Part shown: positions 1 through 64,000 of the stretch, piece by piece
Numbering within the stretch: the stretch's first letter is position 1
Layout: the number at the start of each line of letters is the position of its first letter
Virus record (IMG/VR): IMGVR_UViG_3300042549_005931
Coordinates: 186,001-250,000 of that record
DNA length: 64,000 nucleotides
Direction: 5' to 3' (one strand)
The notes under the pieces: model-generated
The model's input: only the letters and a program-made list of their open reading frames with translations
The model's database searches: none
What the model was told of the DNA's origin: nothing
Translations under genes and position numbers: made by a program

Positions 1-388
1 ATTTTATTTCTTCATTTATTAGAAGATAACTTCTAAATTTTAATTTCTTTGTAACACTATCAATTGATTCACCGAATTTAAATGTTAATCTTTCTTCATC
101 CGAGTCAATATCAAATTTTTCCCATGCTAAAGCAACTACACCATCTACAGCGTCAATAACTCCGAAATAATCGGAGTCTTGAACTAATTCTAACTGTAAA
201 TCTGTGTCTTTTAATAATCCCACGGTATCAACGTATTCAACGTCAGGGGATTTTGATGATACTTCTAAAGAAGCGGGAATTGTAAACCACTCATCCATGT
301 CAATCTCAGTACTTGTACTAAAAATGAACTCATACTGTTTTTGACCCTTATAATCGGAACCAATTTCGTTGACATAGATGAGGTGCAT
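1..388 (-). CDS. hypothetical protein, runs off window edge
   Basis: ATG at 388, open frame MHLIYVNEIGSDYKGQKQYEFIF... continuing to position 1; not in ORF track. Confidence 0.7.
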   Translation of the reverse strand, partial: MHLIYVNEIGSDYKGQKQYEFIFSTSTEIDMDEWFTIPASLEVSSKSPDVEYVDTVGLLKDTDLQLELVQDSDYFGVIDAVDGVVALAWEKFDIDSDEERLTFKFGESIDSVTKKLKFRSYLLINEEIK

Positions 389-391
389 TGT

Positions 392-1594
392 TTACTTAAA
401 ATATTTTGATAATGTTGTGTGAATATTATTGTTAATTTCGTTTTTAATTTCGTCTAAGTCGATTTCAACTTCATCTTCCATAATATCATCATCTTCCATT
501 ATTTCTTCATCTTCCATTATTTCTTCATCTTCCATAGATTCTTCCCCACTTAAACTTGGTGATACGTAATCTGGTTTGAAATCAAACATACTATCATCAA
601 TAGCTTCTTCATCTAAGTCAGCGTAATCATTGATGTTAAATTCGTACATTTCTTCTTCATTATCTAATCCTGATAAATCTTCCTCGTTAAAGTCTGTATA
701 TTCTTCATCAATTGATGAATTAATAAAACTTTCTAAAGCGTCCATTGGATTTGATTCTTCACCTAATTCTTCATCAGCTGCGACAGGCTCTTCTGCAGGT
801 AATTCCTCACCGCCAAGTTCTTCACCCCCAAAATTATCTTCTCCACCCTCAACTGCTCCTTGTTCTTCATCTCTTTCAAATTTTTCTGCAATGTCTTCGA
901 TATCTTCATCGTCTAATTTGTCTAAATCAACTGCGGAAATAATCATATTAAGAATGTACTTAATATCATCACTTTCCATTTTATCTTTAATATCTCTTAA
1001 TTCTTGACCTAATCTACCAGCATGTTTTTGAGCTTCTGACATATAATCAGAACGTTTTCCTTCTGAAGGTGCTTCTTCTTCACCACCCATGTCTTCACCA
1101 CCTTCCACAGGAGGTAATTCAGGTAATGGTTCTTCACCTGCAGGAGACTCACCACCCTCTGCCGGTGGCATTGGAGGTAATGCCTCATCCGCAACTGGTT
1201 CTTCAGGCATTGCAGGTACAGGTGCTGGTGCTTCAGCTTGTGCTGGCTTATCAGTTTTTAAAACATATTTTGTAGCTTCGTTAATTAACTCTTCTTGACC
1301 TTTAATTAATTCAAGACGTTTAACCGCTTCAGCATATGATGAAAACTTATTTTTGTTCTTCATGAACATTCCTCCGATATAGTCAAGAGAATTTTCATTC
1401 AATCCTCTCTTTACATAGTATCCGTCTTTTTCTTTAACGACACCATATACACCACCTGTCTTAGATTCTGCTACAACCTCAGCTTTCGATGTATTTTTTT
1501 TATTATCGGTTTTGTAGTATGCCAATTCAAGGATTCTTTTTAATTTGTCATCCCCATTGAGCTTCTCACTACCAAGTGGTTTTAAATCTGCCAT
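392..1594 (-). CDS. very acidic hypothetical protein (possible head/scaffold-associated)
   Basis: 400-aa ORF, Pro/Glu-rich linker, D/E-rich C-terminus, TATTTATA motif upstream. Confidence 0.6.
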   Translation of the reverse strand: MADLKPLGSEKLNGDDKLKRILELAYYKTDNKKNTSKAEVVAESKTGGVYGVVKEKDGYYVKRGLNENSLDYIGGMFMKNKNKFSSYAEAVKRLELIKGQEELINEATKYVLKTDKPAQAEAPAPVPAMPEEPVADEALPPMPPAEGGESPAGEEPLPELPPVEGGEDMGGEEEAPSEGKRSDYMSEAQKHAGRLGQELRDIKDKMESDDIKYILNMIISAVDLDKLDDEDIEDIAEKFERDEEQGAVEGGEDNFGGEELGGEELPAEEPVAADEELGEESNPMDALESFINSSIDEEYTDFNEEDLSGLDNEEEMYEFNINDYADLDEEAIDDSMFDFKPDYVSPSLSGEESMEDEEIMEDEEIMEDDDIMEDEVEIDLDEIKNEINNNIHTTLSKYFK

Positions 1595-1665
1595 TTTGTA
1601 TATAAATTAGATTAACTTATTCTTATCCTATAAATACATTGTAATACGGAAAAAAATAAGGTTCT

Positions 1666-2424
1666 TTATTGTGTTATGGATAATTTCTTATCCGCAACTT
1701 CACTTTTTAAATTAATTAATTTTTCTATATAACCGTTTCTACGAAGTAATTTGAAGGTTAAATTCTCATATGAGTACTCGCCACCGTCATCTAAACCACT
1801 TTGTCTAAATCTCTTTATCTTATCTTTTAATTCATCAATTTCTTCACTTACATCTTCACCATCCTTACTTTTTGAAATTAAATTGTCTATTTGGGTACCA
1901 TATTCCTCACCTTTTTCAATAATTTTTCTATCATCAATCTTGGGATTTGATTTTTCAGGTTCTACTAACCATTTATCATGTAGTACAGAATATACTCCGG
2001 AAGATAAATGTTTTTCATCCACATCCTGAACATATAGTTCTACATCATATTTTTTAATCTTGATATTATGGTTTTTATTCCAAAGATTTTTTTTAGAATC
2101 AAAAAATTCTTTTAAGATATCTAACTTATAATCTGTCTCTTTGAAATCAATTAAAATGTGTAAATCAACATCTGAATAGTCAGACCAGTTATAGTTGGCT
2201 AATGAACCCGTAAGGATAATGTCGTGTATGAAAAATTCAATACCTAAAAACTCAATAAAATCGTCAGAAATTTCTAATAAACGTTTCTTTATTTCATCAC
2301 GCATAAAAAATTCACCACCCTTTGAATCGAATATGACTCCGGATAGTGAATCTTTTGTTTTGAAAGATTTAACTATTTTCTTATCTGTAGATGTAACCTC
2401 AATTAGTTCTTCAAATAAACTCAT
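1666..2424 (-). CDS. Pol-beta superfamily nucleotidyltransferase
   Basis: GSLANYNWSDYSDVDLH = GS...DxD motif plus third acidic residue in VELYVQD. Confidence 0.75.
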   Translation of the reverse strand: MSLFEELIEVTSTDKKIVKSFKTKDSLSGVIFDSKGGEFFMRDEIKKRLLEISDDFIEFLGIEFFIHDIILTGSLANYNWSDYSDVDLHILIDFKETDYKLDILKEFFDSKKNLWNKNHNIKIKKYDVELYVQDVDEKHLSSGVYSVLHDKWLVEPEKSNPKIDDRKIIEKGEEYGTQIDNLISKSKDGEDVSEEIDELKDKIKRFRQSGLDDGGEYSYENLTFKLLRRNGYIEKLINLKSEVADKKLSITQ

Positions 2425-2666
2425 TTAACTTTTTTGTAGGTATGTTCTTTAGCGATATGTTCGTTAAAGTATTTCCCTTGAGATTCAGCTAACCTTAATT
2501 TGGTAAACTTACTCCAAGGAACTTTATTATATTCATAAATAGCACCGTTTTTAAAAGTTACCAATAAATCTTCATTTTCTGTATTGTAAGAAGCTGAAGT
2601 CAAATTTGTTGAATTGATTTCAATATCAATCAACTTACCATTAATTTTTTCAGATAAAATTGACAT
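2421..2666 (-). CDS. KTSC domain protein
   Basis: SxNLxSASYN...L.V.FKNGAIYEY..VP...AES.GKYFN pattern. Confidence 0.85.
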   Translation of the reverse strand: MSILSEKINGKLIDIEINSTNLTSASYNTENEDLLVTFKNGAIYEYNKVPWSKFTKLRLAESQGKYFNEHIAKEHTYKKVK

Positions 2667-2939
2667 ATATTATTTTTTTTTAGTACAGTGCAAATATAAC
2701 AAAAAATTTTATATTATTTACCTTTTAATTGATTTATTAATTTATCTTTTAATATATCCTTTCTTTGATTACTTTTTTCTACATTACCTGAAAACAAAGG
2801 TTCTGATGTTTTATTGTTTAATCTGTTTTGTAGAATTACATTGGACTCTTCCATATGTTTTCTTTTCATTGATTCTTTGTTCATGATATGAATTTATTAT
2901 AAATACAAATAAAAAACCCCGATTTCTCGGGGTTTCATT

Positions 2940-3305
2940 TTAACTTAAAGAAATCAACCTTTCTGACGATTTCTTTTTATTCTTTGGTAGTATAATCTCC
3001 AATACACCATTCTCAACACTACCTGAAATGTGTTTTTCATCCACATCATCAGGGATATAATAACTTTTTCTAAATGAACTAATGAATGAATACAATTTGT
3101 CGTCAGTCTCTTCTTTTTTATAAGAAATTGTTATCATACCCTCTTTTGTTGATATTGTGAGGTCATCTTTAGTTAATCCTGGTACCGCTAAATGGATTTG
3201 ATAATCCTCATCAGTCTTAGAGATTTTAGTTTGGTTATTGGTTCTCGGAGTTTCAAAAAAACTATCCAAAGTGTTAAATAATGGGTCTTTAAATAATGTA
3301 ATCAT
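2940..3305 (-). CDS. Hsp20 small heat-shock protein
   Basis: AVPGLTKDDL...SFRKSYYIPDDVD...ENGVLEIILPK alpha-crystallin motifs. Confidence 0.9.
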   Translation of the reverse strand: MITLFKDPLFNTLDSFFETPRTNNQTKISKTDEDYQIHLAVPGLTKDDLTISTKEGMITISYKKEETDDKLYSFISSFRKSYYIPDDVDEKHISGSVENGVLEIILPKNKKKSSERLISLS

Positions 3306-3473
3306 AGTTTTAAGTTTTATTAATGGTTTATTTTATATATTATTGACTACTCACTTTACAAATTATAAACCAAATGTCTAAAATTGACATTTAGACATTT
3401 TTTTAGACATTTTGACATTTATTTGGAACTTAGTATGAAATGTGTTATGTTTGTGAAATAAAATATTATAACT

Positions 3474-5495
3474 ATGTCTGTAGAATTCTTCGAAGATGGT
3501 CCAACCATCAATCCAAAGAGAACCAAAAAGGGTTCAAACACACCAATTTTAGATAATTTCTCACGAGATTTAATTAAACTTGCTGAGGAAGGTAAAATTG
3601 ACCCTATTATTGGTAGGGACAAAGAAGTGAAACGAATTGCACAAATTCTATCACGTAAAAAGAAAAACAATGCGGTAATTGTTGGTGATGCCGGTGTGGG
3701 TAAAACCGCTATTGTTGAAAAATTGGCGTTAATGATTCAAAAAGGTGAATGTCCCACAGTATTGTTAGATAAACGTATTATGTCATTGGATTTAACCTCA
3801 TTGGTTGCCGGTACAAAATATCGTGGACAATTTGAGGAAAGAATCAAAGCAATTCTTACCGAATTACAAGACGCACCTAATGTTATTGTCTTTATTGACG
3901 AATTACATACTATGGTTGGTGCCGGTAATGCAAGTGGAGCTATGGATGCTGCAAATATCATGAAACCAGCACTTGCTCGTGGTGAAATGCAATGTATTGG
4001 GGCAACAACATTCGATGAATACAAAAAACATATCGAAAAAGATGGTGCATTATCTCGTAGATTTCAAAAAGTAATACTAAAAGAGCCAAGTCAAGCAGAT
4101 ACAATTGCAATTCTTAAAAATCTACAAAATTCTTACCAAGATTTTCATAAAGTAAATTATGAAGATAATGTTATTGAAACTGTAGTTAAATTAGCCGGTC
4201 GATATATCACCGATAGACAATTTCCTGATAAAGCCATTGACGTTCTTGATGAATTAGGTGCGGAAAAACGAGTTACAAGTCAAATTCCTGAAGTTATTGA
4301 AAAATTAAAGAAGGAAGTTGAGGATATTAAAGAGAAAAAACTTGACGTAGTTAAAAAACAAAATTACGAACAAGCCGCAAAACTTCGTGATGAAGAAAGA
4401 AAGGTTAATGTTAAGTTAGACGAAGAAAAGAAAAAATGGATGGATAGTCAAAAGGATAATAGAATTCCCGTTAGTATTGATGATGTTTATTCTGTAGTTT
4501 CTGAAATGACCGGTGTCCCAATCACCAAATTGGACACAAAAGAGACGGTAAATCTATTAAATATGGAAAAAACCCTATCAGCTAAGGTAATTGGTCAAGA
4601 CGAAGCCATTAGTTCAATCTCTAAAGCCATTAGACGTAATCGTGTTGGTATTAAAGACGCAAATAAACCTATCGGTTCATTCATTTTCTTGGGTTCTACG
4701 GGGGTTGGAAAGACCTTCCTTGCTAAATCCTTAGCTGAGAACCTTTTCGGTGACCCAGATAAGATTATTCGTGTCGATATGAGTGAATATATGGAACGTC
4801 ACAACGTATCTCGTTTAATTGGTTCTCCTCCGGGATATATTGGACATGATGAAGGAGGTCAATTGACTGAAAAAGTGAAAAATAACCCATTTTCTGTGAT
4901 TTTATTTGATGAAATTGAGAAAGCACATAAAGATGTGTTCAATATCTTACTTCAAATCTTAGATGAAGGTCATTTAACCGATTCTTTTGGTCGAAAAGTT
5001 AATTTTACCAACTGTTTAATCATTATGACTTCAAATGTTGGAGCTAAAAAGGTTTCAGAGTTTGGTGGAGGTGTTGGTTTTACCACCTCATCATCAGAAA
5101 CCCAAAAATATGAGGTTAAAAAGTCCATGATTCAAAAATCATTGAAACAACAATTCAATCCAGAGTTCTTAAATCGTATTGATGACATAGTTTTGTTCAA
5201 TTCATTGAATGATGAAACATTAAAACGTATTGTTAATGTAGAATTAGGTAAATTGAACTCGAGATTAATTGAAAAGAGTTATAAAATCACATTCGAACAA
5301 AGTGTTATTGACCAAATCTTTAACCTTAACACCCAAGAAGAATATGGTGCTCGTCCTTTGAAACGTATTATTCAAAATCTTTGTGAAGATTTCTTGAGTG
5401 AACAAATTTTAATGGGTAACATAGTAGAAAACGAAGAAATTTCAATAATTTTTGAAGAAAATGAATTAAAAATTTCTAAAAATAGTGATAAATAA
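3474..5495 (+). CDS. clpC: ClpC-like AAA+ chaperone/protease ATPase lacking the N-terminal Clp-repeat domain
   Basis: two Walker A motifs (GDAGVGKT, GSTGVGKT), KYRGQFEER pore loop, UVR coil QNYEQAAKLRDEE, GVGF loop. Confidence 0.9.
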   Translation: MSVEFFEDGPTINPKRTKKGSNTPILDNFSRDLIKLAEEGKIDPIIGRDKEVKRIAQILSRKKKNNAVIVGDAGVGKTAIVEKLALMIQKGECPTVLLDKRIMSLDLTSLVAGTKYRGQFEERIKAILTELQDAPNVIVFIDELHTMVGAGNASGAMDAANIMKPALARGEMQCIGATTFDEYKKHIEKDGALSRRFQKVILKEPSQADTIAILKNLQNSYQDFHKVNYEDNVIETVVKLAGRYITDRQFPDKAIDVLDELGAEKRVTSQIPEVIEKLKKEVEDIKEKKLDVVKKQNYEQAAKLRDEERKVNVKLDEEKKKWMDSQKDNRIPVSIDDVYSVVSEMTGVPITKLDTKETVNLLNMEKTLSAKVIGQDEAISSISKAIRRNRVGIKDANKPIGSFIFLGSTGVGKTFLAKSLAENLFGDPDKIIRVDMSEYMERHNVSRLIGSPPGYIGHDEGGQLTEKVKNNPFSVILFDEIEKAHKDVFNILLQILDEGHLTDSFGRKVNFTNCLIIMTSNVGAKKVSEFGGGVGFTTSSSETQKYEVKKSMIQKSLKQQFNPEFLNRIDDIVLFNSLNDETLKRIVNVELGKLNSRLIEKSYKITFEQSVIDQIFNLNTQEEYGARPLKRIIQNLCEDFLSEQILMGNIVENEEISIIFEENELKISKNSDK

Positions 5496-5600
5496 TTGAC
5501 TTTTTGAGAAATTATATATATTTATATTCTCATAGGTTCTCTTTGTCGATTACCTTTTCGTTTTTTAAGTAAGTGGAGTTGAATCCACCGAAAGACCTTA

Positions 5601-5629
5601 AAACCCCAGCAACTCGTTGGGGTTTTTTT
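5601..5629 (+). terminator. intrinsic terminator
   Basis: AAACCCCAGC/GTTGGGGTTT hairpin followed by T run. Confidence 0.75.
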
Positions 5630-5676
5630 ATTGGATATTTTGTAGTCTGGTATTTTTTGTGTATATTTAAAAATAT

Positions 5677-5844
5677 ATGAAGAAAATAATTTTAGTTTTT
5701 GCTGTTGGTGTGATGTTCACATTGGCGGCATGTGGTTCAAAGTCTACCACAGAAGGAACAACAGACTCAGTTACAGTTGATACTACTGCAGTATCTGCAA
5801 CAGATTCCACTACAGCTCCTGCTGATAGTTCTGCAACAAAATAA
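5677..5844 (+). CDS. small Ser/Thr-rich lipoprotein
   Basis: MKKIILVFAVGVMFTLAAC lipobox, 55 aa; not in ORF track. Confidence 0.75.
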   Translation: MKKIILVFAVGVMFTLAACGSKSTTEGTTDSVTVDTTAVSATDSTTAPADSSATK

Positions 5845-5880
5845 AAATAGGCCGGTTAATAGCCGGCCATATTTTTTATT

Positions 5881-6462
5881 ATGAAAACACTATTAATATC
5901 ACTTTTTTTATTTTTATTCATTCCTTCAAGGAAGGATGTTAAAATCTTGTTTATAGGAGATAGTCTAACCTGTTATTCAAATGGTTGGCAACATACCGTA
6001 GCAAAAGGTATGGGTATGGGATATGTTAATATTTCAAAGGTCGGTAAAAGAACCGATTGGATGTTAAAAACTTTGGAAAATTATTTAGAAAACGGACCTC
6101 ATCACAATACTTTAATAATATACGGAGGAATTAATGATTCATTTGCCAGAACAAGTGAAATAACTACAATCAATAATATACAATCAATGGTTAACTTAGG
6201 TAACCTATATGAAATGGAAGTTATTGTGATTGTTGGATATGACCCAAATAAAGTTATTAAAAAAACCGTATACACAGACAATGTAACTAAAGTGTGTCGT
6301 GATAGGTATGTCAAATTACAAAACAAAATGCAAGAAAGATTATTGGGATGTAAAATCATACCCATGGATACCACGGTAACATATCAAGATTCAGGAGACG
6401 GTATTCATCTTAAATCCTCAGGACATAAAAAGTTCTCAAGTTGGGTGTTAAAAAATTTATAA
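5881..6462 (+). CDS. SGNH/GDSL hydrolase
   Basis: GDSL, GGIND and DGIH blocks; N-terminal signal. Confidence 0.85.
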   Translation: MKTLLISLFLFLFIPSRKDVKILFIGDSLTCYSNGWQHTVAKGMGMGYVNISKVGKRTDWMLKTLENYLENGPHHNTLIIYGGINDSFARTSEITTINNIQSMVNLGNLYEMEVIVIVGYDPNKVIKKTVYTDNVTKVCRDRYVKLQNKMQERLLGCKIIPMDTTVTYQDSGDGIHLKSSGHKKFSSWVLKNL

Positions 6463-6463
6463 T

Positions 6464-6883
6464 ATGTCAAAGATTAGAATTTATTTAGATGACATTAGAA
6501 CACCTATTGAAGATGGGTGGACCGTTGTTAGAAATTATGAACAATTTGTTAGTACCGTAATGTACAACGGATTGGAAAATATTAATATCATTTCGTTAGA
6601 CCACGATTTAGGAGATACGGCCATGAAAGAATGGCACACTAATGTTTATCATAACTATAAATTAGATTATAATAACATTACCGAAAAAACCGGTATGGAT
6701 TGTGCCAAATGGTTAGTTGAACAATGGATGGACGGTCAACCGGTAGTTGATGTGTTCACACATTCTGCAAACGCTATCGGTAGTGCCAATATCATGGGTT
6801 ACATCAACAATTATAGACACATCAATAGATTACCCCAAAACTGTGTAAGAGTACGTATAGAACATACAACCATAAATTTATAA
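6464..6883 (+). CDS. cyclic-phosphate-processing receiver-like domain protein
   Basis: IYLDDIR, SLDHDLG, HSAN..G motifs. Confidence 0.75.
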   Translation: MSKIRIYLDDIRTPIEDGWTVVRNYEQFVSTVMYNGLENINIISLDHDLGDTAMKEWHTNVYHNYKLDYNNITEKTGMDCAKWLVEQWMDGQPVVDVFTHSANAIGSANIMGYINNYRHINRLPQNCVRVRIEHTTINL

Positions 6884-6885
6884 TA

Positions 6886-7233
6886 ATGGAAACAATGGCA
6901 TATAAAGGAACCACCAAAACCCCATATAGAAAAATGTACATAAAAGGTAAATATGAAGATTTTACCGATTTTTACACTATCAATAAAAGACCAATATATG
7001 AAAATATTATTGAGGTTTTTAAAGGGTTTACCGGTGAAAGTAAAAAAAGAGTATTAACATTGTACATCCAAGCAATAATTCATGGTTTAGAATGGGATAC
7101 TGAATTTAAATTTAATAAATCGGATACCGTCGTTTTATCAAGAGATGTTATACCTTACTTTGAGGAAATAGAAGAATACGAAATTTGTGAGGATGTAAAA
7201 AAATTACACGAAGAGTTGACTACTAAAAAATAA
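6886..7233 (+). CDS. hypothetical protein with C-terminal UVR-like motif
   Basis: ORF ending EEYEICEDVKK. Confidence 0.6.
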   Translation: METMAYKGTTKTPYRKMYIKGKYEDFTDFYTINKRPIYENIIEVFKGFTGESKKRVLTLYIQAIIHGLEWDTEFKFNKSDTVVLSRDVIPYFEEIEEYEICEDVKKLHEELTTKK

Positions 7234-7606
7234 TTACATATATTATTAAAGTATCAGGAGAGAGGTACAATTTCAATCATATTAATTAATTAATATAAAA
7301 ATTCAGAATCCCTACGACTTTTAGTTGTGGGGATTTTTGTTTACTAATAAATAATAATTGTATTATACAAAGAACCTTTTTTAACTTATTAATAAAATCC
7401 TATTTTTCTTTGTTTTTTAATATATTTTTTGTACTTTTACAATAGTTATATTAAAAAAACACAATTATTATGATACAATTAGTATTAATCTTATTTCTTA
7501 TGTGTGGTTCATTAGGTGCCACAATTTCTAAAATGACAACCGAGTATGGTCCTAAAAGACAAAGACAACATACACAACCATTACAGGTTGATAAGGAGGT
7601 AATGTC

Positions 7607-9133
7607 TTAAAGCATCATTCTCGAACCTATCAAGAAGTTACTAAGTACAGGAGTTCCCGGTGCGGTTGAAGCATTAATTTTGTAATTGAAACTGAAACCA
7701 AACCTTTTACTTATTTTAAAATCTACAGAAGTACCCGCCAATATACCAATAGAGTTACCGTAAGATACTTGACCTGTTTTAGTGTTAACACTCATCCCCG
7801 GAGGAATTACAAATATTTGTGGTGATAATGTGAGTTTCTTACTTTGTGGATATGGTTTAGTCCAAAATACAACAGATGAATTACTCAAACTAACATCATA
7901 TCCACCTTTGGTATTTTGTAATAATAATGTAACCAAACCCAAATTATAACCATAAGTTCCCAATTTAGGATTTGGTATAATTTTAGTAAATCCACCCAAA
8001 GCCATTAAACTACCGGATAAATAAGCGGTGGTTAATGAATATGAATTAATAGAGGTTAAAGACCCCTTATCATTTAAATTCATTTTAGTAATACCACCAC
8101 TTAATGCAAATTGTTTAAGATTACTCCAAGTCATTGAATTTAATGAATAACTTTTATCCCCCATCAATGAAGAACGACTCATACCTATTGACAAAATTAC
8201 TGACCATTGGTCACTTGATGTTTGTACGGTTGATAAATCAGAAGCAATTAATAATGGATTTATTGGTGCTTGTTTTGATTCTTTTTTCTTTTCTTCCTTT
8301 TTAGATTCTTTTTTCTCCTCTTTCTTTTCTTCTTTAGATTCTTCCTTCTTTTCTTCTTTTTTAGACTCAGACTTAGATTCTTCTTTCTTTTCCTCAGATT
8401 TACTTTCAGACTTAGATTCTGATTTACTTTCCGATTTAGTTTCACTCTTAGTCTCTGATTTAGTTTCTGATGAAGAACTACTCTTATTGTCAGATGAACT
8501 TGATGATGAACTACTATTATTAGATGAAGATGACGAATTTGAAGATGGTGCAGGTGCCGATGAACTACTTGATGATGAAGCCGATGTCGTTGGTGCTGAT
8601 GGTGTTGGAGGTGGAGTTGCAGCTGATGATGCTGCACTTGAAGCTGAACTACTTGCAGCACTACTAGCTGACGATGAGGCTGCAGAACTTGCGGCAGACG
8701 AGGCGGCACTACTTGCTGCGGATGATGCCGCATTGCTAGCTGCAGAAGAAGCTGCGGAACTTGCTGCCTGAGCCGCGGCTGCACTTGCCGCTTGTGTTGC
8801 TGCTTGTTGGGCCGCGGCAGCTACTGCCTGATTAACCGTTTGTTGAACTGTTTGTTGTACAACCTGATTTGTTGGACAACCGACTGTTGAGTATGTGATG
8901 TATACGGATTGTAACCAAACTTGCATGGCGCCACTTGTTACTTCAGCCGGTGTAAACACCCTCATTTGGTCATAGAAGGAAACATAGGCGTTACCTTTTA
9001 CATAGGTTGTTGTTGCTATTTTTAGTTCCCCACTACACTTATCGATAAACGTTTGTGTAAATGTCTGTGCATCAGCTTTGGAAGCTAGACAAAATATAAA
9101 AAATACACTTAAAAAATTTCTTAACCTTTTCAA
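7607..9133 (-). CDS. secreted protein with Ala/Ser and Lys/Glu low-complexity linker and probable C-terminal beta-barrel
   Basis: signal peptide, SAAS repeats, SESK/EEKK repeats, amphipathic beta-rich C-terminus. Confidence 0.6.
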   Translation of the reverse strand: MKRLRNFLSVFFIFCLASKADAQTFTQTFIDKCSGELKIATTTYVKGNAYVSFYDQMRVFTPAEVTSGAMQVWLQSVYITYSTVGCPTNQVVQQTVQQTVNQAVAAAAQQAATQAASAAAAQAASSAASSAASNAASSAASSAASSAASSAASSSASSAASSSASSAASSAATPPPTPSAPTTSASSSSSSSAPAPSSNSSSSSNNSSSSSSSSDNKSSSSSETKSETKSETKSESKSESKSESKSEEKKEESKSESKKEEKKEESKEEKKEEKKESKKEEKKKESKQAPINPLLIASDLSTVQTSSDQWSVILSIGMSRSSLMGDKSYSLNSMTWSNLKQFALSGGITKMNLNDKGSLTSINSYSLTTAYLSGSLMALGGFTKIIPNPKLGTYGYNLGLVTLLLQNTKGGYDVSLSNSSVVFWTKPYPQSKKLTLSPQIFVIPPGMSVNTKTGQVSYGNSIGILAGTSVDFKISKRFGFSFNYKINASTAPGTPVLSNFLIGSRMML

Positions 9134-9290
9134 TCATTAATATATTACCTTATCTATGTTATTGATAATAGTGTTATTTAATTCCTCATTAAAAAAATGA
9201 GTATAAATCATAACACCATCAAAAATTAACGCACATAAAATGAATGTTAATGTTGCACCCGACAATACTTTATATAATTTTTCCATAATT

Positions 9291-10013
9291 TTATTTTGTA
9301 AAAATACCCTTCTTAATCATTCTATCTAAAATTCTTGCACATGCAATATCAAGGGCTTTCTTTGTTGATATTGAAATTGTTGATTGATTAAACTTAACGG
9401 GGTCAACTGTTGCGTCAGATAATAATGTTAATTCTCTAACTGTTTTAGCTTCACCCAATCCTGATGCACCAAATACAACACCTGTTTCCGCGTCAGTAAA
9501 TCTAACTTGTAGACCTAAACGAGTAACCATCATATTCTTAACACCATCTTTTAAATTAATAGTCTCATCTTCACTTACTGAATAATCATAACATTCAATT
9601 GTTACAAAGTATTTTGCTAAGTTAATTTTACCCCTACCATCTAACTTGTTTTCCGATATACCCGCTTGAGATGCTTGGAATTGTTTTACCATACGATTCT
9701 TAATTTCTGTTTTATCTTCAGTAAATTTAAAACGATTAAGGTTTTCCAAATATTCCATTGAAATATTGGCAACACCAAGACCAACTCTTTTTTCTTTTAA
9801 CTCAGGATACATTTCATACATCTCATCTGAGATACCACATTTTAATATTTGAATAGGGATTTGTGGTCCTTCATAGTCCATGTATTTTGAAATGTCAATT
9901 GCAGTTTCAAATGATGCTTTATATTGTTCCGTCTTTGTGGAACCCACAGTTTGAGAAACCCCCAAAAATGGTAGTAATACTACTGATATTACAATAAAAA
10001 TAAACTTCTTCAT
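9291..10013 (-). CDS. CsgG/HfaB-like secreted protein
   Basis: signal peptide; LGLQVRFTDAETGVV..ASGLGEA resembles CsgG family. Confidence 0.6.
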   Translation of the reverse strand: MKKFIFIVISVVLLPFLGVSQTVGSTKTEQYKASFETAIDISKYMDYEGPQIPIQILKCGISDEMYEMYPELKEKRVGLGVANISMEYLENLNRFKFTEDKTEIKNRMVKQFQASQAGISENKLDGRGKINLAKYFVTIECYDYSVSEDETINLKDGVKNMMVTRLGLQVRFTDAETGVVFGASGLGEAKTVRELTLLSDATVDPVKFNQSTISISTKKALDIACARILDRMIKKGIFTK

Positions 10014-10025
10014 ATTTTTTAAATT

Positions 10026-11096
10026 TTAAAACCATTTACGTGGATTCATTTTCTTTCCCACTTTTTCTAATTCCTTACCGGCCTTTTTACCTGTGTCAAC
10101 AATTGCATTACCTGTCTTTTTAGCAGCATCATCCAATGCTTTCTGAGCGGCGGCCGCCTGTTCTTTAGCAACTCTTTCAGTTTCTCTCGCAGCGTCTTCT
10201 AGGGCCTTTTGAGTTGCTGCAGCTTGTTCTTTTGCAATTCTATCGGCCTCTCTTGCTGCATTTTCAGCTTCCTCTGCCGCTTGTTTAGCTAATTTTTCAC
10301 TTTCTTCATATGCATCTACCGCAGCTTCTTGTATTGGTTTAGTATCAACACTAACACTCAAATCAATTTCAACACCCGCGATTAATGCTACTTCACCACT
10401 AATACCAACTGTAGCAACACCATCTTCCATAGTTGCACCACCCTCAACCTCACCACCAACTTGTGCTCCGATACTTACTTCAGCACCCACACTACCACCG
10501 TTACCACTTTCATCGTATGCACCTGTTGAACCGCCAGCACCCACACTAACACCAGCAATTGCTCCTGCGTGTACACTTGCTCCATCTTCACCGATTTGGG
10601 CACTTCCACCCGCATACGCTTCAGCTTCAGCACCTGCGTGACCTTCTTGTGTAATTGTAACCCCATCAACCTCAACACTAACACTAGCACCCGCTTCAAC
10701 ACTAGCACTTGCTTCCACTTCTGCGGTAACACTTGCATTACGACCATCCCATCCGGCACTTGCATTGGCGGACGCTTCGGCTTCTGCACTTACATGGGCT
10801 TCCGCTTCAATATCAACACCACCAATTGTTGTTTCGGCACTAACACCAGCTTCCGCACTAACACCAACTTCAGCAGTTGCGGCAACTGACGTATCAGTAA
10901 CTTCAACACCCGCACTTGCGTGTGCTTCAGCACTTGCTTCAGCAGTTAAAGTTATACCTTCAATTTCAGTACTTACTGAAACTTCATCCTCAACACTTAC
11001 AGTTTCTTGAGGTTCTGCGGTTATTTGACCACCACCCGTATTGAAACCAATTTCAGGTCCGTTCTCTTCGTTTTCTTGTTTTTGTTCTTCTGACAT
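10026..11096 (-). CDS. Ala/Gly/Val/Glu-rich repeat protein with C-terminal coiled coil
   Basis: alternating AEAS/AGVS beta-repeats, then KEQAAA repeats. Confidence 0.6.
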   Translation of the reverse strand: MSEEQKQENEENGPEIGFNTGGGQITAEPQETVSVEDEVSVSTEIEGITLTAEASAEAHASAGVEVTDTSVAATAEVGVSAEAGVSAETTIGGVDIEAEAHVSAEAEASANASAGWDGRNASVTAEVEASASVEAGASVSVEVDGVTITQEGHAGAEAEAYAGGSAQIGEDGASVHAGAIAGVSVGAGGSTGAYDESGNGGSVGAEVSIGAQVGGEVEGGATMEDGVATVGISGEVALIAGVEIDLSVSVDTKPIQEAAVDAYEESEKLAKQAAEEAENAAREADRIAKEQAAATQKALEDAARETERVAKEQAAAAQKALDDAAKKTGNAIVDTGKKAGKELEKVGKKMNPRKWF

Positions 11097-11154
11097 TTTT
11101 ATAATTTGTTTTACTAATAAATATCAAAAAAGGGAGAATAAATCTCCCTTCTTA

Positions 11155-11406
11155 TTAACCTTCCATTTCGTTCTCTTTCTTTTTGTGTGAGAACTTATCC
11201 AAGGTGTCGGCACCCATCCCAATGCCAGTTATCAACATCACCGCATTTACCAAATCAGGTGACGGTGCAAAATCTGCGTGAGAAAATGAATTTAATATCA
11301 TAGTCACACATAAAAATGTTGCACCTAAAAATGCGATTACCGGTTTTACTGAAATTGAACCTCTTTCATCTTTAAAGATTTCAATTACCCATTCTTTGAA
11401 TTTCAT
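11155..11406 (-). CDS. small two-TM membrane protein (holin-like)
   Basis: two hydrophobic helices, charged C-terminus. Confidence 0.5.
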   Translation of the reverse strand: MKFKEWVIEIFKDERGSISVKPVIAFLGATFLCVTMILNSFSHADFAPSPDLVNAVMLITGIGMGADTLDKFSHKKKENEMEG

Positions 11407-11435
11407 ATTATTTGTGTTTTGTGTTTGTTTATTTA

Positions 11436-12071
11436 TTATCCTTCCATATCTGTGGTATCGATATCTTTTATCTTACCACAAATTAGACATTCTTCATCAC
11501 CGTCACCATCTGAGTCACCCCATACGTGTTGACAATTACGGTGGTCAAAATATTCGTCAATTACTCCATCACCATCAAAATCTAAACCATCCATTACACC
11601 ATCACCATCCTCATCAATTTCAACACCTACTTTGGTTTGTTTTTCTTCCGATTTTGATACTGTGGGTATAAATTCAGTCTCATTTTTAAACTGTGAATTT
11701 GATATTGCCTGTGTAAACGATTCTGGTACGATTGGACTATAACTTGGTTTACTTTCACCATCTTTATCATTAGTATTTGAAAGTGATATACCATCTTCTT
11801 CGTCCATCTTCTGAACTAACATTTTATCTTTATCTGTATCTGAGAACCAATAATCTACAATCTTACCATACGAACCAATAAAGGCCCCAAGTAATAGTAA
11901 TAGTAATTCTTTCCAAGCTCCAGTAATTTCTGCTTTAAGTACAATTGCTCCACCGATACCAAATACCGTACCCATAAAGGTCAATAACACAATAAGTGTC
12001 ATGTTCCATCTACGAGTCATCATCTGGTTTAGAAGGTCTCTAAATCCCGTGTTTTCTTGTTGTTGTTCCAT
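11436..12071 (-). CDS. membrane protein with DxDGDG Ca-binding repeats
   Basis: two TM helices; DEDGDG, DFDGDG, DSDGDG motifs. Confidence 0.6.
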   Translation of the reverse strand: MEQQQENTGFRDLLNQMMTRRWNMTLIVLLTFMGTVFGIGGAIVLKAEITGAWKELLLLLLGAFIGSYGKIVDYWFSDTDKDKMLVQKMDEEDGISLSNTNDKDGESKPSYSPIVPESFTQAISNSQFKNETEFIPTVSKSEEKQTKVGVEIDEDGDGVMDGLDFDGDGVIDEYFDHRNCQHVWGDSDGDGDEECLICGKIKDIDTTDMEG

Positions 12072-12088
12072 ATTATGTTTTTATTAAA

Positions 12089-12412
12089 TTACCAAGCTGG
12101 TTCTTTTTCTTTAAACTCATCACCTTCTTTTTTCTTAGGTTTTGGTGCCGGCGCGGGTGCTCCCTGTGCCGACTGTCCACCTCCACCACCTTTGTTGATG
12201 ATTACAGTTTTACCCGCAGCTTGTTGTTGTGCTTGATTTTGGGTAATGTTTATTACAGGTGCCGCTGCAGGTGCCGCTGCCGGTTGGTCACCACCACCGA
12301 ACATTTGAGAACCTAACCAAGCTCCCCCTGCCGTTACTATCGTGCCAACTGTCCCGATTAGTGTTTTTACTAATCCTGACATTGTTCCTTCATTTTGTGA
12401 TTCTTCTGACAT
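12089..12412 (-). CDS. single-TM hypothetical protein
   Basis: ORF with N-terminal hydrophobic segment. Confidence 0.6.
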   Translation of the reverse strand: MSEESQNEGTMSGLVKTLIGTVGTIVTAGGAWLGSQMFGGGDQPAAAPAAAPVINITQNQAQQQAAGKTVIINKGGGGGQSAQGAPAPAPKPKKKEGDEFKEKEPAW

Positions 12413-12441
12413 AATCTTTTTTTTTGTTTTTTTAGTTTATT

Positions 12442-12813
12442 TTATAATTTATTAAAGTCTGCTATCCCAAGTAAGTTTCCTTCTAAATCGAATAGACCAA
12501 TTCTATAAGCCGAAGATGGTAAAGCCTTTGTGTAAATCTTTAATAGATTGTTTCCTGCTTTAATTGTTACTTCTTCTTTTGATACTGACTTATTTGCAAT
12601 GTTTAATATCTTTACTACATATGTACCGGCAGTTTCGGTTTTTACGTTCATGGCAACTTCTTCTTTTACGAATGGTGTTTCCACTTTAATTCCTACGTTA
12701 CCCATTATTTGTAATTTTTCAGTTACTTCGGTTGGTGCCGGTACTAACATATCTTCACTAGTACAGCTAATAACTGTTAAAACCACCATTAATAATCCGA
12801 TTACTTTTTTCAT
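12442..12813 (-). CDS. lipoprotein with small Ig-like domain
   Basis: VISC lipobox; paralog of next gene (shared KIYTK.LPS). Confidence 0.65.
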   Translation of the reverse strand: MKKVIGLLMVVLTVISCTSEDMLVPAPTEVTEKLQIMGNVGIKVETPFVKEEVAMNVKTETAGTYVVKILNIANKSVSKEEVTIKAGNNLLKIYTKALPSSAYRIGLFDLEGNLLGIADFNKL

Positions 12814-12829
12814 TTTTTTTTGTTTTTTT

Positions 12830-13174
12830 TTATTTTACTATTATTATTGTGTTTGCTAACTGATTATTAAAACTATCTTCTAGTTTTAAATATAAATATC
12901 TGCTAGGTAATGTTTTGGTGTAAATTTTTATTTTATTATTACCGGTAATACATTTTATTTTCTCTCTACTAATAACCTGATTAGTATTTTTATCTATCAT
13001 AGTTACAATGTACATACCTTCTTTTTCTACATTAAAACTAATTTCAGTTTTATTTGAAACTGTAGATTGCTCTATCTTAAAAACATCAATCGGTTGAGGT
13101 ATTTCTATATTCTCATTTTTACATGAAATCATACAAATTAAAAAACATAAGAATGTGATTTTAATATTTTTCAT
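12830..13174 (-). CDS. lipoprotein with small Ig-like domain
   Basis: MISC lipobox; GNN.IKIYTK.LPS shared with 12442..12813. Confidence 0.65.
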   Translation of the reverse strand: MKNIKITFLCFLICMISCKNENIEIPQPIDVFKIEQSTVSNKTEISFNVEKEGMYIVTMIDKNTNQVISREKIKCITGNNKIKIYTKTLPSRYLYLKLEDSFNNQLANTIIIVK

Positions 13175-15105
13175 TATAGGTTTTTAATTTTAAGTGTTGA
13201 ACCATTTAAATTTACCGCATCTATCCCCTCAATTGATGTTATTCCAATTGTATTTGTTATTGTTTCTTTTGGTGTAAAAATTAATTTGTATTCCGTAGTA
13301 TCATCTAATAATCCGGTTCCATTATAAATCAAAGAACCAAAGTTTATATTATTACCATTATCATTTGAAAAATTTGTAGGATTTCCGGTAGTTGTATATT
13401 CAGTATTTTCGTATTTTAAAATATCACTATCGTAATTTAATTTTAACTGAATACCTTTTACCGATTGTCCTAACGTATTTAGTTTTACATTCACCACTAC
13501 CTTACCATCAACCATTTCACTTAATACATATGTGGAAACCTCCATAGGTGTAGTTAAATTCATAGTACGATTTACACTTGCGGTAGTTTGTGTATTTTGT
13601 GCCGGCGTATGTGATAAGTTTACGTCACCCTTTAGTGATACTACAACATTATAAACGTAATCAGTTATACCGGCATCAACAGCCAATGGGTAGTTTGCCT
13701 TATATGGAACATTTATAGACACCCAATTTGATTTAGTTATACCATCAAATGTAGTTTTATTTACTAATCTAAATAAATTATCTTCACTCCAAGTTGAAAC
13801 TATGGGTGTACCACCTATTACATGTTGTAATATTCTGTACGAATCTTTTTCATTGAATACGTTATTACCATCCACATCACCATTTAAGAATTGTACACCA
13901 TTTGTAAACGAATTACTTTCAGTCCCACTTAATCCTCTATTTGCTAACTCTTGAAACGCCAAATAAGCATCACCCACAGTTAACACACTACTATAAAGAT
14001 TTGATAAAGTAGCTGACGGTAATTTGGATAGATACATAACCATATCCGTTTTACTTTTAACAAAATCACTAATGTTATTCACACTACCATTTGTACCCAA
14101 CGCTAAACCCGCAGTTGCACTAACGGCAGTTGTACCATTTGCAGTATAGTTTTTTACTGACCATTGTGATGGATTTATCCCACCACCAAAATAAAAATTA
14201 ACCTTTGATGTTGGAACATCTATGGGGTTTATTACGTTTGCCGAATAAAAGTTTGTAAATGTTTGTGAATTTGGGTTAGTCCAAGTTCCATATTCAATCA
14301 CATATGGGTTAGTCCAATTGTTTGATAAATCGTTCCATTGATTACCATTCCATTTTGTTACAGCATAATTTTCACTTCCATTAACACCATTTGGTTCACC
14401 CGGTGCCCAGTTGTTATATACGCCGGTAATATTTCCCGCCGTTTGACCATTTTGAGTTTTCATTACAGTTCCCTTTTCGGGTCCTGCATCAATTACCCAT
14501 CTACCTTCCGTTACCTCATCGGTTGCCGCAAACCATATATTAGTTTGCGGTACGTTTGCCTGAATAAACGCATCTTCATTTGCAGATGTGATTGTCACCA
14601 AATATCCTGTTTGTCCTTTGAATGTTGTTAATAAAGATGCTGCTCTTGCTCCGGTATAAGTATCACCGGGAGTTATGGGTTTGTAAAAGTGTCCATTTAT
14701 TGGATTATAATAAAATCCGGGTGGATTTATAGTAGCTGATACTGATACCTGAACACTACCCGCAGTTGCACCTGTGTTTATTTTTAAGGTGGCTAACGCC
14801 GCATTTATATTTGCTTGTGTACCGGTGAATACCAATAATGTTTTATTACCTGTAAAATTAAATCCTGATGCCGGAGTTAAACCCGTTGTTGTGGTTAAAG
14901 TAAATGATGTACCTGTTGGTGGATTAATAAATCCTATTGATGCCAATAAAATATCGGTAGAAGTAAATCCATTCAAAACAAATCCACTACACGCCTGCCC
15001 ACTTACGTTTAATTCAAACTTTTTGGGTGCAGGTTGTGTAATGGATTGTGCTATAGATATACTACTAGATAATAATATTAATATTACAACAAGTAGTTTT
15101 CTCAT
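13174..15105 (-). CDS. secreted C-type lectin + dockerin-like + cohesin-like protein
   Basis: NNWAPGEPN and WND lectin motifs; GDVDGNNVFNEKDSY dockerin-like; GIQLKLNYD cohesin-like. Confidence 0.7.
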   Translation of the reverse strand: MRKLLVVILILLSSSISIAQSITQPAPKKFELNVSGQACSGFVLNGFTSTDILLASIGFINPPTGTSFTLTTTTGLTPASGFNFTGNKTLLVFTGTQANINAALATLKINTGATAGSVQVSVSATINPPGFYYNPINGHFYKPITPGDTYTGARAASLLTTFKGQTGYLVTITSANEDAFIQANVPQTNIWFAATDEVTEGRWVIDAGPEKGTVMKTQNGQTAGNITGVYNNWAPGEPNGVNGSENYAVTKWNGNQWNDLSNNWTNPYVIEYGTWTNPNSQTFTNFYSANVINPIDVPTSKVNFYFGGGINPSQWSVKNYTANGTTAVSATAGLALGTNGSVNNISDFVKSKTDMVMYLSKLPSATLSNLYSSVLTVGDAYLAFQELANRGLSGTESNSFTNGVQFLNGDVDGNNVFNEKDSYRILQHVIGGTPIVSTWSEDNLFRLVNKTTFDGITKSNWVSINVPYKANYPLAVDAGITDYVYNVVVSLKGDVNLSHTPAQNTQTTASVNRTMNLTTPMEVSTYVLSEMVDGKVVVNVKLNTLGQSVKGIQLKLNYDSDILKYENTEYTTTGNPTNFSNDNGNNINFGSLIYNGTGLLDDTTEYKLIFTPKETITNTIGITSIEGIDAVNLNGSTLKIKNL

Positions 15106-16733
15106 TACTCTACATTTAATCCAATCTTATTTCCTTTTCCATCAACTGCATCTGCTAATTCAGTATAGAATAAACCTGCTGTATTTGTTAGTGGAACATT
15201 AGATGTGAAAGTTAATTTGTATGGTGTACCAGTTTTTATTCTAGCAGTTTTAATTTGGTCTATTGAACCAAATGTTAATCTTCCATCTTTATTAGTTGAG
15301 AAGTTAGTTATAGATGAACCCGCATCAAATGCAATACCATCCAATGTTAATTTAGAATCATCGTATTTCAAAATAACTTCTAATCCAGCTAATCCTTCTT
15401 GTGATAAATTACCCGTTAAAATAACTTTATTGTTTTCAATTTTAGATGATAAACTTAATGTTGCCGTTCCTGATAATTGATTAGCGTATATACCTTTATT
15501 TGCAACTGTTCTATTCATAGTTCCTTGTCCACCTGTACTATTTCCTGATATTGGTGAACCAGGGTTAGATGAGTGTGAGAAATCCAAATCACCACCAAAA
15601 GCGTATGAAAATAATTCTACTTGATTTGCCGAAGTTATTTTAACTACGTTGTTTGATGGTTCACCACCTACTATGTTTGGAAATGCCGATTGCTTTACCG
15701 ATATAAAATTTAATTCAGTTGCATTTTGTTTTGTTATTCTTGCTTTTGAAGATACATCTTGTCCTAAAATGTGTGCAAATAAGTAATAAGCATCATTTGT
15801 ATTAAAATCACCATCATTAAGTGTTACATTACCAATTGCCTTTTCTATTGCGGGATATTGGAATATAGATGATGTACCATTTAATCCAACATCTGTTACT
15901 GCTAAAAAGGCTCTATAGGCATCTGTTACTGTTACTACGTTATTTAAGTAACTTGCTCCAAAAGTTGGAACAATATAAACACCAAGTGTATCACCAATAT
16001 TAAATTGTTCAAAATCAACTATACCACCAGAACTTAATGGTTTTTGTGATATTGGTGCTCCAGTAAAGTTTGTACTTCCATTGGGATTTACTTTTCTTAT
16101 TTGTACGGATAGTGATGTAATATCAAAATTAGTTGGATACCCAACTTTTACTCTAAATGCTGAAACGTGCTTCACATCAGCATCTGCAAATGATAATTGA
16201 AGAACTTGAGAACCAATTGGTGTGATAGGTGCATCATTTGTTCCTGTTGCAGTTGCTAAATCTAATTTATGTATTCCTTGATAAGTTGAGTTTTCTAATA
16301 AGATAAATCTTTCAGTTGCCCACAAACCATCAATTACCGCATCTGCTCTTTGTGTTGTAAATTGCTTCGATATCCAATCGTTATCTTGTGTATAGTTCCA
16401 AGGTGTTGAAGCATATTGTGCATTCAATTCACCAACTCCAATTGATGGGTTTTGTGTGAATTTATAGTTTGGCCAAGTTGCTTCAAAATTTTGTGCGGTT
16501 TGTCCTTGTGAGAATAAAGTAGGTCCTAACTTTTGTAAGTGTTTGTTTGAGTATTGATAACGCATCCAAAGGTATCTAGGGTTTGTAGTTCCTTTGATAA
16601 TATTATATCTTACAGTAAGTGTGTCACCAACTCTGTAAGGTTTTGAATTAACCACCTCTTGATTGATGATTAATTGCCCAAATGATGTCAATGACATCAG
16701 TATTAATGAGAGAGATACTAATAGTTTTTTCAT
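15105..16733 (-). CDS. secreted dockerin-like + cohesin-like protein
   Basis: signal peptide; VTVTDAY...FNTNDAY; GLEVILKYD; paralogous C-terminal half to 13174..15105. Confidence 0.6.
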   Translation of the reverse strand: MKKLLVSLSLILMSLTSFGQLIINQEVVNSKPYRVGDTLTVRYNIIKGTTNPRYLWMRYQYSNKHLQKLGPTLFSQGQTAQNFEATWPNYKFTQNPSIGVGELNAQYASTPWNYTQDNDWISKQFTTQRADAVIDGLWATERFILLENSTYQGIHKLDLATATGTNDAPITPIGSQVLQLSFADADVKHVSAFRVKVGYPTNFDITSLSVQIRKVNPNGSTNFTGAPISQKPLSSGGIVDFEQFNIGDTLGVYIVPTFGASYLNNVVTVTDAYRAFLAVTDVGLNGTSSIFQYPAIEKAIGNVTLNDGDFNTNDAYYLFAHILGQDVSSKARITKQNATELNFISVKQSAFPNIVGGEPSNNVVKITSANQVELFSYAFGGDLDFSHSSNPGSPISGNSTGGQGTMNRTVANKGIYANQLSGTATLSLSSKIENNKVILTGNLSQEGLAGLEVILKYDDSKLTLDGIAFDAGSSITNFSTNKDGRLTFGSIDQIKTARIKTGTPYKLTFTSNVPLTNTAGLFYTELADAVDGKGNKIGLNVE

Positions 16734-17242
16734 AGTTTTTCCGTTAATTTGTTAATTAATGTTTGACATGTTTTTTTAATTGAAGACGAAAGTGCTTGTT
16801 GATTTATAGTTTCACTCGCCTCACCTGTTATTATTGTTGATGTTGAAACTTCCGAACTGGATTCTTCAGCCACATACTCTTTTATTTTCTTTCCTTCTTT
16901 GTTTTTTATTACTCCACGAATAACAACCAATGTTTCCTCAACGTCTGAGTGAAATACCGATACGTTACGTTTTGTTCTATTTACATCGAAGTATAGAATT
17001 TCTGCACTAATGACAAAATCTGCAGATTCTGAACTTTCTACAATGTCCAAATTTTTATCTTGTAAAATTTCTTGAAAAATATTCTTTACCCCGAAAGCAA
17101 AATTTCGATTGCCGGTAAACTTTCCTATTTTAATTTTATTGTCAACATTTGACACACACACAGTCTGAGCGACTGCACCAAAACCAGATATTAGCACAAA
17201 GAATGCCAGTATCAAAAAAGTGGAGAGAGGTACTTTTTTCAT
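16730..17242 (-). CDS. secreted protein, CsgG/LptE-like fold suspected
   Basis: signal peptide; first gene of the surface operon. Confidence 0.45.
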   Translation of the reverse strand: MKKVPLSTFLILAFFVLISGFGAVAQTVCVSNVDNKIKIGKFTGNRNFAFGVKNIFQEILQDKNLDIVESSESADFVISAEILYFDVNRTKRNVSVFHSDVEETLVVIRGVIKNKEGKKIKEYVAEESSSEVSTSTIITGEASETINQQALSSSIKKTCQTLINKLTEKL

Positions 17243-17337
17243 ATTCTATAAATATGTGTAAAATCATTTTAAGTACATCACATTTATGTTATATCACATA
17301 TCTCCAAAAAATATTTTAAATTATTTTTAATACTTTC

Positions 17338-17368
17338 TTGATTTTGTCAATACTTATATATACATTTG
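17338..17368 (+). promoter_or_regulatory. Bacteroidota-type promoter for leader 1/tRNA array 1
   Basis: TTG at 17338-17340 and TACATTTG (TAnnTTTG -7 element) at 17361-17368. Confidence 0.65.
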
Positions 17369-17390
17369 TAAAAATTAAATAAAACATTCA

Positions 17391-17492
17391 ATGAAACGCT
17401 TTACACATATCACGTTTACTACATTCGCAACCAAATGGTGTGCGATGGGTGAGATTGGTATGTCTCGAGGTTTCGATTGTAATATAGGATAG
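17391..17492 (+). CDS. attenuator leader peptide 1 (MKRFTHITFTTFATKWCAMGEIGMSRGFDCNIG)
   Basis: 33-codon ORF between promoter and terminator; codons match tRNA array 1; ends GGA TAG TAA. Confidence 0.8.
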   Translation: MKRFTHITFTTFATKWCAMGEIGMSRGFDCNIG

Positions 17493-17520
17493 TAAGAAAG
17501 TTTACATTAATATAATATAA

Positions 17521-17556
17521 GAACCTCGGGACAAAATCTCGGGGTTTTTTGTTTTT
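17521..17556 (+). terminator. attenuator terminator abutting tRNA-Ala
   Basis: GAACCTCGGGA-CAAAA-TCTCGGGGTT + T tract; 5' arm complementary to 17463-17473. Confidence 0.85.
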
Positions 17557-17626
17557 GGGCCGGATGTCAATGGCTGACCATCTGATTTGCAATCAGAATG
17601 AAAGGGTTCGATTCCCTACGTGTCCA
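17557..17626 (+). tRNA. tRNA-Ala(TGC)
   Basis: TCTGA-TTTGCAA-TCAGA anticodon arm, G3-U70, bulged acceptor stem. Confidence 0.8.
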
Positions 17627-17659
17627 CAGTATTAGTTCTTTGAAATCGTGGGTAAAATT

Positions 17660-17732
17660 GTCTATGTGGCGCAACGGTTAGCGCTCCGACCTGATACGTC
17701 GGCGGTTGGTGGTTCGAATCCATCCATAGACA
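17660..17732 (+). tRNA. tRNA-Ile(GAT)
   Basis: cloverleaf, loop CTGATAC. Confidence 0.92.
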
Positions 17733-17737
17733 CATTT

Positions 17738-17810
17738 GGAGACGTAGCTCAGTTGGTAGAGCACCGGCCTGAAGAGCCGGGTGTCGGTGGTTCAAATCCA
17801 CCCGTCTCCA
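17738..17810 (+). tRNA. tRNA-Phe(GAA)
   Basis: cloverleaf, loop CTGAAGA. Confidence 0.95.
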
Positions 17811-17816
17811 CATTTT

Positions 17817-17890
17817 GACCTCTTAGCTCAGTTGGTTAGAGCACCTCACTTTTAATGAGGGAGTCCCGCGTTCGAGTCGCGGAGGGGTCA
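17817..17890 (+). tRNA. tRNA-Lys(TTT)
   Basis: cloverleaf, loop CTTTTAA. Confidence 0.95.
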
Positions 17891-17895
17891 CACAC

Positions 17896-17967
17896 GCGTC
17901 TATGGTGTAATTGGCAGCATACCGGTCTCCAAAACCGGCGGTCGAGAATCGTTGTCTCGTGGACGTG
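17896..17967 (+). tRNA. tRNA-Trp(CCA)
   Basis: loop CTCCAAA; atypical T-loop ATCGTTG. Confidence 0.85.
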
Positions 17968-17972
17968 CAAAT

Positions 17973-18044
17973 AGTTCTATGGTGTAATGGATAGCACCTG
18001 ACACTACGGATGTCAAAGTTGGAGTTCGAGTCTCTATGGAACTA
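17973..18044 (+). tRNA. tRNA-Arg(ACG)
   Basis: cloverleaf, loop CTACGGA. Confidence 0.92.
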
Positions 18045-18052
18045 CGTTAAAA

Positions 18053-18127
18053 GGTGAATTGGCTGAGTGGTCAAAAGCAACGGTCTGCAAAACCGTACAA
18101 TCGTTGGTTCAAATCCAACATTCACCT
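18053..18127 (+). tRNA. tRNA-Cys(GCA)
   Basis: cloverleaf, loop CTGCAAA, U73. Confidence 0.92.
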
Positions 18128-18128
18128 C

Positions 18129-18203
18129 GGTGACTGTCGTCTAATGGTAGGACAAAGGTTTGTGGTGCCTTCAATAAGAGTTCGATTCTCTTCAGTCACA
18201 CCA
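18129..18203 (+). tRNA. tRNA-His(GTG)
   Basis: loop TTGTGGT, encoded G-1 and CCA. Confidence 0.9.
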
Positions 18204-18208
18204 TATAT

Positions 18209-18276
18209 TGCGGGGAGGAGGGTTCCCAACCAGTCTCATAAGCTGTGTTTTCCGGTTTCGACTACCGGCCCCGCAA
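18209..18276 (+). tRNA. tRNA-Met(CAT), atypical
   Basis: TGCGGGG/CCCCGCA acceptor, loop CTCATAA, shortened D-arm. Confidence 0.7.
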
Positions 18277-18340
18277 CAAAATATTTTAGATTTTTTTTAC
18301 ATATATTTTTTTATTTAAAAAACTTCTTTTATATTTGTCA

Positions 18341-18477
18341 TAAGATAATGGTTTTCACCATTCAACGGATGTCGACAATCCAGAGTGGAACCTGAAAACA
18401 TAACCCTCTGCCGAGCGCTCATAAAACTGAAGAAGCAGTCAAGAATGGAACGAAACGGGTATTCCATCATTATCTTA
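18341..18477 (+). ncRNA. unidentified structured RNA
   Basis: 12-bp closing stem TAAGATAATGGT/ATCATTATCTTA, internal stems, TATATTTG promoter just upstream. Confidence 0.55.
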
Positions 18478-18480
18478 CAG

Positions 18481-18554
18481 GCTCCCTTAGCTCAGTTGGC
18501 CGGAGCGCCTCACTTGTAATGAGGATGTCGGCGGTTCGAATCCGTCAGGGAGCT
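18481..18554 (+). tRNA. tRNA-Thr(TGT)
   Basis: cloverleaf, loop CTTGTAA. Confidence 0.95.
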
Positions 18555-18560
18555 CAACAA

Positions 18561-18701
18561 GGTTCTATAGTTGTTTAGGTCGCCCCTTAAACAATGAGTG
18601 GGTTAATGATGGTTTAGTATTACTACCCGATATTCTAGATGAAGCGTGGTAAGTGATTAAACAAGTAATTAACGAGATGGGTTCGATTCCCATTAGAGCC
18701 T
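18561..18701 (+). ncRNA. tRNA-like RNA (acceptor + T-arm, expanded interior)
   Basis: GGTTCTA/TAGAGCC acceptor, ATGGG-TTCGATT-CCCAT T-arm, no canonical anticodon arm. Confidence 0.6.
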
Positions 18702-18750
18702 CAAAACATAGGATTAATTACCCTATGTATGGATGGTTCGAAACATCCGA

Positions 18751-18824
18751 TTGATTATGGTGTAATGGTGCACGGAGACCGTAATTGGAGCTCAGGATTA
18801 AGGTTCAAGTCCTTTTTAATCAGC
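18751..18824 (+). pseudogene. degenerate tRNA
   Basis: TTGATTA/TAATCAG acceptor, TGGTGTAATGG D-arm, GGTTCAAGTCC T-arm, broken anticodon arm. Confidence 0.5.
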
Positions 18825-18829
18825 AACAA

Positions 18830-19215
18830 GTGACGACTGTGGTGTAACCCCACGGTATATGAAATCCAAAATGGTCCTGTTGAAGCCGGAATAGTCATAC
18901 AGGTCAGGAGAGAGTTAGTATAAGTTGGGAGTAATTAACCAATTGACGAAAACTAATCACCAAGAAATTGGTCATGATGTCCAACGGGGATAATAAACTT
19001 GTTAATTTGTTAATTTAAGTTCTGGTGGGTTTTATTAAATAATTTTGTTTCATTTTAAACAATTTTAGTTATAAGGAAGTTGAAGAATTGTAACCACCAA
19101 CATAGAAATTAGATTAACAAAGTTTAATTACGGGAGGTGTCTCGTATAACTAATACAATCCCCTAATAGGGACTGATGTAAGATTAAGATTCTTACGACA
19201 CCGAACGTGATTGGA
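18830..19215 (+). ncRNA. unidentified ~390-nt structured RNA
   Basis: nested long-range stems, no ORF. Confidence 0.45.
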
Positions 19216-19224
19216 TTATTAACC

Positions 19225-19299
19225 GCCCCTATCGACAAGCGGTTAAGTCACGTCCCTTTCACGGATGAGTCACGGGTTCGATTCCCGTTGGGGGTACCA
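19225..19299 (+). tRNA. tRNA-Glu(TTC)
   Basis: cloverleaf, loop CTTTCAC, CCA encoded. Confidence 0.95.
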
Positions 19300-19310
19300 A
19301 AAGTTTTATT

Positions 19311-19559
19311 ATGTTAGAACAAATATTGGAGTACTTTGGGGAAGAAGAATTTCTTAAAGCGGACGGATTCGATGAAGCCGTTATTGGTGTTGAAGAAAGT
19401 TCGATGAGACTAATCTATTCAGTTACCAAATGTCTTGAGATATTGGTTACCAATGAAGAGATGTCATTAGAAGAAGCTATTGAGTATTTTGACTTTAATG
19501 TTAGAAGTGCTTATGTAGGTGATAAAACACCCATTTGGTGTGAGGATGGTTTTATGTAA
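19311..19559 (+). CDS. hypothetical phage protein
   Basis: ADGFDEAVIG...EAIEYFDFNV...AYVG motif typical of large phages. Confidence 0.7.
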   Translation: MLEQILEYFGEEEFLKADGFDEAVIGVEESSMRLIYSVTKCLEILVTNEEMSLEEAIEYFDFNVRSAYVGDKTPIWCEDGFM

Positions 19560-19560
19560 T

Positions 19561-19749
19561 ATGAAAAAAATAATATATCTACTAATTGTAATTTTTACAT
19601 TATCCGGTTGTTTTACTTATGTAAGAGAAACTGGTAGATTTTACCCACGTAATAGAAATTTACAACCAAACCATAGAATGGGTATTAACGGTTACCATTT
19701 AAGAAATCAATATTATTTTAGACATATTCAACCATTAAAAAAAAGATAA
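19561..19749 (+). CDS. small lipoprotein
   Basis: MKKIIYLLIVIFTLSGC lipobox from ATG 19561. Confidence 0.6.
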   Translation: MKKIIYLLIVIFTLSGCFTYVRETGRFYPRNRNLQPNHRMGINGYHLRNQYYFRHIQPLKKR

Positions 19750-19791
19750 AGGATTGATTTTCAACATTTTTATATTTATAATAAAAAAGAT

Positions 19792-20139
19792 ATGTTAGAC
19801 TTAAAAGAACTTTTAATTATGCTAGGATTGGCGGTTGGTGGACCATCACACAGTCAAGATATGACTTTTTATCGACAAAAATTATCTAATGAAATGGTTT
19901 TAGAACAAAAACTAAAAGAAGAAATTAAAGCCTTAGAATATAGAAAACTTTGGGACGATGTAAATCAAAAAGAAAATGCAGATTTTGCAGTTAGGTGGTT
20001 TAAAGATAAAAAATCGGAAGATAAATTAGGTAGTTCAAAAAAAGATTTAAATAACACAAGAAAAAAAATAAAAGTATTAAAAAATATCCTTGAAAAAGAT
20101 TCATTAGATAAGGTAGTACCTCAAACTCAGGTACTTTAA
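19792..20139 (+). CDS. hypothetical coiled-coil protein
   Basis: ORF preceded by TATTTATA. Confidence 0.6.
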   Translation: MLDLKELLIMLGLAVGGPSHSQDMTFYRQKLSNEMVLEQKLKEEIKALEYRKLWDDVNQKENADFAVRWFKDKKSEDKLGSSKKDLNNTRKKIKVLKNILEKDSLDKVVPQTQVL

Positions 20140-20178
20140 TTTATTTTCGGATATTTATATATTATAAAAACAAAAATT

Positions 20179-20601
20179 ATGAAAAAATTATTATTTATTT
20201 TCGCGTTAGTTCTTGGTTGTACTTTTAGTTCAACTGCTCAAGAATTGTTTGGTTCCGCAACTAACAAAGGTATGGACGGATACTTAACTGGTGGTTACAT
20301 CAAAAAAGGATGGGGTGCCTATGTTGGTTTTAGATATGATGCTGACCCTATGGTTAGTACTAAAACAGGTAGCTTTGATAAAACTATGAAATTTGGTGTT
20401 ATTCGTATGTTTGCGAGTGAGAAAATTATGATGGGTGTGGGAATCCAACCTGTCGATAATGTTAACAAACCAAATGTTTTTATTGGTTACGCACCATTAA
20501 AATCGGAAGGATTGAAGATATGGGTTATTGGTAATTTAGTAGGTTCTAATTTTACACCAGGTCTTGGTTTAACTTATAAATTATCACAAATTAATTTTTA
20601 A
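20179..20601 (+). CDS. small outer-membrane beta-barrel-like protein
   Basis: signal peptide, Gly/aromatic beta strands, terminal Phe. Confidence 0.55.
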   Translation: MKKLLFIFALVLGCTFSSTAQELFGSATNKGMDGYLTGGYIKKGWGAYVGFRYDADPMVSTKTGSFDKTMKFGVIRMFASEKIMMGVGIQPVDNVNKPNVFIGYAPLKSEGLKIWVIGNLVGSNFTPGLGLTYKLSQINF

Positions 20602-20627
20602 AAATTTACTATTAAATAAAACTTTTG

Positions 20628-20635
20628 TATATTTG
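20628..20635 (+). promoter_or_regulatory. Bacteroidota-type -7 promoter element for leader 2
   Basis: TATATTTG 18 nt before leader ATG. Confidence 0.6.
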
Positions 20636-20653
20636 TATATACTTATTAGAAAA

Positions 20654-20758
20654 ATGAAGAATTTATTAACAACAATATCGCTTAGTTTGAACCCGTCATA
20701 TAATGATAATGGGAGAGGCGTGCAGACGTTAATAAGTTCGGACCAAATATTAGGATAG
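20654..20758 (+). CDS. attenuator leader peptide 2 (MKNLLTTISLSLNPSYNDNGRGVQTLISSDQILG)
   Basis: 34-codon ORF; codons match tRNA array 2; ends GGA TAG TAA like leader 1. Confidence 0.8.
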   Translation: MKNLLTTISLSLNPSYNDNGRGVQTLISSDQILG

Positions 20759-20781
20759 TAAATAAAAAAACTAAAATAAAG

Positions 20782-20822
20782 AAACCCGAACGACTTAAAA
20801 AATTGTTCGGGTTTTTTGTTTT
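20782..20822 (+). terminator. attenuator terminator before tRNA array 2
   Basis: AAACCCGAACGA/TTGTTCGGGTTT + T tract; 5' arm complementary to GTTCGG at 20736-20741. Confidence 0.85.
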
Positions 20823-20902
20823 AATGAAACTTTTACATATATTTGTAAAACAGTTCATCACATAGGTGGTGAAAAATGTTCTTTGACATTGTGAGAAAAA
20901 AT

Positions 20903-20987
20903 GCTCGGGTGGTGTAATGGTAGCCACGAAGGACTTAAAATCCTTTGGACAGAAATGTCCGTGCCGGTTCGAGTCCGGCCCCGAGTA
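20903..20987 (+). tRNA. tRNA-Leu(TAA)
   Basis: type II cloverleaf, loop CTTAAAA. Confidence 0.95.
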
Positions 20988-20989
20988 CA

Positions 20990-21099
20990 AATGTAATGAC
21001 TTAGAAATAAGTGACGGAACAGACGCTATGTATGAAATGGAAACTTTCGAAACTCGTATAAAAGAGTGAATTAGACACAAACCGTACAGACATTACATT
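20990..21099 (+). ncRNA. unidentified structured RNA between tRNAs
   Basis: AATGTAATG/CATTACATT closing stem, ACTTA-GAAA-TAAGT hairpin, ACGG/CCGT. Confidence 0.5.
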
Positions 21100-21104
21100 A
21101 AATT

Positions 21105-21178
21105 GGTTCCGTAGCTCAGCTGGATAGAGCAACTCTCTTCTAAAGAGTAGGTCTTTGGTTCGAATCCAAACGGAATCA
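21105..21178 (+). tRNA. tRNA-Arg(TCT)
   Basis: cloverleaf, loop CTTCTAA. Confidence 0.95.
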
Positions 21179-21183
21179 CATAT

Positions 21184-21258
21184 AGAGTAATGGGCTAATT
21201 GGTAAGCCGCTACATTTGGGTTGTAGACATCATGGGGGTTCGAGTCCCTCTTATTCTA
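21184..21258 (+). tRNA. tRNA-Pro(TGG)
   Basis: cloverleaf, loop TTTGGGT. Confidence 0.88.
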
Positions 21259-21266
21259 CATTAAAT

Positions 21267-21351
21267 GGTTTCGTTGCCGTAGTGGCCGAACGGTCCAGAC
21301 TGTTAATCTGGTGAGTAACATCCATCGTAGGTTCGAATCCTACCGAGACCG
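21267..21351 (+). tRNA. tRNA-Asn(GTT) with long variable arm
   Basis: loop CTGTTAA, G73, ~15-nt variable region. Confidence 0.85.
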
Positions 21352-21403
21352 CTTGACTTTTTCGAATATTTTATGTATTTATTGTTAACTAAAAAAATTA
21401 ATA

Positions 21404-21943
21404 ATGGGTAAGTACTTCGAAAAAATTATAGATTTAAGAAATCAAGGAAAAACATATAAGGAAATATGTGTTGAATTAAACTGTGCAATGTCAACAGTGT
21501 CATATCACTGTAAGTTAAATAAATTGGGTGGCCACACTGATAGACTGACAGATGAAGATAAGGTAGAACTTCAAAAATTATACAATGAAGTTGGCAGTTT
21601 AAAAAAAGTGGCTAAATTAAAAGGTTATGCATTTCAAACTGTTCAAAAATATGTAACAATAAAAAATAGAACAAAAAAAGTTTCAAAATCCGAAGCGGTA
21701 ATAGAATGGAGAAAAAGAACTAAGATAAAATTAGTTGAATATAAAGGTGGTAAATGTCAAATTTGTGATTACAATAAATCATTCAATGCATTACATTTCC
21801 ATCATATTAACCCAAATGAAAAAGATTTTTCAATATCAGGTAAATCATTATCATTTGACAAATTAAAAACTGAGGTTGATAAATGTATTTTAGTATGTTC
21901 AAATTGTCATTCTGAAATACATGAAGGTTTAATAACATTATAA
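21404..21943 (+). CDS. HTH + HNH homing-endonuclease-like protein
   Basis: CQIC...FHHINP...C.LVCSNCHSEIH; N-terminal HTH motifs. Confidence 0.85.
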   Translation: MGKYFEKIIDLRNQGKTYKEICVELNCAMSTVSYHCKLNKLGGHTDRLTDEDKVELQKLYNEVGSLKKVAKLKGYAFQTVQKYVTIKNRTKKVSKSEAVIEWRKRTKIKLVEYKGGKCQICDYNKSFNALHFHHINPNEKDFSISGKSLSFDKLKTEVDKCILVCSNCHSEIHEGLITL

Positions 21944-21944
21944 C

Positions 21945-22020
21945 ACCCTTATGGACAAACGGCAAAGTCACTGGTTTTAGGCACCAGGTTTTATAGGTTC
22001 GAATCCTATTAGGGGTACCA
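21945..22020 (+). tRNA. tRNA-Leu(TAG) with short variable loop
   Basis: loop TTTAGGC, 5-nt variable loop, CCA encoded. Confidence 0.85.
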
Positions 22021-22037
22021 ACTAAATTTTTAATATT

Positions 22038-22157
22038 ATGGCAGTTACATCAAAAAGAGTTGCAAAGAAAGCTAGTAAAGCTTTAAGTAGTAAAAAAACG
22101 AGTAAAACAACTAAGACTCTTGCAGGTAGTGCATTGAGACAAAGAAGAAAAAAATAG
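22038..22157 (+). CDS. small basic protein (MAVTSKRVAKKASKALSSKKTSKTTKTLAGSALRQRRKK)
   Basis: 39-aa ORF between tRNAs; not in ORF track. Confidence 0.7.
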   Translation: MAVTSKRVAKKASKALSSKKTSKTTKTLAGSALRQRRKK

Positions 22158-22162
22158 TAATT

Positions 22163-22245
22163 GGGAGTGTTGAGCAACGGTTGCTTAGCAGACTGTAAAT
22201 CTGTGGTCTACGACATTGGCGGTTCGAATCCGTCCACTCCCACCA
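22163..22245 (+). tRNA. tRNA-Tyr(GTA)
   Basis: type II, loop CTGTAAA, CCA encoded. Confidence 0.92.
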
Positions 22246-22258
22246 AAACAAAAAAACT

Positions 22259-22819
22259 ATGGAATTCATTTACAGAAGAGAAAACGTATTATCAAAAGAA
22301 CAATGTGATGAGATAATACAAAAGTTTGAAGAGTCTGATTTTAAATTGGCAGGTATTACCGCATCAGGTGTTAACGAATCTATTAAAAAATCTACAGACC
22401 TTACATTTCATCATAATACTTTAGATGATGAAAAAATTAATAATCTTTGGGGTGATACTGTTCGTAAAATTGTTCGTGATTTAAATTATCACATGAACAA
22501 ATACAAGGAGGAAAATGAATACTTGAAATTTTTTAAAATAGAGATGGATTCATTCAACATTCAAAAGTACGAACCAAATGGTGGATTTTATACTTGGCAT
22601 TGTGAAACCATTCATTGTTTAGATAGAGTTACCGCTTGGATGATATATCTTAATGATGTTGATGATGGTGGTACTGAGTTTATGAAACAAAAACACACGG
22701 AGAAAGCTGAAGCGGGTAAGTTAATTATATGGCCAGCAGATTGGACACATGCACATCGAGGTCAGGTTAGCACTACCAAAACAAAATATATTTTAACAGG
22801 TTGGTTTAGTCAAAAGTAA
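22259..22819 (+). CDS. 2OG-Fe(II) oxygenase (prolyl-hydroxylase-like)
   Basis: WHCE, YLNDVDDGGTEF, THAHRG, KYILTGW. Confidence 0.85.
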   Translation: MEFIYRRENVLSKEQCDEIIQKFEESDFKLAGITASGVNESIKKSTDLTFHHNTLDDEKINNLWGDTVRKIVRDLNYHMNKYKEENEYLKFFKIEMDSFNIQKYEPNGGFYTWHCETIHCLDRVTAWMIYLNDVDDGGTEFMKQKHTEKAEAGKLIIWPADWTHAHRGQVSTTKTKYILTGWFSQK

Positions 22820-22820
22820 T

Positions 22821-23387
22821 ATGGAATTCATTTATAGAAAAGAAAATGCATTATCATTAGATTTATGTAATGATATAATTACTAAATTTAATGAATCTAA
22901 TTTACCTGAACCGGGTGTAGTAGGAAAAGGTGTAGTTGAAGAAATAAAAAAATCGATAGATTTATCTTTCCATGCCGATTCATTAAACACTAAAGAATTA
23001 CAAGATATATGGGGTCCACCATTGGGTGAAAGTATTCCAATTATTAATTCATGTGTTCAAGAATATTGTGATAAATTTGAATATTTGAAAATGATGAGTT
23101 CATTTAAAATGGAAGCTTTTAATATTCAAAAGTATGAACCGGGTGGTGGATTTTATACTTGGCATTGTGAAGCTACTTTAAAAATAAGACGTGTTGTTGT
23201 TTGGATGGTTTATTTAAACGATGTTGACGATGGAGGAACCGAATTTATACATCAAAACCATATCGAAAAAGCGGAAGCTGGTAAATTATTGTTGTGGCCG
23301 GTTGATTGGACACATGCACATAGAGGACAAATTAGTTATACCAAAACAAAATATATTTTAACAGGTTGGTATTCTATACCCCAATAA
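22821..23387 (+). CDS. 2OG-Fe(II) oxygenase, tandem paralog
   Basis: same motifs, high identity to previous gene. Confidence 0.85.
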   Translation: MEFIYRKENALSLDLCNDIITKFNESNLPEPGVVGKGVVEEIKKSIDLSFHADSLNTKELQDIWGPPLGESIPIINSCVQEYCDKFEYLKMMSSFKMEAFNIQKYEPGGGFYTWHCEATLKIRRVVVWMVYLNDVDDGGTEFIHQNHIEKAEAGKLLLWPVDWTHAHRGQISYTKTKYILTGWYSIPQ

Positions 23388-23434
23388 TCGTTGAAATATA
23401 CGATAACAGATTTTATCGTTAGATTAAACGATAT

Positions 23435-23508
23435 GGACTTATAGCTCAGATGGTTAGAGCAGGTCGCTCATAACGACAAGGTCACAGGTTCGAGCCCTGT
23501 TTGGTCCA
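23435..23508 (+). tRNA. tRNA-Ile2(CAT, lysidine type; reads ATA)
   Basis: loop CTCATAA; GGACTTATAGCTCAG body resembles Ile2 rather than Met. Confidence 0.75.
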
Positions 23509-23588
23509 CAAAAAGTGTCTTGGTATGCTCTGACGAAAGTCAACGACAAGGTCTCGGTAGGCAGAACGCGTCTGATTCTACCCAAAAC

Positions 23589-23662
23589 AGAAGATTAGCT
23601 CAGTTGGTTAGAGCATTTGGTTTACATCCAAAGGGTCATAGGTTCGAATCCTATATCTTCTA
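23589..23662 (+). tRNA. tRNA-Val(TAC)
   Basis: cloverleaf, loop TTTACAT. Confidence 0.92.
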
Positions 23663-23729
23663 CAGAAAACTGAGATAGGATATTATTGATATGGATACAA
23701 TTCCTGATAATATTGCTACTCAGTTGATT

Positions 23730-23805
23730 GCGAAAGTAGCTCAGTTGGTAGAGCATTACCTTGCCAAGGTAAGGGTCGCGAGTTCGAATCTCGTTTTTCG
23801 CTCCA
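23730..23805 (+). tRNA. tRNA-Gly(GCC)
   Basis: cloverleaf, loop TTGCCAA, CCA encoded. Confidence 0.95.
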
Positions 23806-23919
23806 TAAGGAGCTCCCGCTTTAAGGTGAAGGACACGCGGGCGAATAACTTTCAGGGTAAGTTGTAAAAGAACTCGAAACCTTAAGTCTAGTGTGGGAGA
23901 GACTCCTACCCACACACAA

Positions 23920-23991
23920 GCGAATATAGCACAGCGGTTAGTGCTCTGGTCTTCCAAACCGGAAACGACAGTTCGAATCTGTCTATTCGCT
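23920..23991 (+). tRNA. tRNA-Gly(TCC)
   Basis: cloverleaf, loop CTTCCAA. Confidence 0.93.
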
Positions 23992-24000
23992 CTATTAATC

Positions 24001-24073
24001 GGGATTGAGGTCAAACGGTTAAGATGTCGCCCTGTCACGGCGCACGGAGCGGGTTCAACTCCCGTCAGTCCCG
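24001..24073 (+). tRNA. tRNA-Asp(GTC)
   Basis: cloverleaf, loop CTGTCAC. Confidence 0.9.
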
Positions 24074-24076
24074 CAT

Positions 24077-24147
24077 TCCTCTATGGTGTAACGGTAACAC
24101 AACTGTTTTTGGTGCAGTTATTCATGGTTCGAATCCATGTAGGGGGT
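24077..24147 (+). tRNA. tRNA-Gln(TTG)
   Basis: cloverleaf, loop TTTTGGT. Confidence 0.92.
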
Positions 24148-24150
24148 CAA

Positions 24151-24347
24151 TGAGTAAGAGATACTCAGCAGTCTTTAATCCAAGACTCATTTAAAAATGG
24201 ATAGGATAATAGACTGGACATCCTTAAACGCCAGTCTCTTGGGAATAAAGCTGGAAAATCGTCCTTGCTCCCAGTAACGATTGACTTTTTAATGAGGGAT
24301 GCCTCGCAGGTTTTTCAAACAGCTAAATAACCGAAATAACTACTCAC
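24151..24347 (+). ncRNA. unidentified ~200-nt structured RNA
   Basis: TGAGTA/TACTCA ends, GACTGG/CCAGTC hairpin, potential pseudoknot AATCGT/ACGATT. Confidence 0.55.
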
Positions 24348-24372
24348 ATATAATCTCAATGTGGGGAAACAA

Positions 24373-24454
24373 GGAGAGGTGGACAATGGTCGTTGAGCGG
24401 TCTTGAAAACCGTCGGGTGTAAAAGCTTTGCAGGTTCGAATCCTGTCCTCTCCG
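24373..24454 (+). tRNA. tRNA-Ser(TGA)
   Basis: type II, loop CTTGAAA. Confidence 0.9.
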
Positions 24455-24511
24455 CACCCTACAATCCCATGTCGGCTCGAGTGGGTGAGAGTATAGGTAT
24501 CGGGCCCTTAT

Positions 24512-24600
24512 AGAGGGTTGGGTGAGTGGCTTAAACCAGCAGTTTGCTAAACTGCGGATGGGGTTAAACCTGTCCACCGGTTCGAATCCGGTATCCTCTA
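24512..24600 (+). tRNA. tRNA-Ser(GCT)
   Basis: type II, loop TTGCTAA. Confidence 0.93.
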
Positions 24601-24614
24601 CACTATTTATATGA

Positions 24615-24809
24615 ATGATATTACAACTTAATCCAACAATACCAATTATACGTGTAAGTGACGGAATGAAAGGTTACGCATTTATGGTTATCGATTATTC
24701 TCAAGAACATGATTTATATTTCACATGTGGAATGGATGATGGTGAAATTTGGACATTAAATAACAAAGAAATTAGGTTACAAAATAACATTACGTTAAAT
24801 AGAAATTAA
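24615..24809 (+). CDS. hypothetical protein
   Basis: 64-aa ORF MILQLNPTIP... Confidence 0.7.
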   Translation: MILQLNPTIPIIRVSDGMKGYAFMVIDYSQEHDLYFTCGMDDGEIWTLNNKEIRLQNNITLNRN

Positions 24810-24812
24810 CAT

Positions 24813-24964
24813 TGTAGTGTGACGAAATTGGCAGACGTACCCTCCTGTCTCGGGGGTGTGGAACAAGAAATAGATTGATAATATTAGGGGGTAGACCACC
24901 AGCTTGCAAGCGTCATGTTATCAGTTGAATCTCCACTTGAGTGGTTCGAATCCCTCCACTACAG
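24813..24964 (+). ncRNA. tRNA-like RNA (GTC loop) with ~80-nt variable arm
   Basis: TGTAGTG/CACTACA acceptor, D-arm, CCCTC-CTGTCTC-GGGGG arm, long paired insert, GGTTCGAATCC T-arm. Confidence 0.7.
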
Positions 24965-24966
24965 CT

Positions 24967-25812
24967 ATGAAAATATTATTTATTAACGATTTCCAAGGTG
25001 TTGATTATTTAAATGATACCATATTTCACGGTGGACGAAGTCTATTTGGTGAAAATTTTGTAGAATCAAATGATGCTTGGTACATGTATGATGATATAAC
25101 ACCACACACCAAAAGTTCATTATATGGTATGGGGTTTACTATTGCAGGTAAATTAAATAGGATATCTATCGACACCACTAATATTCTTGAAAAAATTAAA
25201 GATAGGTTTTTTGATTTAATAATTTATGGTTCAGTTCATAGAAATATTTCTTATTTTGATGAAGTAATCAAATCATATAAATCAAATGAAATTGTTTTTT
25301 TAGATGGTGAAGATGAAACATATTTTAATGAAAAAATAATTGGATATGGGGTTTATTTTAAAAGAGAATTAATCAAAGAAAGAGAATGTGTTTTACCAAT
25401 AAGTTTTAGTATTCCAAAAGAATTGATTAATATTAATACATGTAAAGAAAAAGTTTTAGCAATGCCTTCATCTTATGAAACGGGATATATTTTTAATAAA
25501 GAAAATGATTATTATGAAGAATATAAAAAATCATATTTTGCATTAACAAAAAAGAAAGGCGGATGGGATTGTTTAAGACATTATGAAATATTAATGAATG
25601 GTTGTTTACCATTGTTTCATAATTTACACGAATTACCCAAAAATATAATGATTCATTGGGATAAAAATTTGTTACAAGAATGCCTCAATCTATTTTGGGA
25701 ATTCAGATTAGATGAACAAAAATACATAAATTTAAAATCTCGAGTTGTTGATAATCTCCATAATAATTTAACAACTGAAAGTATGGTTAATTATATATTA
25801 TCAAAATTATGA
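24967..25812 (+). CDS. putative glycosyltransferase
   Basis: true start ATG 24967 (MKILFINDF); KKGGWDCLRHYEI...GC.P GT-B-like motif. Confidence 0.6.
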   Translation: MKILFINDFQGVDYLNDTIFHGGRSLFGENFVESNDAWYMYDDITPHTKSSLYGMGFTIAGKLNRISIDTTNILEKIKDRFFDLIIYGSVHRNISYFDEVIKSYKSNEIVFLDGEDETYFNEKIIGYGVYFKRELIKERECVLPISFSIPKELININTCKEKVLAMPSSYETGYIFNKENDYYEEYKKSYFALTKKKGGWDCLRHYEILMNGCLPLFHNLHELPKNIMIHWDKNLLQECLNLFWEFRLDEQKYINLKSRVVDNLHNNLTTESMVNYILSKL

Positions 25813-25866
25813 TAGGACACTACAGCTAAACCATTAAAATATTAATTGATAAAATGAAAAAATAAA

Positions 25867-26328
25867 ATGAAACAATTCAAAACCCTCCATGGTAAACCGA
25901 TACCAGAGGTTGTAGAGTACATCAAGGATTACATCTCAACAAGAGAGAATGTTCAAATTCTCATCGGTTCCGACTCACAATGTTATGCTAACACAAAGAC
26001 CGTTTACGGTGTTGTTATTGCTCTTTACACTTCCGGTAAAGGTGCACATGTATTGTGTACACGTGAGACGGTTCCTATGGAGAGGAATATGAATCTTCGT
26101 TTAATGACTGAAGTTTGGAAGTCTATTGAACTTGCAGAATATCTTAGAGAAAACGGTATTCAAAAAGCCGACTTTATTGATATTGATTTAAACCCTGATA
26201 GAAAATACAAATCAAACAGTTCTTTAAGACAAGCAATTGGTTTTGTTGAGGGTATGGGTTATCAAGCAAGATGGAAACACGAAGGTGCAATTATAACATA
26301 TGCCGCTAATCATTTAGTAAGATTATGA
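25867..26328 (+). CDS. RNase H-like YkuK (DUF458) family protein
   Basis: IGSDSQ...RLMTEVWKS...IDLNP motifs. Confidence 0.75.
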   Translation: MKQFKTLHGKPIPEVVEYIKDYISTRENVQILIGSDSQCYANTKTVYGVVIALYTSGKGAHVLCTRETVPMERNMNLRLMTEVWKSIELAEYLRENGIQKADFIDIDLNPDRKYKSNSSLRQAIGFVEGMGYQARWKHEGAIITYAANHLVRL

Positions 26329-26527
26329 GCAAGGATATGGACCGTCTTAGTGAAGACAATTACAAACAACGAAATGAATCTTATATTCAGAGACTTCGAG
26401 ATGAACGTGAAGAGAAATTAAAGAAACGTTATGAAGAATTGAGAGGAACAAAACTGGAAGAAAAAAAAGAAGATAAATGATTTCGTATTTTAAAATTTTT
26501 TATTTATATTTTTAAAAAATAAGAAAT

Positions 26528-26737
26528 ATGAAATGTATCAAAAGTAAAGACGGTGAGATTCGTCGAGTGTCAGATGTAGATGCTGACAACAAAGTTAAAG
26601 TACATGGATGGAAGTTTGTACCGAAGTCTGAATGGAAATTAAACGTAAGAGGTTCGGTAAATGTTAAACAAAACGCACCGAAAGAAAAGAAAGAAAAAGT
26701 AGTTAGTGAGTACAAAGAAAAAAAATCAAAAAAATAA
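26528..26737 (+). CDS. small basic hypothetical protein
   Basis: IRRVSD...GWKFVPKSEWK. Confidence 0.65.
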   Translation: MKCIKSKDGEIRRVSDVDADNKVKVHGWKFVPKSEWKLNVRGSVNVKQNAPKEKKEKVVSEYKEKKSKK

Positions 26738-26835
26738 TTTAATATATTTTGTTTTTTAAATTTTTTTTCGTAAGTTTGTAAAAGAAATCACAACGGTGGT
26801 TTTTTAAAAGAGAAAGTTCTTTGAATTAAAGATAT

Positions 26836-27603
26836 CGGCGGTCTATAGTCGTTAAATAAACTACGAAAGTAGGATAAAGTGAATCGAAAGTTATAAACGG
26901 TTTGCGGTTTCGGTAACGGAACTCGAGTAGACAAGCAAGACATCATCTGTCCTTAGTTCCGAGGGTAACACTGTAGGAAATGGATAGGTGACTTGGCAAT
27001 CTGAGTTGTCAAGTTGAGGTGGGAACACTAATAAGAGTAACTTGTGGAACTTTACAAGAAATGGGACCTCCAATCTCACTATTGTGTTGTTCAATATCAT
27101 GGGTACCTTAAAATCGAAAGGTATGGTGAAGTACGAGTGGTGTCGTTATCATCCTTAATAAAACCCTACCAAGAGTTTTATTTTGAAGGTGTCCAAAAGT
27201 ATGGAGGTTGGGAGACTTCAGAGAGTAGTTTAGTATTCTGTTGTTCAAAAGATAATGGAGCTGGCAGACGGGCCACTACTTTCAAGATTCGGAAACAAAA
27301 AACCCTTACAATGGTGTAAATCAAAAAAAAGGAAAAGTGCTCGTCAGTCGTTGGAAACAGGTGACTACATAGTCGTGAGATGTTCACGGCCATAGAAGAC
27401 CCCAAGTCCGATATGATTTTTGAGAAAAGTTCTATATAGTGCGGCGGTATTGTATAGAGAAGAGTAACGAGAGAGTATTCAACGACTTAAGGATTGGTTA
27501 ATCTAATTGACCGTCACTGATTGGTACAGTTCAAAAGACTGTGGATAAGAGAAGAATCAATAATGTCTCTAAAGTCAATCACAAAATGGTGTAATCTCAG
27601 CCA
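26836..27603 (+). ncRNA. giant structured ncRNA, GOLLD-like
   Basis: ~770-nt purine-rich non-coding tract with many hairpins, own TAAGTTTG promoter and boxA-like site, near tRNA arrays of a phage. Confidence 0.6.
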
Positions 27604-27736
27604 AATTAAAAAGACATTTTTAGGTTTCTTGGAACCATAATAATCCAAGTGGTGGAATTAACCTTAATCGGTTGGCCCTTAGGGATGGAGAAATCTATCC
27701 CTTTTTTTATTCATTTATTTTATTTATATTTGTTTT

Positions 27737-28483
27737 ATGAGAATCGTTTGTATTTCTGACACCCATGACCTTCATCAAAAGATGACACATAAGTTACCGA
27801 AAGGTGATGTGTTAATCCATGCGGGTGATGTTAGTAATATTGGAGAACAACCCGATGTAACACGATTTATTCATTGGTTCATGAATATTGAAGGATATGA
27901 TTCTAAAATATTTATTGCCGGTAATCACGACTTTGCATTTGAGAGAATTAATGAACCACACCATAAAGGTGATTTTGAATGGTTATCTAATTTAATCAAT
28001 GAAGAAAATCTATCTCAATCTAATGTAACATATTTGGAAGATAATTTCATTACCATTGAAAGTCCTGAATTCTCAAGACCAATTAAGATTTATGGTAGTC
28101 CTTGGCAACCTGAATTTTATAATTGGGCATTTAACTTACCACGTGGTGGTGATGATATGTTTGAGAAATGGAATATGATACCCGATGATACAGATGTATT
28201 AATCACACACGGACCGGCAGAGAATGTTAGGGACTTTGTTCCTAATGGTCAAATCGTTGGTTGTGGTATGTTAAGACATCGTATTGAAACAATTAGACCG
28301 GCATTACATGTATGTGGTCACATACATTACGCATACGGTGTGTCTTTAGTTAATAGTATTATGTATGTGAATGCGGCAATATGTGATGAAAGATATTCAC
28401 CATCAAATAAACCTATTGTCATTGACCTAAAAGAAGTTGATGGCGAGATTTTAGCTTACTTAGTAGAAGATGAATCCAATTAG
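27737..28483 (+). CDS. metallophosphoesterase
   Basis: SDTH, HAGD, AGNHD, THGP, GHIH motifs. Confidence 0.9.
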   Translation: MRIVCISDTHDLHQKMTHKLPKGDVLIHAGDVSNIGEQPDVTRFIHWFMNIEGYDSKIFIAGNHDFAFERINEPHHKGDFEWLSNLINEENLSQSNVTYLEDNFITIESPEFSRPIKIYGSPWQPEFYNWAFNLPRGGDDMFEKWNMIPDDTDVLITHGPAENVRDFVPNGQIVGCGMLRHRIETIRPALHVCGHIHYAYGVSLVNSIMYVNAAICDERYSPSNKPIVIDLKEVDGEILAYLVEDESN

Positions 28484-29135
28484 TGTAGTTATCTCAACAA
28501 GAGAAATTGATAATGATTATTTGAAACATGTTAGTAAGGTGTTTTCACATCCTAAAACTGAAATCATTATTTACGAAAACCAAGGTGATTTTTCGTTACC
28601 TGAATTGTATAATAAGGGATTAAAGGATTCAAAAAATGAGGTTGTTGTGTTCATGCACGATGACCTCATCATTGAAACACCTAATTTAACCCCCAAAATC
28701 TTACGACTGTTCAACGATAATCCTGAGTATGGTATAATCGGTGTTGCCGGTACTGATAATCTCCTGAGTGGAATGTGGTGGCAAGATAGAGAATCTATGC
28801 AAGGTCAAGTCGGTCATGAACATGAAGGAAGAAAACATACCAACAAATACTCCGGTACATTTGGTGAAAACTTAAAAGAAGTTGTTGTAATTGATGGTTT
28901 GTTTATGTGTATTCATAAGGAGAGAATTAAACATAACTTCAACGAACAATTTGAAGGATTTCACTTCTACGATTTACCAATCTGTTTGGAGAATTATCTT
29001 GACGGAGTAAAAATTGGTGTAACAACCAAAATTAAATTAACACATAAGTCAATTGGTGTTACAAATAAAAAGTGGGAGAAAAATAAGTTGTTATTTGAAG
29101 CTCTATATGAGAAGAAATTACCAATTAAGATTTAA
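28470..29135 (+). CDS. glycosyltransferase (GT2-like)
   Basis: YNKGL, FMHDD, IDGLF, FHFYD motifs. Confidence 0.75.
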   Translation: MNPISVVISTREIDNDYLKHVSKVFSHPKTEIIIYENQGDFSLPELYNKGLKDSKNEVVVFMHDDLIIETPNLTPKILRLFNDNPEYGIIGVAGTDNLLSGMWWQDRESMQGQVGHEHEGRKHTNKYSGTFGENLKEVVVIDGLFMCIHKERIKHNFNEQFEGFHFYDLPICLENYLDGVKIGVTTKIKLTHKSIGVTNKKWEKNKLLFEALYEKKLPIKI

Positions 29136-29170
29136 CCCTAATAATCAAATATTTATATATAAAAAACATT

Positions 29171-29422
29171 ATGAAAAAATTAATAGAATTTATTAAAAAC
29201 CTTTTTGTTAAAGTTGATAAGATTGAACAAGAAGTAGAACAAATGGTTGAAAAAAGTAATGCTTCACCTGAAACTAAAGTTAAACTTAAAAAAGAGTTAA
29301 AGAAAATTGATGCGGTTGAAGAACAAGCTAAAGAAGCCGTTATTGACGCTGTCGAGAAAGTTGAAGTGGCAGTTGAGGTTGTAAAGAAAAAGAAACGTTA
29401 TTACAGACCAAAGAAAAAATAA
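29171..29422 (+). CDS. hypothetical protein
   Basis: 83-aa ORF after TATTTATA. Confidence 0.6.
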   Translation: MKKLIEFIKNLFVKVDKIEQEVEQMVEKSNASPETKVKLKKELKKIDAVEEQAKEAVIDAVEKVEVAVEVVKKKKRYYRPKKK

Positions 29423-29468
29423 ATTGGTATAGTAAAATATTTTACATACATTTGTAAAACATTTACAT

Positions 29469-29870
29469 GGGGATGACCGGCATTTGACTGGCGTTTGTAT
29501 TGTAAGTGGGCACGTAGTCAGACTTCATCTATGACTTAAATAAACGGTGGAAACTTTTAGACGGCAACGTTTACAAAAACATGGAAATTGCGGGTATTCT
29601 TGCAACTTCTAACGTAGCAGTAGCCTAAGGCAAACCTACAACGGGTCGACTGACATATAACCTAGGAACAGAAGTCTTCAAAGTGTGATACCACTCAGAG
29701 TGTCAAAGGTCTCGTTCAGAGTGCTACCTTAAGTGAACTCGACACAGTTATTGGTAACGATGTCAAAATAGGAACCAATTATTTGTCTATTGAGAACTAA
29801 TAGAATAAACGTGTAGTCCATTTATTATTCGGCGGACAGGACCAGGGTTCGAATCCCTGCATCTCCACCA
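29469..29870 (+). ncRNA. ssrA: tmRNA
   Basis: GGGGATGA...GAC 5' end, GGTTCGAATCCC...CTCCACCA 3' end, tag ORF GNVYKNMEIAGILATSNVAVA* at 29563-29628. Confidence 0.93.
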
Positions 29871-30093
29871 AAACAAAAACCCATCATTTGATGGGTTTTT
29901 TTATATCTTTATGTTCTCAGGTCCTATAACGACCAAAAGGTCCGAAGACCCTTTTGTCGAGATTTAAGAACACCTCCTTTTCGTTTATAAAAGTTATCGT
30001 CTAACGGCGACCAAACCAATCAGACTCTCTTATAAATATCGCAAAAAAAAGAGTTAGACGATTTATCTAACTCTTTTAATGAAAAAAATTCAA

Positions 30094-32238
30094 TTATCTT
30101 TTTTGCCAAACATAACGAGCACCCTTGTCTGTGGCAGTCACATTAGAAGGGTCATATTCCATTTTATCTAAATACCTATCAAGTTTTTGTTTTTCTGACG
30201 GTTCAAGTGCCGGACCATTATATGCTGTTCTACCAAGTACACCTGTTGCATTAAACAAACCATTCTGAACTAATGAATTATAATATGCGGCATCTGTCAT
30301 ACCTTCAGATGCCGATGCTCCCGACGCTGATGTATTTGCACTTGGTATTTTAGGAAGGTCAACCGATTTCATTTGAATTGGAGTTCTTAAGTATTTAACA
30401 TCAGCACCACCCTCAGTTGAAGTTGCTGTTTGTGCAACACTACCTTGTTTACAATCTGCCATTACTTTATCATATATAGCTTTAGTAATACCATTTTTTA
30501 CATCATGTCCCTTTTCAATTAATTTATTACGAGTATTAGGTCCAAATTTACCATCAGATGAAAGGCCTAAACATGCTTGAATCTGTGCGATTTTTTGGTC
30601 TTTACATCCGTATGTTAATGGAGTAGTTTCAATATTTACATTCGAACAATCATAATATGTTCTACGAGTGGTACTTCCACCACCTCCTGAGTTTCCGTCT
30701 CCACCACCTGGTTTTCTGTCTTTGTCCCATACAATTTTTAAATCACTTTCTTCACTTTGTTCACCAATAATGTTTACTTTTCTTGGTGATTGTTGTTGGT
30801 TAGGGTTGGTTTGTGTGGGTGTTACTGGTACAACTTTACCACTTTCAATTTGGTCAAGTAATGCAATTAATTTTTCCTTTAATCTTACCGAACCTGGTTG
30901 AGATGTATATATCATCTTTAATGTTGTACGTAAACTTGTATTTAAAAAATGTCCAGATTTTTCATAATAATGTAAAAAATCTTGAACTTTAGGACTAGTT
31001 GAATACTTAACTAATAAATTATATGCCTTTTGTAAATCACTTTGACTTACCGGAAAATCTAAAAAGTCAATCATATAATTAACATCCCTATCAACCTCAA
31101 CGTCAGATTGCTCCATTAAGTATCTTTCATTCAATACTCTTTTCACGATTTGACTCAGACTTTCATTTACTTGAGTTTTACCCATGTTTTCGTTTGTTTG
31201 AGCTTTACCAGCGGTACATGTCCATGTACCCATATCTTTATTTTGAAGATTCATTATTCTACCATTAGGATAAAATCGTAATCCACTTGGATACTTTTCA
31301 GAAGCTGGTGTAGTTACACCAACTTGTCCCGATTTTGTTGTTGAAAGTTGTGCTTGTTTATTTTTAAGCATTGATGTTAAACAAGGACCCCAATTTGTTG
31401 GGGAAGTGTCTTCTATTGGGTTTCCATTTTCATCAACAAGTACTACCGCAGTATCGTCAGTTGATTGATAGAAATAATAAAGTGCCGCTGCCCCTAATCC
31501 CACAGCTGTAAGTGTTGATAACATCTTATTATTTACAACTACTTTTTTAACTCTACCAGGGAATTTCATTAACCCTTCTTTAGTAGTTTTAAAAATACCT
31601 TTTACTGTTTTAATTACCACATTATTACCAAGACCCTTGGCAATATTTGCTCCAGTACCTGTTGTTACTTTTGCATCTTTAGCAAGTAGTTTTTGGACTT
31701 GATTAATACTAATCTTATCCATACCCGAAATTGTTTTCTGAGCGTTAGCCCATTTTGACTGCATTTTACTTGCATTTTGAAATTCCTTGGTTGCCAATGA
31801 TATATCTTTACTTGTGGCATTAGCATCTTTTGATACTTTATTAATGTTACTTTTAGCGGCCTTAACATCAGCGGAGGCTAAACCTTTAGTATTTGCTGCT
31901 GTTTCAGCTATCTGTCTTTCTATACCTTCTTGTACACTGTCCACCAATTTTTGTGCTTCGTTTTTATTAACTTTAACCAAATCATCAAACGACATTTTAT
32001 GTTTTACTCTACACGCTTCTTGTGTTAATTCCTTAAGTGATTGTGCATATTCAGGAGTTTTACGGAATGAAGCTGCGGTAAATTTCTTACCACTTTTAAC
32101 AACGTCATTTAATGCTTTATTTATTGCAGCTTCGGCTGCTGCACCAATTGTACTCTTAAAATTTTTACCAAATATTGAACTTATAAATTTTTGGAGAGCT
32201 CCTTCATTTAATAGTACTGATGTTTTATTGTTTTCCAT
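30094..32238 (-). CDS. large protein with TM segment and peptidoglycan-binding-like motif
   Basis: IQACLGLSSDGKFGPNT PG-binding motif; central TM. Confidence 0.6.
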   Translation of the reverse strand: MENNKTSVLLNEGALQKFISSIFGKNFKSTIGAAAEAAINKALNDVVKSGKKFTAASFRKTPEYAQSLKELTQEACRVKHKMSFDDLVKVNKNEAQKLVDSVQEGIERQIAETAANTKGLASADVKAAKSNINKVSKDANATSKDISLATKEFQNASKMQSKWANAQKTISGMDKISINQVQKLLAKDAKVTTGTGANIAKGLGNNVVIKTVKGIFKTTKEGLMKFPGRVKKVVVNNKMLSTLTAVGLGAAALYYFYQSTDDTAVVLVDENGNPIEDTSPTNWGPCLTSMLKNKQAQLSTTKSGQVGVTTPASEKYPSGLRFYPNGRIMNLQNKDMGTWTCTAGKAQTNENMGKTQVNESLSQIVKRVLNERYLMEQSDVEVDRDVNYMIDFLDFPVSQSDLQKAYNLLVKYSTSPKVQDFLHYYEKSGHFLNTSLRTTLKMIYTSQPGSVRLKEKLIALLDQIESGKVVPVTPTQTNPNQQQSPRKVNIIGEQSEESDLKIVWDKDRKPGGGDGNSGGGGSTTRRTYYDCSNVNIETTPLTYGCKDQKIAQIQACLGLSSDGKFGPNTRNKLIEKGHDVKNGITKAIYDKVMADCKQGSVAQTATSTEGGADVKYLRTPIQMKSVDLPKIPSANTSASGASASEGMTDAAYYNSLVQNGLFNATGVLGRTAYNGPALEPSEKQKLDRYLDKMEYDPSNVTATDKGARYVWQKR

Positions 32239-32256
32239 GTTTATATTTTTATTTTT

Positions 32257-33399
32257 TTATTTTATTCCTGCCATTTGTAGTATTAAGTCACCTTCCTCAT
32301 CTGAAAATTTAGCCTTTCCTAAACCTGTCATCTTTTGTAATTTTTGGTCAAATGATGCAATTGCTGTACCTACTTTATTCCCCTTATCAACTGTACTTAT
32401 TCCGTGTTCAACACCTTTACCCACACCATAAACCGCAACACCTGTTGCGGTTGCTTTTGCACCTTCTTTAGAGAATAATTTACTTAAGAAAGCTGAAAAT
32501 TTAGTTAATACATTATCAATAAATCCTAAAATTTTAGATATAACACCAGTCGAACTTTTTCCTAATTTTTTTGATAATGTGTTAGCTACACTTTTTAATT
32601 GACCCTTTAAAGATGGAATTTTTGTTGCCAATGATTCAAGCATCTTTACCATTGTTGGGGCGGCTTTTTTTACACCTTTTTTAGCTATTGCTGGTACCGT
32701 TTTTCTAAATGCTAAAGCCGCACCACCCGTAAAAACACACCCAATTAAATCGGCGATTAAGAAGAAAAACGGCATTTGCATTCTTCCTGGGTCTTGTGGG
32801 TCATAATCTCCAGTACCAATTTCGTATATATCTAATAGTACAACCACAAACCACACAATTGCGTTTGTCTTTGCGGCTAATATTGAAACAATAACGTCAA
32901 TTACAATACCAACACCCGTATAAAGTCCACGTCTTACCCACCTTAATGCCGGTAGAACACCCTGATTAAATACCGTTTTTGCAGTTTCTATTGCCGCAGA
33001 ACCTAATGTGGAACCAATATTTTTAATCCCTGAGGTTATTGAATCCCAAATACCTTCCGAAATAACTCCTTTGTCGGCAATCCATTCGGAAACTAATTCT
33101 TTTTTCCATACGATTGATTCCACAATATTGTTAATGTTAACTTTAACTTCCTCATTTAAAGTTTCCATTTTGGAAATTGATTCGTTAATTAGTTCATTAA
33201 AAATATATGTATGTTCCCAAATTGAACCAATTGTATTTCCGTCACCACCTGCAACAAATACATTGTCCATGATGATTACATATTTTTCATTTTCAGTCAA
33301 TACAAAATCGAACACAAAGTCTTTTGATTTTTTGGGCTCATATAAAGACCTAATTCTATCTCTTTCAGATTCCGTAATTATCATTTTTTGACGTACCAT
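32257..33399 (-). CDS. hydrophobic hypothetical (possible virion/ejected) protein
   Basis: IITESE N-terminal motif; several hydrophobic helices. Confidence 0.55.
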   Translation of the reverse strand: MVRQKMIITESERDRIRSLYEPKKSKDFVFDFVLTENEKYVIIMDNVFVAGGDGNTIGSIWEHTYIFNELINESISKMETLNEEVKVNINNIVESIVWKKELVSEWIADKGVISEGIWDSITSGIKNIGSTLGSAAIETAKTVFNQGVLPALRWVRRGLYTGVGIVIDVIVSILAAKTNAIVWFVVVLLDIYEIGTGDYDPQDPGRMQMPFFFLIADLIGCVFTGGAALAFRKTVPAIAKKGVKKAAPTMVKMLESLATKIPSLKGQLKSVANTLSKKLGKSSTGVISKILGFIDNVLTKFSAFLSKLFSKEGAKATATGVAVYGVGKGVEHGISTVDKGNKVGTAIASFDQKLQKMTGLGKAKFSDEEGDLILQMAGIK

Positions 33400-33400
33400 A

Positions 33401-33673
33401 TTATTTTAATTGATTTGCTTTACCTCTCTTTAATGTGGAACCTACAATGTCAGACCATTTAGTCACACCAATTTGATTGGCAGGACCTCTTGTAAGACCA
33501 CTTTCCCACTTACCAACTGATGGATAACCTTGACCACCAGATTGAGTACTTGATGTGCCTGCACTTGGTGTAGAAGAAACAGGTTCAGCTTCCGATTGTT
33601 CATCAATTTCTTGATTTTGAACTTCGTTTGAAAGGATTAACTTTAACTGTTTTTCGGTTATGATATATTCCAT
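33401..33673 (-). CDS. hypothetical protein
   Basis: probable start MEYIITEKQL; repeated W.SG..RG.ANQ. Confidence 0.6.
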   Translation of the reverse strand: MEYIITEKQLKLILSNEVQNQEIDEQSEAEPVSSTPSAGTSSTQSGGQGYPSVGKWESGLTRGPANQIGVTKWSDIVGSTLKRGKANQLK

Positions 33674-33746
33674 AGTTAATAAATATCGACAAATCTCTTT
33701 GTGGTTTATATAAAATATGTAATTTTGTAAAAAATATAAACATAAC

Positions 33747-34322
33747 ATGAAAAAATTACTGTTATTTTCATCATTATTACTATCAGGATGTCAAGTATAT
33801 GAGTTTCCAAACGAGACACCGAGGTTGACAGGAGGTAAATGGGTATTATCAAACTACGATATTGTTGTAATTAATTCAATATCTAATGTTACTGTTATTA
33901 AAAACGATACTGTTTGTATCAACGCATTTAATGGGCAGAGTTATGTTAGTGGAAATGTTTTGATGAAACAATTTTATAACCAAACGGCAAAAGACAGAAG
34001 ATTTGTAATTGGTAAAACAACTTGGGAATTTGACAGTAACAGTAATCACTTATATTGTGATTTTATGGATAAAAATGGTTCATTAATGCCTACACATAAT
34101 CCATATTGGGTTAACATGTCAGGATATACAAGAAATATATCAATAAGTAATGTTGAAAATGGTGGTGTAACAAATTATACGTTTGAAACAAACACTGTTG
34201 GTGTAAACCCACCTAAAATATTAAAATTATTGAGTCCCGAAATTGTAACTGATTTATATGTTGATGGTGGTAAAAGAGATAAGGGTGTGACAGTTAGAAT
34301 ACTATTAACCTTTATGAGATAA
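33747..34322 (+). CDS. lipoprotein
   Basis: LLSGC lipobox. Confidence 0.7.
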   Translation: MKKLLLFSSLLLSGCQVYEFPNETPRLTGGKWVLSNYDIVVINSISNVTVIKNDTVCINAFNGQSYVSGNVLMKQFYNQTAKDRRFVIGKTTWEFDSNSNHLYCDFMDKNGSLMPTHNPYWVNMSGYTRNISISNVENGGVTNYTFETNTVGVNPPKILKLLSPEIVTDLYVDGGKRDKGVTVRILLTFMR

Positions 34323-34323
34323 A

Positions 34324-34695
34324 TTACTCATCATATATAGTTTCATCTAACCTTGAAAACATCTTGATAAACTGACCCGCCTTAGCGTTTGCCTCGTCTT
34401 CAATCTCACCACCAATATCCGGTGGTTTTGGTCCATCTAAACGACCATCTTCAAATTGTTTGTGATGTACGAGTTCATGTGCAATACTTCTCATCACATC
34501 GACTAACGCACGATTCTTACCGTATACCTTAACGACTTTGTTTTCTTGTCTGTAATCGTAATTTGCGGTGGTTTTAAGACCATCTCTTGTTGCCTTCACT
34601 AATATCTCCGGCATATTTTTAATGTCTAACTCCTTTTTAACGAATTTAACAAATTCACTTAACTTATTTTCTTTCTTCTCGTCTAAAAAACTCAT
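34324..34695 (-). CDS. HExxH metallopeptidase-like protein
   Basis: SIAHELVHHKQ...E.EANAKAG. Confidence 0.65.
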   Translation of the reverse strand: MSFLDEKKENKLSEFVKFVKKELDIKNMPEILVKATRDGLKTTANYDYRQENKVVKVYGKNRALVDVMRSIAHELVHHKQFEDGRLDGPKPPDIGGEIEDEANAKAGQFIKMFSRLDETIYDE

Positions 34696-34765
34696 ATTAA
34701 TAAATATAGAAAAATATATAAAATGATTATACAAAAAAATAACTATATTATGTATAATTAACGAT

Positions 34766-35092
34766 ATGATAGATTGGTATACTATAGAGTACTTGTACCC
34801 TAAGGCATTTAAAGAATTTAGTAAGAAGATGTTCCCTAATGTTGGGGTATTGAGTATATCGTCATTGGAGTTTTATGATACAAAGAAATTATATCATTTC
34901 TTTGATAAGGAAGGTGTTTATATGACAATTGAAATGTATAATCCAAAACAATGGGTATTTTCCATATCATTACATAGTGGTATCGTATTAGGTCCAAGAC
35001 AAGAATCTAAAACTACAAGAGAAGAGACAGAACTTGATGGTTTTATTGAATGTTTTAAAGTTTTAGATAACTTAATTAAAGATAAAAAGTAA
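34766..35092 (+). CDS. hypothetical protein
   Basis: 108-aa ORF. Confidence 0.6.
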   Translation: MIDWYTIEYLYPKAFKEFSKKMFPNVGVLSISSLEFYDTKKLYHFFDKEGVYMTIEMYNPKQWVFSISLHSGIVLGPRQESKTTREETELDGFIECFKVLDNLIKDKK

Positions 35093-35094
35093 TT

Positions 35095-35391
35095 ATGGAT
35101 ATGTCTATTAATTTCTTATTGCAAGCAACCAGAGTATTGAACTTTGGTCATTATGACGAGGTTGAACTATCAATGACGTATAATTATATTACTGCACTTG
35201 ACAATGAGATACTAAATGATTATTTTAATACATGTACAATACTATCATATGATAATGACCTCGAATTATATATTGAGATTGTTGAAACATTAATCTTAGT
35301 GTTTGAAGAAAGAGAAGAATATGAAAAATGTGCAAAACTAAAACGTAAAAAAGAAGAATCAATAAAAATAATCAATACAAACAAAATATAA
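35095..35391 (+). CDS. hypothetical protein with UVR-like motif
   Basis: EEYEKCAKLK. Confidence 0.6.
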   Translation: MDMSINFLLQATRVLNFGHYDEVELSMTYNYITALDNEILNDYFNTCTILSYDNDLELYIEIVETLILVFEEREEYEKCAKLKRKKEESIKIINTNKI

Positions 35392-35588
35392 TATGGGTAC
35401 AATTTTTCCTTGGTTTTTTTCATTTGCATTTGTTATCACGGGTTGCATTGTTATAATGATTGTCGATTATATCACTAAAAAAAGATAAAATATAACCAAG
35501 TTATTATTTTAAATTTCTATATATTATAGCAATAATATAATAATCAATAAATAGTTTTATTATATTTATGTATATATAAAATATACAA

Positions 35589-36626
35589 ATGAAACAATCT
35601 AAAATATTGTTTATCTTAAAAATAAAACAAAATTATGGTGTCACTAACGATTATAGTATAGGACTAAGCACGGGTCTTTACAATTCAGCTCAATTTATGA
35701 ATGAAATGTTAATAGATGGTGGATTTGATTCTCAAATGGTAAGTGTTGTTGACAACAATGATATTGATAGAGAGGTAACATTACACAAACCAACCCACGT
35801 TATTATTGAGGCACTTTGGGTTGTCCCATCTAAATTCGAAGTTCTTTGCAAATTACACCCAAATGTTAAATGGGTAATTCGTTTACATAGTGAAATACCA
35901 TTTTTAGCTAACGAAGGAATGGCGATGGATTGGTTAGGTGAATATTCAAAATATGATAATGTAATAATATCATGTAACTCACCTCAAACCACTAAAGATA
36001 TTGAATTTTTTATTCGAGCCAAAACGGGTATTGATAAAAAAATTGTATTTTTACCAAATTTTTATCCACAAGAATATAAAACAAAATCATTTAATTATAA
36101 AAGTGATATAATCCATGTGGGATGTTTTGGTGCGGTTAGACCACTTAAGAATCATCTTATACAAGCGGTCGCGGCAATTAAATTTGCAGATGAATTAGGT
36201 AAAAAATTACATTTTCATATTAATTCGGATAGGATTGAACAAAAAGGAGAACCAATATTAAATAACCTATTAGGTATGTTTAATCATTTAGAACATAAAG
36301 GACATCAATTGGTACACCATGAATGGAGTGTTAGAGAAGAATTTATTCAATTATGTTCCACAATGGATATAGGTATTCAAATATCCTTTAATGAAACTTT
36401 TAATATAGTAGGGGCTGATGTGATTTCACAGGGGGTTCCGTTAGTATCATCACCAGAAATACCTTGGGCTAATTCATTATTTACCGCAAGACAAACAAAT
36501 ACGGATGATATTGTAAATTCATTATTATGTACTTACAAATACCCTAAAATTAATGTGTTATTAAATCAAAGAGGTCTTAAACAATATACAAATAAAACAA
36601 AAAAAATATGGTTTAAGTTTTTTTAA
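35589..36626 (+). CDS. glycosyltransferase (GT-B/GT4-like)
   Basis: FGAVRPLKNH, ETFNIVGAD...GVP. Confidence 0.75.
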   Translation: MKQSKILFILKIKQNYGVTNDYSIGLSTGLYNSAQFMNEMLIDGGFDSQMVSVVDNNDIDREVTLHKPTHVIIEALWVVPSKFEVLCKLHPNVKWVIRLHSEIPFLANEGMAMDWLGEYSKYDNVIISCNSPQTTKDIEFFIRAKTGIDKKIVFLPNFYPQEYKTKSFNYKSDIIHVGCFGAVRPLKNHLIQAVAAIKFADELGKKLHFHINSDRIEQKGEPILNNLLGMFNHLEHKGHQLVHHEWSVREEFIQLCSTMDIGIQISFNETFNIVGADVISQGVPLVSSPEIPWANSLFTARQTNTDDIVNSLLCTYKYPKINVLLNQRGLKQYTNKTKKIWFKFF

Positions 36627-36807
36627 CGATATTTATATAGGTAAATAATATAATATGGCATTATTAAAAATTTCTGACGAGGAACGAAATAGAATTTCGG
36701 AACAACATAAAAAACTTGAAAAACAAGTCCAACAAAATAAAGACGAATTAAAAAAAGGTTTACAACCACCTGAAAATAAAAAAACCTCCAATTAGGAGGT
36801 TTTTTTA

Positions 36808-39162
36808 TTAGTTTTCTCTACGTTCATCTCTATTATAATGTTCAAAACGATTGTGTTCGGTTGGTGTTGCCAACAATATACCAAAATTCATTTTACCTTT
36901 AACGGTGTCTTGATACATTTGAGACATCCATGTTTGTTCATATGGATGTTGCCATTTGGTATCTAAAAACATTTTCTTATTACCTTCTCTTGAAACCACT
37001 TGTGGCCAATTACAATAGTAAATTTCACCGGTTGCGTATGGTAATTGTCTATGTGACTTTATATTTTTAAATTTCTGAAATGGGGCCAAGTTAACATCAT
37101 CAGAATTTTTTATTGGTACTTCAGGGAATAATTCCGCTCTTACGTGTGCCGGAACATTATGCCAAGCCCATTGTTTTGTATTATCACCAAAAAACTCACT
37201 AAAATTCCATTTAAGAAAATCAAAGTTTTCCATCCATATAATATTCATCATGATATTATAGAAGTCATTTATTTTTCTTCTAAATCCATTTCTACAAAAC
37301 TCATCTTTACCCAAGTAAAAAAACATATCATCCTCAAAAAAGAAATGATAATCAAATTCATTTTCTTCAGCATGTTCAGCAATAAATTGTCTACCACCAC
37401 ATATACCTAAATTATCTTTTTTAATCTCAACAAATCCATATTTCTCACATAATTCTTTATACTTTTCATCAGTTGATTTATCGATTGAATTATTTAATAG
37501 GAATTTTTTTGGTTGGGTTAAAAAGTTATTATCATATATTTCAAATGAAGTGCATAATTTTTCAAATTGACTTGGAGAGTTATAAGTTAATACATATAAA
37601 GCTACATTATTCATGTTATGTTCATTAATTTTTACGTTACCACCTGATTCAACCTTAGGTGTTAAGTTATCGGTTTTTAAATTTTCAAAAAACAAACCCA
37701 ATAATCCATTATGTTCTATTTCAAAATATTGGAAATATTCCGGGTACTTGTATAGTAAAATAGTAAATAAACTTTCTTCAGTACCCATATATCCCATACC
37801 CAATGTTGTGGACATCAAATTATAATACAACTCATTAACCTTTGGTATTAAATGTTTTGGACCACCAAATATGCCGCCTCTTGCAACTTTATCTACCTCA
37901 CCGCCAGCATATTCACACATTGGAGAATATTCAAATCCATGTATTTCAACTTTACCATCATAAGGGAAAGATACAAAACTAAATTTGGAAAAATACTTGT
38001 CAATTTTTTTAATAACGTTATCATGTGAAAAATAACCTTCATGCACGGTATTGGTTAATGCACCATCAATCCAAACTAAATGTGATGAATTAAATGGGTC
38101 CATAATCATCGCATCATTTAATAAAAACATTTTTGACATAACAATTGGATTGTACATATCTAACTTTGCTTGAGTGCTTTCAACTAACCAACCAACTTGA
38201 TTATACCAATCTGGATTTGTTCTAATCTTTTGTATTTTATCATACAATTCCCCGTTATTCTTAAACCAATCTAATTCTTTAACAATAATTAAAGTGTTAT
38301 GTTCTGACCTACGTTCCTTAACAAAATCTTTATATTTTTCTTCGATGAAAATAATCATATTATCTTCAACTAACATAAGTTTCTTTAGATGGTTAAGATA
38401 GTGGTCGAATTTTCTACTCCAACCTTCAGTAAGTTCTTCTCTTTTAATATCCCATATTCCCGTCACAATTGTAGTACCGCCATAGTTAATCTCTTTTTTC
38501 GGTTCTTTCTGTGGATTTAAATTTTCAACAACACCATTCTTTTTGTATACACCTAATTGTTCACATACTTCGATAACAGTATACTCGACACCTCTTTCTT
38601 TAAATGTATCCTCAATTGCAGCTCTAACACCAGGTAAATCAAATCGTTGATAATCATGAAAACAAATATAACCTCCGTCACTAACTCTATCAAAAATTTT
38701 ATTTAAACTATCATAAATCGAATCGTAAAAGTCACCATCTAAAAATGCAAATGATATTTTTTCTGGTAATTTATCTTCAGGAACATCTTTAAACCAATCC
38801 TTATGAATAATTGGTGTTGGTATGTTATTTTGTTCAAAATTTGAGATTAGAATTTCTTCAGTACTTTTTAATGTTCCCGCTTTCCATCCAGTGTTTTCTT
38901 CCCATTTTGATAACGGAGGTAAACCCTCAAAAGAATCATAAACATATAATTTTTTTTCTGATTCCATCTCAATTAATGTCTTCATCAAATACTTTGATGA
39001 TTCCCCAACATAGCAACCAAATTCTGTAACGTCACCCTCTATGTTCTCTTCAATTGATTTAATCAAAAAACTAACTAAATTTTTTATTTGGTCATCGTTT
39101 ATTATTGATGAGTCAATTTTTTTATTTTCAAATTTTAAAATATTATCTTTTTTACTAATCAT
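36808..39162 (-). CDS. TylF/MycF methyltransferase fused to HtrL-like and GT-A glycosyltransferase domains
   Basis: EFGCYVG, DSFEGLP, LDGDFYDS; WIDG, GTEES; FFEDD. Confidence 0.75.
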   Translation of the reverse strand: MISKKDNILKFENKKIDSSIINDDQIKNLVSFLIKSIEENIEGDVTEFGCYVGESSKYLMKTLIEMESEKKLYVYDSFEGLPPLSKWEENTGWKAGTLKSTEEILISNFEQNNIPTPIIHKDWFKDVPEDKLPEKISFAFLDGDFYDSIYDSLNKIFDRVSDGGYICFHDYQRFDLPGVRAAIEDTFKERGVEYTVIEVCEQLGVYKKNGVVENLNPQKEPKKEINYGGTTIVTGIWDIKREELTEGWSRKFDHYLNHLKKLMLVEDNMIIFIEEKYKDFVKERRSEHNTLIIVKELDWFKNNGELYDKIQKIRTNPDWYNQVGWLVESTQAKLDMYNPIVMSKMFLLNDAMIMDPFNSSHLVWIDGALTNTVHEGYFSHDNVIKKIDKYFSKFSFVSFPYDGKVEIHGFEYSPMCEYAGGEVDKVARGGIFGGPKHLIPKVNELYYNLMSTTLGMGYMGTEESLFTILLYKYPEYFQYFEIEHNGLLGLFFENLKTDNLTPKVESGGNVKINEHNMNNVALYVLTYNSPSQFEKLCTSFEIYDNNFLTQPKKFLLNNSIDKSTDEKYKELCEKYGFVEIKKDNLGICGGRQFIAEHAEENEFDYHFFFEDDMFFYLGKDEFCRNGFRRKINDFYNIMMNIIWMENFDFLKWNFSEFFGDNTKQWAWHNVPAHVRAELFPEVPIKNSDDVNLAPFQKFKNIKSHRQLPYATGEIYYCNWPQVVSREGNKKMFLDTKWQHPYEQTWMSQMYQDTVKGKMNFGILLATPTEHNRFEHYNRDERREN

Positions 39163-39911
39163 ATCTCATTTTTTAATAATTCTAAATCATACGGAACATT
39201 TGTCCCATTAATTTTTTGAAATGTCACTTCTTTATTATCACTTTTGTATTCTTCCATAAATTTTAAATTTTCTTCAAGAAGATGTGACATTGTCCATCCT
39301 AATTTATGACAAAACCATCTACTCACATTCGCATTTAATGGTTCTCTATCCATTATTATTAGTCTATCATATTGTCTTGAAATAAAATACATTAAATGTT
39401 CAAAACCTTCTGGATTTGGTATTGAATAGAGATAATCAAAAAATTCAACACTGTGTAATTTCATATCTTCAAAAATATTATTTTTGTTTGTATTGGCAAA
39501 GAATATATCGGTAGACATATTAATTCTTTTGTACCATATATTACCAGCATATGCACAATTTTGATTTTCAATATTCTTTAATATTTGAATTAATTTTTTT
39601 TCGTCCAATAACCAACTATCGATGGATAGTTTTACCCATAAATTTACCCCGTTTGATTTTAGAAAATCATATCCACCTAATGTTAACTCACAATCTGCAT
39701 CCGCATAATCACATCCACTTGGGTGTCTATCATTACCTCTACCCCCATTAGGTTTATATTGACATCTAAAATCACATTCAAAATTTTCATCCGAACCATT
39801 ATAACATAATGCAACATGTGGTTTTATTATTTCATATGAATCTAATATTTTTTTTAGTTCAGGCCAATACTCCTCTCTATTATAACAAGTAATTATAAAA
39901 TTAACATTCAT
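39159..39911 (-). CDS. putative glycosyltransferase
   Basis: NFIITCYNR N-terminus; within glycan cluster. Confidence 0.5.
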   Translation of the reverse strand: MNVNFIITCYNREEYWPELKKILDSYEIIKPHVALCYNGSDENFECDFRCQYKPNGGRGNDRHPSGCDYADADCELTLGGYDFLKSNGVNLWVKLSIDSWLLDEKKLIQILKNIENQNCAYAGNIWYKRINMSTDIFFANTNKNNIFEDMKLHSVEFFDYLYSIPNPEGFEHLMYFISRQYDRLIIMDREPLNANVSRWFCHKLGWTMSHLLEENLKFMEEYKSDNKEVTFQKINGTNVPYDLELLKNEI

Positions 39912-39914
39912 ACT

Positions 39915-41432
39915 CTACAAAGGATTATTTTTAATATATTCTTCTCCATTTATTTCCGGTGTGGATTTACTTCCTCCCTGATATCTTCTTGATGCGTCGG
40001 TATGACCAACATATGGACCCTCACCTAAATTACCATATAAAAAAGTACCCCAATCATCTTTGATGTCATCCCACTTATTTTCCGATATAATTTTTCTATA
40101 TGTCGGTATCATTGTCTCCTCAACATTATGTTGACCTTGATGTATTTTACCTACACCACCATTATCGATATATAATTCAAACCACTCTTTCATTTTAGAT
40201 AATCGAAACATTGCCGGATTGTTAGACCATCTACAAACCGTAATTAAATCAACCTCACTAACTCTATTTTCTAAATCAAAAGGTGTTACGTTATTATCAA
40301 TATCTGTGGCAATATCAAACCCTCGCATGACATTATCATCTTTAGAAAACCAAACCGCATTTATAAAGTTGTGGTTATTAAACGCATCAATTAAAGATAA
40401 AAAATCAATGTTGTCCTTTTTAAGGAAAACCCAATCATGCTCTAAAAATATAAAATATGGTGTACGTATTTTTTTCACCATACTATCTAAACTATTAATT
40501 AATCCACCAAATCCGGTTGAAAGTGTTATATTAAATTCACTAATATAATCTCTGAAATATGCATTTAATCTAACCTGTTCAAGTCTAACATCAAACCCAC
40601 TCGTCTCATCATAATGGATTAAAATTTTACATTTTTTTAATTCATTAGGTAAACTATGGAATAAATATTTTAAGTAAAACATATAATTTTCAACAAAGTG
40701 ACCTGTAATAACAATTGTAACTTCTTTTTCTATTTTATTTTCCATAAAGTTTTCTTTGTAATTATCAAATAAAAATCTATGATAATTTCCTTGAATCCAT
40801 GTACTATAATCAACGGGACCTCTTGGTTGAAGAGTTGAAACAAATCCACTTGCATGGTTAATTAGTAATGGTAAAGTTGTTAATGTTTTAAATCCGTAAT
40901 TATTTAACAGGGGAAGATAATCGTCTATTGCAATGTAATCTCTTTTGTAATTGGAATTATCCAATAAAAATTGATAAGCTCTTTTCTTAATCAAATATGC
41001 CCACGCTCCCGTACTTTTATCAACCACACCTAAATTTTCGGTAATTGGTACTATAAATGATTTAGGATTACACCCAAATAAAAGTACATCCCATTCTACA
41101 TTTTCTAAATCACTTTTAACCTTTTCTATAGAGTCTTTAAAAAATGTTTTTTCTGTTTTTATTGGGAGATAACATTCATCTTCAATATTAATATCATCCT
41201 CAACAACAAATATAATTTCTAAATCTTCATCTAATGATTGTTTGAATATACCTAAATGACTTTTGGTGCAAGAAAATTGTATCATTTCATCAGTCAATGC
41301 ATCAAATCTTTCTAACCCCTCTATTTGATATTTTAAAATTAAATTTTCTATGTGTTCTTTTCTGTCAACAGATGACGATAGATTAATATAAAATCCCTTA
41401 TCGGCAAAAGTATTACCTAATATACTAAACAT
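39915..41432 (-). CDS. GT25-like + GT-A fusion glycosyltransferase
   Basis: YINL...DRK, C..SH, VEDD, GAWAY; second domain FLEHDW. Confidence 0.7.
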   Translation of the reverse strand: MFSILGNTFADKGFYINLSSSVDRKEHIENLILKYQIEGLERFDALTDEMIQFSCTKSHLGIFKQSLDEDLEIIFVVEDDINIEDECYLPIKTEKTFFKDSIEKVKSDLENVEWDVLLFGCNPKSFIVPITENLGVVDKSTGAWAYLIKKRAYQFLLDNSNYKRDYIAIDDYLPLLNNYGFKTLTTLPLLINHASGFVSTLQPRGPVDYSTWIQGNYHRFLFDNYKENFMENKIEKEVTIVITGHFVENYMFYLKYLFHSLPNELKKCKILIHYDETSGFDVRLEQVRLNAYFRDYISEFNITLSTGFGGLINSLDSMVKKIRTPYFIFLEHDWVFLKKDNIDFLSLIDAFNNHNFINAVWFSKDDNVMRGFDIATDIDNNVTPFDLENRVSEVDLITVCRWSNNPAMFRLSKMKEWFELYIDNGGVGKIHQGQHNVEETMIPTYRKIISENKWDDIKDDWGTFLYGNLGEGPYVGHTDASRRYQGGSKSTPEINGEEYIKNNPL

Positions 41433-42093
41433 ACTTTAATAGTTCTTTTTTAATTATTAATTTATTTCCCTCCTCATATTGAACTTCGGCAATGTCGTCA
41501 ATTAAAACTACCTCATCCATATTGTTAATCCGTTCAATTAAATCAGAAAACCCTCTAACTTTATCATTGTTTATATGTAGATTTATATCCTCAAATAAAA
41601 TTAAATCAGGGATAATGTTGTTATCAAAAGCCTGTAGAATAATTTCACTATCCATTCCCTCACAATCAATTTTTAAAAAATTAATTTTATCAATTTCATA
41701 TTTTTCAATGAGGTCTTTAAATGTTATTTTAGTTACAGGTATTTTATCGGTATATTCACTTTCTTCTCTAAAAAAAGAACATAACCCTCTTGAATCATCA
41801 TTTTTTGGTGTTATTAAAAAATCCTCACCTTTTTCAATGTGTATCGCCGAATTTTCGTACTTAAAATTGTTATTCGGGTAATGTTGTTGATAATTACTCA
41901 CGAGCAAATCAAATCTCTCTTTAACAGGTTCAACAAATAAACTTGACCAATTTATGTTTAATAAATTAGATAGGAAAACCTCATCTACAAAGATACCATC
42001 ATTTGCACCTATTGAAACGAATGTGAAATTTTCGTTATCACTAATGTTACTTAATATTTTTTTTAATTTTATCATATTAATATCTATCTTCAA
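41425..42093 (-). CDS. FkbM family methyltransferase
   Basis: IGANDG, VEP, KIDCEGMD. Confidence 0.85.
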   Translation of the reverse strand: MKIDINMIKLKKILSNISDNENFTFVSIGANDGIFVDEVFLSNLLNINWSSLFVEPVKERFDLLVSNYQQHYPNNNFKYENSAIHIEKGEDFLITPKNDDSRGLCSFFREESEYTDKIPVTKITFKDLIEKYEIDKINFLKIDCEGMDSEIILQAFDNNIIPDLILFEDINLHINNDKVRGFSDLIERINNMDEVVLIDDIAEVQYEEGNKLIIKKELLKYV

Positions 42094-42829
42094 ATACGTG
42101 ATGAGTCACAAAAAGTGTATCAGTATGTATTAATTTATAATCCGACATCGGTATTACAAACGATAAGTTTGATAGATATCCGGTTTTATATCCGTAAGGT
42201 TTTTCATAACCATAGTTGGCAATGAAATCCCATTTATTGAAAAAGTTTAATAAGCTTTCTTTATCTTTTCCAAAAAATAATTGATTTGTTCCATCCAAAG
42301 TGTCGTAGTCATCACCAAATTTTAAATTTAAATCATCAATATATTGTTGGTGGTAATAAAATAATTCTTGATTTGGATGTCTGTGTTTATAAACAAATCG
42401 TGCGGAAGACGTTTTAACGGTATTTGGTTCGTATAAACTCATTAAATGATTCATAACTACTTCTTTTGAAAAACCGTCTTTTATTTTAGTGTCACATTCT
42501 AAAAAATATAAACCTAAATAACCATCTTCGGCAGCCTTTCTAAGAATAAACCGTCTCAAATTCCACGGATATCTAGCCGGATATAAACCCGCCGGGTCTT
42601 CAGGTAACGGCTCATTAATTTTTGAATTTTCATTATCTTTTCTTAAATCTTCAATATCAAAAACTTTTATTAGTGGATGATTTTCATATTCACTAAATTC
42701 TTTTTTTAGATTTGTTGAGATATAAAATGGTATATCCAAACCCAATTCTAAAAATCTTTTAATATTATAATCCTTTACTCTCTTGACGTAATTAGGATAA
42801 TTGGCCTCAGTTAAAAAACAAATATTCAT
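42077..42829 (-). CDS. putative glycosyltransferase
   Basis: FLECD DxD-like motif; within glycan cluster. Confidence 0.45.
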   Translation of the reverse strand: MNICFLTEANYPNYVKRVKDYNIKRFLELGLDIPFYISTNLKKEFSEYENHPLIKVFDIEDLRKDNENSKINEPLPEDPAGLYPARYPWNLRRFILRKAAEDGYLGLYFLECDTKIKDGFSKEVVMNHLMSLYEPNTVKTSSARFVYKHRHPNQELFYYHQQYIDDLNLKFGDDYDTLDGTNQLFFGKDKESLLNFFNKWDFIANYGYEKPYGYKTGYLSNLSFVIPMSDYKLIHTDTLFVTHHVFEDRY

Positions 42830-42830
42830 A

Positions 42831-44084
42831 TTATAAAACCCCCGTTAATCTTTCTCCCCACCCATGTTTTTCAGAATGTGCCCAAACGACCCATTTATGT
42901 GGTTTTTTAACTGTATCAAAACTTCTCCAAACCTTACAATAACCATCCGGGTCGTTTTTCATCATTCTAATTTCATTAACATCGGCATCCTTTCTGTAAA
43001 TCTCAACCCCATCCTCATCTTCAAATGCGACGGCCCAAAATGTATAATCATCATGTGGTACTTGACTATAATTAATATCGATACAATGTTTGAATATTTG
43101 TGAGAATGATTTTTGATACTCATCAAAATCTTCAATTACAGGATTCGGTGCCAAATTATTTTCTAACGTATATTGTTGTACACCACGTTTTTTAAACGAT
43201 AAACCCGAATACGCTTCATATTCCGCCAATGTTCTTTTTGTACCAAAGTCATATACACCAAAATCAACATCTTTAACTTCACCGTCCATCTCAAATAATT
43301 TACGATTACGTTTATGACAATTATTATTTCTTGTTACCCAAACAGGGTCATCGTCCCATTGTTTCTTTCTACCTTTTCTTGTGTATTCATGCCAAACAAG
43401 TACTTTATGTGGGTGAAATAAATCATACCCATTAGTAAAAGCTCTAACAGCAATTGAAATTTCTTCACCATGAAAATAATACTCAGGGTCGTGAGGCACC
43501 TCAACGGTAAACTGACCTAATGTAAAACAAAAGTGTGCGGAATAGAATCTTGCCGGTACGGGTTCCGTTCTTTCTTGATAATCATCAATAGTTGCAGGAA
43601 TAAAAAATACCGCACCTTCTGGAATAAATCTATCAAAATTCATTTTCCAAGGTTGTAAAACTCTACCCGATGGGTCGTTGTCAGGGTCAAATGACGAAAC
43701 ATAACCGGTTAATAAAGGTTTCTCATGACCTTTCTTTTGGAGTTGTTTAATCATACCAATTGCCTCAACATCCCAATCTTGAATAAATCTATGATGTGAA
43801 TCTAATTGAAGTGTGTATTCTTCACCGTCATATTGTTGTTGTAATTGATTTCTCGCCCAACAAGCACCTTGACTATCTTTATAATCGATATCAATAATTT
43901 TGAATCTTTTATCTTTTTTAAACTCATCAAGATTGTCCCACTCATCTTCAGGTGAATGTTGCCAAGCAATTGAAAAAACCAATTTTTTAGGGTTTTTTGC
44001 CTTTTCAATACAATCTTTAATAGTTGGAATTAATTGAGGGTCTCTATAAGAGGCTATTTGAATAAATATTTTTCCGTTTCCCAT
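42831..44084 (-). CDS. GlcNAc-transferase, Skp1-hydroxyproline (GT60-like) family
   Basis: IFIQIASYRD, GACWAR, QLDSHHRF, FHGEE motifs. Confidence 0.8.
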   Translation of the reverse strand: MGNGKIFIQIASYRDPQLIPTIKDCIEKAKNPKKLVFSIAWQHSPEDEWDNLDEFKKDKRFKIIDIDYKDSQGACWARNQLQQQYDGEEYTLQLDSHHRFIQDWDVEAIGMIKQLQKKGHEKPLLTGYVSSFDPDNDPSGRVLQPWKMNFDRFIPEGAVFFIPATIDDYQERTEPVPARFYSAHFCFTLGQFTVEVPHDPEYYFHGEEISIAVRAFTNGYDLFHPHKVLVWHEYTRKGRKKQWDDDPVWVTRNNNCHKRNRKLFEMDGEVKDVDFGVYDFGTKRTLAEYEAYSGLSFKKRGVQQYTLENNLAPNPVIEDFDEYQKSFSQIFKHCIDINYSQVPHDDYTFWAVAFEDEDGVEIYRKDADVNEIRMMKNDPDGYCKVWRSFDTVKKPHKWVVWAHSEKHGWGERLTGVL

Positions 44085-44195
44085 GTAATGTTTTTTTTAT
44101 AATGTAGGTAAAAAAATTCATTTAATAAACCTAATGATATTTTTTTTAATAAAAATATTGTAGTATATTTGGTCGTTAAACTAAACAATAAAGGT

Positions 44196-45269
44196 ATGTC
44201 AAAACAACTTTTCGATTTCGATGATATTCTAATTCAACCGGCAGATGTGACCCGAATTGAAAGCCGTAGTGAAATTAATGCACGTTACCGTGATTATTTA
44301 CCACTCATGACCGCACCAATGGATACTGTTGTTAGTGAAGAGAACAAACGTCTATTTGATGATTTAGGTATTAGGGTTGTGTTACCAAGAATAAGTAACC
44401 CGAACGATAACTACGTTTCAAGTAGTGAATTCCTATCATATAGTTTAACTGACTTTGAAAGAATATTCTTGGATAGAACACCGGAACGTAAGTACCGCAA
44501 AATGTGTGCACTAATTGATGTGGCTAATGGCCATATGGAAAATGTATATGAGTTTGCCAAATCCGCAAAGATAAAATACGAAGATGACTTGATATTAATG
44601 GTTGGTAACGTAGCCAATCCGGATACATATTATAGATTCGCATCAATTAATGTTGATTATGTGAGAATTGGAATTGGTAATGGTGCGGGTTGTTTAACCA
44701 CACAACAGACCGGCATTGGTTACCCTATGGCATCGTTGATTGAAGAATGTGGTAATATACAAACAAAAAAATTTTACATGGGTAATTGTAATCCATATGA
44801 AACAAAAATTGTTGCTGATGGTGGATTCCAAAAATACTCTGACGTTATCAAAGCTTTAGCCTTAGGTGCTGATTATGTTATGTTGGGGTCTATATTCAAT
44901 AAAGCTTTGGAAAGTGCGGGAGAGACACAAAAAATGATTCATCACCAAATGGGTGGGTGGGAAACTATTGACCAATATAGTGATGGAGCCAAACAAATGT
45001 TAGAATCTGATATTCGTCTTAAAAAAGTGTTTAGAGGCATGAGTACCAAAGAAGTCCAACGTGATTGGGGTAAAGAGAAGTTAACAACATCAGAAGGTGT
45101 GGTTAGAGAACATAGAGTAGAATATACTTTAAGTCAATGGGTGGAGAACTTTGAAGATTATCTTAAATCGGCAATGAGTTATACCAATAAAAAAACCTTA
45201 CCGGAGTTTATCGGTAAGGTTAAATATAACTTTATTACTATGAATAGTTTAAAAAGATTCAGTAAGTAA
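44196..45269 (+). CDS. guaC: GMP reductase / IMP dehydrogenase family
   Basis: APMDTV, IDVANGH, GIGNGAGCLT, ADGG, FRGMST. Confidence 0.75.
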   Translation: MSKQLFDFDDILIQPADVTRIESRSEINARYRDYLPLMTAPMDTVVSEENKRLFDDLGIRVVLPRISNPNDNYVSSSEFLSYSLTDFERIFLDRTPERKYRKMCALIDVANGHMENVYEFAKSAKIKYEDDLILMVGNVANPDTYYRFASINVDYVRIGIGNGAGCLTTQQTGIGYPMASLIEECGNIQTKKFYMGNCNPYETKIVADGGFQKYSDVIKALALGADYVMLGSIFNKALESAGETQKMIHHQMGGWETIDQYSDGAKQMLESDIRLKKVFRGMSTKEVQRDWGKEKLTTSEGVVREHRVEYTLSQWVENFEDYLKSAMSYTNKKTLPEFIGKVKYNFITMNSLKRFSK

Positions 45270-45506
45270 TTAGATGTCGAAATCTTTTTCTTCTTGAGCA
45301 GATAATTCACCATCTCTTTTCATACCCTCTTTAATATATGTTCTAATTAATTTAGATACTTCCATACCTTTGTGTTCTGCAACCTTTTCGATTTCATTGA
45401 AATAAGCAGGTACCACTCTAAAGGTTACCATCTTAATTAATTGCTTATGTTTTGGTTGGTCTGAATGTCCGATAGGGGACGAATCATTTGATTTTTTAGA
45501 TGCCAT
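45270..45506 (-). CDS. ribbon-helix-helix-like DNA-binding protein
   Basis: MVTFRV...IEKVA...SKLIR. Confidence 0.5.
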   Translation of the reverse strand: MASKKSNDSSPIGHSDQPKHKQLIKMVTFRVVPAYFNEIEKVAEHKGMEVSKLIRTYIKEGMKRDGELSAQEEKDFDI

Positions 45507-45578
45507 TGTATTACATTTTATATATAAATATTTGATAAAGTCTTAATTATTCACTATATTAGTAAAAAAAACAAAAAT

Positions 45579-45929
45579 ATGTCAGAAGAAGCAAAAAGTA
45601 CAACAAAACAGTGTGAGGAATTGTATCCTGAAACAACATCCGAATTTAAAAAAATCTTAAAAGAACAATATGATTTGTTCTGTAGAAAACAATTAAATTA
45701 CGGACCCGATAATATTTCAGTAGGAACTCGTTGTGAGAAACCTGAAGAAATTAAATTGTCTCAAACGGGTTTGTGGTTCCGTATGAATGACAAAATACAG
45801 AGACTTAAGCAATTGGTATTATTAGGTCACGATGATACTGTTGGTGAAAGTATTCAAGATAGTTATCAAGATTTATCGGTCTACGGCATTATTGCTCAGA
45901 TTGTAAGTCGTGGTAAATGGGGAAAATAA
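45579..45929 (+). CDS. DUF1599 / nucleotide-modification-associated protein
   Basis: K..NYG, RMNDKIQRL, DSYQDLSVYGII. Confidence 0.75.
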   Translation: MSEEAKSTTKQCEELYPETTSEFKKILKEQYDLFCRKQLNYGPDNISVGTRCEKPEEIKLSQTGLWFRMNDKIQRLKQLVLLGHDDTVGESIQDSYQDLSVYGIIAQIVSRGKWGK

Positions 45930-45975
45930 TCCCCATTTATTTTTTGATGACTATTTATTGAAAACGAAAAAAAAA

Positions 45976-46329
45976 ATGAAAGTGAACATAAATCAACAAT
46001 CCTTTGTGGCATTTTTAGAAAATGTTACGGAGACTATAGTTTCAAACGTTAATGTTGAAAACTATTTTTCATTACCCCAAGATAAAAAGATGAATGTTCT
46101 TTATGTAGTTTTTAAATTAATGAAAAATTCATTAAAAGTAAGAACAAAATTTAGTGACGAAGACTTAAAAGATTTTGTTAACGTTCTTATGAAAAGTAAC
46201 GTAAACTCAGAAAATTATGAATTTGCTGCAATTCTAAAAGACATTAGTAACAATTTTGATTCAATCAATGAGGTTACTAAACCGGTTAAAAGACAAACAA
46301 GAACAATTAAGACCGGTCCTAAGGAGTAA
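45976..46329 (+). CDS. hypothetical protein with UVR-like motif
   Basis: ENYEFAAILKD. Confidence 0.55.
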   Translation: MKVNINQQSFVAFLENVTETIVSNVNVENYFSLPQDKKMNVLYVVFKLMKNSLKVRTKFSDEDLKDFVNVLMKSNVNSENYEFAAILKDISNNFDSINEVTKPVKRQTRTIKTGPKE

Positions 46330-46606
46330 TATCCTCAAATTCAACATCTTTAATTTCTCGTAAAAACAAATAAACCCCACCATATTGTGGGGTTTTTAAT
46401 AATATATCACATAACCACAAATCTTTAAGATACCTTGCGTAATCTTCTTCAATACGGTCAATCCTTATTCTCTTAAACCCTAAGTAGAGTTTACCGTTAT
46501 ATGGGAATAATTTATTGGTTAAAGTAGTTGTCATCAAATAGTCGAAACATGAGATATGTAATCCCAATTAACAATATAACAGAAATTACTACAATAATAA
46601 ACATTA

Positions 46607-47236
46607 TTACTTAAATGTAAAACCTGTTAATTTTTCTATTTGTGACACCGGTACTTCGTTATTTTCAAACCCATCTGGATTTGATAAATCATTGTTAAAT
46701 AAGTACGCATGCCATTTTCCAGCAACCTGAACTACTTTCCAACATTGTGTGGGAACCGATACCAACCCAATTTTCTTTGCTTCACCAACTGAACCACTCC
46801 ATACTCTCACTTTTGCACTAATTAATGCCCAATTTCTGGTTGCGGTTTCTAATGATTTCCAATCTCCAGCATTTAATCTATGTGTTTGTGCAACCATATT
46901 TGAGAAATAAAAACATTCATCTTGTACCGCTTGGGTTTGGCAAAGGTTGTCAGCTGCCGGCATTACATGTCCTCTATCGTATCCACTTTTTACATAGTAA
47001 ACTGCAATATTAGTTTCATCTACCAATTGTGGGTCGGGCTTAAAGTTATCCTTTCTTTTTAATGGAGTTGGACAACCTACCATCGCTTTTGTTGTTTCCC
47101 ATTGTACCAACACTGGATATCTTTTTGATTTACTGAAGTGTGTTGTGTAATTTGTGTGTTTTAAGACAACGATGTCTTGAGCAATTATACTAAAAGGTAA
47201 TATACCAATTAGTAAAAGTAACATTAGTTTTTTCAT
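46607..47236 (-). CDS. secreted DNA/RNA non-specific endonuclease (NucA-like)
   Basis: signal peptide; YDRGHVMPAAD, NMVAQ...LN.G.W..LE. Confidence 0.9.
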   Translation of the reverse strand: MKKLMLLLLIGILPFSIIAQDIVVLKHTNYTTHFSKSKRYPVLVQWETTKAMVGCPTPLKRKDNFKPDPQLVDETNIAVYYVKSGYDRGHVMPAADNLCQTQAVQDECFYFSNMVAQTHRLNAGDWKSLETATRNWALISAKVRVWSGSVGEAKKIGLVSVPTQCWKVVQVAGKWHAYLFNNDLSNPDGFENNEVPVSQIEKLTGFTFK

Positions 47237-47260
47237 AGTTTGTTTTGTTTAAAATTGTGT

Positions 47261-48070
47261 TTATAAATTTATACCCACTCCGATAATGCCATTTCTTCGT
47301 ATTGGGTCATAGTCTAGTTTAATGGTGGCATATTTGAAATCGTGTATTATACCAAATTTCATTGTCATAAAGTCCGAATTATATTTTGGGAATGTGATGT
47401 ATCCAATTCTATCTTTTCCTTGAAATCTCACTTCCTCATTTCCTAAACCCAAAGATATGTGCATTCCGTTTCTACCATATCGTTTACCGATACCTGCGTA
47501 GAATACTTTGTTAGATACCCAATCCTCAACTAATGGGAAATCAACAATATCTAAATTACCAAATGGAAAATATGACGATGAATTTTTTTGCGTTGATTGT
47601 TGATATTCCAATAATACATAGTTTACATGTCCTATTGCCAACCAACCACCAATCTGATTACCTTTTGATGTTTGTACACCAAATGCCCAACGCATTGGTT
47701 TAACACTTATAGTGTCTCTCTTACCATCTTTGTAGATACGAACTTGACCTCTTTGTCTATATCCAAAGTCATCATAGAAATAATATGGATACATGTTGTA
47801 ATATCCAAATCCATTAAACCATGGATACACACCACCCACCCAAACTTGTCTGTTACGGTAATATGGGGTATTTGGATATTCTCTATATTGTGGTGTACTT
47901 CTCCATCTACTCACACCTTCATTACGATTTGGTTGTGAGTATTCTCTATTTGATGGTACGTTTACGCTACTCCTTTGTTGTGGTGCAGTTGTTGCACCAC
48001 TTCTCCAAGAGGATACTTGTCCTAATAACAATGTTGGTAATAACAAAAATAATAATATTAATTGTTTCAT
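47261..48070 (-). CDS. secreted beta-barrel-like protein
   Basis: signal peptide, aromatic beta strands. Confidence 0.5.
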   Translation of the reverse strand: MKQLILLFLLLPTLLLGQVSSWRSGATTAPQQRSSVNVPSNREYSQPNRNEGVSRWRSTPQYREYPNTPYYRNRQVWVGGVYPWFNGFGYYNMYPYYFYDDFGYRQRGQVRIYKDGKRDTISVKPMRWAFGVQTSKGNQIGGWLAIGHVNYVLLEYQQSTQKNSSSYFPFGNLDIVDFPLVEDWVSNKVFYAGIGKRYGRNGMHISLGLGNEEVRFQGKDRIGYITFPKYNSDFMTMKFGIIHDFKYATIKLDYDPIRRNGIIGVGINL

Positions 48071-48118
48071 AGTTATAATTATTTTACAACTATAAATATC
48101 AATTAAACAATTATCTTA

Positions 48119-48886
48119 TTACGCACCCACCGCTTTACTGAATCCATTAGGACAAGTTTTAGTACATACCAAAGATGCAACAACCGGTGCAACTGCCGCT
48201 CCGATTGCAATACCAACTCCCGCAGGTGTTGCCCATAAAGCTGCCGAATCTAAACTGTAGTAAATACAATTTGATATTACATTTTTTAATAGTTGAGAAT
48301 CAACACTTCCACCAACACCGGGTATTTCTAAAAATGCGTTCGCCACTATTGAACCCATTGCGGTTGCTACCGTTGATTTGACAGCAATATCGGCAGTATA
48401 AAGAACCGGTGTTGCCATTAACGACAATGTGGTTGAAGTTGCAGCTCCCGCAGGTTGTGCGGGTGTGAATGCTGCAACACAACCCATAGAAATTGCCGCA
48501 GTTATTCCAATTGTACAAGCATTTGCATCTGCCCATTTATATGCTGACACCGCACCCGCTGCAACTATTTCAACGCCTGCCACAATTTGTTGTTCAGCTT
48601 GTTTGGATAATTGAATAAATTCGCTTTGAGTTACATCAAATCCCACCTTTGCAAATTCCTCAGTACTACTTGCAATGGTACAAGCCACGCTTTCTACTCT
48701 ATGCGCACTATCGGTGGCAAATGTTGCTGAATAATTGTATGCATCTACTACACCACCTATTGCAACGTTTATACCATCTCCTATTGGTTTAATAACTGCA
48801 TCATTAATTGGTTGAATTACGTTATCATTAATTGTATTTCCCAAATCTACAAATGCGTTTTCAATTGCTTTTCCTGCTCCGCCCAT
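48119..48886 (-). CDS. Ala-rich hydrophobic hypothetical protein
   Basis: 255-aa ORF with several hydrophobic helices and Cys. Confidence 0.55.
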   Translation of the reverse strand: MGGAGKAIENAFVDLGNTINDNVIQPINDAVIKPIGDGINVAIGGVVDAYNYSATFATDSAHRVESVACTIASSTEEFAKVGFDVTQSEFIQLSKQAEQQIVAGVEIVAAGAVSAYKWADANACTIGITAAISMGCVAAFTPAQPAGAATSTTLSLMATPVLYTADIAVKSTVATAMGSIVANAFLEIPGVGGSVDSQLLKNVISNCIYYSLDSAALWATPAGVGIAIGAAVAPVVASLVCTKTCPNGFSKAVGA

Positions 48887-48913
48887 AATTTTTGTTTTTT
48901 TTAGTTCAATAGT

Positions 48914-49222
48914 TTATTTTATTTCCATTTTCATTAAGTATAGTTCATCATTTTCAAAAAAATCTTTGAATCCAAACATTTTTGCTAATTTCTTTGCTTT
49001 TAGATTACCTTTTACAGGTGCTCCATATATTTCAGTATATCCCTCATCCTTAAAGTTTTGAAGAATACTATTATAAATATTTAACATTCTTTTAAAAAAA
49101 GAATATGACCATACCTCCTCATTAAAACTTACATGTATTGCAATTTTTGTTCTATTAAAAAGATAATCACACTCCACCAATACTTCTTCATCTTCATATA
49201 GTGTAACCCGTATCGATGTCAT
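48914..49222 (-). CDS. hypothetical (GNAT-like) protein
   Basis: N.KA.KLA..FGF motif. Confidence 0.45.
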   Translation of the reverse strand: MTSIRVTLYEDEEVLVECDYLFNRTKIAIHVSFNEEVWSYSFFKRMLNIYNSILQNFKDEGYTEIYGAPVKGNLKAKKLAKMFGFKDFFENDELYLMKMEIK

Positions 49223-49225
49223 ACA

Positions 49226-49792
49226 TTATTTTATAAGATGATTTTTGGTTATATAATTAAAAATATCTAAAGACGTTTCTTGGTTAACATTAAAATCTAT
49301 AAAATCTATGTTATTACTTACCAGCTTATGTTTTATTTCCTCGTCAATTTGTTTTGATTCGTTTAAGTCTTGGAACCTACCATTTTGGTCATAGGTTTCA
49401 TCGTTTCTATTGAGGAATATGTTTAGACTATTGTACTTCTTAAATAAGCTTAAAATGAAAGTATCATATGTTTCATCATAGAACGTTGCAGGATACTCCG
49501 GCGTATCATTATATCTTTCCTTATATACCAAACCTAATATGATTGGTGAATCAACAATTATATAATCAACTTTTCCATACAACCTACTAATGTTCCTATG
49601 TTGATTGGCCGTAATATAAAATTGGTCTTTAATTGCTGAGAAGTTTTCCTCCCAAGCAACAATCTTAGGAAACTCAAATGTTAGTTCAACATCCATGTGA
49701 TGTTTTTTCATTTCGGTAAATAAACCCGATGATTGTGTGGACTTTCCGATGCCTGGACCGCCAAAGAAATTAATTATTAAGCTCATATCCAA
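49226..49792 (-). CDS. NadR/AAA_28-like P-loop kinase
   Basis: GGPGIGKST, IVDSP, GRFQ. Confidence 0.75.
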   Translation of the reverse strand: MDMSLIINFFGGPGIGKSTQSSGLFTEMKKHHMDVELTFEFPKIVAWEENFSAIKDQFYITANQHRNISRLYGKVDYIIVDSPIILGLVYKERYNDTPEYPATFYDETYDTFILSLFKKYNSLNIFLNRNDETYDQNGRFQDLNESKQIDEEIKHKLVSNNIDFIDFNVNQETSLDIFNYITKNHLIK

Positions 49793-49851
49793 ATATATAT
49801 TTTTTTTGTGTAAATAACAATATATTTATTTATTTAAAGGTATTTATTACT

Positions 49852-50157
49852 ATGGAAAACATGTACACCGTATTATTAACCGCAGTCACAGTATTAGGCT
49901 CTGCCGGGGCTTGGAGGTTCTACGAAAGAAGAGCATTACACAAAGAAAGAGATGAAGATTTTATTCGTCATGACTGTAAAGATAGAATTTCTAAGTTAGA
50001 AGGATTATTAGAATCGGCATCAAAAGAGAAAGATGAATTACGTACAATGGTTTTAACGTTAACCAGAGAAGTTGCGGCATTAAGTGTTAAAGTTGAATAT
50101 CTAACCAAAGAAAACGAAGTATTACATAAAACAACAACAAGAACCAAAAAAGTTTAA
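49852..50157 (+). CDS. TM + coiled-coil protein
   Basis: N-terminal TM, heptad repeats. Confidence 0.6.
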   Translation: MENMYTVLLTAVTVLGSAGAWRFYERRALHKERDEDFIRHDCKDRISKLEGLLESASKEKDELRTMVLTLTREVAALSVKVEYLTKENEVLHKTTTRTKKV

Positions 50158-50723
50158 CAACTTTTGGTTAACAAATCGAATATAGTTATAATATCTTCCA
50201 AACACAAATAATTATAACATTCGGAATATCCTGAGAAGGATTCTAAAACGGGTCTGTATTTTTTTACAGACCTTTTTTTATTTAACGTATCTTTAATATC
50301 TGATTCAAGTTTTTCAGCATTTGGTGTATCAATCCTTCTCAATATAGATTCAACCACATATCCATCATAACCATATGCTTTACTGAATCTCCTCATAATA
50401 AAACGTTTTGATGTGATACCAACTTTGACAAATGTTTTACCGGTACTCTCTTCTTTAATTAATACAAGATAAAGTGATTTGGGTAACTTAGATATTTTCT
50501 TTTTCTTATCTTGTGATTTTTTTACCAACTTTAAATTAACATAATCTTTGGCCTTATCCAATGTTTTAAATTCTTTTACATCACGATATGGATTTGCAAC
50601 AACTTTCTTAAAACGTTCAATAAAGATTGTCTTACCACTATCTACTTGATATTTCACACCCTTCAATGTTTTAATCTCATAGATTGAATAATATCCAATG
50701 TTTAATAATAGTTTTTGTGACAT
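50154..50723 (-). CDS. GIY-YIG-like (T5orf172-type) nuclease domain protein
   Basis: LYLVLI...VKVGIT...RRF...E..E...GYSECY. Confidence 0.55.
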   Translation of the reverse strand: MSQKLLLNIGYYSIYEIKTLKGVKYQVDSGKTIFIERFKKVVANPYRDVKEFKTLDKAKDYVNLKLVKKSQDKKKKISKLPKSLYLVLIKEESTGKTFVKVGITSKRFIMRRFSKAYGYDGYVVESILRRIDTPNAEKLESDIKDTLNKKRSVKKYRPVLESFSGYSECYNYLCLEDIITIFDLLTKSC

Positions 50724-50799
50724 AATAATAGATATAGTATAATCAATAAATCCTTGATTTTGTAGATAAAAAAAGATATTTATTTAATATTTATGTATT

Positions 50800-52536
50800 A
50801 TGGATATTAAAAAAATCATTCGTCAATTTTTATTAGAACAAGAGGGTGAAGAGGCGGCACCACAACAACCACAGTTAACAAGACAACAAAGAGAATCATA
50901 TGACCGTTTAGCTGCAAAATGGAAACAAGAAAATCCTGAATTAAGTGATGATGAGGCAATGAAAATTTTCGTTGAGTTTAGAAAGGCATTATCCTTAATA
51001 AAAGATGAAACTCAGCCAGAAGTAAAATCATTTTTATTTCGAGGTAATGGTAAGTACACCATTAACGACTTAAGAACACCAAACAAAGTAAGTCTTCAAG
51101 ACCTATTAGATTTTTTACTTGAATTAACAAGATTCCGTATTAAACTTGGTGGTGGTGTAGACGAAAGAGCCAATTTAGAAAGACAAAGAATTGACAACAT
51201 TTTTAATGAAAAAGTTGATAGAGGAGGTACAGGTTCCATCACACCAAAAAAGATTGAAGAATCTAAAAAAATGTGGGAAGGTCAACAAAATCTTGTAATT
51301 GATGAGGGTAACTTTAGAGTATACGAAATTAATACACAACAAGACGCTCAAAGATTTGGATACTATTATCAAGAAAAACTTAGAGAATTAGTTACTTACA
51401 ATGTTGATAACCAAGTTGGTTCACTTATTGACATATATAGGTCAAAGGATGATTACGCAAATCAACCTAGAACAAGATACTCGGTAACACCTTGGTGTGT
51501 TTTTAGTAGAGGTGAAGACCAAAAAGTGAGTTACAAAAATCAAATGATTGTAAATCCAATTCGTAACATGTATACCAGTTATCGAAATGGTGCATTTTTC
51601 TATGTAGCAATTGATGAATCGAAAGATTTATTTGCACCGGGTGGCGAATATTACATTAGTACAATAATGGCAAGAAGTGATGGTGGTTTTAAAATCGCTT
51701 CAATGTATAATGGTGAATATAACGTATCACAACAAGAGTTATTAAAAATTTATCCAAAATTACAAGGTCATTTTGATTCGTTTAATTATAAACCATTTGA
51801 CCGTAACGCTGAGACTGACGAAAATGTCCCACAAAGCATAACTGACATCGTCAATGAAAATGAAGGTTCACCTAATGCTTTTTGGATGCAAACAATTGAC
51901 ACTAAAAGAGCATTTATTGAAGCTGGTGGATTTTTGAAAAATCCAAAATCGTGGGAAGCTATGAATAATGATTTGAGAAAAGAATATATAGACTCACTTC
52001 AAGACCACGATGCAAGACAAAAGATTGGTTCGGAAGAATTTATGAAGGCAATTTTCAAATCGGGTACCGCACTTAAACAAAGATTAGATAACAAATTGAA
52101 AGCCCTTGGTTTTTCAGGCATTGGTTATTTGGTTGACGACTTTATGAAAATTAATTACGGACCAGATTTTTATGGTAAGAAAAATAGTTTGATTAGAATA
52201 TACAAAAACATTCATACTAAGTTGTATGGTATCTATGATGTTAATGAGGGTACTTGGTTAAATAGAGATGGAGTTGAGTATGAAGCCGAATTTACATTAC
52301 GGTCATTACCAAAATCTGAAGATGTGTTTGATGATGAAAATGATAAAATTTATACTGTAAATGAATTTGTTTCACCAAACGCTAAGTTCTATACATTAAC
52401 TGACTTGGATGATAATGATTATAAAGTATATATACTATCTGAAAAGAAATATCGTGAATTAAAAGAAAAATTGGGTGATGACATTACACAACCTGATTTT
52501 GATACTGATACCGATATTGGTGAACAACACATATAA
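50800..52536 (+). CDS. hypothetical protein
   Basis: 578-aa ORF; WC...NMY.SYR motif shared with 57532..58485. Confidence 0.6.
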   Translation: MDIKKIIRQFLLEQEGEEAAPQQPQLTRQQRESYDRLAAKWKQENPELSDDEAMKIFVEFRKALSLIKDETQPEVKSFLFRGNGKYTINDLRTPNKVSLQDLLDFLLELTRFRIKLGGGVDERANLERQRIDNIFNEKVDRGGTGSITPKKIEESKKMWEGQQNLVIDEGNFRVYEINTQQDAQRFGYYYQEKLRELVTYNVDNQVGSLIDIYRSKDDYANQPRTRYSVTPWCVFSRGEDQKVSYKNQMIVNPIRNMYTSYRNGAFFYVAIDESKDLFAPGGEYYISTIMARSDGGFKIASMYNGEYNVSQQELLKIYPKLQGHFDSFNYKPFDRNAETDENVPQSITDIVNENEGSPNAFWMQTIDTKRAFIEAGGFLKNPKSWEAMNNDLRKEYIDSLQDHDARQKIGSEEFMKAIFKSGTALKQRLDNKLKALGFSGIGYLVDDFMKINYGPDFYGKKNSLIRIYKNIHTKLYGIYDVNEGTWLNRDGVEYEAEFTLRSLPKSEDVFDDENDKIYTVNEFVSPNAKFYTLTDLDDNDYKVYILSEKKYRELKEKLGDDITQPDFDTDTDIGEQHI

Positions 52537-52562
52537 AAAAAAGGGACATTAAGTCCCTTTTT

Positions 52563-53405
52563 TTATGCTAACAATTTATAATATTCTTTAAAGTGTTTTA
52601 TACGGTCAGCCAATCCAATTGTACCTCCGTTAACTCTTTTAGTAATCTTTGTCACAACTGCATCAGAAGAACCTTCATCTGCCATCTTATGTAACCCATT
52701 CTTAGAGAAGAACCAAGCTGCGGATAATAATGCATAACTTGATGCAACCTTGTCAGGATTTGAACATATATCTTCATTAATTGATTTACCAAATGATGTA
52801 TAGTTTTCTTTACCGGTCAATTGAATATATCCACGACCTCTAAATTTATATCCCTCTTGTGTTGGTTCGGGACCATTACCCATTCTACCACCATAAACCT
52901 TAGAAGCTATCTTCACAGGATTTCTAGCGTAAGGTGTTGCCGCAGCCTCAGTTGGAAAATATTTCTTAAACGTTCCAGTTAACCCCTTAGCTGAATAATT
53001 TAAGTTTTCTTGTGTAGCTCTAAAACCTCCCGATTCGTGTCCACATTGTGCCAAGAAATGTGCTAATCTTAATGGTGTGTTAATTGCAAATTTAGCAGCA
53101 GTGTCAGGTATCTGTGCGATAACTGCATCAGGTATATGACCACGTAACTTCTCAAGTTTTAGACCACCAGCAGATGCCACTGGTGCCGGTTCTGTAATTA
53201 GTGTTGGTGCGGATACCGTACTCTCACTAAACATTTTACCCCATGTACCATCACCAACAATACCATCAGCAGTCAATCCATGTTTAGATTGCCATTCTCT
53301 AACGGCTGCGTCAGTCTTTGGTCCAAACTTTCCTATTGGGTCTACTCCCAATTTTTGTTGGAGTTTCTTTACATCTTCTCCTTCGGAACCTAATTTTAAT
53401 AACAT
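52563..53405 (-). CDS. endolysin: PG-binding domain + GH19
   Basis: DGIVGDGTW; FLAQCGHESGGF, FRGRGYIQLTG, TKRVNGG. Confidence 0.9.
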   Translation of the reverse strand: MLLKLGSEGEDVKKLQQKLGVDPIGKFGPKTDAAVREWQSKHGLTADGIVGDGTWGKMFSESTVSAPTLITEPAPVASAGGLKLEKLRGHIPDAVIAQIPDTAAKFAINTPLRLAHFLAQCGHESGGFRATQENLNYSAKGLTGTFKKYFPTEAAATPYARNPVKIASKVYGGRMGNGPEPTQEGYKFRGRGYIQLTGKENYTSFGKSINEDICSNPDKVASSYALLSAAWFFSKNGLHKMADEGSSDAVVTKITKRVNGGTIGLADRIKHFKEYYKLLA

Positions 53406-53555
53406 ATTTGTGTTTGTTTTATAGTTTATTATATACTATAAATACTTGGAAAAAGGATTACTTTCGTTAGTCAAAGTTTTAAATGATAATAACACATTTT
53501 AAAATCTTTTTGATGATTTGTAGGATATTTATAAATTCATACCTATTTTTGTGAT

Positions 53556-54017
53556 ATGAAGAAAACAATTTTTGCATCCGCGATTGTTCTTTTTTCATTC
53601 GTATCTTTTGGTAACACATTAGATTCTTTATCGAAAAAAGACACCATTAAGAGTAAAATTGGTGAAATCAACAAGAATACCTTGTACAATCAGATTGTCG
53701 AAGCGGGTATTCAATTTCCTCAAATCGTTCTGGCTCAAGCTCTTTTAGAATCAGGACATTTTAAATCCAAACTGTTTAAGTATAATAACAATTTGTTTGG
53801 TATGCGTTTGCCCAAAGCAAGAAAGACCACAGCTATTGGAAAGAAACGTCATTACGCCGTTTATAAAGATTGGATAGGTTCAGTCGAAGATTATAAACAT
53901 TGGCAAAATAAAATCCCAAATAAACACAAGAGTTCTAAGAAGGCTTACTTGAGGTACTTAAGTCGTTATTACTCGAAATCGGGAAATTATAGTAAAAAAT
54001 TGAAAAAAATTATCTAA
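53556..54017 (+). CDS. glucosaminidase (GH73-like) domain protein
   Basis: AQALLESG...NNLFG. Confidence 0.8.
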   Translation: MKKTIFASAIVLFSFVSFGNTLDSLSKKDTIKSKIGEINKNTLYNQIVEAGIQFPQIVLAQALLESGHFKSKLFKYNNNLFGMRLPKARKTTAIGKKRHYAVYKDWIGSVEDYKHWQNKIPNKHKSSKKAYLRYLSRYYSKSGNYSKKLKKII

Positions 54018-54049
54018 TAAAAAACCCCTCATTTTGTGAGGGGTTTTTT

Positions 54050-54484
54050 TTATAAGAATCTTTTAAAATTTGCTTTTATTTTTTGAACAGATTCGTTCAT
54101 CATTTCATTCTCTTCTTCCTCATCTTCTTCTTCTTCCTTCTCATCTTCTTTTTCTTCGTCACCCATCACAGGAACTTCATTTTCTTCTTCCTCCTCATCC
54201 TCTTCTTCTTCCTCATCTTCTTTCTCTTCACTCTTACCACTTAAGATAGTACTTTTTGCTAAACTAAAAATCCCTTCAATATAGTCTGGGTCTTTGCAGT
54301 TATCAGGGAATAATTCACAATATAAATCGGCAATCTTTTCGATTGACTCGTGAGTAGATTCTTCTTTCTCTTCTTCTTCGTTAGCTTCTTTAGCAAAACC
54401 AAATCCTGCTTGTTGCTCTTGAATATTCTTTGATTTAATAATTCTTTTTAATTGTTCTTCGGTAATTTTGATTTTATTTGCCAT
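54050..54484 (-). CDS. acidic hypothetical protein, ITEEQ N-terminal motif
   Basis: ORF track. Confidence 0.6.
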   Translation of the reverse strand: MANKIKITEEQLKRIIKSKNIQEQQAGFGFAKEANEEEEKEESTHESIEKIADLYCELFPDNCKDPDYIEGIFSLAKSTILSGKSEEKEDEEEEEDEEEEENEVPVMGDEEKEDEKEEEEDEEEENEMMNESVQKIKANFKRFL

Positions 54485-54605
54485 TTTGATTTTATTATAT
54501 AAATATATGGATTTTAATAAAAAAGGGATAAGAGTAGCGAATTCTTATCCCGACACCTGAGGCCATTACTAACCCGGTCCTAAGTTGGGTCTTCAAACCC
54601 AATTA

Positions 54606-54965
54606 TCATTCGTCACCACGCCATCTTCCTGGTGCGTTTTGGTATATATCTGACATCATGTTAACATAATTTTTTTCAACCTCATCTCTATTTGTAACAC
54701 TTGCAATTAGTTTTGGAATCATATTGGAAATGTTTTCAATCGATAATTTAATACTTTCAATATATTCCTTTTCTGCCGGTGTGTATTTGCCATCTCCAAA
54801 TAACATGGTTGACGTAGCATCGGCAATATGACCATTTACCTTCTCAAGAAAAAAATTGCCTCTATATAAATTATATATTAGTTGGTTATCCTTATCGGAT
54901 AAATCTTCATTAACTAATGAGGTAGTTATTCTTTTTAATTGTTCTTCACTTATTTTGACTTTCAT
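54606..54965 (-). CDS. hypothetical protein, ISEEQ motif
   Basis: ORF track. Confidence 0.6.
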   Translation of the reverse strand: MKVKISEEQLKRITTSLVNEDLSDKDNQLIYNLYRGNFFLEKVNGHIADATSTMLFGDGKYTPAEKEYIESIKLSIENISNMIPKLIASVTNRDEVEKNYVNMMSDIYQNAPGRWRGDE

Positions 54966-54968
54966 ATC

Positions 54969-55598
54969 TTATAACTTAGGTTTTATCATATTATAAATTA
55001 ATTCACTAATATCTTCAGGGTCAGTGATTCCCGCTTTCTGTACTTTACCTTTTAACATGTTAAGATACCCCTCAAACATTTTATCGGTATAATTGTCATA
55101 ACCACCTGTATCTCTAACATTTTGGTCTGCCGGTATAACACCCATTGATTGTAGTTGTCTACATTTTCTCAATGCAAATTGGTCAGCAACATTCTCAATA
55201 TATCTTAAAAATCCAACGGCACCATCTGTTTCCAATTCACCTGTATACATATCATATATCAATTCCTTACTATATTTGTTGTATTGGTGTTGATGCGCAA
55301 TCTCATGAAAAATAACAAACATCAAATCAGCCAACGCATTTGGATTTGGTTTTAATCCATCTTCTAAAAGTCCACTTGATATTACAACTCTATTGTGTAA
55401 CGATAAACCATTTGCCATTGACATTGGTTCGAAACCAATATTCTGACATCCTGATTTTTCAATATTTGATTTAATAGTATTCCTATGTTCATCAAGTTCA
55501 GGGAATTTATTAACTATTTGGTCAATAAATAAATCCATACCACCAGTTTCCTCGTTGAGTAATTTAAAATATTGACTTTCAGTTAAAATGATATTCAT
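54969..55598 (-). CDS. HExxH metallopeptidase-like protein, LTESQ motif
   Basis: FHEIAHQHQ...ENVAD. Confidence 0.6.
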   Translation of the reverse strand: MNIILTESQYFKLLNEETGGMDLFIDQIVNKFPELDEHRNTIKSNIEKSGCQNIGFEPMSMANGLSLHNRVVISSGLLEDGLKPNPNALADLMFVIFHEIAHQHQYNKYSKELIYDMYTGELETDGAVGFLRYIENVADQFALRKCRQLQSMGVIPADQNVRDTGGYDNYTDKMFEGYLNMLKGKVQKAGITDPEDISELIYNMIKPKL

Positions 55599-56017
55599 TA
55601 CTTATGTTTTATAATTAATTCTCCCAAAACTTCTAAACGACCCACTTCTTTTTGGAATGTAGTTTGGTCCATCTCTAATGAAATACTTTTTAATGTTTCT
55701 TTAAATTCTTTTTTTGCATCATCAACATCAAACTTACCTTCTTTCGCTTTTTTATAATATGGAAATTTCACTTTAAAGTGATGATAGGTTAACATTGCCG
55801 GACCACCTTTTCTTTTTGAATTCTCAGCAATCTTTTCGGCCCCACCTAATCTTTTCTCCGCAAACTCATCAAATACTCTTGGTGAATTGTTTCTACCACA
55901 TTTATGACAAAGATACGGTTTTTTACCACCTTCAGATTTTTTCCAAGACCAACCACATTGACATTCAATATTGTCAACTTTCTCTTCAAATAATAAGTCA
56001 ATTAATTTAATTCCCAT
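55598..56017 (-). CDS. Zn-ribbon-containing hypothetical protein
   Basis: CQCGWSW...CHKCG. Confidence 0.6.
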   Translation of the reverse strand: MGIKLIDLLFEEKVDNIECQCGWSWKKSEGGKKPYLCHKCGRNNSPRVFDEFAEKRLGGAEKIAENSKRKGGPAMLTYHHFKVKFPYYKKAKEGKFDVDDAKKEFKETLKSISLEMDQTTFQKEVGRLEVLGELIIKHK

Positions 56018-56523
56018 TATACTTCAGAATCTTCGTTAAACATTAAATCATACCAAGACATCGGTAATACAACAGATATTTTAGTTTTTTTATCGTTGAC
56101 ATCGACTCTAATAAGATTATTCATACTATCACGATATTCCATACCACCAAATATACGTAACACCTCATTATAAATTTCTTCAGTAAAATCTAAACGAATA
56201 GCAAACAAATCATTGGAAGTTTCTGGTTTAATCAATTTATATCCTTGAGCTTCACCTAATTCTCTTAATTCTCTTGCCATTACCTCATCATCACCTTCAC
56301 CACCCTCAATAAATGATTGTCTTTCAGGTTCTCTAAATGATTCAGGTATATCAGTTTCACCACCACTTTTTAAGTAGTCAATTTCATCTTGAGCCATACC
56401 CTCTAACCCAACTTCATTATATTTGTCAAGTATTAAATCGTATATATGTGAATCAAAATCCTCATTGATTAATGATGAAATTCTTTTCAATTGTTCTTCT
56501 GTTAATATAATTTTCTTTCCCAT
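56017..56523 (-). CDS. hypothetical protein, LTEEQ motif
   Basis: probable start MGKKIILTEEQ. Confidence 0.6.
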   Translation of the reverse strand: MGKKIILTEEQLKRISSLINEDFDSHIYDLILDKYNEVGLEGMAQDEIDYLKSGGETDIPESFREPERQSFIEGGEGDDEVMARELRELGEAQGYKLIKPETSNDLFAIRLDFTEEIYNEVLRIFGGMEYRDSMNNLIRVDVNDKKTKISVVLPMSWYDLMFNEDSEV

Positions 56524-56539
56524 GTATATAAATACTATT

Positions 56540-57523
56540 TTATTTTGAATCTTCAGCAAATTTTGCTCTTGCACGAATAAGTCCTTGTTCTGCCGGTGTA
56601 AATTTGTTTAATGGATAATACCAATAAAATGCATATGCAAATTCCGGGTCATAATTTTTACACATATAAAAGACTTTATCACGATGAAATTCAGCTAGCT
56701 GTTTTTTTGACATTTGAGATAATACTGTTATTACGTTATCCGCTCTAAGTTTTTTAATATAAACTCCCGGATAAATATTTTTAGGTCCTTCTTTCACCAA
56801 TTTTATTATTAATTCAGTCACCAAATTAAAACCTTTACCCGAAGATTCAGGAAAATTGTCGGCATATTCAATAATCGCCTCAACTTCAACACTATTTAAG
56901 TTAGAACCTTTAGCGTCAACAATTTTATTGGCAATTATTATGGTATATTTAAATAGACCACAATAATGTAACAACGCGGTTACCGCATCATCATATGTTT
57001 CATTATGTGGATTATTTTTTAAATAATTTTCAGTATAATATCTAATTAAATAAAATCTTTTTTCATGAATATCTAACGTATCTTCTTGCCACGAGGTGAC
57101 GTTTTCTCTCATAGAGTATAATACCGCTCTCAAAATATCGGTTTTCATATTGGGGCCCAATACGTCAATTATTTTTTTACCGGTACTCACCACATCCTGT
57201 GAATTAGAAATCATTAACTCAATTAATGAAACATCACCATTTAACTTTTCACCTTTATATTTTATGAAGTTATCAATTACAGCGTCACCATGTTTTTTTA
57301 AAAGGAATAAATAAACATCTTGATAAAATGACTGAAAATTTTCATATAGTTTAGGAATTAATTCTTCGGGTAATAATTTTAGTTCATAATATTCTAAATT
57401 ACCAACAAGCACTCGTTTTCTTAAATAAGTTTTTAAAATATTTGGCGAAAGTCTTTCTACCTGATACCGAGTTAATCTTACACCACTATCCGCATATTGT
57501 CTTAATAAATCCTTATTATCCAT
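56540..57523 (-). CDS. hypothetical protein
   Basis: 327-aa ORF. Confidence 0.6.
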   Translation of the reverse strand: MDNKDLLRQYADSGVRLTRYQVERLSPNILKTYLRKRVLVGNLEYYELKLLPEELIPKLYENFQSFYQDVYLFLLKKHGDAVIDNFIKYKGEKLNGDVSLIELMISNSQDVVSTGKKIIDVLGPNMKTDILRAVLYSMRENVTSWQEDTLDIHEKRFYLIRYYTENYLKNNPHNETYDDAVTALLHYCGLFKYTIIIANKIVDAKGSNLNSVEVEAIIEYADNFPESSGKGFNLVTELIIKLVKEGPKNIYPGVYIKKLRADNVITVLSQMSKKQLAEFHRDKVFYMCKNYDPEFAYAFYWYYPLNKFTPAEQGLIRARAKFAEDSK

Positions 57524-57531
57524 TTTAGAGA

Positions 57532-58485
57532 TTATTTACCCAATAAATAATCAAATTGTTCATCGGTTAATATGTGACCACGCCCAATATATTTTGATTT
57601 ATAATCATATGGTAATTTAATAAACCATTCCAAATCTGTGTTACGAAAACCTAATAATTGTTGTTCACGTTCCTCTTCAGGTGTTTTTGGTCTATTCTGC
57701 AACAACTCATCAACAGGTACTCCCATTGATTTCAAATATTGAACATATCCATTTGCATCGTTTCCATATTCCGAAATATTACCTGTGTGATTATCGGCAT
57801 CTGTTAATAATGGACCTCTTTGTGTGTGGTCAAATACTACAATATGTAATGGGTCACTTAAATCAACCGAACCATCCTCATTTGTTTTCATCTTATTTTT
57901 GTCTACAATAAAATAAAATGTTGAAGTTTGATTATCTCTATAAGATTGATACATACTATTTCCTGGTTGACCAATACAGAAACTATATCTTTTACCCGTC
58001 AATCCACCTTGTGTATATTTTATACATCTACCAACATCAACACCATCATAAATGTCAATGTTGTTACCTGACCACATTGTTTTATCCATGGCCTCAATGT
58101 CCTCATCATCCATAGAATATGAACTTGATTTTGGTTTTTCAGCATATTTGTTTTTTTCTCCGTGGATAAATTCTGAGAATGCAATAAAATTATCATATGT
58201 ATTGTTACCAACCATTAAACGACCTTTAGAAACTTGAGCCGGCATAATTCTTTTTTTGGTAACCAATTCGTCATAATCATTCATCACATCAACAATATTA
58301 CCAAGGTCTTTATAACCACCAGCATATAATACCGCCATCAACGGGATGTTCTTTTGATTTTGAGATTGGTCATTTGCCGCAAAATAACTAATTATTTTTT
58401 CAGGTGATTCTACATTGGACTTCTTAAGATAAGCCAAACCTGTGGCTTCAGTGGCTCTTGATTCAAATAAATCTATTAATTTCAT
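57532..58485 (-). CDS. hypothetical protein
   Basis: FCI...NSMYQSYR...TFYFIVD, related to 50800..52536. Confidence 0.6.
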   Translation of the reverse strand: MKLIDLFESRATEATGLAYLKKSNVESPEKIISYFAANDQSQNQKNIPLMAVLYAGGYKDLGNIVDVMNDYDELVTKKRIMPAQVSKGRLMVGNNTYDNFIAFSEFIHGEKNKYAEKPKSSSYSMDDEDIEAMDKTMWSGNNIDIYDGVDVGRCIKYTQGGLTGKRYSFCIGQPGNSMYQSYRDNQTSTFYFIVDKNKMKTNEDGSVDLSDPLHIVVFDHTQRGPLLTDADNHTGNISEYGNDANGYVQYLKSMGVPVDELLQNRPKTPEEEREQQLLGFRNTDLEWFIKLPYDYKSKYIGRGHILTDEQFDYLLGK

Positions 58486-58497
58486 ACTATATAAATA

Positions 58498-59184
58498 TTA
58501 CACATCGAAACATTTTACGTTTCCTTCTTTATCTAATCCAAATTGTTCAAAACTTCTATCAAAATATTCAAACCTCCCCATAGTACCCTCAACACCAAGA
58601 ACACAATCACGTAGATTAATGAAAAAATCCGAAATTGATGGGTCGTACTCATTTAATTTATCAACAACCTCCCCATATTTCTTTTCATTTTTTGAACCAT
58701 CAATCAAACCAAATATACCTCTTGAAAAACCAATCTCCTCGATGGCGTTTTGTAATTTAATACACTCTTGTTTGAAACCCTTCGTATCTAATCTATCCAT
58801 AATGGCAACACCAAGGTTACTATAATATAAATTTTTATATGGTTTTACTTTATGAATTGAAACATAAAGGTTAGGATATTTGTCAAAGAATTCTTTTTCT
58901 TTAACTAAATCCTCGTAACCCCATAATTTAAAAACCAAATCAGGATTGGTGTGTGATAAATAAACTTCACGTTCCCTACCTTTACCTAATATTTTTTTTT
59001 CTCTAGTTCTAACCTCATCAAGGTCCCTTACTTCCTTATCATATTCTTTAAAACGTAAAGGATTGGACATCATTGCAGATTTAGGGAACAAACGTTTCTT
59101 TCTTGTGTTTGCAAGTGTACGACCCCTCTCGTCTAATTCAGATTCTATATGTTTAATTTGGGATTCGGTTAGTATAACTTTCAT
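58498..59184 (-). CDS. protein-kinase-like fold hypothetical protein, LTESQ motif
   Basis: LGKGREREVY...VFK and KCFD resemble kinase subdomains. Confidence 0.45.
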   Translation of the reverse strand: MKVILTESQIKHIESELDERGRTLANTRKKRLFPKSAMMSNPLRFKEYDKEVRDLDEVRTREKKILGKGREREVYLSHTNPDLVFKLWGYEDLVKEKEFFDKYPNLYVSIHKVKPYKNLYYSNLGVAIMDRLDTKGFKQECIKLQNAIEEIGFSRGIFGLIDGSKNEKKYGEVVDKLNEYDPSISDFFINLRDCVLGVEGTMGRFEYFDRSFEQFGLDKEGNVKCFDV

Positions 59185-59195
59185 ATTATTAAATA

Positions 59196-59933
59196 CTACT
59201 TATTCACCCATTTATCGATTGCACTCATATAATTCTCACCCATATGGTCCTTAATAGTTTCACCAGAAAATAATGATTTAATATAATCCCAATAATACCC
59301 TAATGTATTCTCACCCTTCTTAACATTACCATCACTATCAAGTCTCAATTGGAAATTAACATGTTGAAATCCAATGTATGGTGTATGTGTAACCAAATCA
59401 TTATTATGAACAACACGGATACTTTCTATATCACTCTTATCAAAGTTTTGTTTGAATACCTTGTTACCCACACGTGGACTACCAATTGTACAACACTCCA
59501 CATGAAATCCGTAAAATCTGTCCTTAATACTATAAGCCATCAATGTTGCAACCGCGCCACCCAAACTATGTCCACATACAACCACACTATCAACTGTGCT
59601 CATCCCCTCATTAGCTTCCCTAATTGCAGAATAAACATCTTCAGCCACCGGTTCCCAACAAGACTTAAATCCAATGTGAACCTTCTCACCCTCCTTGATA
59701 AATGGTACTTTCTGAATAGAACCATCATTCTGAAAATCTTTCTTCGATTCACTTCCTCTGAATACAACATATATTCTTCTATTCTTTATCGCAACAAACC
59801 CCTGTGTGTCCGATGGCTTGTGCTCAATCCATTTTACCAAACCTAACTTATGGTTTTCCCAATCAATGGATTCCCGTGTCTGATATGCAAGAACAGCAAG
59901 TCTCGCATTGTATTGTATTTCTTTGTTTGTCAT
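59196..59933 (-). CDS. class 3 lipase
   Basis: VFRGS, VHIGF, GHSLGG, GSPRVG, DLV. Confidence 0.9.
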   Translation of the reverse strand: MTNKEIQYNARLAVLAYQTRESIDWENHKLGLVKWIEHKPSDTQGFVAIKNRRIYVVFRGSESKKDFQNDGSIQKVPFIKEGEKVHIGFKSCWEPVAEDVYSAIREANEGMSTVDSVVVCGHSLGGAVATLMAYSIKDRFYGFHVECCTIGSPRVGNKVFKQNFDKSDIESIRVVHNNDLVTHTPYIGFQHVNFQLRLDSDGNVKKGENTLGYYWDYIKSLFSGETIKDHMGENYMSAIDKWVNK

Positions 59934-60202
59934 TTTCTTTCAATTAAATCTTCAACAAATTTATCGCGTTGTTCTCTTAGATATTTTTCTCTATCCAATA
60001 AACGTTGTCTCTCATCTTCAGTTAACTTTAATACCAAAGCTTCTTTCTCATCAATCATCTTTTTATACTCCTCAAGTTGTGATTTAAAATTCACATTCTG
60101 ATAGTACAATATCCCAACCAATAATATAATGGTAAATGATTGTTCTTTTAACTTATTAAAAAATGTATCGGTGATAGTACCACCTTTGTTTTCTGTACTC
60201 AT
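59930..60202 (-). CDS. TM + coiled-coil protein
   Basis: 90-aa ORF. Confidence 0.55.
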   Translation of the reverse strand: MSTENKGGTITDTFFNKLKEQSFTIILLVGILYYQNVNFKSQLEEYKKMIDEKEALVLKLTEDERQRLLDREKYLREQRDKFVEDLIERK

Positions 60203-60208
60203 ATTAAA

Positions 60209-60811
60209 TTATTCCTCCAATTTTAATTCCAAAATATTAATTTGTTTTTTAATTTTTTCTTTTTCTTCTTTATAATCGGCAAGATATATTTTATAATAAT
60301 CCCAAACATATTTATCATTAGGGTCCAATAATCCCTTTTCAGTTAACTCAATAGTTCTATTCAAACTATTTAACTTATCCGTTAGTTCTTTTAATTTAAT
60401 TTTTAATTTAAGTTTATCCATCCCAATTTTACGTTGCTTTTTTCTTTCTCTCTCTTCTCTTTTGGCAATTTCTTCTTCTTCATCTTCTTTTTCTACAGTA
60501 TTTAAATCAACACCATATTCGTTATATTTTTTTGGTCCATTATTATATGGTAATGGTTCAATACCATAAGAACTACCTCCCCCAAACATATAATTGTCAT
60601 ATTCATCACCATCCAATTTAAAATCAATTTCGTGACCATATTTAACCAACTCCATGTACAATTTTGGATTTTTTTCTCTTATTTCATCCATATTATCATA
60701 ATGAGCGGCATCATTCATTAAAGTCACGATATAATCATCGTCTGTTAATTGTGGGGTTGAAATCTCTGATATTACGTATTTAATTTGTGTTTCACTTAAT
60801 ATTATTTTCAT
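60209..60811 (-). CDS. hypothetical protein, LSETQ motif
   Basis: ORF track. Confidence 0.6.
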   Translation of the reverse strand: MKIILSETQIKYVISEISTPQLTDDDYIVTLMNDAAHYDNMDEIREKNPKLYMELVKYGHEIDFKLDGDEYDNYMFGGGSSYGIEPLPYNNGPKKYNEYGVDLNTVEKEDEEEEIAKREERERKKQRKIGMDKLKLKIKLKELTDKLNSLNRTIELTEKGLLDPNDKYVWDYYKIYLADYKEEKEKIKKQINILELKLEE

Positions 60812-60824
60812 AATATATAAATAC

Positions 60825-61400
60825 CTATATTTTCACATTAAAGTTTATCACACATCGAACATTCTCAGTAGGTCCACTACTCGAATGATACCGGTTACCA
60901 TTAAACACCAATACCCTACCCTTCTTTGGTGTAACCGTTTGAATTACATTTAGTTCACCGGTCCTATCACCCAATACCTTATCGAAAATATACGTATCAC
61001 CATCCGAATCATTTACGTAGTATAATACAACCAAATGTTCATATGACACATCAATATGTGGATTGTCAAATTCCTTTCTTTTGTTTAATGGGAATTGTAT
61101 AAAAGACCTACCATTACAGATATCCTTTAATGTGAAATTAAAATTATTACATACAAGTTCCGGTATCACCCTTGTCTGTGATAAAAGATAGTCATTAACA
61201 TATGGTGGATTATCTTGTTTGATGTAACAACCAATTCCCGGTGTAACATCTTTAATTCCTAATCTCTTTATTTCGTCAGGTGATAATGCAATGTCTTGAA
61301 AGAATATCCAAGGCAATGGTGATGATAAAAATAGTTGTTCCATTTTATCTTGAACGTCCAATGGAATCACATCGTCCAATATATAAATTTCATTTATCAT
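60825..61400 (-). CDS. 2OG-Fe(II) oxygenase
   Basis: PHID, YYVNDSDGDT, YHSS, RCVINFN; likely start MINEIY. Confidence 0.8.
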   Translation of the reverse strand: MINEIYILDDVIPLDVQDKMEQLFLSSPLPWIFFQDIALSPDEIKRLGIKDVTPGIGCYIKQDNPPYVNDYLLSQTRVIPELVCNNFNFTLKDICNGRSFIQFPLNKRKEFDNPHIDVSYEHLVVLYYVNDSDGDTYIFDKVLGDRTGELNVIQTVTPKKGRVLVFNGNRYHSSSGPTENVRCVINFNVKI

Positions 61401-61466
61401 AAAGAACAATATAAATAAAAAACCCCAAGTTTCCAAGGGGTTATTTTATTATACAATAATTAATTG

Positions 61467-62102
61467 TTACTTGTTCCTATTCTTTAAATACAAATTAGTA
61501 TGATATTCCATATGACTATTCAATAATTTAATATCATTTTCTACATCAGAATAAAATTTCTCCTCATCTCGTAATTCTATGGCCATTGAAGTAGGTGTAA
61601 AATTAGTGTATGGTTTAAATTTATAAAATATTCTCGTCAATGTCTTAAACGTACTTATTACATTTAACCATTTTAATAATTCCAATTTTACTTTTTCCCA
61701 TAATTCAAATTCTATGCTCTTCAGTGCAAATTCTTTTTTTATCTCACCATCATCATCTCTACGAATACGTTCAACATTCCAAAATATTTGTAATGTTAAC
61801 ATACACATTTCAATATCTTCAAATTTACTGTACCCTTTTTTTGTGGTAAATATTGGGATATCAAAAACCATTGTTACATAACCTGGATACATACTCCCTT
61901 TTTCCTCATTTTTTCCCAAAAATTGTATGTTTTTAACAAATTCTCCGTCTGAATTAGGTTCAATATCATTATCTTGGTTTATCTCAGGTTCAACATTATT
62001 ATCAACTTCAGGTTCCTCATCATCAAACCAACCGGAATTTTGTTCGTTTAAACCCATAATTTTTTTTATATGGGATAGCTCTTCGTTTAAATTAGTTTTC
62101 AT
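61467..62102 (-). CDS. hypothetical protein
   Basis: LNEELSHIKKIMGLNEQ N-terminus. Confidence 0.6.
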   Translation of the reverse strand: MKTNLNEELSHIKKIMGLNEQNSGWFDDEEPEVDNNVEPEINQDNDIEPNSDGEFVKNIQFLGKNEEKGSMYPGYVTMVFDIPIFTTKKGYSKFEDIEMCMLTLQIFWNVERIRRDDDGEIKKEFALKSIEFELWEKVKLELLKWLNVISTFKTLTRIFYKFKPYTNFTPTSMAIELRDEEKFYSDVENDIKLLNSHMEYHTNLYLKNRNK

Positions 62103-62194
62103 ATGTTTAATAAATATACCGGAACCGGTATATGTGCATAAAAAACCCCCTTGTTTCCAAGGGGTTCGTTATTTTAATTTAATGGGATTGTTTG

Positions 62195-62728
62195 TTAGCG
62201 TTCGGCACCCATTACATCCCCTTTAATTTTTTGACCTTCAATATCGGCAATAACTTTACCATCAACCTTAATGTTGAAGTATAACATCTTTGCAACATTG
62301 TTGATATTCTGTGTTAAATAACCCTGTGGTTTATTCCCAACGATTGCGTTATTGGTCAATCTTGCACCCAACGTGGTTTGTATCTTTGATATGATTGGAC
62401 CATTTATTTTAACAATGTTTGGGTCAATAAATGTGATGGTCATTGCCATAGCACCAACCGCAGGGTTCACCTCAGATTGTGTGAAAGTAATGGTTGATGT
62501 TAATTTATTTTCTAACGTATAACTTAGTTGATTATCATTATCAACCACGTAATCATATGTAAGTTTCATATAGTTAGCAAAACCTTTCCACGAATCTATT
62601 TTCATTGTTGGTTGTGCAACTGCTGTGGTTTTTGCCGGTACATTAAACTTATTACTTACCGCTTGCTCATTAATCATTCCATCAATGACCTTCTTAATTT
62701 GTTCTTCTGTGAATATATATTTTTTCAT
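62195..62728 (-). CDS. hypothetical protein, FTEEQ motif
   Basis: probable start MKKYIFTEEQ. Confidence 0.6.
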   Translation of the reverse strand: MKKYIFTEEQIKKVIDGMINEQAVSNKFNVPAKTTAVAQPTMKIDSWKGFANYMKLTYDYVVDNDNQLSYTLENKLTSTITFTQSEVNPAVGAMAMTITFIDPNIVKINGPIISKIQTTLGARLTNNAIVGNKPQGYLTQNINNVAKMLYFNIKVDGKVIADIEGQKIKGDVMGAER

Positions 62729-63069
62729 TATGCGTACATGTCGTTTGTAATAGAGTAATATAATTTTTCCCAATCTCTAACAGTTATACTATCATTAGGA
62801 TTTACAAATTGTTTGATTGTTTCTTTCAATACCTCAACCATTTTTTCTGGTGTCACATTCGAATCTTCAGTATGACCACCATCTAAATGTTCCACAATAA
62901 ACAATAATTGTTCTTGTAGATTAATACCATTTGATTTAGTTTCACTTTCCATATCAGATGAATAATCTTCGAAAGATTGTTCATTCAATCCTTTCTTATA
63001 TCCATGTGACTGATGTTGTTTAAGGATTTGTTCCCTTTCAGATTCTGTTAAATTAAAATTCTTATACAT
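62728..63069 (-). CDS. hypothetical protein, LTESE motif
   Basis: probable start MYKNFNLTESERE. Confidence 0.6.
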   Translation of the reverse strand: MYKNFNLTESEREQILKQHQSHGYKKGLNEQSFEDYSSDMESETKSNGINLQEQLLFIVEHLDGGHTEDSNVTPEKMVEVLKETIKQFVNPNDSITVRDWEKLYYSITNDMYA

Positions 63070-63152
63070 AATAAATTGTTTTCTATATAAATACCCTATA
63101 AGCATAAAAAAACCCCACCATATGGTGGGGTTTTTATCTTAAATTAAAATCT

Positions 63153-63938
63153 TTAATCGAGTGTACCGTTTTCTCTCCTTAATTCAAAGTCTTTTAATCG
63201 AGCATTTAATTTTTTTCTCTCACTGTCACGGTAGTCATCAAATGAAGCATATTTGGCATCATATGGTTCCTCTAAATTCGGGTCTCTTCTACTTTGTCTA
63301 ACCTCCTTCTCAAAAGATGCCGCATTTGGTGATTTTCTATACTTACCATATACATCATTATTGATGTGGTCTTCATATTTTTGAATGTCTTCAATTCTTC
63401 CATTCCAATCATACCATTCATTTGGTCCAAACTCCACAGCGATTCTACCGTTATAACTATTTTGAAATTTGTTGGTCATTGCAACTTTTTCTTCGTCGGT
63501 TAATTGTTTAGGTGAGTCTATTTTAATTTTAGTTAACCAAATCATACCCATACCCTCATTTAATGATTTTTTAAATCTATTAAGTATTTTTTGGATTGAT
63601 TCTTGAAGTGGCTCAAGTTCCGCCGGTTCAGGTTTAGTCACCTCTTCGTCATGTTTAATTTCTGGAGGTAAAAATTTTGTAGTAGTTACATAAGGGATTG
63701 TCTTTTCATTTGGTGATTTTATTTTATTTTTAGGATTCGCAGCATTAAACTTTTGCATGTATTGTGCGGGTGTAATTTTACCTTTTCTTTTTAAATCCCA
63801 TAAATTTGAGTTGTAATCGTTCAAATCACTTAATCTTTTGGATTCCTCGGGTGAAATTGCGTTTACTTGTTGTTCTGACACAATCCCACGTATCAATTCA
63901 ACCAATTTCGATTCTGTTAGTCTAACTATTTTTTTCAT
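63153..63938 (-). CDS. hypothetical protein, RLTES motif
   Basis: MKKIVRLTESKLVELIRGIVSEQ. Confidence 0.6.
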   Translation of the reverse strand: MKKIVRLTESKLVELIRGIVSEQQVNAISPEESKRLSDLNDYNSNLWDLKRKGKITPAQYMQKFNAANPKNKIKSPNEKTIPYVTTTKFLPPEIKHDEEVTKPEPAELEPLQESIQKILNRFKKSLNEGMGMIWLTKIKIDSPKQLTDEEKVAMTNKFQNSYNGRIAVEFGPNEWYDWNGRIEDIQKYEDHINNDVYGKYRKSPNAASFEKEVRQSRRDPNLEEPYDAKYASFDDYRDSERKKLNARLKDFELRRENGTLD

Positions 63939-64000
63939 TTTAAAAGTTTTTTATTATAAATATATTATATCATATAAAAATCCCGGTTCCGGCGTACGAG

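What the first reader, a model, noticed from the sequence alone, without database searches (positions are those of the whole stretch)
17635..26824. rrn-like boxA (and boxB-like) antitermination signals in front of the non-coding operons
GTTCTTTGA occurs at 17635-17643 (array 1), 20878-20886 (array 2) and 26816-26824 (giant ncRNA). The latter two are preceded by related hairpins ATCACA-TA/AC-GGTGGT. The motif resembles rRNA-operon boxA, which binds NusB/NusE. Inference: the phage recruits host rrn antitermination to protect long untranslated transcripts from Rho.
Basis: partly seen in the sequence, partly recalled or inferred. Interest (0 to 1): 0.6.

Follow-up and report, generated by a model that had tools for sequence, protein, structure and literature searches.

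The report
Ribosomal boxA signals before phage RNAs
A large freshwater phage places the same short signal that its host phylum (Bacteroidota) uses at the start of ribosomal RNA operons in front of its own tRNA arrays and its giant GOLLD RNA; related phages do so almost without exception, which suggests these phage RNAs are made by the host's rRNA-style, termination-resistant transcription machinery.

Summary
GTTCTTTGA sits at 17635, 20878 and 26816 on the + strand. These are the only exact intergenic copies in the 269-kb phage record, and each lies 12-16 nt before a stable-RNA gene. The 9-mer is not enriched genome-wide (7 copies against 8 for a reversed control), so the signal is positional.

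- **Match to host rrn boxA:** It is the most widely shared 9-mer in 102 Bacteroidota 16S upstream regions (46 exact, 32 more with one mismatch). It recurs in the 16S-23S spacer after tRNA-Ala.
- **GOLLD leaders:** In 82 of 82 dereplicated IMG/VR GOLLD leader groups, GTTCTTTGA (69), GTTCTTTAA (12) or GTTCTTTGT (1) lies 38-150 nt before the GOLLD core. It usually follows a TAnnTTTG promoter box and a hairpin that keeps its pairing while its sequence changes.
- **Other RNAs:** It also precedes tRNA genes, and tmRNA genes in some relatives.

The most likely function is an rrn-type Nus-factor loading site (hairpin, then boxA). It would make host RNA polymerase processive and Rho-resistant, and possibly a folding chaperone, on untranslated phage RNAs. 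NusB/S10 binding and antitermination are inferred, not shown. I found no paper linking GOLLD or phage tRNA arrays to boxA. Novelty: new variant of a known kind.

The parts
17361..17368 (+). Bacteroidota-type -7 promoter box (TACATTTG). It is the only recognisable promoter upstream of array 1 and drives a 33-aa ORF (17391-17492).
   Evidence: kept in relative G002
17524..17550 (+). Terminator-like hairpin plus U run, between the small ORF and array 1.
   Evidence: identical in G002
17557..17626 (+). Weak tRNA-like element with a UGC-type anticodon loop, directly upstream of boxA-1. tRNA then boxA is the order seen in the rrn spacer.
   Evidence: Rfam RF00005 32.5 bits; not called by ARAGORN
17635..17643 (+). 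boxA-1 (GTTCTTTGA), ending 16 nt before tRNA-Ile. No hairpin.
   Evidence: kept in G002 while the 5' flank differs
17660..19299 (+). tRNA array 1. Seven tRNAs lie at 17660-18203, then tRNA-Thr at 18481 and tRNA-Glu at 19225. About 1.6 kb has no ORF of 60 aa or more except one inside the tRNAs.
20838..20845 (+). -7 promoter box TATATTTG of array 2, directly after a terminator at 20785-20817.
20856..20871 (+). boxB-like hairpin 2: CAUCAC-AUAG-GUGGUG.
   Evidence: G002 has CACCAU-AGAG-AUGGUG, one pair changed on both sides and one U.G changed to C-G
20878..20886 (+). boxA-2 (GTTCTTTGA, followed by CATTGTGAG), ending 16 nt before tRNA-Leu(UAA).
   Evidence: The extension resembles the host spacer form GTTCTTTGACATATTGG.
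20903..24601 (+). tRNA array 2: 14 tRNAs interleaved with an HNH endonuclease ORF and two 2OG-Fe(II) oxygenase ORFs.
26771..26778 (+). -7 promoter box TAAGTTTG of the GOLLD unit.
   Evidence: 71 of 82 GOLLD leaders have TAnnTTTG within 90 nt upstream of boxA, median 28 nt
26782..26805 (+). boxB-like hairpin 3 (core AUCAC-AACG-GUGGU, extended by A-U pairs).
   Evidence: A hairpin is present in 63 of 82 GOLLD leaders, and covariation is supported.
26816..26824 (+). boxA-3 (GTTCTTTGA), ending 12 nt before the conserved GOLLD 5' core.
26837..27603 (+). GOLLD RNA: the 5' core starts at 26837, and the Rfam 3' domain is 27221-27603.
   Evidence: RF02032 280.4 bits; 5' core pattern; 18 RNA-seq runs hold part of it
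27682..27708 (+). Intrinsic-terminator-like hairpin plus U run that closes the GOLLD unit.

Best explanation
The three GTTCTTTGA copies are rrn-type boxA elements written into the 5' leaders of phage stable-RNA transcription units.

Proposed mechanism:
- Host RNA polymerase starts at Bacteroidota-type promoters (TAnnTTTG).
- The nascent RNA first forms a small hairpin (boxB-like) and then exposes GUUCUUUGA.
- The host NusB-S10 (NusE) dimer binds this as it binds the identical element in the host's own 16S leader and 16S-23S spacer.
- With NusG and NusA it converts the polymerase into an rRNA-style antitermination complex.
- That complex runs through the untranslated tRNA arrays and the roughly 0.8-kb GOLLD RNA without Rho-dependent termination or long pauses. 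By keeping the 5' end tethered, it may also help these RNAs fold and be processed.

Shown here: identity with the host phylum's rrn boxA, sense-strand position just upstream of stable-RNA genes, invariance across diverged phages, and the rrn-like order of hairpin then boxA.

Inferred: Nus-factor binding, resistance to Rho, and any chaperone effect.
For: (a) **Identity with host rrn boxA.** It is the top shared 9-mer in 102 Bacteroidota 16S upstream regions: 46 exact and 32 with one mismatch, median 134 nt before 16S. That is about 70-fold denser than further upstream, and three control words (reversed, reverse complement, one scramble) gave zero in the leaders. In the spacer, 27 of 36 have GTTC[T/A]TTGA after tRNA-Ala, extended as CATATTGG/AA. 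The 16-mer in whole host genomes mapped to rrn operons wherever sampled.

(b) **Position in this phage.** These are the only 3 exact intergenic copies, all sense strand and all 12-16 nt before an RNA gene.

(c) **Conservation.** All three sites are kept in relative G002. An unrelated 635-kb phage has promoter-hairpin-boxA before a tRNA and hairpin-boxA before GOLLD.
- A search pattern containing no boxA found 123 GOLLD loci in 82 leader groups. All 82 carry GTTCTTTGA (69), GTTCTTTAA (12) or GTTCTTTGT (1).
- Positions 1-7 are invariant, 8 is G in 85% and 9 is A in 99%, while the flanks carry under 1 bit.

(d) **Specificity.** In 1.17 Mb of viral loci there are 170 copies: 110 before GOLLD, 24 within 60 nt before a same-strand tRNA, and 36 elsewhere. 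Four scrambled controls gave 8-25 copies, none in those positions. Of the remaining distinct sites, 19 are in ORFs and 14 are noncoding, several of the latter before tmRNA-like starts.

(e) **Independent genome.** In a 99%-complete phage (G004), 4 of 8 copies lie in the RNA zone and the other 4 in ORFs.

(f) **Hairpin.** It is present in 63 of 82 leaders, with a median folding z of -2.3. In the tested alignment, 82% of cells are paired against 66% when shuffled, all 6 pairs show changes on both sides, and the covariation score is 0.343 against 0.131 (0 of 500 shuffles).

(g) **Factors.** NusB and NusG models hit Bacteroides thetaiotaomicron in the control set. NusB, S10, NusG and Rho are catalogued for Bacteroidota, and boxA is described as sufficient to nucleate the rrn complex (PMC13753749, PMC10250234).
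Against: - No experiment shows that the Bacteroidota rrn motif binds NusB/S10, so the name boxA rests on position and on similarity to the E. coli and Bacillus elements.
- The 9-mer is not enriched genome-wide.
- In this window the tmRNA (promoter 29447) and the tRNA-Thr unit (promoter 18330) have no boxA.
- Site 1 has neither promoter nor hairpin, and it lies behind a terminator-like hairpin.
- The GOLLD unit is only about 0.9 kb and ends in an intrinsic-type terminator.
- tRNA arrays are highly structured and the genome is 32% G+C, so they may be poor Rho substrates and the need for anti-Rho protection is not evident.
- Read-level RNA evidence for the leader could not be obtained.
Confidence: 0.72

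Rival explanations
1. The motif does recruit the rrn machinery, or is otherwise read as RNA, but its main role is maturation. It would tether the 5' end for co-transcriptional folding or mark RNase processing of GOLLD, tRNA and tmRNA precursors, with little or no role against Rho.
For: boxA sits only 5-25 nt from mature 5' ends of tRNA and tmRNA genes and 12 nt from the GOLLD core here. GOLLD is a large RNA that assembles into a 14-mer cage (10.1101/2024.12.08.627333). The rrn complex is proposed to act as an RNA chaperone, and boxA mutations reduce 30S quality in E. coli (PMC10250234). AT-rich, structured RNAs are poor Rho targets.
Against: The distance from boxA to the GOLLD core varies from 38 to 150 nt, which argues against a fixed processing site. 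No convincing leader-trailer helix was found around GOLLD; RNAduplex gave only interrupted pairing, with no shuffled control. This rival is not exclusive of the main explanation.
Confidence: 0.15
2. Decoy: abundant boxA-bearing phage RNAs soak up NusB/S10 and so depress host rRNA synthesis during infection.
For: The motif is identical to the host rrn signal. There are several copies per phage on RNAs that metatranscriptomes show to be expressed.
Against: A decoy would not need to sit precisely at the 5' end of each stable-RNA unit on the sense strand. It also would not need to keep the rrn-like order of promoter, hairpin and boxA. No data exist on stoichiometry.
Confidence: 0.04
3. DNA-level site: an operator or promoter-proximal element for a phage or host DNA-binding regulator, unrelated to Nus factors.
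For: It often lies close to the -7 box, as little as 8-15 nt away in some tRNA leaders.
Against: It is strictly strand-specific, with 0 reverse-complement copies in the leaders. Its distance from promoters varies from 15 to 88 nt. It also occurs after tRNAs with no promoter, and the same word sits in host rrn spacers far from any promoter.
Confidence: 0.04
4. Passive relic: the motif was carried in with pieces of host rrn spacers or tRNA genes and has no function in the phage. Alternatively, the three copies are a chance coincidence.
For: Site 1 has the spacer-like order of tRNA-like(UGC), boxA, tRNA-Ile(GAU). The raw 9-mer count is at background.
Against: The motif is invariant in 82 of 82 diverged leaders while the flanks carry under 1 bit. 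Scrambled controls never fall at those positions. A homing-endonuclease insertion in G002 left the leader intact.
Confidence: 0.03

Closest known systems
rrn leader and spacer antitermination signals (boxB-boxA-boxC), which nucleate the rRNA antitermination complex rrnTAC (NusB, NusE/S10, NusA, NusG, S4, SuhB)
   Same: The core word is the same as in Bacteroidota 16S leaders and 16S-23S spacers. The order is the same: promoter, hairpin, then boxA. The distance from the promoter is similar (median 28 nt in phage leaders, 46 nt in host leaders). The element sits upstream of untranslated, structured RNA, and a second copy after a tRNA mirrors the spacer.
   Different: It is carried by a phage and precedes tRNA arrays, GOLLD and, in relatives, tmRNA rather than rRNA. 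No leader-trailer helix was found. A boxC equivalent is only hinted at (CATATTGG). Binding and antitermination are untested.
Lambdoid phage nut sites (boxA-boxB with N protein)
   Same: A phage uses a host Nus-factor loading word in its nascent RNA to make host polymerase termination-resistant.
   Different: nut has boxA 5' of boxB and needs phage protein N, which binds the boxB loop. Here the hairpin is 5' of boxA (the rrn order), the hairpin sequence is not conserved between lineages, and the downstream genes are RNA genes rather than delayed-early protein genes. I did not search for an N homologue.
boxA upstream of CRISPR arrays and of suhB in Gammaproteobacteria (cited in PMC13753749 and PMC5725501)
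   Same: boxA is reused outside rrn. For CRISPR arrays it serves to carry polymerase through a long untranslated array of short RNA genes, which is the closest functional analogy to a tRNA array.
   Different: Those are chromosomal and gammaproteobacterial, with the word GYTCTTTAANA. Here the setting is phage-borne and Bacteroidota-type. At suhB, boxA promotes rather than prevents Rho termination, so the sign of the effect cannot be assumed.
Specialised NusG paralogues (UpxY of Bacteroides, RfaH, LoaP) with operon-specific leader signals
   Same: They provide operon-specific processive antitermination in the same host phylum. This phage also encodes a NusG-family protein.
   Different: Those systems are recruited by other leader or DNA signals (ops-like), not boxA. 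Four other large GOLLD/boxA phages have no NusG homologue, so boxA use does not depend on one.

Membership tests
rrn-type boxA (Nus-factor loading site) | Sequence matches the boxA of the host clade's own rrn operons | tested here: met
   GTTCTTTGA is the most shared 9-mer in 102 Bacteroidota 16S leaders: 46 exact, and 43 copies in 30.3 kb against 8 in 388 kb. It is also in the 16S-23S spacer. The 16-mer mapped to rrn operons in host genomes wherever sampled. The exact host species is unknown.
rrn-type boxA (Nus-factor loading site) | Lies in the transcribed leader on the sense strand, promoter-proximal, upstream of the genes it serves | tested here: met
   Sites 2 and 3 lie 32 and 37 nt after the TAnnTTTG boxes. 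All three lie 12-16 nt before RNA genes. There were 0 reverse-complement copies in 82 leaders. Transcription start sites are predicted, not mapped.
rrn-type boxA (Nus-factor loading site) | rrn order: a boxB-like hairpin 5' of boxA | tested here: met
   Hairpins lie at 20856-20871 and 26782-26805. A hairpin is present in 63 of 82 GOLLD leaders, with covariation support and a compensatory change in G002. This is not met at site 1.
rrn-type boxA (Nus-factor loading site) | boxC-like element 3' of boxA that pairs with a trailer | tested here: inconclusive
   Phage tRNA leaders share CATATTGG with host spacers, and the window has CATTGTGAG at site 2. No clear leader-trailer pairing was found around GOLLD.
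rrn-type boxA (Nus-factor loading site) | Bound by NusB-NusE (S10) | not testable with these tools
   No RNA-protein binding test is available. The host phylum has NusB and NusG (control genome; PMC13753749). The phage has no NusB.
rrn-type boxA (Nus-factor loading site) | Confers read-through of Rho-dependent terminators | not testable with these tools
   This needs reporter or in vitro transcription assays.
Lambda-type nut site | boxA 5' of boxB, with the boxB loop recognised by an N-like phage protein | tested here: not met
   The order is hairpin then boxA in the window and in most of the 82 leaders. Hairpin stems and loops differ between lineages. I did not search for an N homologue.
GOLLD RNA (RF02032) | Match to the Rfam covariance model above the gathering score | tested here: met
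   280.4 bits against a 150-bit cut-off at 27221-27603, over the full model length.

The most novel reading that the evidence does not exclude
Across a whole clade of freshwater Bacteroidota phages, the stable RNAs (GOLLD, tRNA arrays, often tmRNA) are produced by the host's ribosomal-RNA transcription machine, because each unit carries the host's rrn boxA. If so, GOLLD biogenesis, and possibly its folding into the 14-mer cage, depends on an rrnTAC-like chaperoning polymerase. The boxA variant a phage carries (GTTCTTTGA, GTTCTTTAA or GTTCATTGA) would then have to match its host's NusB/S10, making it a readable host-range marker. In this particular phage, a phage-encoded NusG homologue might replace host NusG in that complex to shut Rho out.
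Probability: 0.45. Interest if true: 0.75.

Novelty: new variant of a known kind. Interest (0 to 1): 0.62.

Why it matters
GOLLD is one of the largest bacterial and phage non-coding RNAs. Its structure is solved (a 14-mer cage), but its function and biogenesis are unknown. A universally conserved host rrn boxA in its leader gives a concrete, testable handle on how the RNA is made and which host factors it needs.

It also extends N-independent, rrn-type antitermination to phage tRNA arrays. The closest analogy is boxA in front of CRISPR arrays. This would explain how large phages express long untranslated gene arrays in hosts that have Rho.

For annotation, the unit of promoter, hairpin and GTTCTTTGA is a simple marker for the starts of stable-RNA operons in Bacteroidota phages. 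It may also hint at the host order.

Tried and rejected
- **Genome-wide enrichment of the 9-mer:** absent (7 copies against 8 for the reversed control). The claim therefore rests on position and comparison, not on count.
- **Relative found through the neighbouring 302-aa protein (L001):** it has no RNA genes and no motif excess, so it was uninformative.
- **The cultured or deposited 'phages' collection:** only one distant GOLLD hit, an uncultured 635-kb phage.
- **Leader-trailer helix for GOLLD:** only interrupted pairing, with no shuffled control, so not claimed.
- **Phage NusG as a general partner of boxA:** rejected, because four other large GOLLD/boxA phages lack it.
- **Extra RNA families in 18195-19230:** nothing beyond tRNA-Thr.
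- **Read-level RNA evidence:** They lie upstream of the GOLLD promoter and are not part of the finding.
- **Literature:** no paper in the searchable library joins GOLLD with boxA, NusB, antitermination or Rho. The library lacks most subscription journals, so absence there is not proof of novelty.

Full report
**What the window is.** The window is bases 186001-250000 of a 269-kb IMG/VR virus record with 32% G+C and a CheckV completeness of 81%. All of its 22 ARAGORN tRNA genes and its tmRNA lie in one + strand block at window 17.6-29.9 kb. That block also holds a GOLLD RNA (RF02032, 280 bits, 27221-27603). Promoter-like sites in the block are of the Bacteroidota type, with a TAnnTTTG -7 box.

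**The observation.**
- GTTCTTTGA is at 17635, 20878 and 26816 on the + strand and at 13329 on the - strand, the last inside a 643-aa ORF.
- The count is unremarkable. The record has 7 copies against 8 for the reversed word.
- The positions are remarkable. With ORFs masked, the three sites are the only exact intergenic copies in the record.
- All three are on the sense strand. Sites 1 and 2 end 16 nt before tRNA-Ile and tRNA-Leu(UAA), and site 3 ends 12 nt before the conserved GOLLD 5' core.
- Sites 2 and 3 follow a -7 box by 32 and 37 nt. Each has a hairpin in between: CAUCAC-AUAG-GUGGUG and AUCAC-AACG-GUGGU.
- Site 1 is different. It follows a weak tRNA-like element (17557-17626) and has no promoter or hairpin of its own. 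The only promoter upstream (17361) drives a 33-aa ORF that ends in a terminator-like hairpin.

**Is it the host's rrn boxA?** I fetched 120 Bacteroidota loci with a pattern on the 5' end of 16S rRNA.
- In the 102 upstream regions of 300 nt or more, GTTCTTTGA is the most widely shared 9-mer. It is exact in 46, and 32 more have one mismatch (GTTCATTGA 13, GATCTTTGA 8).
- It lies a median 134 nt before 16S, and behind TAnnTTTG boxes.
- Its density is 43 copies in 30.3 kb of leader against 8 in 388 kb further upstream. Three control words (reversed, reverse complement, one scramble) gave 0 in the leaders.
- The same word recurs in the 16S-23S spacer 18-153 nt after tRNA-Ala in 27 of 36 loci, extended as GTTC[T/A]TTGACATATTGG/AA.
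- In five whole host genomes the 16-nt form has 10 matches, 8 of them in one genome (7 identical plus one variant). Three sampled copies all lie inside rrn operons, and the one variant had no RNA gene nearby.

That this element binds NusB/S10 in Bacteroidota is established knowledge only by analogy with E. coli and Bacillus (PMC10250234, PMC13753749).

**Conservation in other phages.**
- A 49-kb relative (G002) keeps all three sites. Its site-2 hairpin reads CACCAU/AUGGUG, with one pair changed on both sides, in an otherwise nearly identical leader. An HNH endonuclease gene has been inserted between boxA and tRNA-Leu without disturbing the leader.
- An unrelated 635-kb uncultured phage has promoter, hairpin and GTTCTTTGA before a tRNA, and hairpin and GTTCTTTGA before its GOLLD.
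- A pattern taken from the GOLLD 5' core, containing no boxA, retrieved 123 usable loci. These fall into 82 groups of upstream sequence. All 82 carry GTTCTTTGA (69), GTTCTTTAA (12) or GTTCTTTGT (1), 38-150 nt before the core. Reversed and reverse-complement controls gave 0.
- Anchored on the motif, positions 1-7 are invariant, position 8 is G in 85% and position 9 is A in 99%. The flanks carry less than 1 bit.
- 71 of the 82 have a TAnnTTTG box within 90 nt upstream.
- 63 of the 82 have a hairpin in the 35 nt before boxA (median z -2.3), with many different stem sequences.
- On an alignment of 27 leaders, 82% of cells pair (66% when shuffled; 19-49% when slid). All six pairs show changes on both sides, and the covariation score is 0.343 against 0.131 (0 of 500 shuffles). 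That alignment misplaces the window's own hairpin by a few columns, which lowers rather than raises the score.

**Specificity for stable-RNA genes.**
- In 1.17 Mb of these viral loci the word occurs 170 times: 110 before GOLLD, 24 within 60 nt before a same-strand tRNA (mostly as GTTCTTTGACATATTGG, the host spacer form), and 36 elsewhere.
- Four scrambled words occur 8-25 times and never in those two positions.
- Of the remaining distinct sites, 19 are inside long ORFs and 14 are noncoding. Most of the noncoding ones lie behind a promoter or a tRNA.
- 7 of 20 distinct tmRNA leaders have GTTCTTT[G/A]A about 5 nt before the tmRNA, and six more have one-mismatch forms by eye.
- In an independent 291-kb, 99%-complete phage (G004), four of the eight copies lie in the RNA zone: before tRNA-Gln, before tRNA-Leu, 245 nt before tRNA-Met, and before GOLLD. 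The other four are in ORFs.

**Exceptions in the window.** The tmRNA (promoter 29447, essentially leaderless) and the unit behind the 18330 promoter (a hairpin and a structured 130-nt leader, then tRNA-Thr) have no boxA. The protein-coding gene behind the 27725 promoter has none either, as expected.

**How it most likely works.** The proposal has five steps.
- Host polymerase starts at the phage promoters.
- The nascent RNA presents a hairpin and then GUUCUUUGA.
- Host NusB-S10 binds it.
- With NusG and NusA, an rrn-type complex forms that resists Rho and pausing on RNA that no ribosome protects.
- By tethering the 5' end, the complex may also assist folding and processing.

The sequence and architecture parts are shown here; the factor binding and the effect are inferred. 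The host phylum has the factors (PMC13753749). The phage has no NusB.

The phage does encode a 175-aa NusG-family protein with NGN and KOW domains (TIGR00922, 99.9 bits, below the 135.7-bit equivalog cut-off) at record 70731-71258, outside the window. Four other large GOLLD/boxA phages lack such a gene, so it is not a general partner.

Arguments against the anti-Rho purpose are that the RNAs are structured and AT-rich, and that the GOLLD unit is short and ends at an intrinsic-type terminator (27682-27708). For that reason I keep a maturation or chaperone role as the main rival. The two are not exclusive.

**Expression.** Eighteen RNA-seq runs from 13 or more studies, mostly freshwater metatranscriptomes, hold 33-43% of the sampled words of 26740-27740. 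This RNA or close relatives are therefore transcribed in nature.

**Novelty.** boxA-dependent antitermination is well known for rrn operons and lambdoid nut sites. It has been extended to suhB and CRISPR arrays (PMC5725501, PMC13753749). I found no paper that links GOLLD or phage tRNA arrays with boxA, Nus factors or Rho, within a library that lacks most subscription journals. The GOLLD structure preprint says nothing about termination or a leader. I rate this a new variant of a known kind: an N-independent, rrn-type signal carried by phages in front of their stable-RNA genes, and apparently universal in the lake-type GOLLD lineage sampled here.

**Limits.**
- The GOLLD core pattern was drawn from three sequences of this lineage, so '82 of 82' describes that lineage and not all GOLLD RNAs.
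- Intergenic space was defined by a simple greedy ORF mask, not a gene caller.
- The host species is unknown. The phages use GTTCTTTGA or GTTCTTTAA and never the GTTCATTGA form seen in the named Flavobacteriaceae loci sampled (Polaribacter, Arenibacter, Christiangramia). This only hints at hosts outside that family.

Noticed in passing
G000:C1:70731-71258 (- strand; outside the window; L261:4734-5258:-): The phage encodes a 175-aa NusG-family protein with NGN and KOW domains. Its best match is NusG proper (TIGR00922, 99.9 bits, below the 135.7-bit cut-off), with weaker matches to LoaP, UpxY and RfaH. Four other large GOLLD/boxA phages lack a NusG homologue.
   Followed up: partly
window 17361-17550 and 20628-20817: Both tRNA arrays are preceded by a similar cassette: a TAnnTTTG promoter, a 33-34-aa ORF ending in ...(I/L)G with the shared tail AGGATAGTAA, and then a terminator-like hairpin. 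Between the window and G002 the first ORF differs by in-frame 3-nt indels. Array 1 has no promoter after this terminator, so its transcription may depend on read-through; an attenuator role is possible but untested.
   Followed up: partly
window 18204-18480, 18556-18830, 18830-19224: About 1.2 kb inside array 1 has no ORF and no Rfam hit. It contains tRNA-like pieces: a GCGGGG...CCCCGC acceptor-like stem at 18210-18275, and a 143-nt element at 18558-18700 with an acceptor-like stem and a T-arm. It also contains a 130-nt leader behind the 18330 promoter, closed by a long-range stem.
   Followed up: partly
window 17557-17626 and 24001-24073: Two tRNA-like genes are seen only by Rfam (32.5 and 50.1 bits) and not called by ARAGORN. 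The first has a UGC-type anticodon loop and a poorly paired acceptor stem.
   Followed up: no
window 21404-21943; L141:13220-13708 (- strand): HNH homing-endonuclease-type ORFs sit inside the tRNA arrays, at different places in the window and in relative G002. In G002 the ORF lies between boxA-2 and tRNA-Leu. A further copy of ACAACACTATCGTTCTTTGA precedes a small ORF between tRNAs in G002 and G001.
   Followed up: partly
window 22259-23387: Two tandem 2OG-Fe(II) oxygenase paralogues (186 and 188 aa) are embedded between tRNA blocks.
   Followed up: no
window 29447-29870: The phage tmRNA (tag GNVYKNMEIAGILATSNVAVA) has its own promoter ending 1 nt before the predicted 5' end, and no boxA. By contrast, 7 of 20 distinct tmRNA leaders in related phages have GTTCTTT[G/A]A about 5 nt upstream.
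   Followed up: partly
host loci L013-L132: The rrn boxA variants differ between the named loci sampled. The named Flavobacteriaceae loci (Polaribacter, Arenibacter, Christiangramia and others) show GTTCATTGA. Chitinophagales, Sphingobacteriales, Cytophagales and many Bacteroidales loci show GTTCTTTGA, and one Sphingobacterium 16S leader shows GTTCTTTAA. This might be usable as a host hint for boxA-bearing phages.
   Followed up: partly
L027, L039, L047, L074, L077: Contigs with a Bacteroidota-type 16S 5' end sit in assemblies labelled Metamycoplasmataceae, Eubacteriales, Clostridia, Microcoleus and Saccharibacteria. These are probably mis-binned contigs.
   Followed up: no
They lie upstream of the GOLLD promoter.
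   Followed up: no

Follow-up and report, generated by a model that had tools for sequence, protein, structure and literature searches.

Leader reading frames matched to downstream tRNA genes suggest ribosome-mediated attenuation of two tRNA arrays in an uncultured phage

We show that two arrays of tRNA genes in an uncultured phage (269 kb, with AT-rich DNA) are each preceded by a short leader ORF whose codons match the tRNAs encoded downstream, and that this match of the leaders to their arrays is real and far from chance. The DNA analysed here, termed the window, is a stretch of 64,000 nucleotides (positions 186,001 to 250,000 of IMG/VR record IMGVR_UViG_3300042549_005931). We consider the best reading of this arrangement to be transcription attenuation mediated by the ribosome, in which each leader senses the supply of precisely the tRNAs that its array encodes, and we assign this reading a probability of about 0.75; it is inferred from sequence alone and there are no expression data. 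The attenuator reading is supported by the existence of a twin leader with a complementary codon set, by covariation between leaders and tRNAs, by conserved and partly covarying RNA pairings, and by an independent replicate of the design in Cellulophaga phage phi4:1. What we show in silico comprises the ORFs, their codon–tRNA match and covariation, three helices with their conservation or covariation, a tight geometry and the phi4:1 replicate.

Leader codons and the tRNAs encoded downstream

Both arrays lie on the + strand of the window (Table 1), whose genes include those for an HNH endonuclease, 2OG-Fe(II) oxygenases, a protease and glycosyltransferases; array 2 is interrupted by one HNH endonuclease gene and two 2OG-Fe(II) oxygenase genes. 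ARAGORN found 13 tRNAs in array 2, and a tRNA-Asp(GTC) at 24001-24073 was added by Rfam and relaxed ARAGORN to give 14. The Ala-TGC, Asp-GTC and odd CAT tRNAs were detected at relaxed thresholds only. A GOLLD RNA and a tmRNA are located downstream of both arrays in the window.

Table 1. Positions of leaders, switch elements, promoter-like sites and tRNA arrays in the window, and composition of the phi4:1 cassettes
Feature	Position	Strand	Description
Promoter-like site, leader 1	17336-17368	+	-33-like TCTTG (17336-17340), 20-nt spacer, -7 box TACATTTG (17361-17368)
Leader 1 ORF	17391-17492	+	33 codons and stop; peptide MKRFTHITFTTFATKWCAMGEIGMSRGFDCNIG
Region 1, attenuator 1	17392-17397	+	UGAAAC; pairs with GUUUCG (17470-17475); from fold
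Region 2, attenuator 1	17461-17475	+	17461-17472 (UGUCUCGAGGUU) complementary to terminator 5' arm (antiterminator); 17470-17475 pairs with region 1
Terminator 1	17519-17550	+	Region 3 AACCUCGGGACA (17522-17533); region 4 UCUCGGGGUU (17537-17546); then U-tract
tRNA array 1	17557-19299	+	Ala-TGC (weak), Ile-GAT, Phe, Lys, Trp, Arg-ACG, Cys, His, atypical CAT tRNA at 18209-18277 (weak), Thr-TGT, Glu-TTC
Promoter-like site, leader 2	20605-20635	+	-33-like TTTA (20605-20608), 19-nt spacer, -7 box TATATTTG (20628-20635)
Leader 2 ORF	20654-20758	+	34 codons and stop; ATG at 20654, TAG at 20756-20758; peptide MKNLLTTISLSLNPSYNDNGRGVQTLISSDQILG
Region 1, attenuator 2	20659-20670	+	GAAUUUAUUAAC; last base of codon 2 into codon 6; from fold
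Region 2, attenuator 2	20728-20741	+	20728-20739 pairs with region 1; 20736-20741 (GUUCGG) pairs with terminator CCGAAC
Terminator 2	20782-20817	+	5' arm AAACCCGAAC (region 3, 20786-20791); 3' arm GUUCGGG (20805-20811); U-tract 20812-20817
Second promoter-like site, 3' of terminator 2	20815-20886	+	TTTG (20815-20818), 19 nt, TATATTTG (20838-20845); 3' of these a small hairpin (20854-20873), then a conserved GTTCTTTGA box (20878-20886)
tRNA array 2	20903-24601	+	Leu-TAA, Arg-TCT, Pro, Asn (86 nt), Leu-TAG, Tyr, CAT (Ile2-like), Val, Gly-GCC, Gly-TCC, Asp (weak), Gln, Ser-TGA, Ser-GCT
phi4:1 cassette A			Leader MKIQRLHLQELEQPIISGGTGV; then Pro, Glu, Gln, His, Leu, Leu, Arg(ACG)
phi4:1 cassette B			Leader VQLTKTGITVIDKTKGARAYLGDTVIG; then Ala, Lys, Ile, Gly, Met, Asp, Thr, Val, Arg(TCT), Met
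phi4:1 cassette C	L084:5369-5467		Leader MKTNYCTYNNSNWSFSYDTGSVCTLGSDGLIG; then Tyr, Ser(GCT), Asn, Trp, Phe

An earlier, first-pass annotation of leader 2 had claimed that all 14 array-2 tRNAs have a cognate codon by codon 24, and that 29 codons match with only the start Met, one Lys and three Thr codons as exceptions. Both claims held. The second corresponds to 29 of 33 internal codons, and the first (14/14) is conditional on two decoding assumptions, namely that the CAT tRNA at 23435 reads ATA (Ile2-like) and that the single U34 tRNA-Leu(TAG) reads CTT. Decoding rules were lenient: U34 was counted as cognate to every codon of a four-codon box, and CAT as cognate to ATG as well as ATA. Chance was modelled with codons drawn according to usage in the phage itself (43 long ORFs with 13,905 codons in total), under which the array-2 tRNAs decode 57% of phage codons; for leader 2 this model gave a probability of 1e-4 for at least 29 of 33 matches and of 0.002 for full coverage.

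Leader 1 covers 10/10 of the array-1 tRNAs (own-usage model, p = 0.002), with 22 of 32 codons cognate to array 1 (p = 1.5e-3) and codons 2-18, the first 17 internal ones, cognate without exception (p = 2.7e-7). The leader-by-array split (22/8 vs 4/29; Fisher p = 7.5e-7) indicates that the code is partitioned between the leaders as it is between the arrays. An empirical null was provided by the 105 ATG-initiated ORFs of 28-40 codons in the six frames of the window, among which full coverage of array 1 was found in leader 1 only, and leader 2 alone covered 14/14 and alone exceeded 85% matched codons for array 2. Leaders 1 and 2 were the only members of this set to cover their own array in full, and each had the highest matched fraction for it.

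Related viral contigs were gathered via two flanking proteins, and two DNA patterns were scanned in IMG/VR. We obtained 46 distinct leader sequences of 30-36 codons from about 60 related viral contigs, with the ATG and frame conserved, which fall into two families (typically MRQFTHTMSFTICSKWADER... in family 1 and MKNINNILTSTRPLNNGNGYGVQPL... in family 2). In both families a terminator always follows the leader and is itself followed by tRNAs. The C-terminal third of the leaders is poorly conserved except for region 2, an element of the RNA pairings described below. The leaders also have a conserved N-terminal peptide, a feature that a functional-peptide view would predict as well.

Leader codons shift with the downstream tRNA set, for example in Pro/Asn/Gln-type arrays and where Tyr, His, Arg-CGN, Asp or Ser tRNAs have been gained or lost. 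Arrays starting Pro-Asn-Trp-Leu(TAG)-Gln have a leader with MRQLTNMTSFSNQLNWNEQP in place of MRQFTHTMSFTICSKWADER, those that add His have a leader with a His codon, and those with Tyr and Arg(ACG) have a leader with TAT and CGT (MRQITYTTSPMNQQNWNDRS). The tRNAs Asp and Ser(TGA) have relocated from array 1 to array 2 in the window clade, where the first 20 codons of leader 1 include none for D or S and leader 2 has gained GAT and TCG/TCA. Across the 18 distinct family 1 leaders with complete arrays, the codon was present in 197 of the 206 cells in which the tRNA was present, and absent in 179 of the 226 cells in which it was absent. Clean splits (given as tRNA present with codon/present without/absent with/absent without) were found for Ile, Lys and Cys (12/0/0/6 each), Arg-CGN (14/0/0/4), Pro (6/0/0/12), Tyr (2/0/0/16) and Ser-TCN (16/0/0/2), and represent several different partitions. 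The mean match of a leader was 0.83 to its own array vs 0.61 to swapped arrays (permutation p = 5e-5).

A confounder of these counts is that the sequences are phylogenetically related, such that the large cell-count p-values treat them as more independent than they are. We therefore also connected 33 leaders in a minimum spanning tree and contrasted nearest neighbours, and the codon count tracked the change in tRNA in the same direction in 26 contrasts and in the opposite direction in 7 (family 1, 19 vs 5, p = 0.003; family 2, 7 vs 2, p = 0.09). Thr was the main outlier, opposing the trend in family 1, and leaders L176 and L178 are partial counter-examples in that they retain Phe and Lys codons without those tRNAs. 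Relatives without leaders have strongly reduced, almost lost, arrays.

Searches with megablast and blastn found no homologues of the leaders in 50,697 phage records. The only database match of the region was an odd tRNA that is common to Cellulophaga phage phi4:1, and this match led us to that phage, which is cultured and unrelated to the window phage. Three cassettes, each composed of a promoter-like sequence, a short ORF, a terminator and tRNAs, partition the tRNAs of phi4:1 (Table 1). Their leaders cover 7/7, 9/9 and 5/5 of their own arrays (cassettes A, B and C), the 3x3 table of leaders by sub-arrays departs from independence (chi-square p = 1e-6), the leader of cassette A contains 11 cognate codons in a row, and region 2 of cassette C has an 8-nt exact complement of the terminator 5' arm. 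An annotated phi4:1 ORF, Phi4113_076 (L084:5715-5816), was rejected as a leader, with 6/32 matching codons and no terminator; cassette C lies upstream of it.

A search for diverged relatives of the phi4:1 cassettes returned only phi4:1 and phi17:2 (99% identical). No ORF listing downstream tRNAs (a checklist ORF) with a terminator was found before the tRNA runs of T5, mycobacteriophage Catera, Vibrio phage Ceto, Salmonella phage PVP-SE1 or Bacteroides phage crAss001. These negatives are weak because the generic scanner was crude, truncating the window's own arrays and missing leader 1. Scanning of genome contigs with the family 1 pattern gave 37 chance matches, none with an ORF and terminator, and hence neither a bacterial copy nor a clue to the host.

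Alternative pairings, leader geometry and promoter-like sites

Three alternative pairings, namely 1:2, 2:3 and 3:4 followed by a U-tract, are kept in both leader families. RNAalifold recovered 1:2 and 3:4 in both; compensatory changes were present for 1:2 in both families and for 2:3 in family 1 only, and were also found for 3:4.

For attenuator 1, RNAalifold gave a 6-bp 1:2 helix with a compensatory G-C to A-U change in the window clade, and the terminator stem contains double compensatory changes in seven sequences. The full leader 1 RNA folds into the 1:2 hairpin and the terminator (-49.7 kcal/mol, z = -4.8), and when the terminator 3' arm is removed 17461-17472 pairs with 17522-17533 over 12 bp. 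Across 25 distinct family 1 sequences, 91% of cells in the 2:3 helix (7-12 bp) were paired, against 13-50% for slid controls, and one pair, 19:72, is AU in 12 and GC in 9 sequences. Region 1 of this family overlaps leader codons 1-3.

For attenuator 2, the first-pass annotation had proposed that TTTGAAC pairs with GTTCGGA and GTTCGG with CCGAAC. The latter pairing held, being real and conserved, and forms an antiterminator of 6 bp in the window and 7 bp in most relatives. The former failed, with 64% of cells pairing and no covariation; three of its pairs are broken in 7-8 of 11 sequences, and we reject TTTGAAC as region 1 in favour of GAAUUUAUUAAC. The 8-pair core of this corrected 1:2 helix is paired in 95.5% of cells (11 sequences; slid controls 18-50%) and has AU to UA double changes in 4 sequences. 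In family 2, region 1 overlaps leader codons 2-6, and 94.8% of cells in the 2:3 helix are paired; the lack of covariation in this helix is attributed to its columns being almost invariant. The truncated fold of leader 2 was no better than shuffles (z = -1.0). Terminator 2 is a GC-rich hairpin with a stem at about 20782-20811. The antiterminator is exclusive with the terminator in leader 1, and only weakly so in leader 2. The wider claim of a classic 1:2/2:3/3:4 switch with codons that list the downstream tRNAs is thus supported in its core, with region 1 corrected.

The geometry of the leaders is near-fixed. Region 2 starts at nt 71-74 in family 1 and nt 83-89 in family 2, the stop codon follows region 2 by 11-25 nt, most often by 14 or 17 nt, and in all leaders a further 24-31 nt separate the stop from the terminator. 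The codons of the putative checklist end about 4-5 codons short of region 2, a gap to be expected if region 2 has to stay accessible while the ribosome is stalled. The main non-cognate codons, AGA CAA in family 1 and AAG in family 2, overlap region 1; the AAG forms the Lys exception of leader 2 and borders region 1 on the 5' side, its G being the first base of that region. Leader 2 has three Thr codons and yet Thr-TGT lies in array 1 of the window; in many relatives Thr-TGT belongs to array 2, which makes these codons look like a relic. G-ending codons in U34 four-fold boxes make up 34% in leaders vs 11% in phage genes. No consistent relation between codon order and tRNA gene order was found in the leaders inspected.

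The promoter-like arrangement before leader 1 is kept in relatives and has a -7 box that we take to be of the Bacteroidota TAnnTTTG type, as in Bacteroides and Flavobacterium promoters, with no transcription start mapped. The site before leader 2 is similarly kept. The terminator and the second TATATTTG that had been reported after leader 2 are both present, and the two caveats attached to them, a short antiterminator and a promoter-like site beyond the terminator, both stand, with the post-terminator site found in all relatives whether leader 2 is present or absent. In relatives without the leader, terminator 2 sits directly 3' of an upstream 140-aa gene. Unlike attenuator 2, attenuator 1 has no promoter between its terminator and its array, and promoter-like boxes also occur within array 1 (18331-18338). 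Partial expression of the arrays without read-through is possible because promoter-like sites follow terminator 2 and lie inside array 1.

The attenuation model and its rivals

In the proposed model, each array would be controlled by an attenuator consisting of a promoter, a leader ORF of 30-36 codons and an intrinsic terminator, and the first ~20 leader codons would act as a checklist with at least one codon per downstream tRNA. When this checklist is read without delay, region 2 would either be covered or, in the wake of the ribosome, pair with region 1, and with region 2 unavailable the 3:4 terminator and its U-tract would form and transcription would stop. When any of the listed aminoacyl-tRNAs is scarce, the ribosome would stall upstream of region 2, leaving region 2 free to pair with the terminator 5' arm (2:3) and RNA polymerase free to enter the tRNA genes. 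The predicted outcome is a demand-driven and self-limiting synthesis of phage tRNAs. Region 1 is indeed placed where a translating or stalled ribosome would interfere with 1:2; the block of this pairing by a ribosome stalled at codons 9-21 is an inference. Translation of the leaders, ribosome stalling and regulated read-through under limiting charged tRNA are likewise inferred. The host is presumed to belong to the Bacteroidota, in which transcription–translation coupling is not established, and to that extent the mechanism depends on inference.

The case for leader 2 is weaker than that for leader 1. The leader 2 switch is probably leaky or auxiliary because of the 6-bp antiterminator and the conserved promoter-like site between the terminator and the first tRNA, and it is possible that leader 2 adds an inducible component to a basal promoter.

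The rival that survives best, which we nevertheless consider unlikely, is that leader 2 is weak or vestigial, that array 2 is expressed mainly from the post-terminator site, and that the terminator belongs primarily to the 140-aa gene. This view allows that leader 2 evolved, or once served, as a tRNA sensor, with little regulated read-through. In its favour, relatives without leader 2 retain the terminator after the 140-aa gene, together with TATATTTG and the GTTCTTTGA box before tRNA-Leu; the antiterminator of leader 2 has only the 6 bp and z-score of -1.0 given above; and the three Thr codons are unmatched by array 2. Against it, the frame, regions 1 and 2 and the spacing of leader 2 are kept in all relatives with a large array 2, the clade in which tRNAs for Asp and Ser-TCN entered array 2 is precisely the one in which leader 2 acquired the corresponding codons, and compensatory changes occur in its 1:2 helix.

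A second rival is that stalling does sense tRNA, with an output that consists of Rho-dependent termination, precursor processing or stability, or a trans-acting leader sRNA. Codon–tRNA covariation demands only translation-dependent sensing, no explanation is at hand for the conserved GTTCTTTGA box close to tRNA 5' ends, and attenuator-derived sRNAs exist elsewhere, e.g. rnTrpL (PMC7968998). We judge this alternative very unlikely, however, given a canonical GC-rich hairpin and U-tract at a fixed distance past every leader and the complementarity, with covariation, of region 2 to the terminator 5' arm.

A third rival, that the leaders are ordinary small phage genes encoding micropeptides with their own promoter and terminator and that the match in composition arose through coincidence or linkage, draws on the conserved N-terminal peptide of each family and on the commonness of small ORFs in phage tRNA regions such as that of T5, but is rendered very improbable by the low window-level probabilities of the codon match, amino-acid replacements that follow tRNA gain and loss in several partitions, poor conservation of the C-terminal third outside region 2, the absence of any Pfam or NCBIfam match for the leader peptides, the threefold occurrence of the same rule in the unrelated phage phi4:1 and the absence of the checklist rule from the small ORFs of T5, Catera, Ceto and PVP-SE1.

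Known systems and implications for phage tRNA genes

One of the known classes closest to the proposed attenuators is that of the amino-acid operon attenuators of Proteobacteria (trp, his, pheA and leu, and the multivalent thr and ilvGMEDA/ilvBN). Textbook examples of this class share with the phage leaders a promoter, a short ORF with regulatory codons and a 3:4 terminator with U-tract, a region 1 in or beside the ORF, and a region 2 that pairs with either 1 or 3. In the classical systems, stalling at hungry codons selects 2:3, and the same logic is proposed here. The phage leaders depart from this class in their targets, which are tRNA genes and not the genes for amino-acid biosynthetic enzymes or aminoacyl-tRNA synthetases that are regulated by classical attenuators. 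They also list 10-14 codon classes, mostly once or twice, whereas classical leaders contain runs of one to three amino acids; they are phage-borne, with a Bacteroidota-type promoter; and their ORF extends over region 2 and stops about 14-17 nt past it. Attenuation of pheST by the pheM leader of E. coli resembles the phage systems in that a gene of the translation apparatus is preceded by a leader peptide that reports charged tRNA; it differs in being chromosomal, in sensing one amino acid and in having an aminoacyl-tRNA synthetase, with no tRNA genes, as target.

T-box riboswitches similarly use the status of a specific tRNA to choose between terminator and antiterminator before translation-related genes. 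Unlike the phage leaders, they use a specifier codon and the T-box sequence to bind uncharged tRNA directly, without an ORF or ribosome, whereas the phage leaders have a conserved frame and are read, by inference, as translated. No T-box or other cis-regulatory family was detected by Rfam at E <= 1 on 17300-21000, and neither leader matched a known leader or riboswitch in Rfam at gathering thresholds or at E <= 1. The tRNA clusters of T4, T5, KVP40-like phages, Bxz1/Catera and crAss001 resemble the window in having many tRNAs, homing endonucleases and small ORFs, and such clusters of large phages often lie beside a tmRNA or other stable RNAs; unlike in the window, no short ORF and terminator that spell out the downstream tRNAs were found in the five control phages. 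In the full-text literature searched, we found no tRNA genes, of phages or otherwise, described as being under attenuator control. The class of mechanism, leader-peptide attenuation, is thus a classical one, and what we infer to be new is the tRNA-gene target, the checklist design of 10-14 classes and the phage context.

A bolder reading is that the cassettes constitute a homeostat for phage tRNA supply, in which every array would have a checklist sensor to itself and replacement tRNAs would be switched on only when the host pool for a listed codon collapses. We regard this as rather more likely to be wrong than right. Such a collapse could be caused by host shut-off, by a mismatch in codon usage or by cleavage by host anticodon nucleases, and it is conceivable that the sensor would then serve a counter-defence function. 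As a corollary, the leaders may be a key to the decoding of odd phage tRNAs, possible examples being the CAT tRNA and ATA, the 86-nt long-arm tRNA and Asn codons, and a phi4:1 pseudo-tRNA and Cys codons.

Phage tRNA genes are usually seen either as constitutively expressed aids to codon usage or as a source of decoys for defences that cleave tRNAs. The control of their expression is essentially unknown territory. If the attenuation reading is correct, this would be the first case known to us of leader-peptide attenuation controlling tRNA genes, and the most multivalent attenuator known, with up to 14 codon classes monitored by one ORF. It would also supply a sequence-only search rule for any virome (a short ORF and terminator, with codons that equal the downstream anticodons), an internal check on which tRNAs share one transcription unit, and a route for inferring the decoding identity of atypical tRNAs. 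As the same design is present in the cultured Cellulophaga phages phi4:1 and phi17:2, the idea is directly testable in a laboratory system that is not pathogenic. Finally, it would mean that phages meter their production of tRNAs by demand.

Further elements of array 1 and a recurrent box

Two further elements lie within tRNA array 1, and a third sequence there resembles a tRNA (coordinates in the table). The stretch of ~400 nt is kept in relatives, including four contigs that have lost leader 1, the short checklist ORF before this array (L021, L023, L043 and L045), where it is preceded by a TATATTTG box. It folds better than its shuffles (z = -2.8) and gave no match in Rfam, and may represent an undescribed structured RNA. 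For the 140-nt element the z value was -2.9. The tRNA-like sequence, which was called by neither ARAGORN nor Rfam, could be a tRNA carrying a large insertion.

The window contains four copies of the GTTCTTTGA(C/A)AT box where 1.06 would be expected, and the position of the box is unchanged in relatives. Copies are located ~16 nt 5' of tRNA-Ile and of tRNA-Leu, with another upstream of the GOLLD region. This box might mark where transcripts are processed or where they begin, or it might bind a protein.

Features in and downstream of the two tRNA arrays of the window phage (window positions)
Feature	Position	Strand	Remarks
GTTCTTTGA(C/A)AT box	17635-17643, 20878-20886, 26816-26824	+	third copy upstream of GOLLD RNA
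CAT tRNA, class 1	18209-18277	+	array 1; atypical, degenerate D-arm
Promoter-like TATATTTG	18331-18338	+	within array 1
140-nt element	18339-18480	+	after TATATTTG, immediately 5' of tRNA-Thr; long-range stem closes ends
tRNA-like sequence, ~144 nt	18560-18703	+	matching acceptor-stem halves (GGTTCTA ... TAGAGCC); T-arm present
~400-nt stretch	18826-19224	+	before tRNA-Glu
tRNA with Asn anticodon (GTT), 86 nt	21267-21352	+	long variable arm
HTH-HNH homing endonuclease gene	21404-21943	+	directly 3' of 86-nt Asn tRNA
Two tandem 2OG-Fe(II) oxygenase genes	22259-22819, 22821-23387	+	PHROG 61; embedded in array 2
CAT tRNA, class 3	23435-23509	+	array 2; Ile2-like
Promoter-like box TAAGTTTG	26771-26778	+	upstream of GOLLD RNA
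GOLLD RNA	27221-27603	+	Rfam RF02032, 280 bits
tmRNA, phage-encoded	29469-29870	+	Rfam 87 bits; ARAGORN tag peptide GNVYKNMEIAGILATSNVAVA
Terminator-like hairpin	29875-29900		bidirectional; after tmRNA

GOLLD RNA and tmRNA

The GOLLD RNA is positioned downstream of both tRNA arrays and is kept in four relatives (L005, L052, L060 and L064). The TAAGTTTG and GTTCTTTGA boxes ahead of it fall in the interval 26771-26835. One of these relatives, L052, also carries a tmRNA.

CAT-anticodon tRNAs

The CAT-anticodon tRNAs of this phage group fall into three classes, the first of which was not detected by Rfam even at E <= 1. Class 2, found in relatives, is initiator-like, with C1 opposite A72. Leaders of family 1 (leader 1 and its counterparts) contain internal ATG codons and have a checklist without ATA, and those of family 2 (leader 2 and its counterparts) have two or three ATA codons and lack internal ATG.

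The long-armed Asn tRNA and Cellulophaga phage phi4:1

In the unrelated cultured phage phi4:1 (L084; accession KT962245), the sites considered were 2663-2731, 3587-3706, 5369-5467 and 6451-6524. Leaders A and C of its three leader-terminator-tRNA cassettes have no GenBank annotation. For leader B, GenBank lists the hypothetical protein Phi4113_075, which starts from an upstream TTG that falls within the promoter-like repeat. Leader C contains two Cys codons, and the 'pseudo' tRNA (6451-6524) has a GCA-like anticodon loop.

The 86-nt Asn tRNA of array 2 shows 92% identity to a 'tRNA-OTHER/pseudo' of phi4:1. At the same site, L005 and other relatives carry an Asn tRNA of normal form and 72 nt, and in some relatives (L124, L132 and L176) the anticodon GTT is replaced by ATT. 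Asn codons are abundant in the leaders of both the window phage and phi4:1, which suggests that the odd 86-nt tRNA is functional.

What the first reader, a model, noticed from the sequence alone, without database searches (positions are those of the whole stretch)
26836..27603. Giant (~770 nt) ornate non-coding RNA, probably GOLLD class
Long ORF-poor, more GC/purine-rich tract with many short hairpins (e.g. CTTGGCAAT/GTTGTCAAG, TACCTT/AAGGTA, CAGT-TCAAAAG-ACTG), its own promoter and boxA-like site, and a terminator near 27680-27708. Size and tRNA-array/phage context fit GOLLD RNAs, whose function is unknown.
Basis: inference. Interest (0 to 1): 0.65.

Follow-up and report, generated by a model that had tools for sequence, protein, structure and literature searches.

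The report
GOLLD RNA gene in jumbo phage
The tract is a full-length gene for GOLLD RNA, a giant phage non-coding RNA known to self-assemble into a hollow RNA cage, and here it sits behind a promoter and leader that copy those of bacterial ribosomal RNA operons.

Summary
Window 27221-27603 (+) matches Rfam GOLLD (RF02032) over the whole model at 280 bits (cut-off 150). The upstream half (26837-27220) is homologous to the 5' domain of GOLLD env-38, the RNA solved by cryo-EM as a 14-mer cage.

- **Relatives:** 75 loci align across the full ~780 nt where their contig reaches that far. Both halves show strong compensatory base-pair changes.
- **Setting:** a 269-kb freshwater phage record, between a ~24-gene tRNA array and a phage tmRNA gene.
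- **Terminator:** real, at 27681-27702.

Two things go beyond a routine new member.

1. The "boxA-like site" is real and conserved. An exact GTTCTTTGAA lies 21-111 nt upstream of GOLLD in 66 of 70 relatives. A TAnnTTTG promoter box and a covarying AACG/AAAG-loop hairpin precede it. The same motif sits in the leaders of Bacteroidota rRNA operons. I found no paper linking GOLLD and boxA.
2. This clade lacks hairpin P21a, one of the loops that join the two cage halves.

Function remains inferred.

The parts
26748..26778 (+). Candidate promoter of Bacteroidetes type: TTTG (26748-26751), 19 nt, TAAGTTTG (26771-26778). The inferred start is near 26785.
   Evidence: Pattern match. TAnnTTTG sits at a fixed distance upstream of boxA in 36 of 38 distinct GOLLD upstream contexts, against 0 in the reverse-complement control. 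The same 13-mer TAnnTTTGTAAAA precedes the tRNA array, the tRNA-Leu sub-array, the tmRNA and one protein gene. Function as a promoter is inferred.
26787..26800 (+). boxB-like leader hairpin AUCAC-AACG-GUGGU, extendable to 26783-26804.
   Evidence: 19 of 36 distinct relatives have a perfect hairpin of 5 bp or more here, always with an AACG or AAAG loop and with 7 different stems. Shuffled controls give 11.5%. Comparable hairpins precede boxA in Bacteroidota rRNA leaders.
26816..26825 (+). boxA-like element GTTCTTTGAA, 21 nt before the GOLLD 5' end.
   Evidence: An exact copy lies 21-111 nt upstream on the same strand in 66 of 70 relatives. It matches 10 of 11 positions of the functional consensus GYTCTTTAANA. 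GTTCTTTGA lies upstream of 16S in 29 of 67 Bacteroidota rRNA operons, against 0 in the control. The whole 269-kb genome holds only 3 exact copies.
26837..27220 (+). GOLLD 5' domain (the 'cap' domain in the env-38 structure), including the GAAA tetraloop hairpin at 27113-27122.
   Evidence: Sequence homology to the env-38 construct, read by eye. 105 consensus pairs with 97.7% of cells paired (slid controls 35-42%), and 71 pairs with changes on both sides (slid controls 15-27).
27221..27603 (+). GOLLD 3' domain (the 'ring' domain), equal to the whole Rfam RF02032 model. It holds P13/P14 with the conserved CAAAA loop (27246-27250), the linker, and helices through to the last hairpin (27587-27603).
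   Evidence: Rfam hit of 280.4 bits, model positions 1-416 of 416. 78 consensus pairs with 98.9% of cells paired and 49 with double changes.
27284..27335 (+). A-rich variable linker (J13/15), about 52 nt with no embedded tRNA, closed by helix 27267-27277 / 27336-27345.
   Evidence: This is the poorly conserved stretch of the Rfam alignment. The closing helix is 100% paired with 6 covarying pairs. It corresponds to env-38 pairs 467-471 / 555-559 in the published covariation table.
27432..27457 (+). P21 region reduced to one unbranched 11-bp hairpin with a GGCG loop. The first branch hairpin (P21a, carrying kissing loop L21a) is absent.
   Evidence: Gap at Rfam model positions ~233-246. A 16-column gap is shared only by the window and its 4 near-identical kin among 49 sequences. 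The assignment to P21a rests on pair 653:661 enclosing nucleotides 656-657.
27604..27680 (+). Non-conserved 3' trailer between the GOLLD core and the terminator.
   Evidence: In most relatives a T-run follows the last hairpin directly. The trailer matches no RNA family (best E 0.86), and its fold is no better than shuffles, z = -1.04.
27681..27710 (+). Intrinsic terminator: a 9-bp stem with a 4-nt loop, then a T-run.
   Evidence: Terminator scan and fold.
20815..20887 (+). Paralogous leader in front of tRNA-Leu (20903): TTTG..TATATTTG, hairpin CAUCAC-AUAG-GUGGUG (20856-20871), and boxA-like GTTCTTTGAC (20878-20887).
17557..24601 (+). Phage tRNA array (22 genes by ARAGORN, 25 Rfam hits), with an exact boxA 10-mer at 17635-17644 just before tRNA-Ile.
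29469..29870 (+). Phage tmRNA gene, 1.9 kb downstream of GOLLD, with TACATTTG 13 nt before its 5' end.
   Evidence: A tmRNA lies within 3 kb downstream of GOLLD in 28 of the 47 relatives that have enough flank.

Best explanation
Window ~26837-27603 (+) is the gene for a full-length GOLLD RNA of the env-38 type, carried by a freshwater jumbo phage.

**Shown here**
- Family membership by covariance model.
- Homology of both domains to GOLLD.
- A covariation-supported fold.
- No conserved ORF.
- A terminator downstream.
- A conserved upstream leader: a TAnnTTTG box, an AACG/AAAG-loop hairpin, then GTTCTTTGAA.

**Inferred**
- Transcription starts near 26785 from a host-type (Bacteroidota-like) promoter.
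- The nascent boxB-boxA leader recruits the host NusB/S10 antitermination complex, as in rRNA operons. This lets the ~925-nt untranslated, highly structured transcript escape Rho and fold as it is made.
- Transcription stops at 27702-27710.

**By homology to env-38 (PDB 9MEE)**
- The RNA folds into a 5' cap domain and a 3' ring domain, with the A-rich linker facing inwards.
- Copies assemble without protein into a closed dihedral cage.
- Because this clade lacks P21a/L21a, one of three contacts joining the half-shells, the equatorial seam should be weaker or the copy number different from 14.

**Most likely role (inferred, low confidence)**
A stable-RNA component of the phage's translation-takeover island (tRNAs, tmRNA, GOLLD) that holds or scaffolds translation-related cargo during lytic growth.
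For: - **Model hit:** Rfam GOLLD at 280.4 bits over the full model, against a cut-off of 150. It is the only copy in the 269-kb virus record.
- **Relatives:** 75 loci align, 71 of them over window ~26817/26854 to 27599-27602 at 67-99% identity; four are cut short by a contig end. Seven checked by Rfam score 165-323 bits.
- **Fold:** 186 consensus pairs, 120 with compensatory changes. Both halves far exceed the slid-partner controls.
- **env-38:** the construct sequence matches the window from its first to its last nucleotide. Its structure is a 14-mer cage with D7 symmetry, with bridges B8 (L21a), B9 (L21b) and B10 joining the halves.
- **Leader:** boxA is present in 66 of 70 relatives. The promoter box is present in 36 of 38 contexts. 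The hairpin shows covariation. The same motif and layout occur in Bacteroidota rRNA leaders.
- **Context:** tRNA array, tmRNA and a terminator.
- **RNA runs:** six freshwater metatranscriptome runs from five studies hold 36-43% of the sampled words of the stretch.
Against: - RNA runs can carry DNA, so one search is only suggestive.
- Cage formation, copy number and Nus-factor binding are extrapolated, not tested.
- The window-wide count of the full promoter pattern is not significantly above shuffles (6 against 2.75).
- The boxA leader is not universal to GOLLD. Caulobacter phage phiCbK has none within 3 kb.
- The host is unknown.
- The biological function of any GOLLD RNA is unknown.
Confidence: 0.88

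Rival explanations
1. The RNA is a GOLLD but does not form the closed 14-mer. Without P21a/L21a it assembles with a different copy number, or only as open half-shells.
For: P21a is absent in the window clade. L21a forms one of only three bridges between half-shells. GOLLD stoichiometry is known to change with such elements: S. agalactiae GOLLD lacks P21b and other helices and forms decamers.
Against: The P21b-like loop (GGCG, with its GC invariant) is kept, and the rest of the 3' domain aligns to the model over its full length. B10 was not located in the window. The 5' cap domain, which sets the ring size in env-38, is well conserved.
Confidence: 0.3
2. GTTCTTTGAA is not a Nus-factor boxA. It is instead part of a phage promoter or an RNA-processing signal shared by the phage's stable-RNA genes.
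For: It lies only 16-21 nt before the mature 5' ends of tRNA-Ile, tRNA-Leu and GOLLD in the window. No binding or antitermination data exist.
Against: Its distance to GOLLD varies from 21 to 111 nt, while its distance to the upstream TAnnTTTG box is fixed. The identical motif sits in Bacteroidota rRNA leaders behind the same kind of promoter and hairpin. It matches the functional boxA consensus at 10 of 11 positions.
Confidence: 0.2
3. The tract is a long cis-acting 5' leader of the downstream metallophosphoesterase gene (27737-28483) rather than an independent RNA gene.
For: Same strand, and only 134 nt from the end of the GOLLD core to the ATG.
Against: A strong terminator lies between them. 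In relatives GOLLD is followed by a T-run, by a tRNA-Met 11-18 nt downstream, or by a convergent tmRNA, not by this gene.
Confidence: 0.03
4. The tract encodes one or more small proteins.
For: ORFs of up to 91 aa exist.
Against: The 91-aa frame is open in only 3 of 49 homologues, all near-identical, and the rest carry 1-11 stops. Substitutions follow base-pairing, not codons.
Confidence: 0.01

Closest known systems
GOLLD RNA env-38 (Rfam RF02032; cryo-EM PDB 9MEE; Weinberg 2009, Kretsch 2025)
   Same: Both domains are homologous from the first to the last nucleotide of the construct. Shared features are the conserved CAAAA loop of P14, a GAAA loop in the P11 region, the linker-closing helix, a P21b-type loop, the last hairpin GGUGUAAUCUCAGCC, an aquatic metagenomic origin, and tRNA neighbours.
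   Different: The window RNA is about 65 nt shorter. P21a/L21a (bridge B8) is missing, so P21 is a single unbranched hairpin. The P11a hairpin is reduced to a 3-bp GAAA stem-loop and the linker is shorter. About 100 nt of extra trailer precede the terminator.
Streptococcus agalactiae GOLLD (decamer; reviewed in PMC12990946)
   Same: Same family. It shows that natural loss of P21 branch hairpins occurs and goes with a different copy number.
   Different: The S. agalactiae RNA lacks P21b, P9, P11a-c and parts of P7 and P10. The window RNA lacks P21a and keeps an env-38-like 5' domain.
ROOL RNA
   Same: A large phage or prophage RNA near tRNA islands that forms an RNA-only cage.
   Different: An unrelated sequence and fold. 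No ROOL match reached threshold in the window.
rRNA-operon antitermination leader (boxB-boxA-boxC; NusB/S10, NusA, NusG, SuhB)
   Same: The order is promoter, hairpin, boxA. The boxA core is the same as in Bacteroidota 16S leaders, and it stands in front of long untranslated structured RNA.
   Different: No boxC was identified. The hairpin loop is strictly AACG or AAAG. The leader is phage-encoded and precedes GOLLD and tRNAs rather than rRNA. Nus binding was not tested.
boxA elements before other untranslated or poorly translated transcripts (suhB 5' UTR, Baniulyte 2017; CRISPR arrays, from my own knowledge of Stringer et al. 2020)
   Same: boxA is used outside rRNA operons to control Rho-dependent termination on RNA that ribosomes do not protect.
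   Different: Those cases are chromosomal and proteobacterial. No GOLLD case was found in the literature searched.

Membership tests
GOLLD RNA (RF02032) | Score at or above the curated gathering threshold of the covariance model, over the full model | tested here: met
   280.4 bits against 150, model positions 1-416 of 416, E = 5.5e-79.
GOLLD RNA (RF02032) | Conserved 3' domain helices (P13-P27) kept as base pairs, with covariation among homologues | tested here: met
   78 consensus pairs, 98.9% of cells paired, 49 with double changes; slid controls give 37-46% and 10-19.
GOLLD RNA (RF02032) | P21 three-way junction carrying both self-kissing loops L21a and L21b (env-38 type) | tested here: not met
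   P21a/L21a is deleted, and a single hairpin with a GGCG loop remains. This element varies within the family, since S. agalactiae GOLLD lacks P21b, so it does not exclude membership.
GOLLD RNA (RF02032) | A less conserved 5' domain of about 400 nt preceding the 3' domain | tested here: met
   26837-27220 is homologous to env-38 residues ~1-420. 105 pairs, 71 with double changes.
GOLLD RNA (RF02032) | Variable single-stranded linker (J13/15) after P13/P14 | tested here: met
   A 52-nt A-rich stretch at 27284-27335, of variable length and sequence in relatives.
GOLLD RNA (RF02032) | Phage or prophage location, usually next to tRNA genes | tested here: met
   A 269-kb virus record. The tRNA array ends 2.2 kb upstream. 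35 of 75 relatives have tRNAs in the stored flank, all on the same strand.
GOLLD RNA (RF02032) | Protein-free assembly into a symmetric multimeric cage | not testable with these tools
   Known for env-38 and S. agalactiae GOLLD. It needs in-vitro transcription with mass photometry or cryo-EM.
GOLLD RNA (RF02032) | Accumulation as a discrete RNA during lytic growth | tested here: inconclusive
   Six metatranscriptome runs hold 36-43% of the sampled words.
rrn-type boxA antitermination leader | Match to the boxA consensus and to boxA of real rRNA operons | tested here: met
   10 of 11 positions match GYTCTTTAANA. GTTCTTTGA lies upstream of 16S in 29 of 67 Bacteroidota operons, control 0.
rrn-type boxA antitermination leader | Lies in the transcribed leader, downstream of a promoter and a boxB-type hairpin | tested here: met
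   TAnnTTTG at a fixed distance in 36 of 38 contexts. A covarying hairpin 2-4 nt upstream of boxA (11 nt in the window clade), present in 19 of 36 contexts. The start site itself is inferred.
rrn-type boxA antitermination leader | Binds NusB-S10 and suppresses Rho-dependent termination | not testable with these tools
   Needs a gel-shift assay and a reporter or ChIP assay in a suitable host.

The most novel reading that the evidence does not exclude
In a large clade of freshwater phages, GOLLD RNA is made as an 'honorary rRNA'. A phage-encoded copy of the host rRNA promoter, boxB hairpin and boxA recruits the Nus antitermination and RNA-chaperone complex. That complex is what allows an ~800-nt untranslated RNA to be completed and folded for cage assembly. 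The invariant AACG/AAAG hairpin loop may add a phage-specific factor. GOLLD, the tRNAs and the tmRNA would then form one co-regulated translation-takeover module. The natural P21a-less variant would show which equatorial bridge of the cage is dispensable.
Probability: 0.45. Interest if true: 0.65.

Novelty: new member of a known kind. Interest (0 to 1): 0.5.

Why it matters
GOLLD is one of the largest bacterial or phage non-coding RNAs. It is now known to build a protein-free cage larger than a ribosome, yet what it does is unknown. This locus offers three useful things.

- **A clean natural example.** It has defined ends, its own terminator, and dozens of relatives diverged enough to give covariation for the 5' domain. 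The published covariation analysis did not cover that domain.
- **A testable handle on how the RNA is made.** The conserved rRNA-like leader points to dependence on host Nus factors. It also places GOLLD with tRNAs and tmRNA in one stable-RNA expression class.
- **A natural deletion of one cage-closing loop.** It can be tested directly for its effect on assembly.

None of this changes the classification. The finding is a known RNA class.

Tried and rejected
- **Read laying:** The tool described this as a filter that also trips by chance. I sent no reference containing those places to any search tool afterwards and worked beside them.
- **Sigma-70 promoter:** the scan's site at 26821-26849 was rejected. 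It is not above shuffles, and its -10 box lies inside the conserved RNA.
- **3' trailer:** I tested whether 27604-27680 is a degenerate tRNA or another known RNA. There was no family match (best E 0.86), and the fold is no better than shuffles.
- **5'-end helix:** a helix between the conserved AAAGATATT and CCAATAT (~27090) is not supported by pair counts, while the RNAalifold alternatives are 48-49 of 49 canonical.
- **RNAalifold errors:** the helix 26837-26839 / 27513-27515 and the small hairpin 27361-27370 are probably wrong. The published table instead pairs the GGUGAC region with GUCAC at ~27512.
- **Promoter enrichment:** the full Bacteroidetes promoter pattern is not significantly enriched window-wide (6 against 2.75).
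- **boxA in a distant GOLLD:** none was found in phiCbK.
- **Literature query:** one search was mis-specified, because 'boxa' matched 'carboxamide', and was wasted.
- **Bridge B7 (L20 with J13/15):** it could not be located without the structure figure.

Full report
**Observation**

The tract is as described.
- A 999-nt gap separates ORF 26528-26737 from ORF 27737-28483. It holds nothing longer than a 91-aa ORF.
- It is richer in G+C (0.38-0.43 against 0.25-0.33) and in purines than its flanks.
- A terminator hairpin with a T-run lies at 27681-27702.
- The window is positions 186001-250000 of a 269,133-bp IMG/VR virus record that CheckV estimates as 81% complete, so this is a jumbo phage.
- Upstream lie 22 tRNA genes by ARAGORN (25 Rfam tRNA hits) at 17557-24601. 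A tmRNA gene lies downstream at 29469-29870.

**Identity**

Rfam's GOLLD model (RF02032) matches 27221-27603 (+) over all 416 positions at 280.4 bits, against a gathering score of 150, with E = 5.5e-79. It is the only copy in the genome. The Rfam model covers what Kretsch et al. (Nature 2025, PMC12286853) call the 3' region: P13/P14, the variable linker, then P15-P27. Their covariation alignment is of this '3end' only.

For the 5' half I collected relatives.
- A conserved 3'-domain motif found 74 IMG/VR contigs.
- One 634,780-bp uncultured phage (LR745206.1) came from GenBank.
- All 75 loci align to the window by blastn. Seventy-one do so over ~26817/26854 to 27599-27602; in the other four (L013, L019, L023, L074) the contig ends inside the RNA.
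- Four are 96-99% identical. The rest are 67-77% identical.
- Seven relatives checked with Rfam score 165-323 bits.

The cryo-EM construct of GOLLD env-38 is printed in the paper's supplement. It begins ATGGCCGCTATGGTCGTCAAATAAATACGAAAGTAGGATAAAGTGG and ends with the GGTGTA(T/A)TCTCAGCC hairpin. These are plainly the same sequences as window 26837 onward and the stretch ending at 27603.

**Structure**

I aligned 49 distinct full-length sequences (A1, 75% mean column identity). RNAalifold gives 186 consensus pairs, and 120 of them have at least one compensatory double change.

| Half | Pairs | Cells paired | Slid-partner control | Pairs with double changes | Control |
|---|---|---|---|---|---|
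| 5' | 105 | 97.7% | 35-42% | 71 | 15-27 |
| 3' | 78 | 98.9% | 37-46% | 49 | 10-19 |

The structure was derived from the same alignment, which inflates the contrast, but the margin is large.

- For the third (TACCTT/AAGGTA), the alignment prefers ACCTT pairing with 27186-27195. That leaves a 3-bp GAAA-tetraloop hairpin at 27113-27122, which is the counterpart of the conserved GAAA loop in env-38's P11 region.
- The longest ORF is open in only 3 of 49 homologues.

**How this copy differs from env-38**

- **P21a is missing.** The window and its four close kin lack a 16-column hairpin (consensus GUCC-CGCAA-GGAC) that the other 44 sequences have. The Rfam alignment shows the same gap at model positions ~233-246.
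- **Why this is P21a.** In the published table, the first hairpin inside P21 is closed by pair 653:661, which encloses nucleotides 656-657. Those are the self-complementary GC/CG dinucleotide of loop L21a, forming bridge B8.
- **What B8 does.** B8, B9 (L21b) and the A-minor contact B10 are the only links between the two seven-membered half-shells.
- **What remains here.** P21 is a single 11-bp hairpin at 27432-27457 with a GGCG loop whose GC is invariant across the alignment.
- **Precedent.** A 2026 review reports that S. agalactiae GOLLD lacks P21b and several 5' helices and forms decamers rather than 14-mers. Loss of P21a plausibly alters the seam or the copy number. That is a prediction, not a result.
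- **Smaller differences.** The linker is short (27284-27335, no tRNA). About 100 nt of non-conserved trailer precede the terminator. That trailer matches no RNA family and does not fold unusually well. Most relatives have a T-run immediately after the last hairpin.

**The leader**

- **Occurrence.** GTTCTTTGAA at 26816-26825 is one of only three exact copies in the 269-kb genome. A second copy stands just before tRNA-Ile at the head of the tRNA array. A one-mismatch copy, GTTCTTTGAC, stands just before tRNA-Leu at 20903.
- **Conservation.** Of the 70 relatives with enough upstream sequence, 66 carry the exact 10-mer on the GOLLD strand, 21-111 nt before the GOLLD 5' end. The extended consensus is CGTTCTTTGAAAA. 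The 747 kb of loci hold only 18 other copies.
- **Match to known boxA.** It matches the functional gamma-proteobacterial consensus GYTCTTTAANA at 10 of 11 positions.
- **Direct test on rRNA operons.** I fetched 80 Bacteroidota 16S 5' ends with their flanks. GTTCTTTGA lies on the sense strand within 450 nt upstream of 16S in 29 of 67 operons, against 0 in the reverse-complement control. It also occurs in 12 of 37 spacer windows.
- **Promoter box.** Upstream of the phage boxA, 36 of 38 distinct contexts carry TAnnTTTG, mostly TAACTTTGTAAAAC. This is the -7 box of Bacteroidetes promoters, an assignment that rests on my own knowledge of that promoter type. It sits at fixed distances, with 0 in the control. 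In the window this is TTTG-N19-TAAGTTTG at 26748-26778.
- **Hairpin.** Between the box and boxA lies a hairpin whose stem covaries through seven versions, while its loop is always AACG or AAAG. In the window it is AUCAC-AACG-GUGGU at 26787-26800.
- **Same layout in hosts.** Bacteroidota rRNA leaders show the same order of box, hairpin and boxA, for example UAUCAG-GAAA-CUGAUA-AAC-GTTCTTTGAG.
- **Paralogue in the window.** A paralogous leader precedes the tRNA-Leu sub-array at 20815-20887.
- **Other copies of the promoter 13-mer.** It also precedes the tRNA array, the tmRNA and a lipoprotein gene. It is therefore a general host-type promoter. The boxA leader was seen only before tRNA genes and GOLLD; the tmRNA has the promoter box but no boxA.

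I read this as a phage copy of the host rRNA antitermination leader. It gives GOLLD its own transcription unit of about 26785-27710. The sequence parallels are shown. Nus binding, antitermination and the start site are inferred.

- No paper in the searchable library contains both 'GOLLD' and 'boxA'.
- The leader is not universal to GOLLD. Caulobacter phage phiCbK has a GOLLD (165 bits) with a tRNA-Gly in its linker, and no such motif occurs within 3 kb.

**Context and function**

- Flanking genes are an RNase H-like protein (25867-26328), a metallophosphoesterase (27737-28483) and a glycosyltransferase (28470-29135).
- tRNA genes lie on the GOLLD strand in 35 of 75 relatives. In seven of them a tRNA-Met starts 11-18 nt after GOLLD.
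- A tmRNA homologue lies within 3 kb downstream in 28 of the 47 loci with enough flank. phiCbK has a permuted tmRNA about 500 nt from its GOLLD.
- DNA runs holding the stretch come from lake, pond, freshwater and wastewater samples. Six freshwater metatranscriptome runs from five studies hold 36-43% of its sampled words. That is compatible with expression but not proof.
I sent none of those letters to any search afterwards.

The function of GOLLD is unknown in the literature. My best guess is a cage that holds or scaffolds translation-related cargo, expressed with the phage's tRNAs and tmRNA. It rests on context and on published speculation.

**Verdict**

This is a new member of a known RNA class, with a natural P21a deletion and a conserved rRNA-like boxB-boxA leader that appears not to have been reported.

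Noticed in passing
window 29469-29870 (+): Phage-encoded tmRNA with an unusual predicted tag, GNVYKNMEIAGILATSNVAVA. A TACATTTG promoter box lies 13 nt before its 5' end, and there is no boxA. A tmRNA lies within 3 kb downstream of GOLLD in 28 of the 47 relatives with enough flank, mostly convergent. phiCbK has a permuted tmRNA beside its GOLLD. The GOLLD-tmRNA linkage seems recurrent.
   Followed up: partly
window 17557-17660 (+): A weak tRNA-like element (Rfam 32.5 bits, not called by ARAGORN) is followed by an exact boxA 10-mer at 17635-17644 and then tRNA-Ile. Here boxA lies between the first two genes of the array, and a TAnnTTTGTAAAA box lies at 17361.
   Followed up: partly
window 20815-20903 (+): A second promoter, hairpin and boxA leader, paralogous to the GOLLD leader, stands in front of tRNA-Leu. 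This suggests the tRNA array is made of several rrn-like transcription units.
   Followed up: partly
window 26827-26836 and A1 columns 14-25: AAAGATATT directly 5' of the GOLLD core is conserved in many relatives, whatever the leader length. A pairing with CCAATAT (~27090) was tested and is not supported. Its role (processing site?) is unexplained.
   Followed up: partly
window 27267-27277 / 27336-27345: A 10-bp, 100%-paired, covarying helix closes the linker. It crosses P13, so it is a pseudoknot relative to the Rfam consensus line. It corresponds to env-38 pairs 467-471 / 555-559, listed as compatible covarying pairs in the published table.
   Followed up: yes
L012, L018, L032, L033, L046, L052, L074; L076: In seven relatives a tRNA-Met gene starts 11-18 nt after the GOLLD 3' end, which implies co-transcription and RNase P processing. 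In the 634-kb phage LR745206.1 a tRNA-Met lies 100 nt upstream, with a GUUACUC-AACG-GAGUAAC hairpin and boxA between it and GOLLD.
   Followed up: partly
L040, L045, L051, L053 (A1 columns 335-350): These relatives carry an extra small hairpin inserted at the GAAA-loop position of the P11 region, where env-38 has its P11a hairpin. The element is variable within the clade.
   Followed up: no
window 33720-34322 (+): The same TAnnTTTGTAAAA box lies 14 nt before the ATG of a 191-aa ORF that starts with a lipoprotein-like signal (MKKLLLFSSLLLSGC). The short untranslated leader without an obvious Shine-Dalgarno sequence fits a Bacteroidota host.
   Followed up: no
window 25867-26328, 27737-28483, 28470-29135 (+): The genes flanking GOLLD encode an RNase H-like protein (PF04308), a calcineurin-like metallophosphoesterase and a family-2 glycosyltransferase. 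The 302-aa and 714-aa neighbours match no Pfam or PHROG family.
   Followed up: partly
L197 (Caulobacter phage phiCbK 103300-106300): The phiCbK GOLLD 3' domain (165 bits) has a tRNA-Gly inside its linker and no boxA-like motif nearby. The rrn-like leader is therefore a clade feature rather than a family feature.
   Followed up: partly
They lie in an AT-rich spacer upstream of ORF 26528-26737, outside the finding.
   Followed up: no
G000:C1:256923-256932 (-), outside the window: The third exact GTTCTTTGAA in the genome. Its context was not examined.
   Followed up: no

Follow-up and report, generated by a model that had tools for sequence, protein, structure and literature searches.

A conserved small non-coding RNA gene of giant phages carries a Shine-Dalgarno-like run complementary to the 16S rRNA 3′ tail of Bacteroidota

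Organisation of the locus

The analysed window is a stretch of 64,000 nucleotides (positions 186,001 to 250,000) of the 269-kb IMG/VR phage contig IMGVR_UViG_3300042549_005931, with a GC content of 32.5%. ARAGORN identified 23 genes in it, comprising 22 tRNAs and a tmRNA at 29469-29870 (+), the latter also being recovered by Rfam with 87.4 bits. The tRNA genes form a dense array at 17557-24601 (+) of about 22-25 genes covering most amino acids, of which three, at 17557, 24001 and 21268, were found by Rfam but missed by ARAGORN. A full-length GOLLD RNA (RF02032, 280 bits) is located at 27221-27603 (+), about 1.9 kb upstream of the tmRNA. The tmRNA has an unusually long predicted tag (GNVYKNMEIAGILATSNVAVA) and a host-type TAnnTTTG box upstream, and distant relatives also encode SmpB (PF01668, 168 bits) next to it (window 29469-29870 (+); L010:6749-7186 (-), L010 being one of the distant related loci), while this window has no smpB at that position. 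Elsewhere in the window a ClpB/ClpC-type double AAA+ ATPase (AAA_2, 234 bits; ClpB_D2-small) is encoded at 3474-5495 (+), and a ClpC gene is also annotated near smpB in a published bS21-phage scaffold. A cluster of sugar-modifying genes (a TylF-type methyltransferase fused to HtrL_YibB, Glyco_transf_25, GlcNAc transferase and Glyco_tranf_2_5), together with an IMPDH/GMP-reductase-like gene and a metallophosphoesterase, occupies 36808-44084 (-), 44196-45269 (+) and 27737-29135 (+).

The element studied here lies in the 224-nt gap between the tmRNA and the stop codon of a structural gene, a 714-aa ORF on the minus strand (30094-32238). The original prediction was that this gap holds a small RNA locus in which a 13-nt copy of the Bacteroidota 16S 3′ end on the plus strand corresponds, on the minus strand, to an extended Shine-Dalgarno (SD) sequence with no ATG after it. 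This observation was confirmed. The 13-mer GAACACCTCCTTT is found at 29968-29980 on the plus strand and is the only copy in the window even when one mismatch is allowed (expected 0.06), although the 9-mer AAAGGAGGT taken alone is not improbable in a sequence of this size (expected 0.41), and it is the conservation across relatives that makes it significant. Read along the minus strand, the terminator of the 714-aa gene (30078-30045) is followed by the promoter-like box GATATTTATA (30040-30031, with TATTTATA at 30038-30031), a hairpin (30025-29999), the junction GAUAA (29998-29994), the SD-like stretch ACGAAAAGGAGGUGUUC (with AAAGGAGGTGTTC at 29980-29968), an AUCUC segment (29963-29959), a UUCG-capped hairpin (29959-29930) and a strong bidirectional intrinsic terminator (29900-29875), which was detected on both strands by a terminator scan and is shared in this window with the convergent tmRNA. 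The minus strand folds to -70 kcal/mol (z = -7.3), compared with -51.6 kcal/mol for the plus strand.

The element matches no Rfam 15 family: a scan of the window at gathering thresholds returned only GOLLD, tmRNA and tRNAs, and a permissive scan of 29400-30200 gave only sub-threshold, terminator-driven matches. Nor does it qualify as the ribosome-binding site of an mRNA, as no ATG, GTG or TTG is present at usable spacing downstream of the SD-like run and no ORF keeps its frame in relatives. A blastn search of the locus against 50,697 GenBank phages found no match.

A conserved and structured RNA family

A search for related loci with the 714-aa protein alone, and then with a 25-sequence alignment, returned only the window's own contig plus one other, and relatives were instead reached through homologues of the protein and the contigs encoding them, and through DNA patterns. 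In relatives whose 714-aa protein is only 57-58% identical, the roughly 165-nt element is about 98-100% conserved, and conservation begins exactly at GATATTTAT. In two of these close relatives, L002 and L006, a 183-186-aa ORF (L002:5417-5968 and L006:5390-5950) sits between the terminator of the element and the tmRNA, so that the terminator belongs to the element; this ORF, which is absent from the window and from the close relative L008, contains CxxC motifs and looked like a homing endonuclease by eye, but it has no Pfam support and may be a mobile gene. In more distant clades (37-44% protein identity) two other genes and a phage smpB intervene, yet the element is still present, convergent with smpB and the tmRNA. 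A convergent tmRNA lies 90 nt to 2.6 kb downstream of the element in most loci with enough flank. Relatives differ by 1-nt indels inside the hairpin, and the frames after the SD-like run differ between clades, indicating that there is no conserved peptide.

An exact-pattern scan of IMG/VR found 66 contigs, and a second, independent pattern that leaves the SD-like region unspecified found 85 contigs with 68 distinct sequences. A covariance model built from 48 sequences recovered all of these plus divergent members, giving full-length matches of 51-117 bits in 70 loci, with 104.9 bits for the contig of this window, where the match corresponds to a core of about 105 nt (29926-30031); whole metagenome and virome collections were not searched with it. 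Of 96 extra loci fetched with a tmRNA anchor, only 6 held clear family members and about 6 more held a divergent form, so that many tmRNA-bearing phages may lack the RNA, or the fetched flanks may simply not reach it. The divergent form (L125:311-411, L176, L090:5246-5346, L102, L114:204-303 and L127) scores about 27 bits and keeps GAUAA, GAAAGGAGG(G), AUCU and a terminator hairpin, but its 5′ hairpin is unrelated. Among 185,579 species genomes, the only hit was a 7.4-kb contig (NZ_JBJTND010000053.1) binned into a Flavobacterium MAG, which carries the same phage-type tmRNA and is therefore a phage fragment, probably binned with its host, and gives a weak hint about the host.

In the model-based alignment of 70 sequences, 93.6% of cells are paired and 15 of 30 pairs show compensatory changes, none of 500 column shuffles reaches the observed values, and sliding the partner columns by 1-3 positions drops pairing to 43-54%. 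Hairpin 1 (29999-30025) is a 10-bp stem with one bulge and the loop sequence GGUUUGGUCGCC, and nine of its 10 pairs show compensatory changes across 67 distinct sequences. In the GAUAA junction on its 3′ side, ATAA is invariant and the G nearly invariant in two alignments of the family, and the junction is also kept in the divergent group. Hairpin 2 (29930-29959) carries a UUCG loop here and CUAAAG-type loops in other clades and is followed by a U-rich tail; compensatory and G-U changes occur in 4 of its pairs, with 97% of cells paired. It may itself terminate transcription in clades lacking a further terminator, as in L010-L012, three distant loci in which the convergent smpB gene begins right after it. 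Single-sequence folds of diverse members further predict a closing helix between AACGA (29981-29985) and UCGUU (29932-29928), which would form a three-way junction around the SD-like hairpin and hairpin 2, but the support from the alignment is only partial (84% paired, with some misaligned rows). An outer stem in which AGAACAU (29911-29917) pairs with GUGUUCU (29973-29967) is part of the minimum-free-energy fold of the window and is kept in the close relatives L002, L006 and L008, but is absent in distant clades. A helix between the 5′ end and the segment after GAUAA looked plausible in single folds but is not claimed, since cognate pairs were not more stable than non-cognate ones (Mann-Whitney p = 0.12).

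The minus strand is fixed as the RNA strand by the G-U pairs, which make up 313 of 2002 paired cells (15.6%) and would be A-C mismatches on the other strand, as well as by the orientation of the promoter-like box. Within this box, ATATTTAT is invariant in 51 aligned family members, while the sequence upstream of it is not conserved. In the window, 17 of 28 copies of this motif lie 4-23 nt upstream of a same-strand ORF start (e.g., 17255(-), 19772(+), 29149(+), 34707(-), 58498(-) and 62117(-)), suggesting a phage promoter class that gives leaderless or very short-leader mRNAs. This assignment is inferred from a motif without transcript data, and the transcription start is accordingly inferred a few nucleotides downstream, at about 30029-30024. 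With an intergenic position, a promoter-like box shared with phage ORFs, a terminator or U-rich hairpin and covarying secondary structure, the element has the features of an independently transcribed small RNA gene.

The Shine-Dalgarno-like run and its phage context

The SD-like run AAAGGAGGUGUUC (29968-29980, minus strand), with its invariant stretch ACGAAAAGGAGGU, is the most conserved single-stranded feature of the RNA. Conservation of the 13-mer in related phages had been named in advance as one of the points on which the original prediction could fail; the full 13-nt match turned out to hold only in part of the family, whereas a core of 9-10 nt, (G)AAAGGAGGU, is conserved across it. With the pattern that did not specify the run, 66 of 68 distinct members keep GGAGG and the exceptions read GGGAGG or GGGGG, while several clades have GGAGG followed by one extra base and then UGUUCC, which still complements the 16S tail. 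The run is also kept in the divergent group described above. No family member with a run matched to the alternative, Chryseobacterium-type anti-SD (UCUCA) was found, as a search of metagenomes with AAATGAGAT in place of AAAGGAGGT gave 3 hits, all of which are unrelated chance matches, and there is thus no covariation with host 16S.

The last 11 nt of the F. johnsoniae 16S rRNA are ACCUCCUUUCU (PMC7797042). In the 13-mer these are preceded by GAAC, as in Bacteroidota 16S rRNA. Predicted duplex energies between family members and the tail average -14.4 kcal/mol (-12.9 to -17.1) for the literature-confirmed 11-nt tail and -18.3 kcal/mol (-13.4 to -22.6) for a 15-nt tail, compared with -8.4 kcal/mol for shuffled RNAs and the 15-nt tail. 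With 9-13 consecutive pairs and energies of about -13 kcal/mol or lower, the run reaches the level of the extended SD of rpsU, the bS21 gene, reported to be the only gene with an extended SD in Flavobacteriales (9-13 bp, -14 to -21 kcal/mol; PMC9976891), although it does not lie upstream of a bS21 coding sequence. Part of the run, GAGGU (29976-29972), can form a weak 5-bp helix with the invariant AUCUC (29959-29963), as predicted by RNAalifold and by single-sequence folds, and opening the site costs about 4 kcal/mol. Both strands of this helix are invariant, so covariation gives no evidence either way.

In the window, 73 of 74 long ORFs have no SD, as expected for a Bacteroidota host; the hosts were not identified directly. 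A search with E. coli bS21 as query found nothing in the window or in all the loci then collected, and tblastn of the same protein against GenBank phages gave no Bacteroidota-type query either. The contig sequence beyond the left edge of the window (L202), however, revealed a TerL gene, a T4-type portal gene (Portal_T4), a 62-aa bS21 gene on the opposite strand (L202:18619-18807 (-); PF01165, 45.2 bits against a cut-off of 27) and a prohead protease gene (Peptidase_S77). This bS21 gene lies about 7 kb left of window position 1 and about 37 kb from the element, has no SD, has a TATATTTG box about 20 nt upstream, and is carried by 38 related loci. The arrangement, together with the contig size, GC content and number of tRNAs, agrees with that of the freshwater Bacteroidetes bS21 jumbo phages of Chen et al. 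2022 (bS21 on the reverse strand within the TerL-portal-prohead protease-MCP block, a genome of about 300 kb, 31-34% GC and many tRNAs; PMC9723584), one of whose scaffolds also carries smpB 16 genes away from bS21; their contigs were not matched to IMG/VR identifiers. All 8 element-bearing contigs whose structural block was fetched encode bS21. None of 24 distinct phage bS21 upstream regions contains an SD, and a TAnnTTTG-type host promoter is found there instead.

Possible function and comparison with known systems

Published work has shown that Bacteroidia ribosomes hide the anti-SD in a pocket formed by bS21, bS18 and bS6 (PMC7797042), and that in Flavobacteriales ribosomes lacking bS21 translate rpsU preferentially, closing an autoregulatory loop (PMC9976891). 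In F. johnsoniae a long SD-anti-SD helix and bS21 are mutually exclusive, the 13-bp helix sterically excluding bS21 (PMC13000457; PMC13000453). The best available reading, to which a probability of only about 0.45 is assigned, is that the phage RNA is a trans-acting mimic of the rpsU initiation region. In this view, a stand-alone RNA of about 105 nt, or about 160 nt if transcription runs to the strong terminator, would use its extended SD look-alike, (G)AAA(A)GGAGGU(G/A)UU(C), to pair during infection with the 16S tail whenever the latter is free of its pocket, and the complex could not go on to translation because the RNA has no start codon and carries a stable hairpin just downstream. Subunits lacking bS21 would thereby be titrated away from host rpsU mRNA, which the RNA would outcompete, blocking host bS21 resynthesis and breaking bS21 autoregulation, and host bS21 may also be kept or pushed off the platform, which would favour phage mRNAs and the phage's own SD-less bS21. 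The latter is SD-independent and would be unaffected. The analysis itself establishes the gene, its structure, its strand, its conservation and its co-occurrence with phage bS21, whereas transcription, 30S binding and the consequences of binding, for which no expression or binding data were obtained, are inferences. The interpretation offered by the original prediction, a 30S-binding or decoy RNA that modulates initiation, is thus partly supported: its anatomy of promoter, extended SD without ORF, UUCG hairpin and terminator on the minus strand is entirely right, and the proposed function is plausible.

Other observations weigh against a simple decoy. The 3′ half of the SD-like run is predicted to be mostly paired with AUCUC (unpaired probability about 0.12), so that the conserved purines could be structural, part of a three-way junction, rather than a pairing seed. 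Hairpin 1, its invariant loop and the GAUAA junction are just as conserved and are not explained by the decoy model, which is the main reason for caution, and co-occurrence with bS21 and tmRNA may simply reflect shared ancestry within one phage lineage. An ordinary regulatory small RNA, whose purine-rich region would pair with C/U-rich, ACCUCCUUU-type sites in host or phage mRNAs as Bacteroides small RNAs do with their targets, would suit the stand-alone anatomy and the largely unpaired AAAG part of the motif (0.82). It is nevertheless considered unlikely, because the window contains no second site complementary to the seed, which is the perfect complement of the 16S 3′ tail, the most abundant complementary sequence in any cell, and because extended SD-like sequences are otherwise purged from Flavobacteriales transcriptomes (PMC9976891); a seed that stays invariant across phages with presumably different hosts also fits a universal target such as rRNA better than a particular mRNA. 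Somewhat less likely still is a protein-binding or otherwise structural RNA, for example a sponge or scaffold for a phage or host RNA-binding protein or a partner of the tmRNA/SmpB system, in which the three-way junction and the hairpin-1 loop form the functional surface and GGAGG is one strand of a helix. The invariant hairpin-1 loop, GAUAA and AUCUCG, the predicted GAGGU/AUCUC pairing and the convergent position kept next to the tmRNA, and next to smpB in some clades, despite variable insertions would agree with this. However, the divergent group keeps GAAAGGAGG and AUCU while having replaced hairpin 1 completely, which points to the purine run as the core, variants preserve complementarity to the 16S tail even where a base is inserted (GGAGG-U-UGUUCC), which is not expected if only the internal 5-bp helix mattered, and the tmRNA neighbourhood may be inherited synteny.

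Two further alternatives are very unlikely. The run could be a true ribosome-binding site for a tiny or non-AUG-initiated peptide, since the invariant AUC lies 6-9 nt downstream of GGAGG across clades, a range that would place it near the P site, or a relic of a captured rpsU-type leader that has lost its ORF. However, AUC is not a normal start codon, the downstream frames differ between clades through 1-nt indels and stops in the hairpin loops of some clades, near-100% nucleotide conservation with covarying stems is the signature of an RNA rather than of a peptide or a decaying relic, and the phage's own genes do not use SDs. Alternatively, the plus strand, which carries GAACACCUCCUUU, could yield by read-through from tmRNA or smpB a copy of the 16S tail acting as a decoy for bS21, bS18 and bS6, and in L010-L012 the element does lie directly 3′ of smpB on that strand. 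The G-U pairs, the much weaker plus-strand fold, the terminator separating the element from the tmRNA in the window and the orientation of the invariant promoter box all argue against this.

bS21 is the ribosomal protein most often encoded by phages and is carried by many aquatic phages, and how the phage copy displaces the host copy and how rpsU autoregulation is overcome is an open question raised explicitly in PMC9976891, whose authors suggested that host autoregulation could counter phage bS21 and speculated that such phages encode a factor aiding bS21 exchange. The RNA is a concrete, easily synthesised candidate for this factor. In a bolder and more doubtful version of the model, it would be the first natural trans-acting SD mimic, stripping host bS21 from Bacteroidota 30S subunits or keeping it off them and shutting down its SD-dependent resynthesis, so that ribosomes are refitted with the phage's own bS21. 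Even if the decoy model is wrong, this is a widespread structured RNA family without an Rfam match or a bacterial chromosomal copy, with an invariant motif complementary to the anti-SD, located in the translation-gene neighbourhood (tRNAs, tmRNA, SmpB, GOLLD) of giant freshwater phages. No paper describing a natural RNA that targets the anti-SD in trans was found, and the element is therefore regarded as new in kind, with a function not yet proven.

The closest known counterpart is the translation initiation region of Flavobacteriales rpsU mRNA (PMC7797042, PMC9976891, PMC13000457), which shares 9-13 nt of uninterrupted complementarity to the 16S tail and a predicted pairing energy in the same range, such a sequence being otherwise unique in an SD-free genetic background. 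In the phage element no AUG and no bS21 ORF follow, and the run is embedded in a conserved structured RNA with its own promoter and terminator, encoded by a phage whose own bS21 gene lacks any SD; similarity to the host leader beyond the SD was not compared. The proposed logic, in which a non-coding RNA imitates the natural ligand of a central machine and sequesters it, is that of molecular-mimic or sponge RNAs such as 6S RNA, an open-promoter mimic that traps RNA polymerase, and CsrB/RsmZ, GGA-motif sponges for CsrA. Here, however, the target would be the rRNA anti-SD of a ribosome subpopulation, with a single binding motif rather than many and without sequence or structure similarity. C/U-rich small RNAs of Firmicutes such as RsaE, which imitate the anti-SD and bind the SDs of mRNAs, likewise exploit SD/anti-SD complementarity in trans, but with reversed polarity, since here the small RNA carries the SD and its presumed partner is the ribosome's own rRNA. 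Small stable RNAs of unknown function encoded beside tRNA genes in large phages, such as the T4 species 1/2 RNAs and the GOLLD RNA at its separate locus in this same window, are also phage-encoded, structured and located in the tRNA/tmRNA neighbourhood of a large phage genome, but show no sequence or structural relationship to the element.
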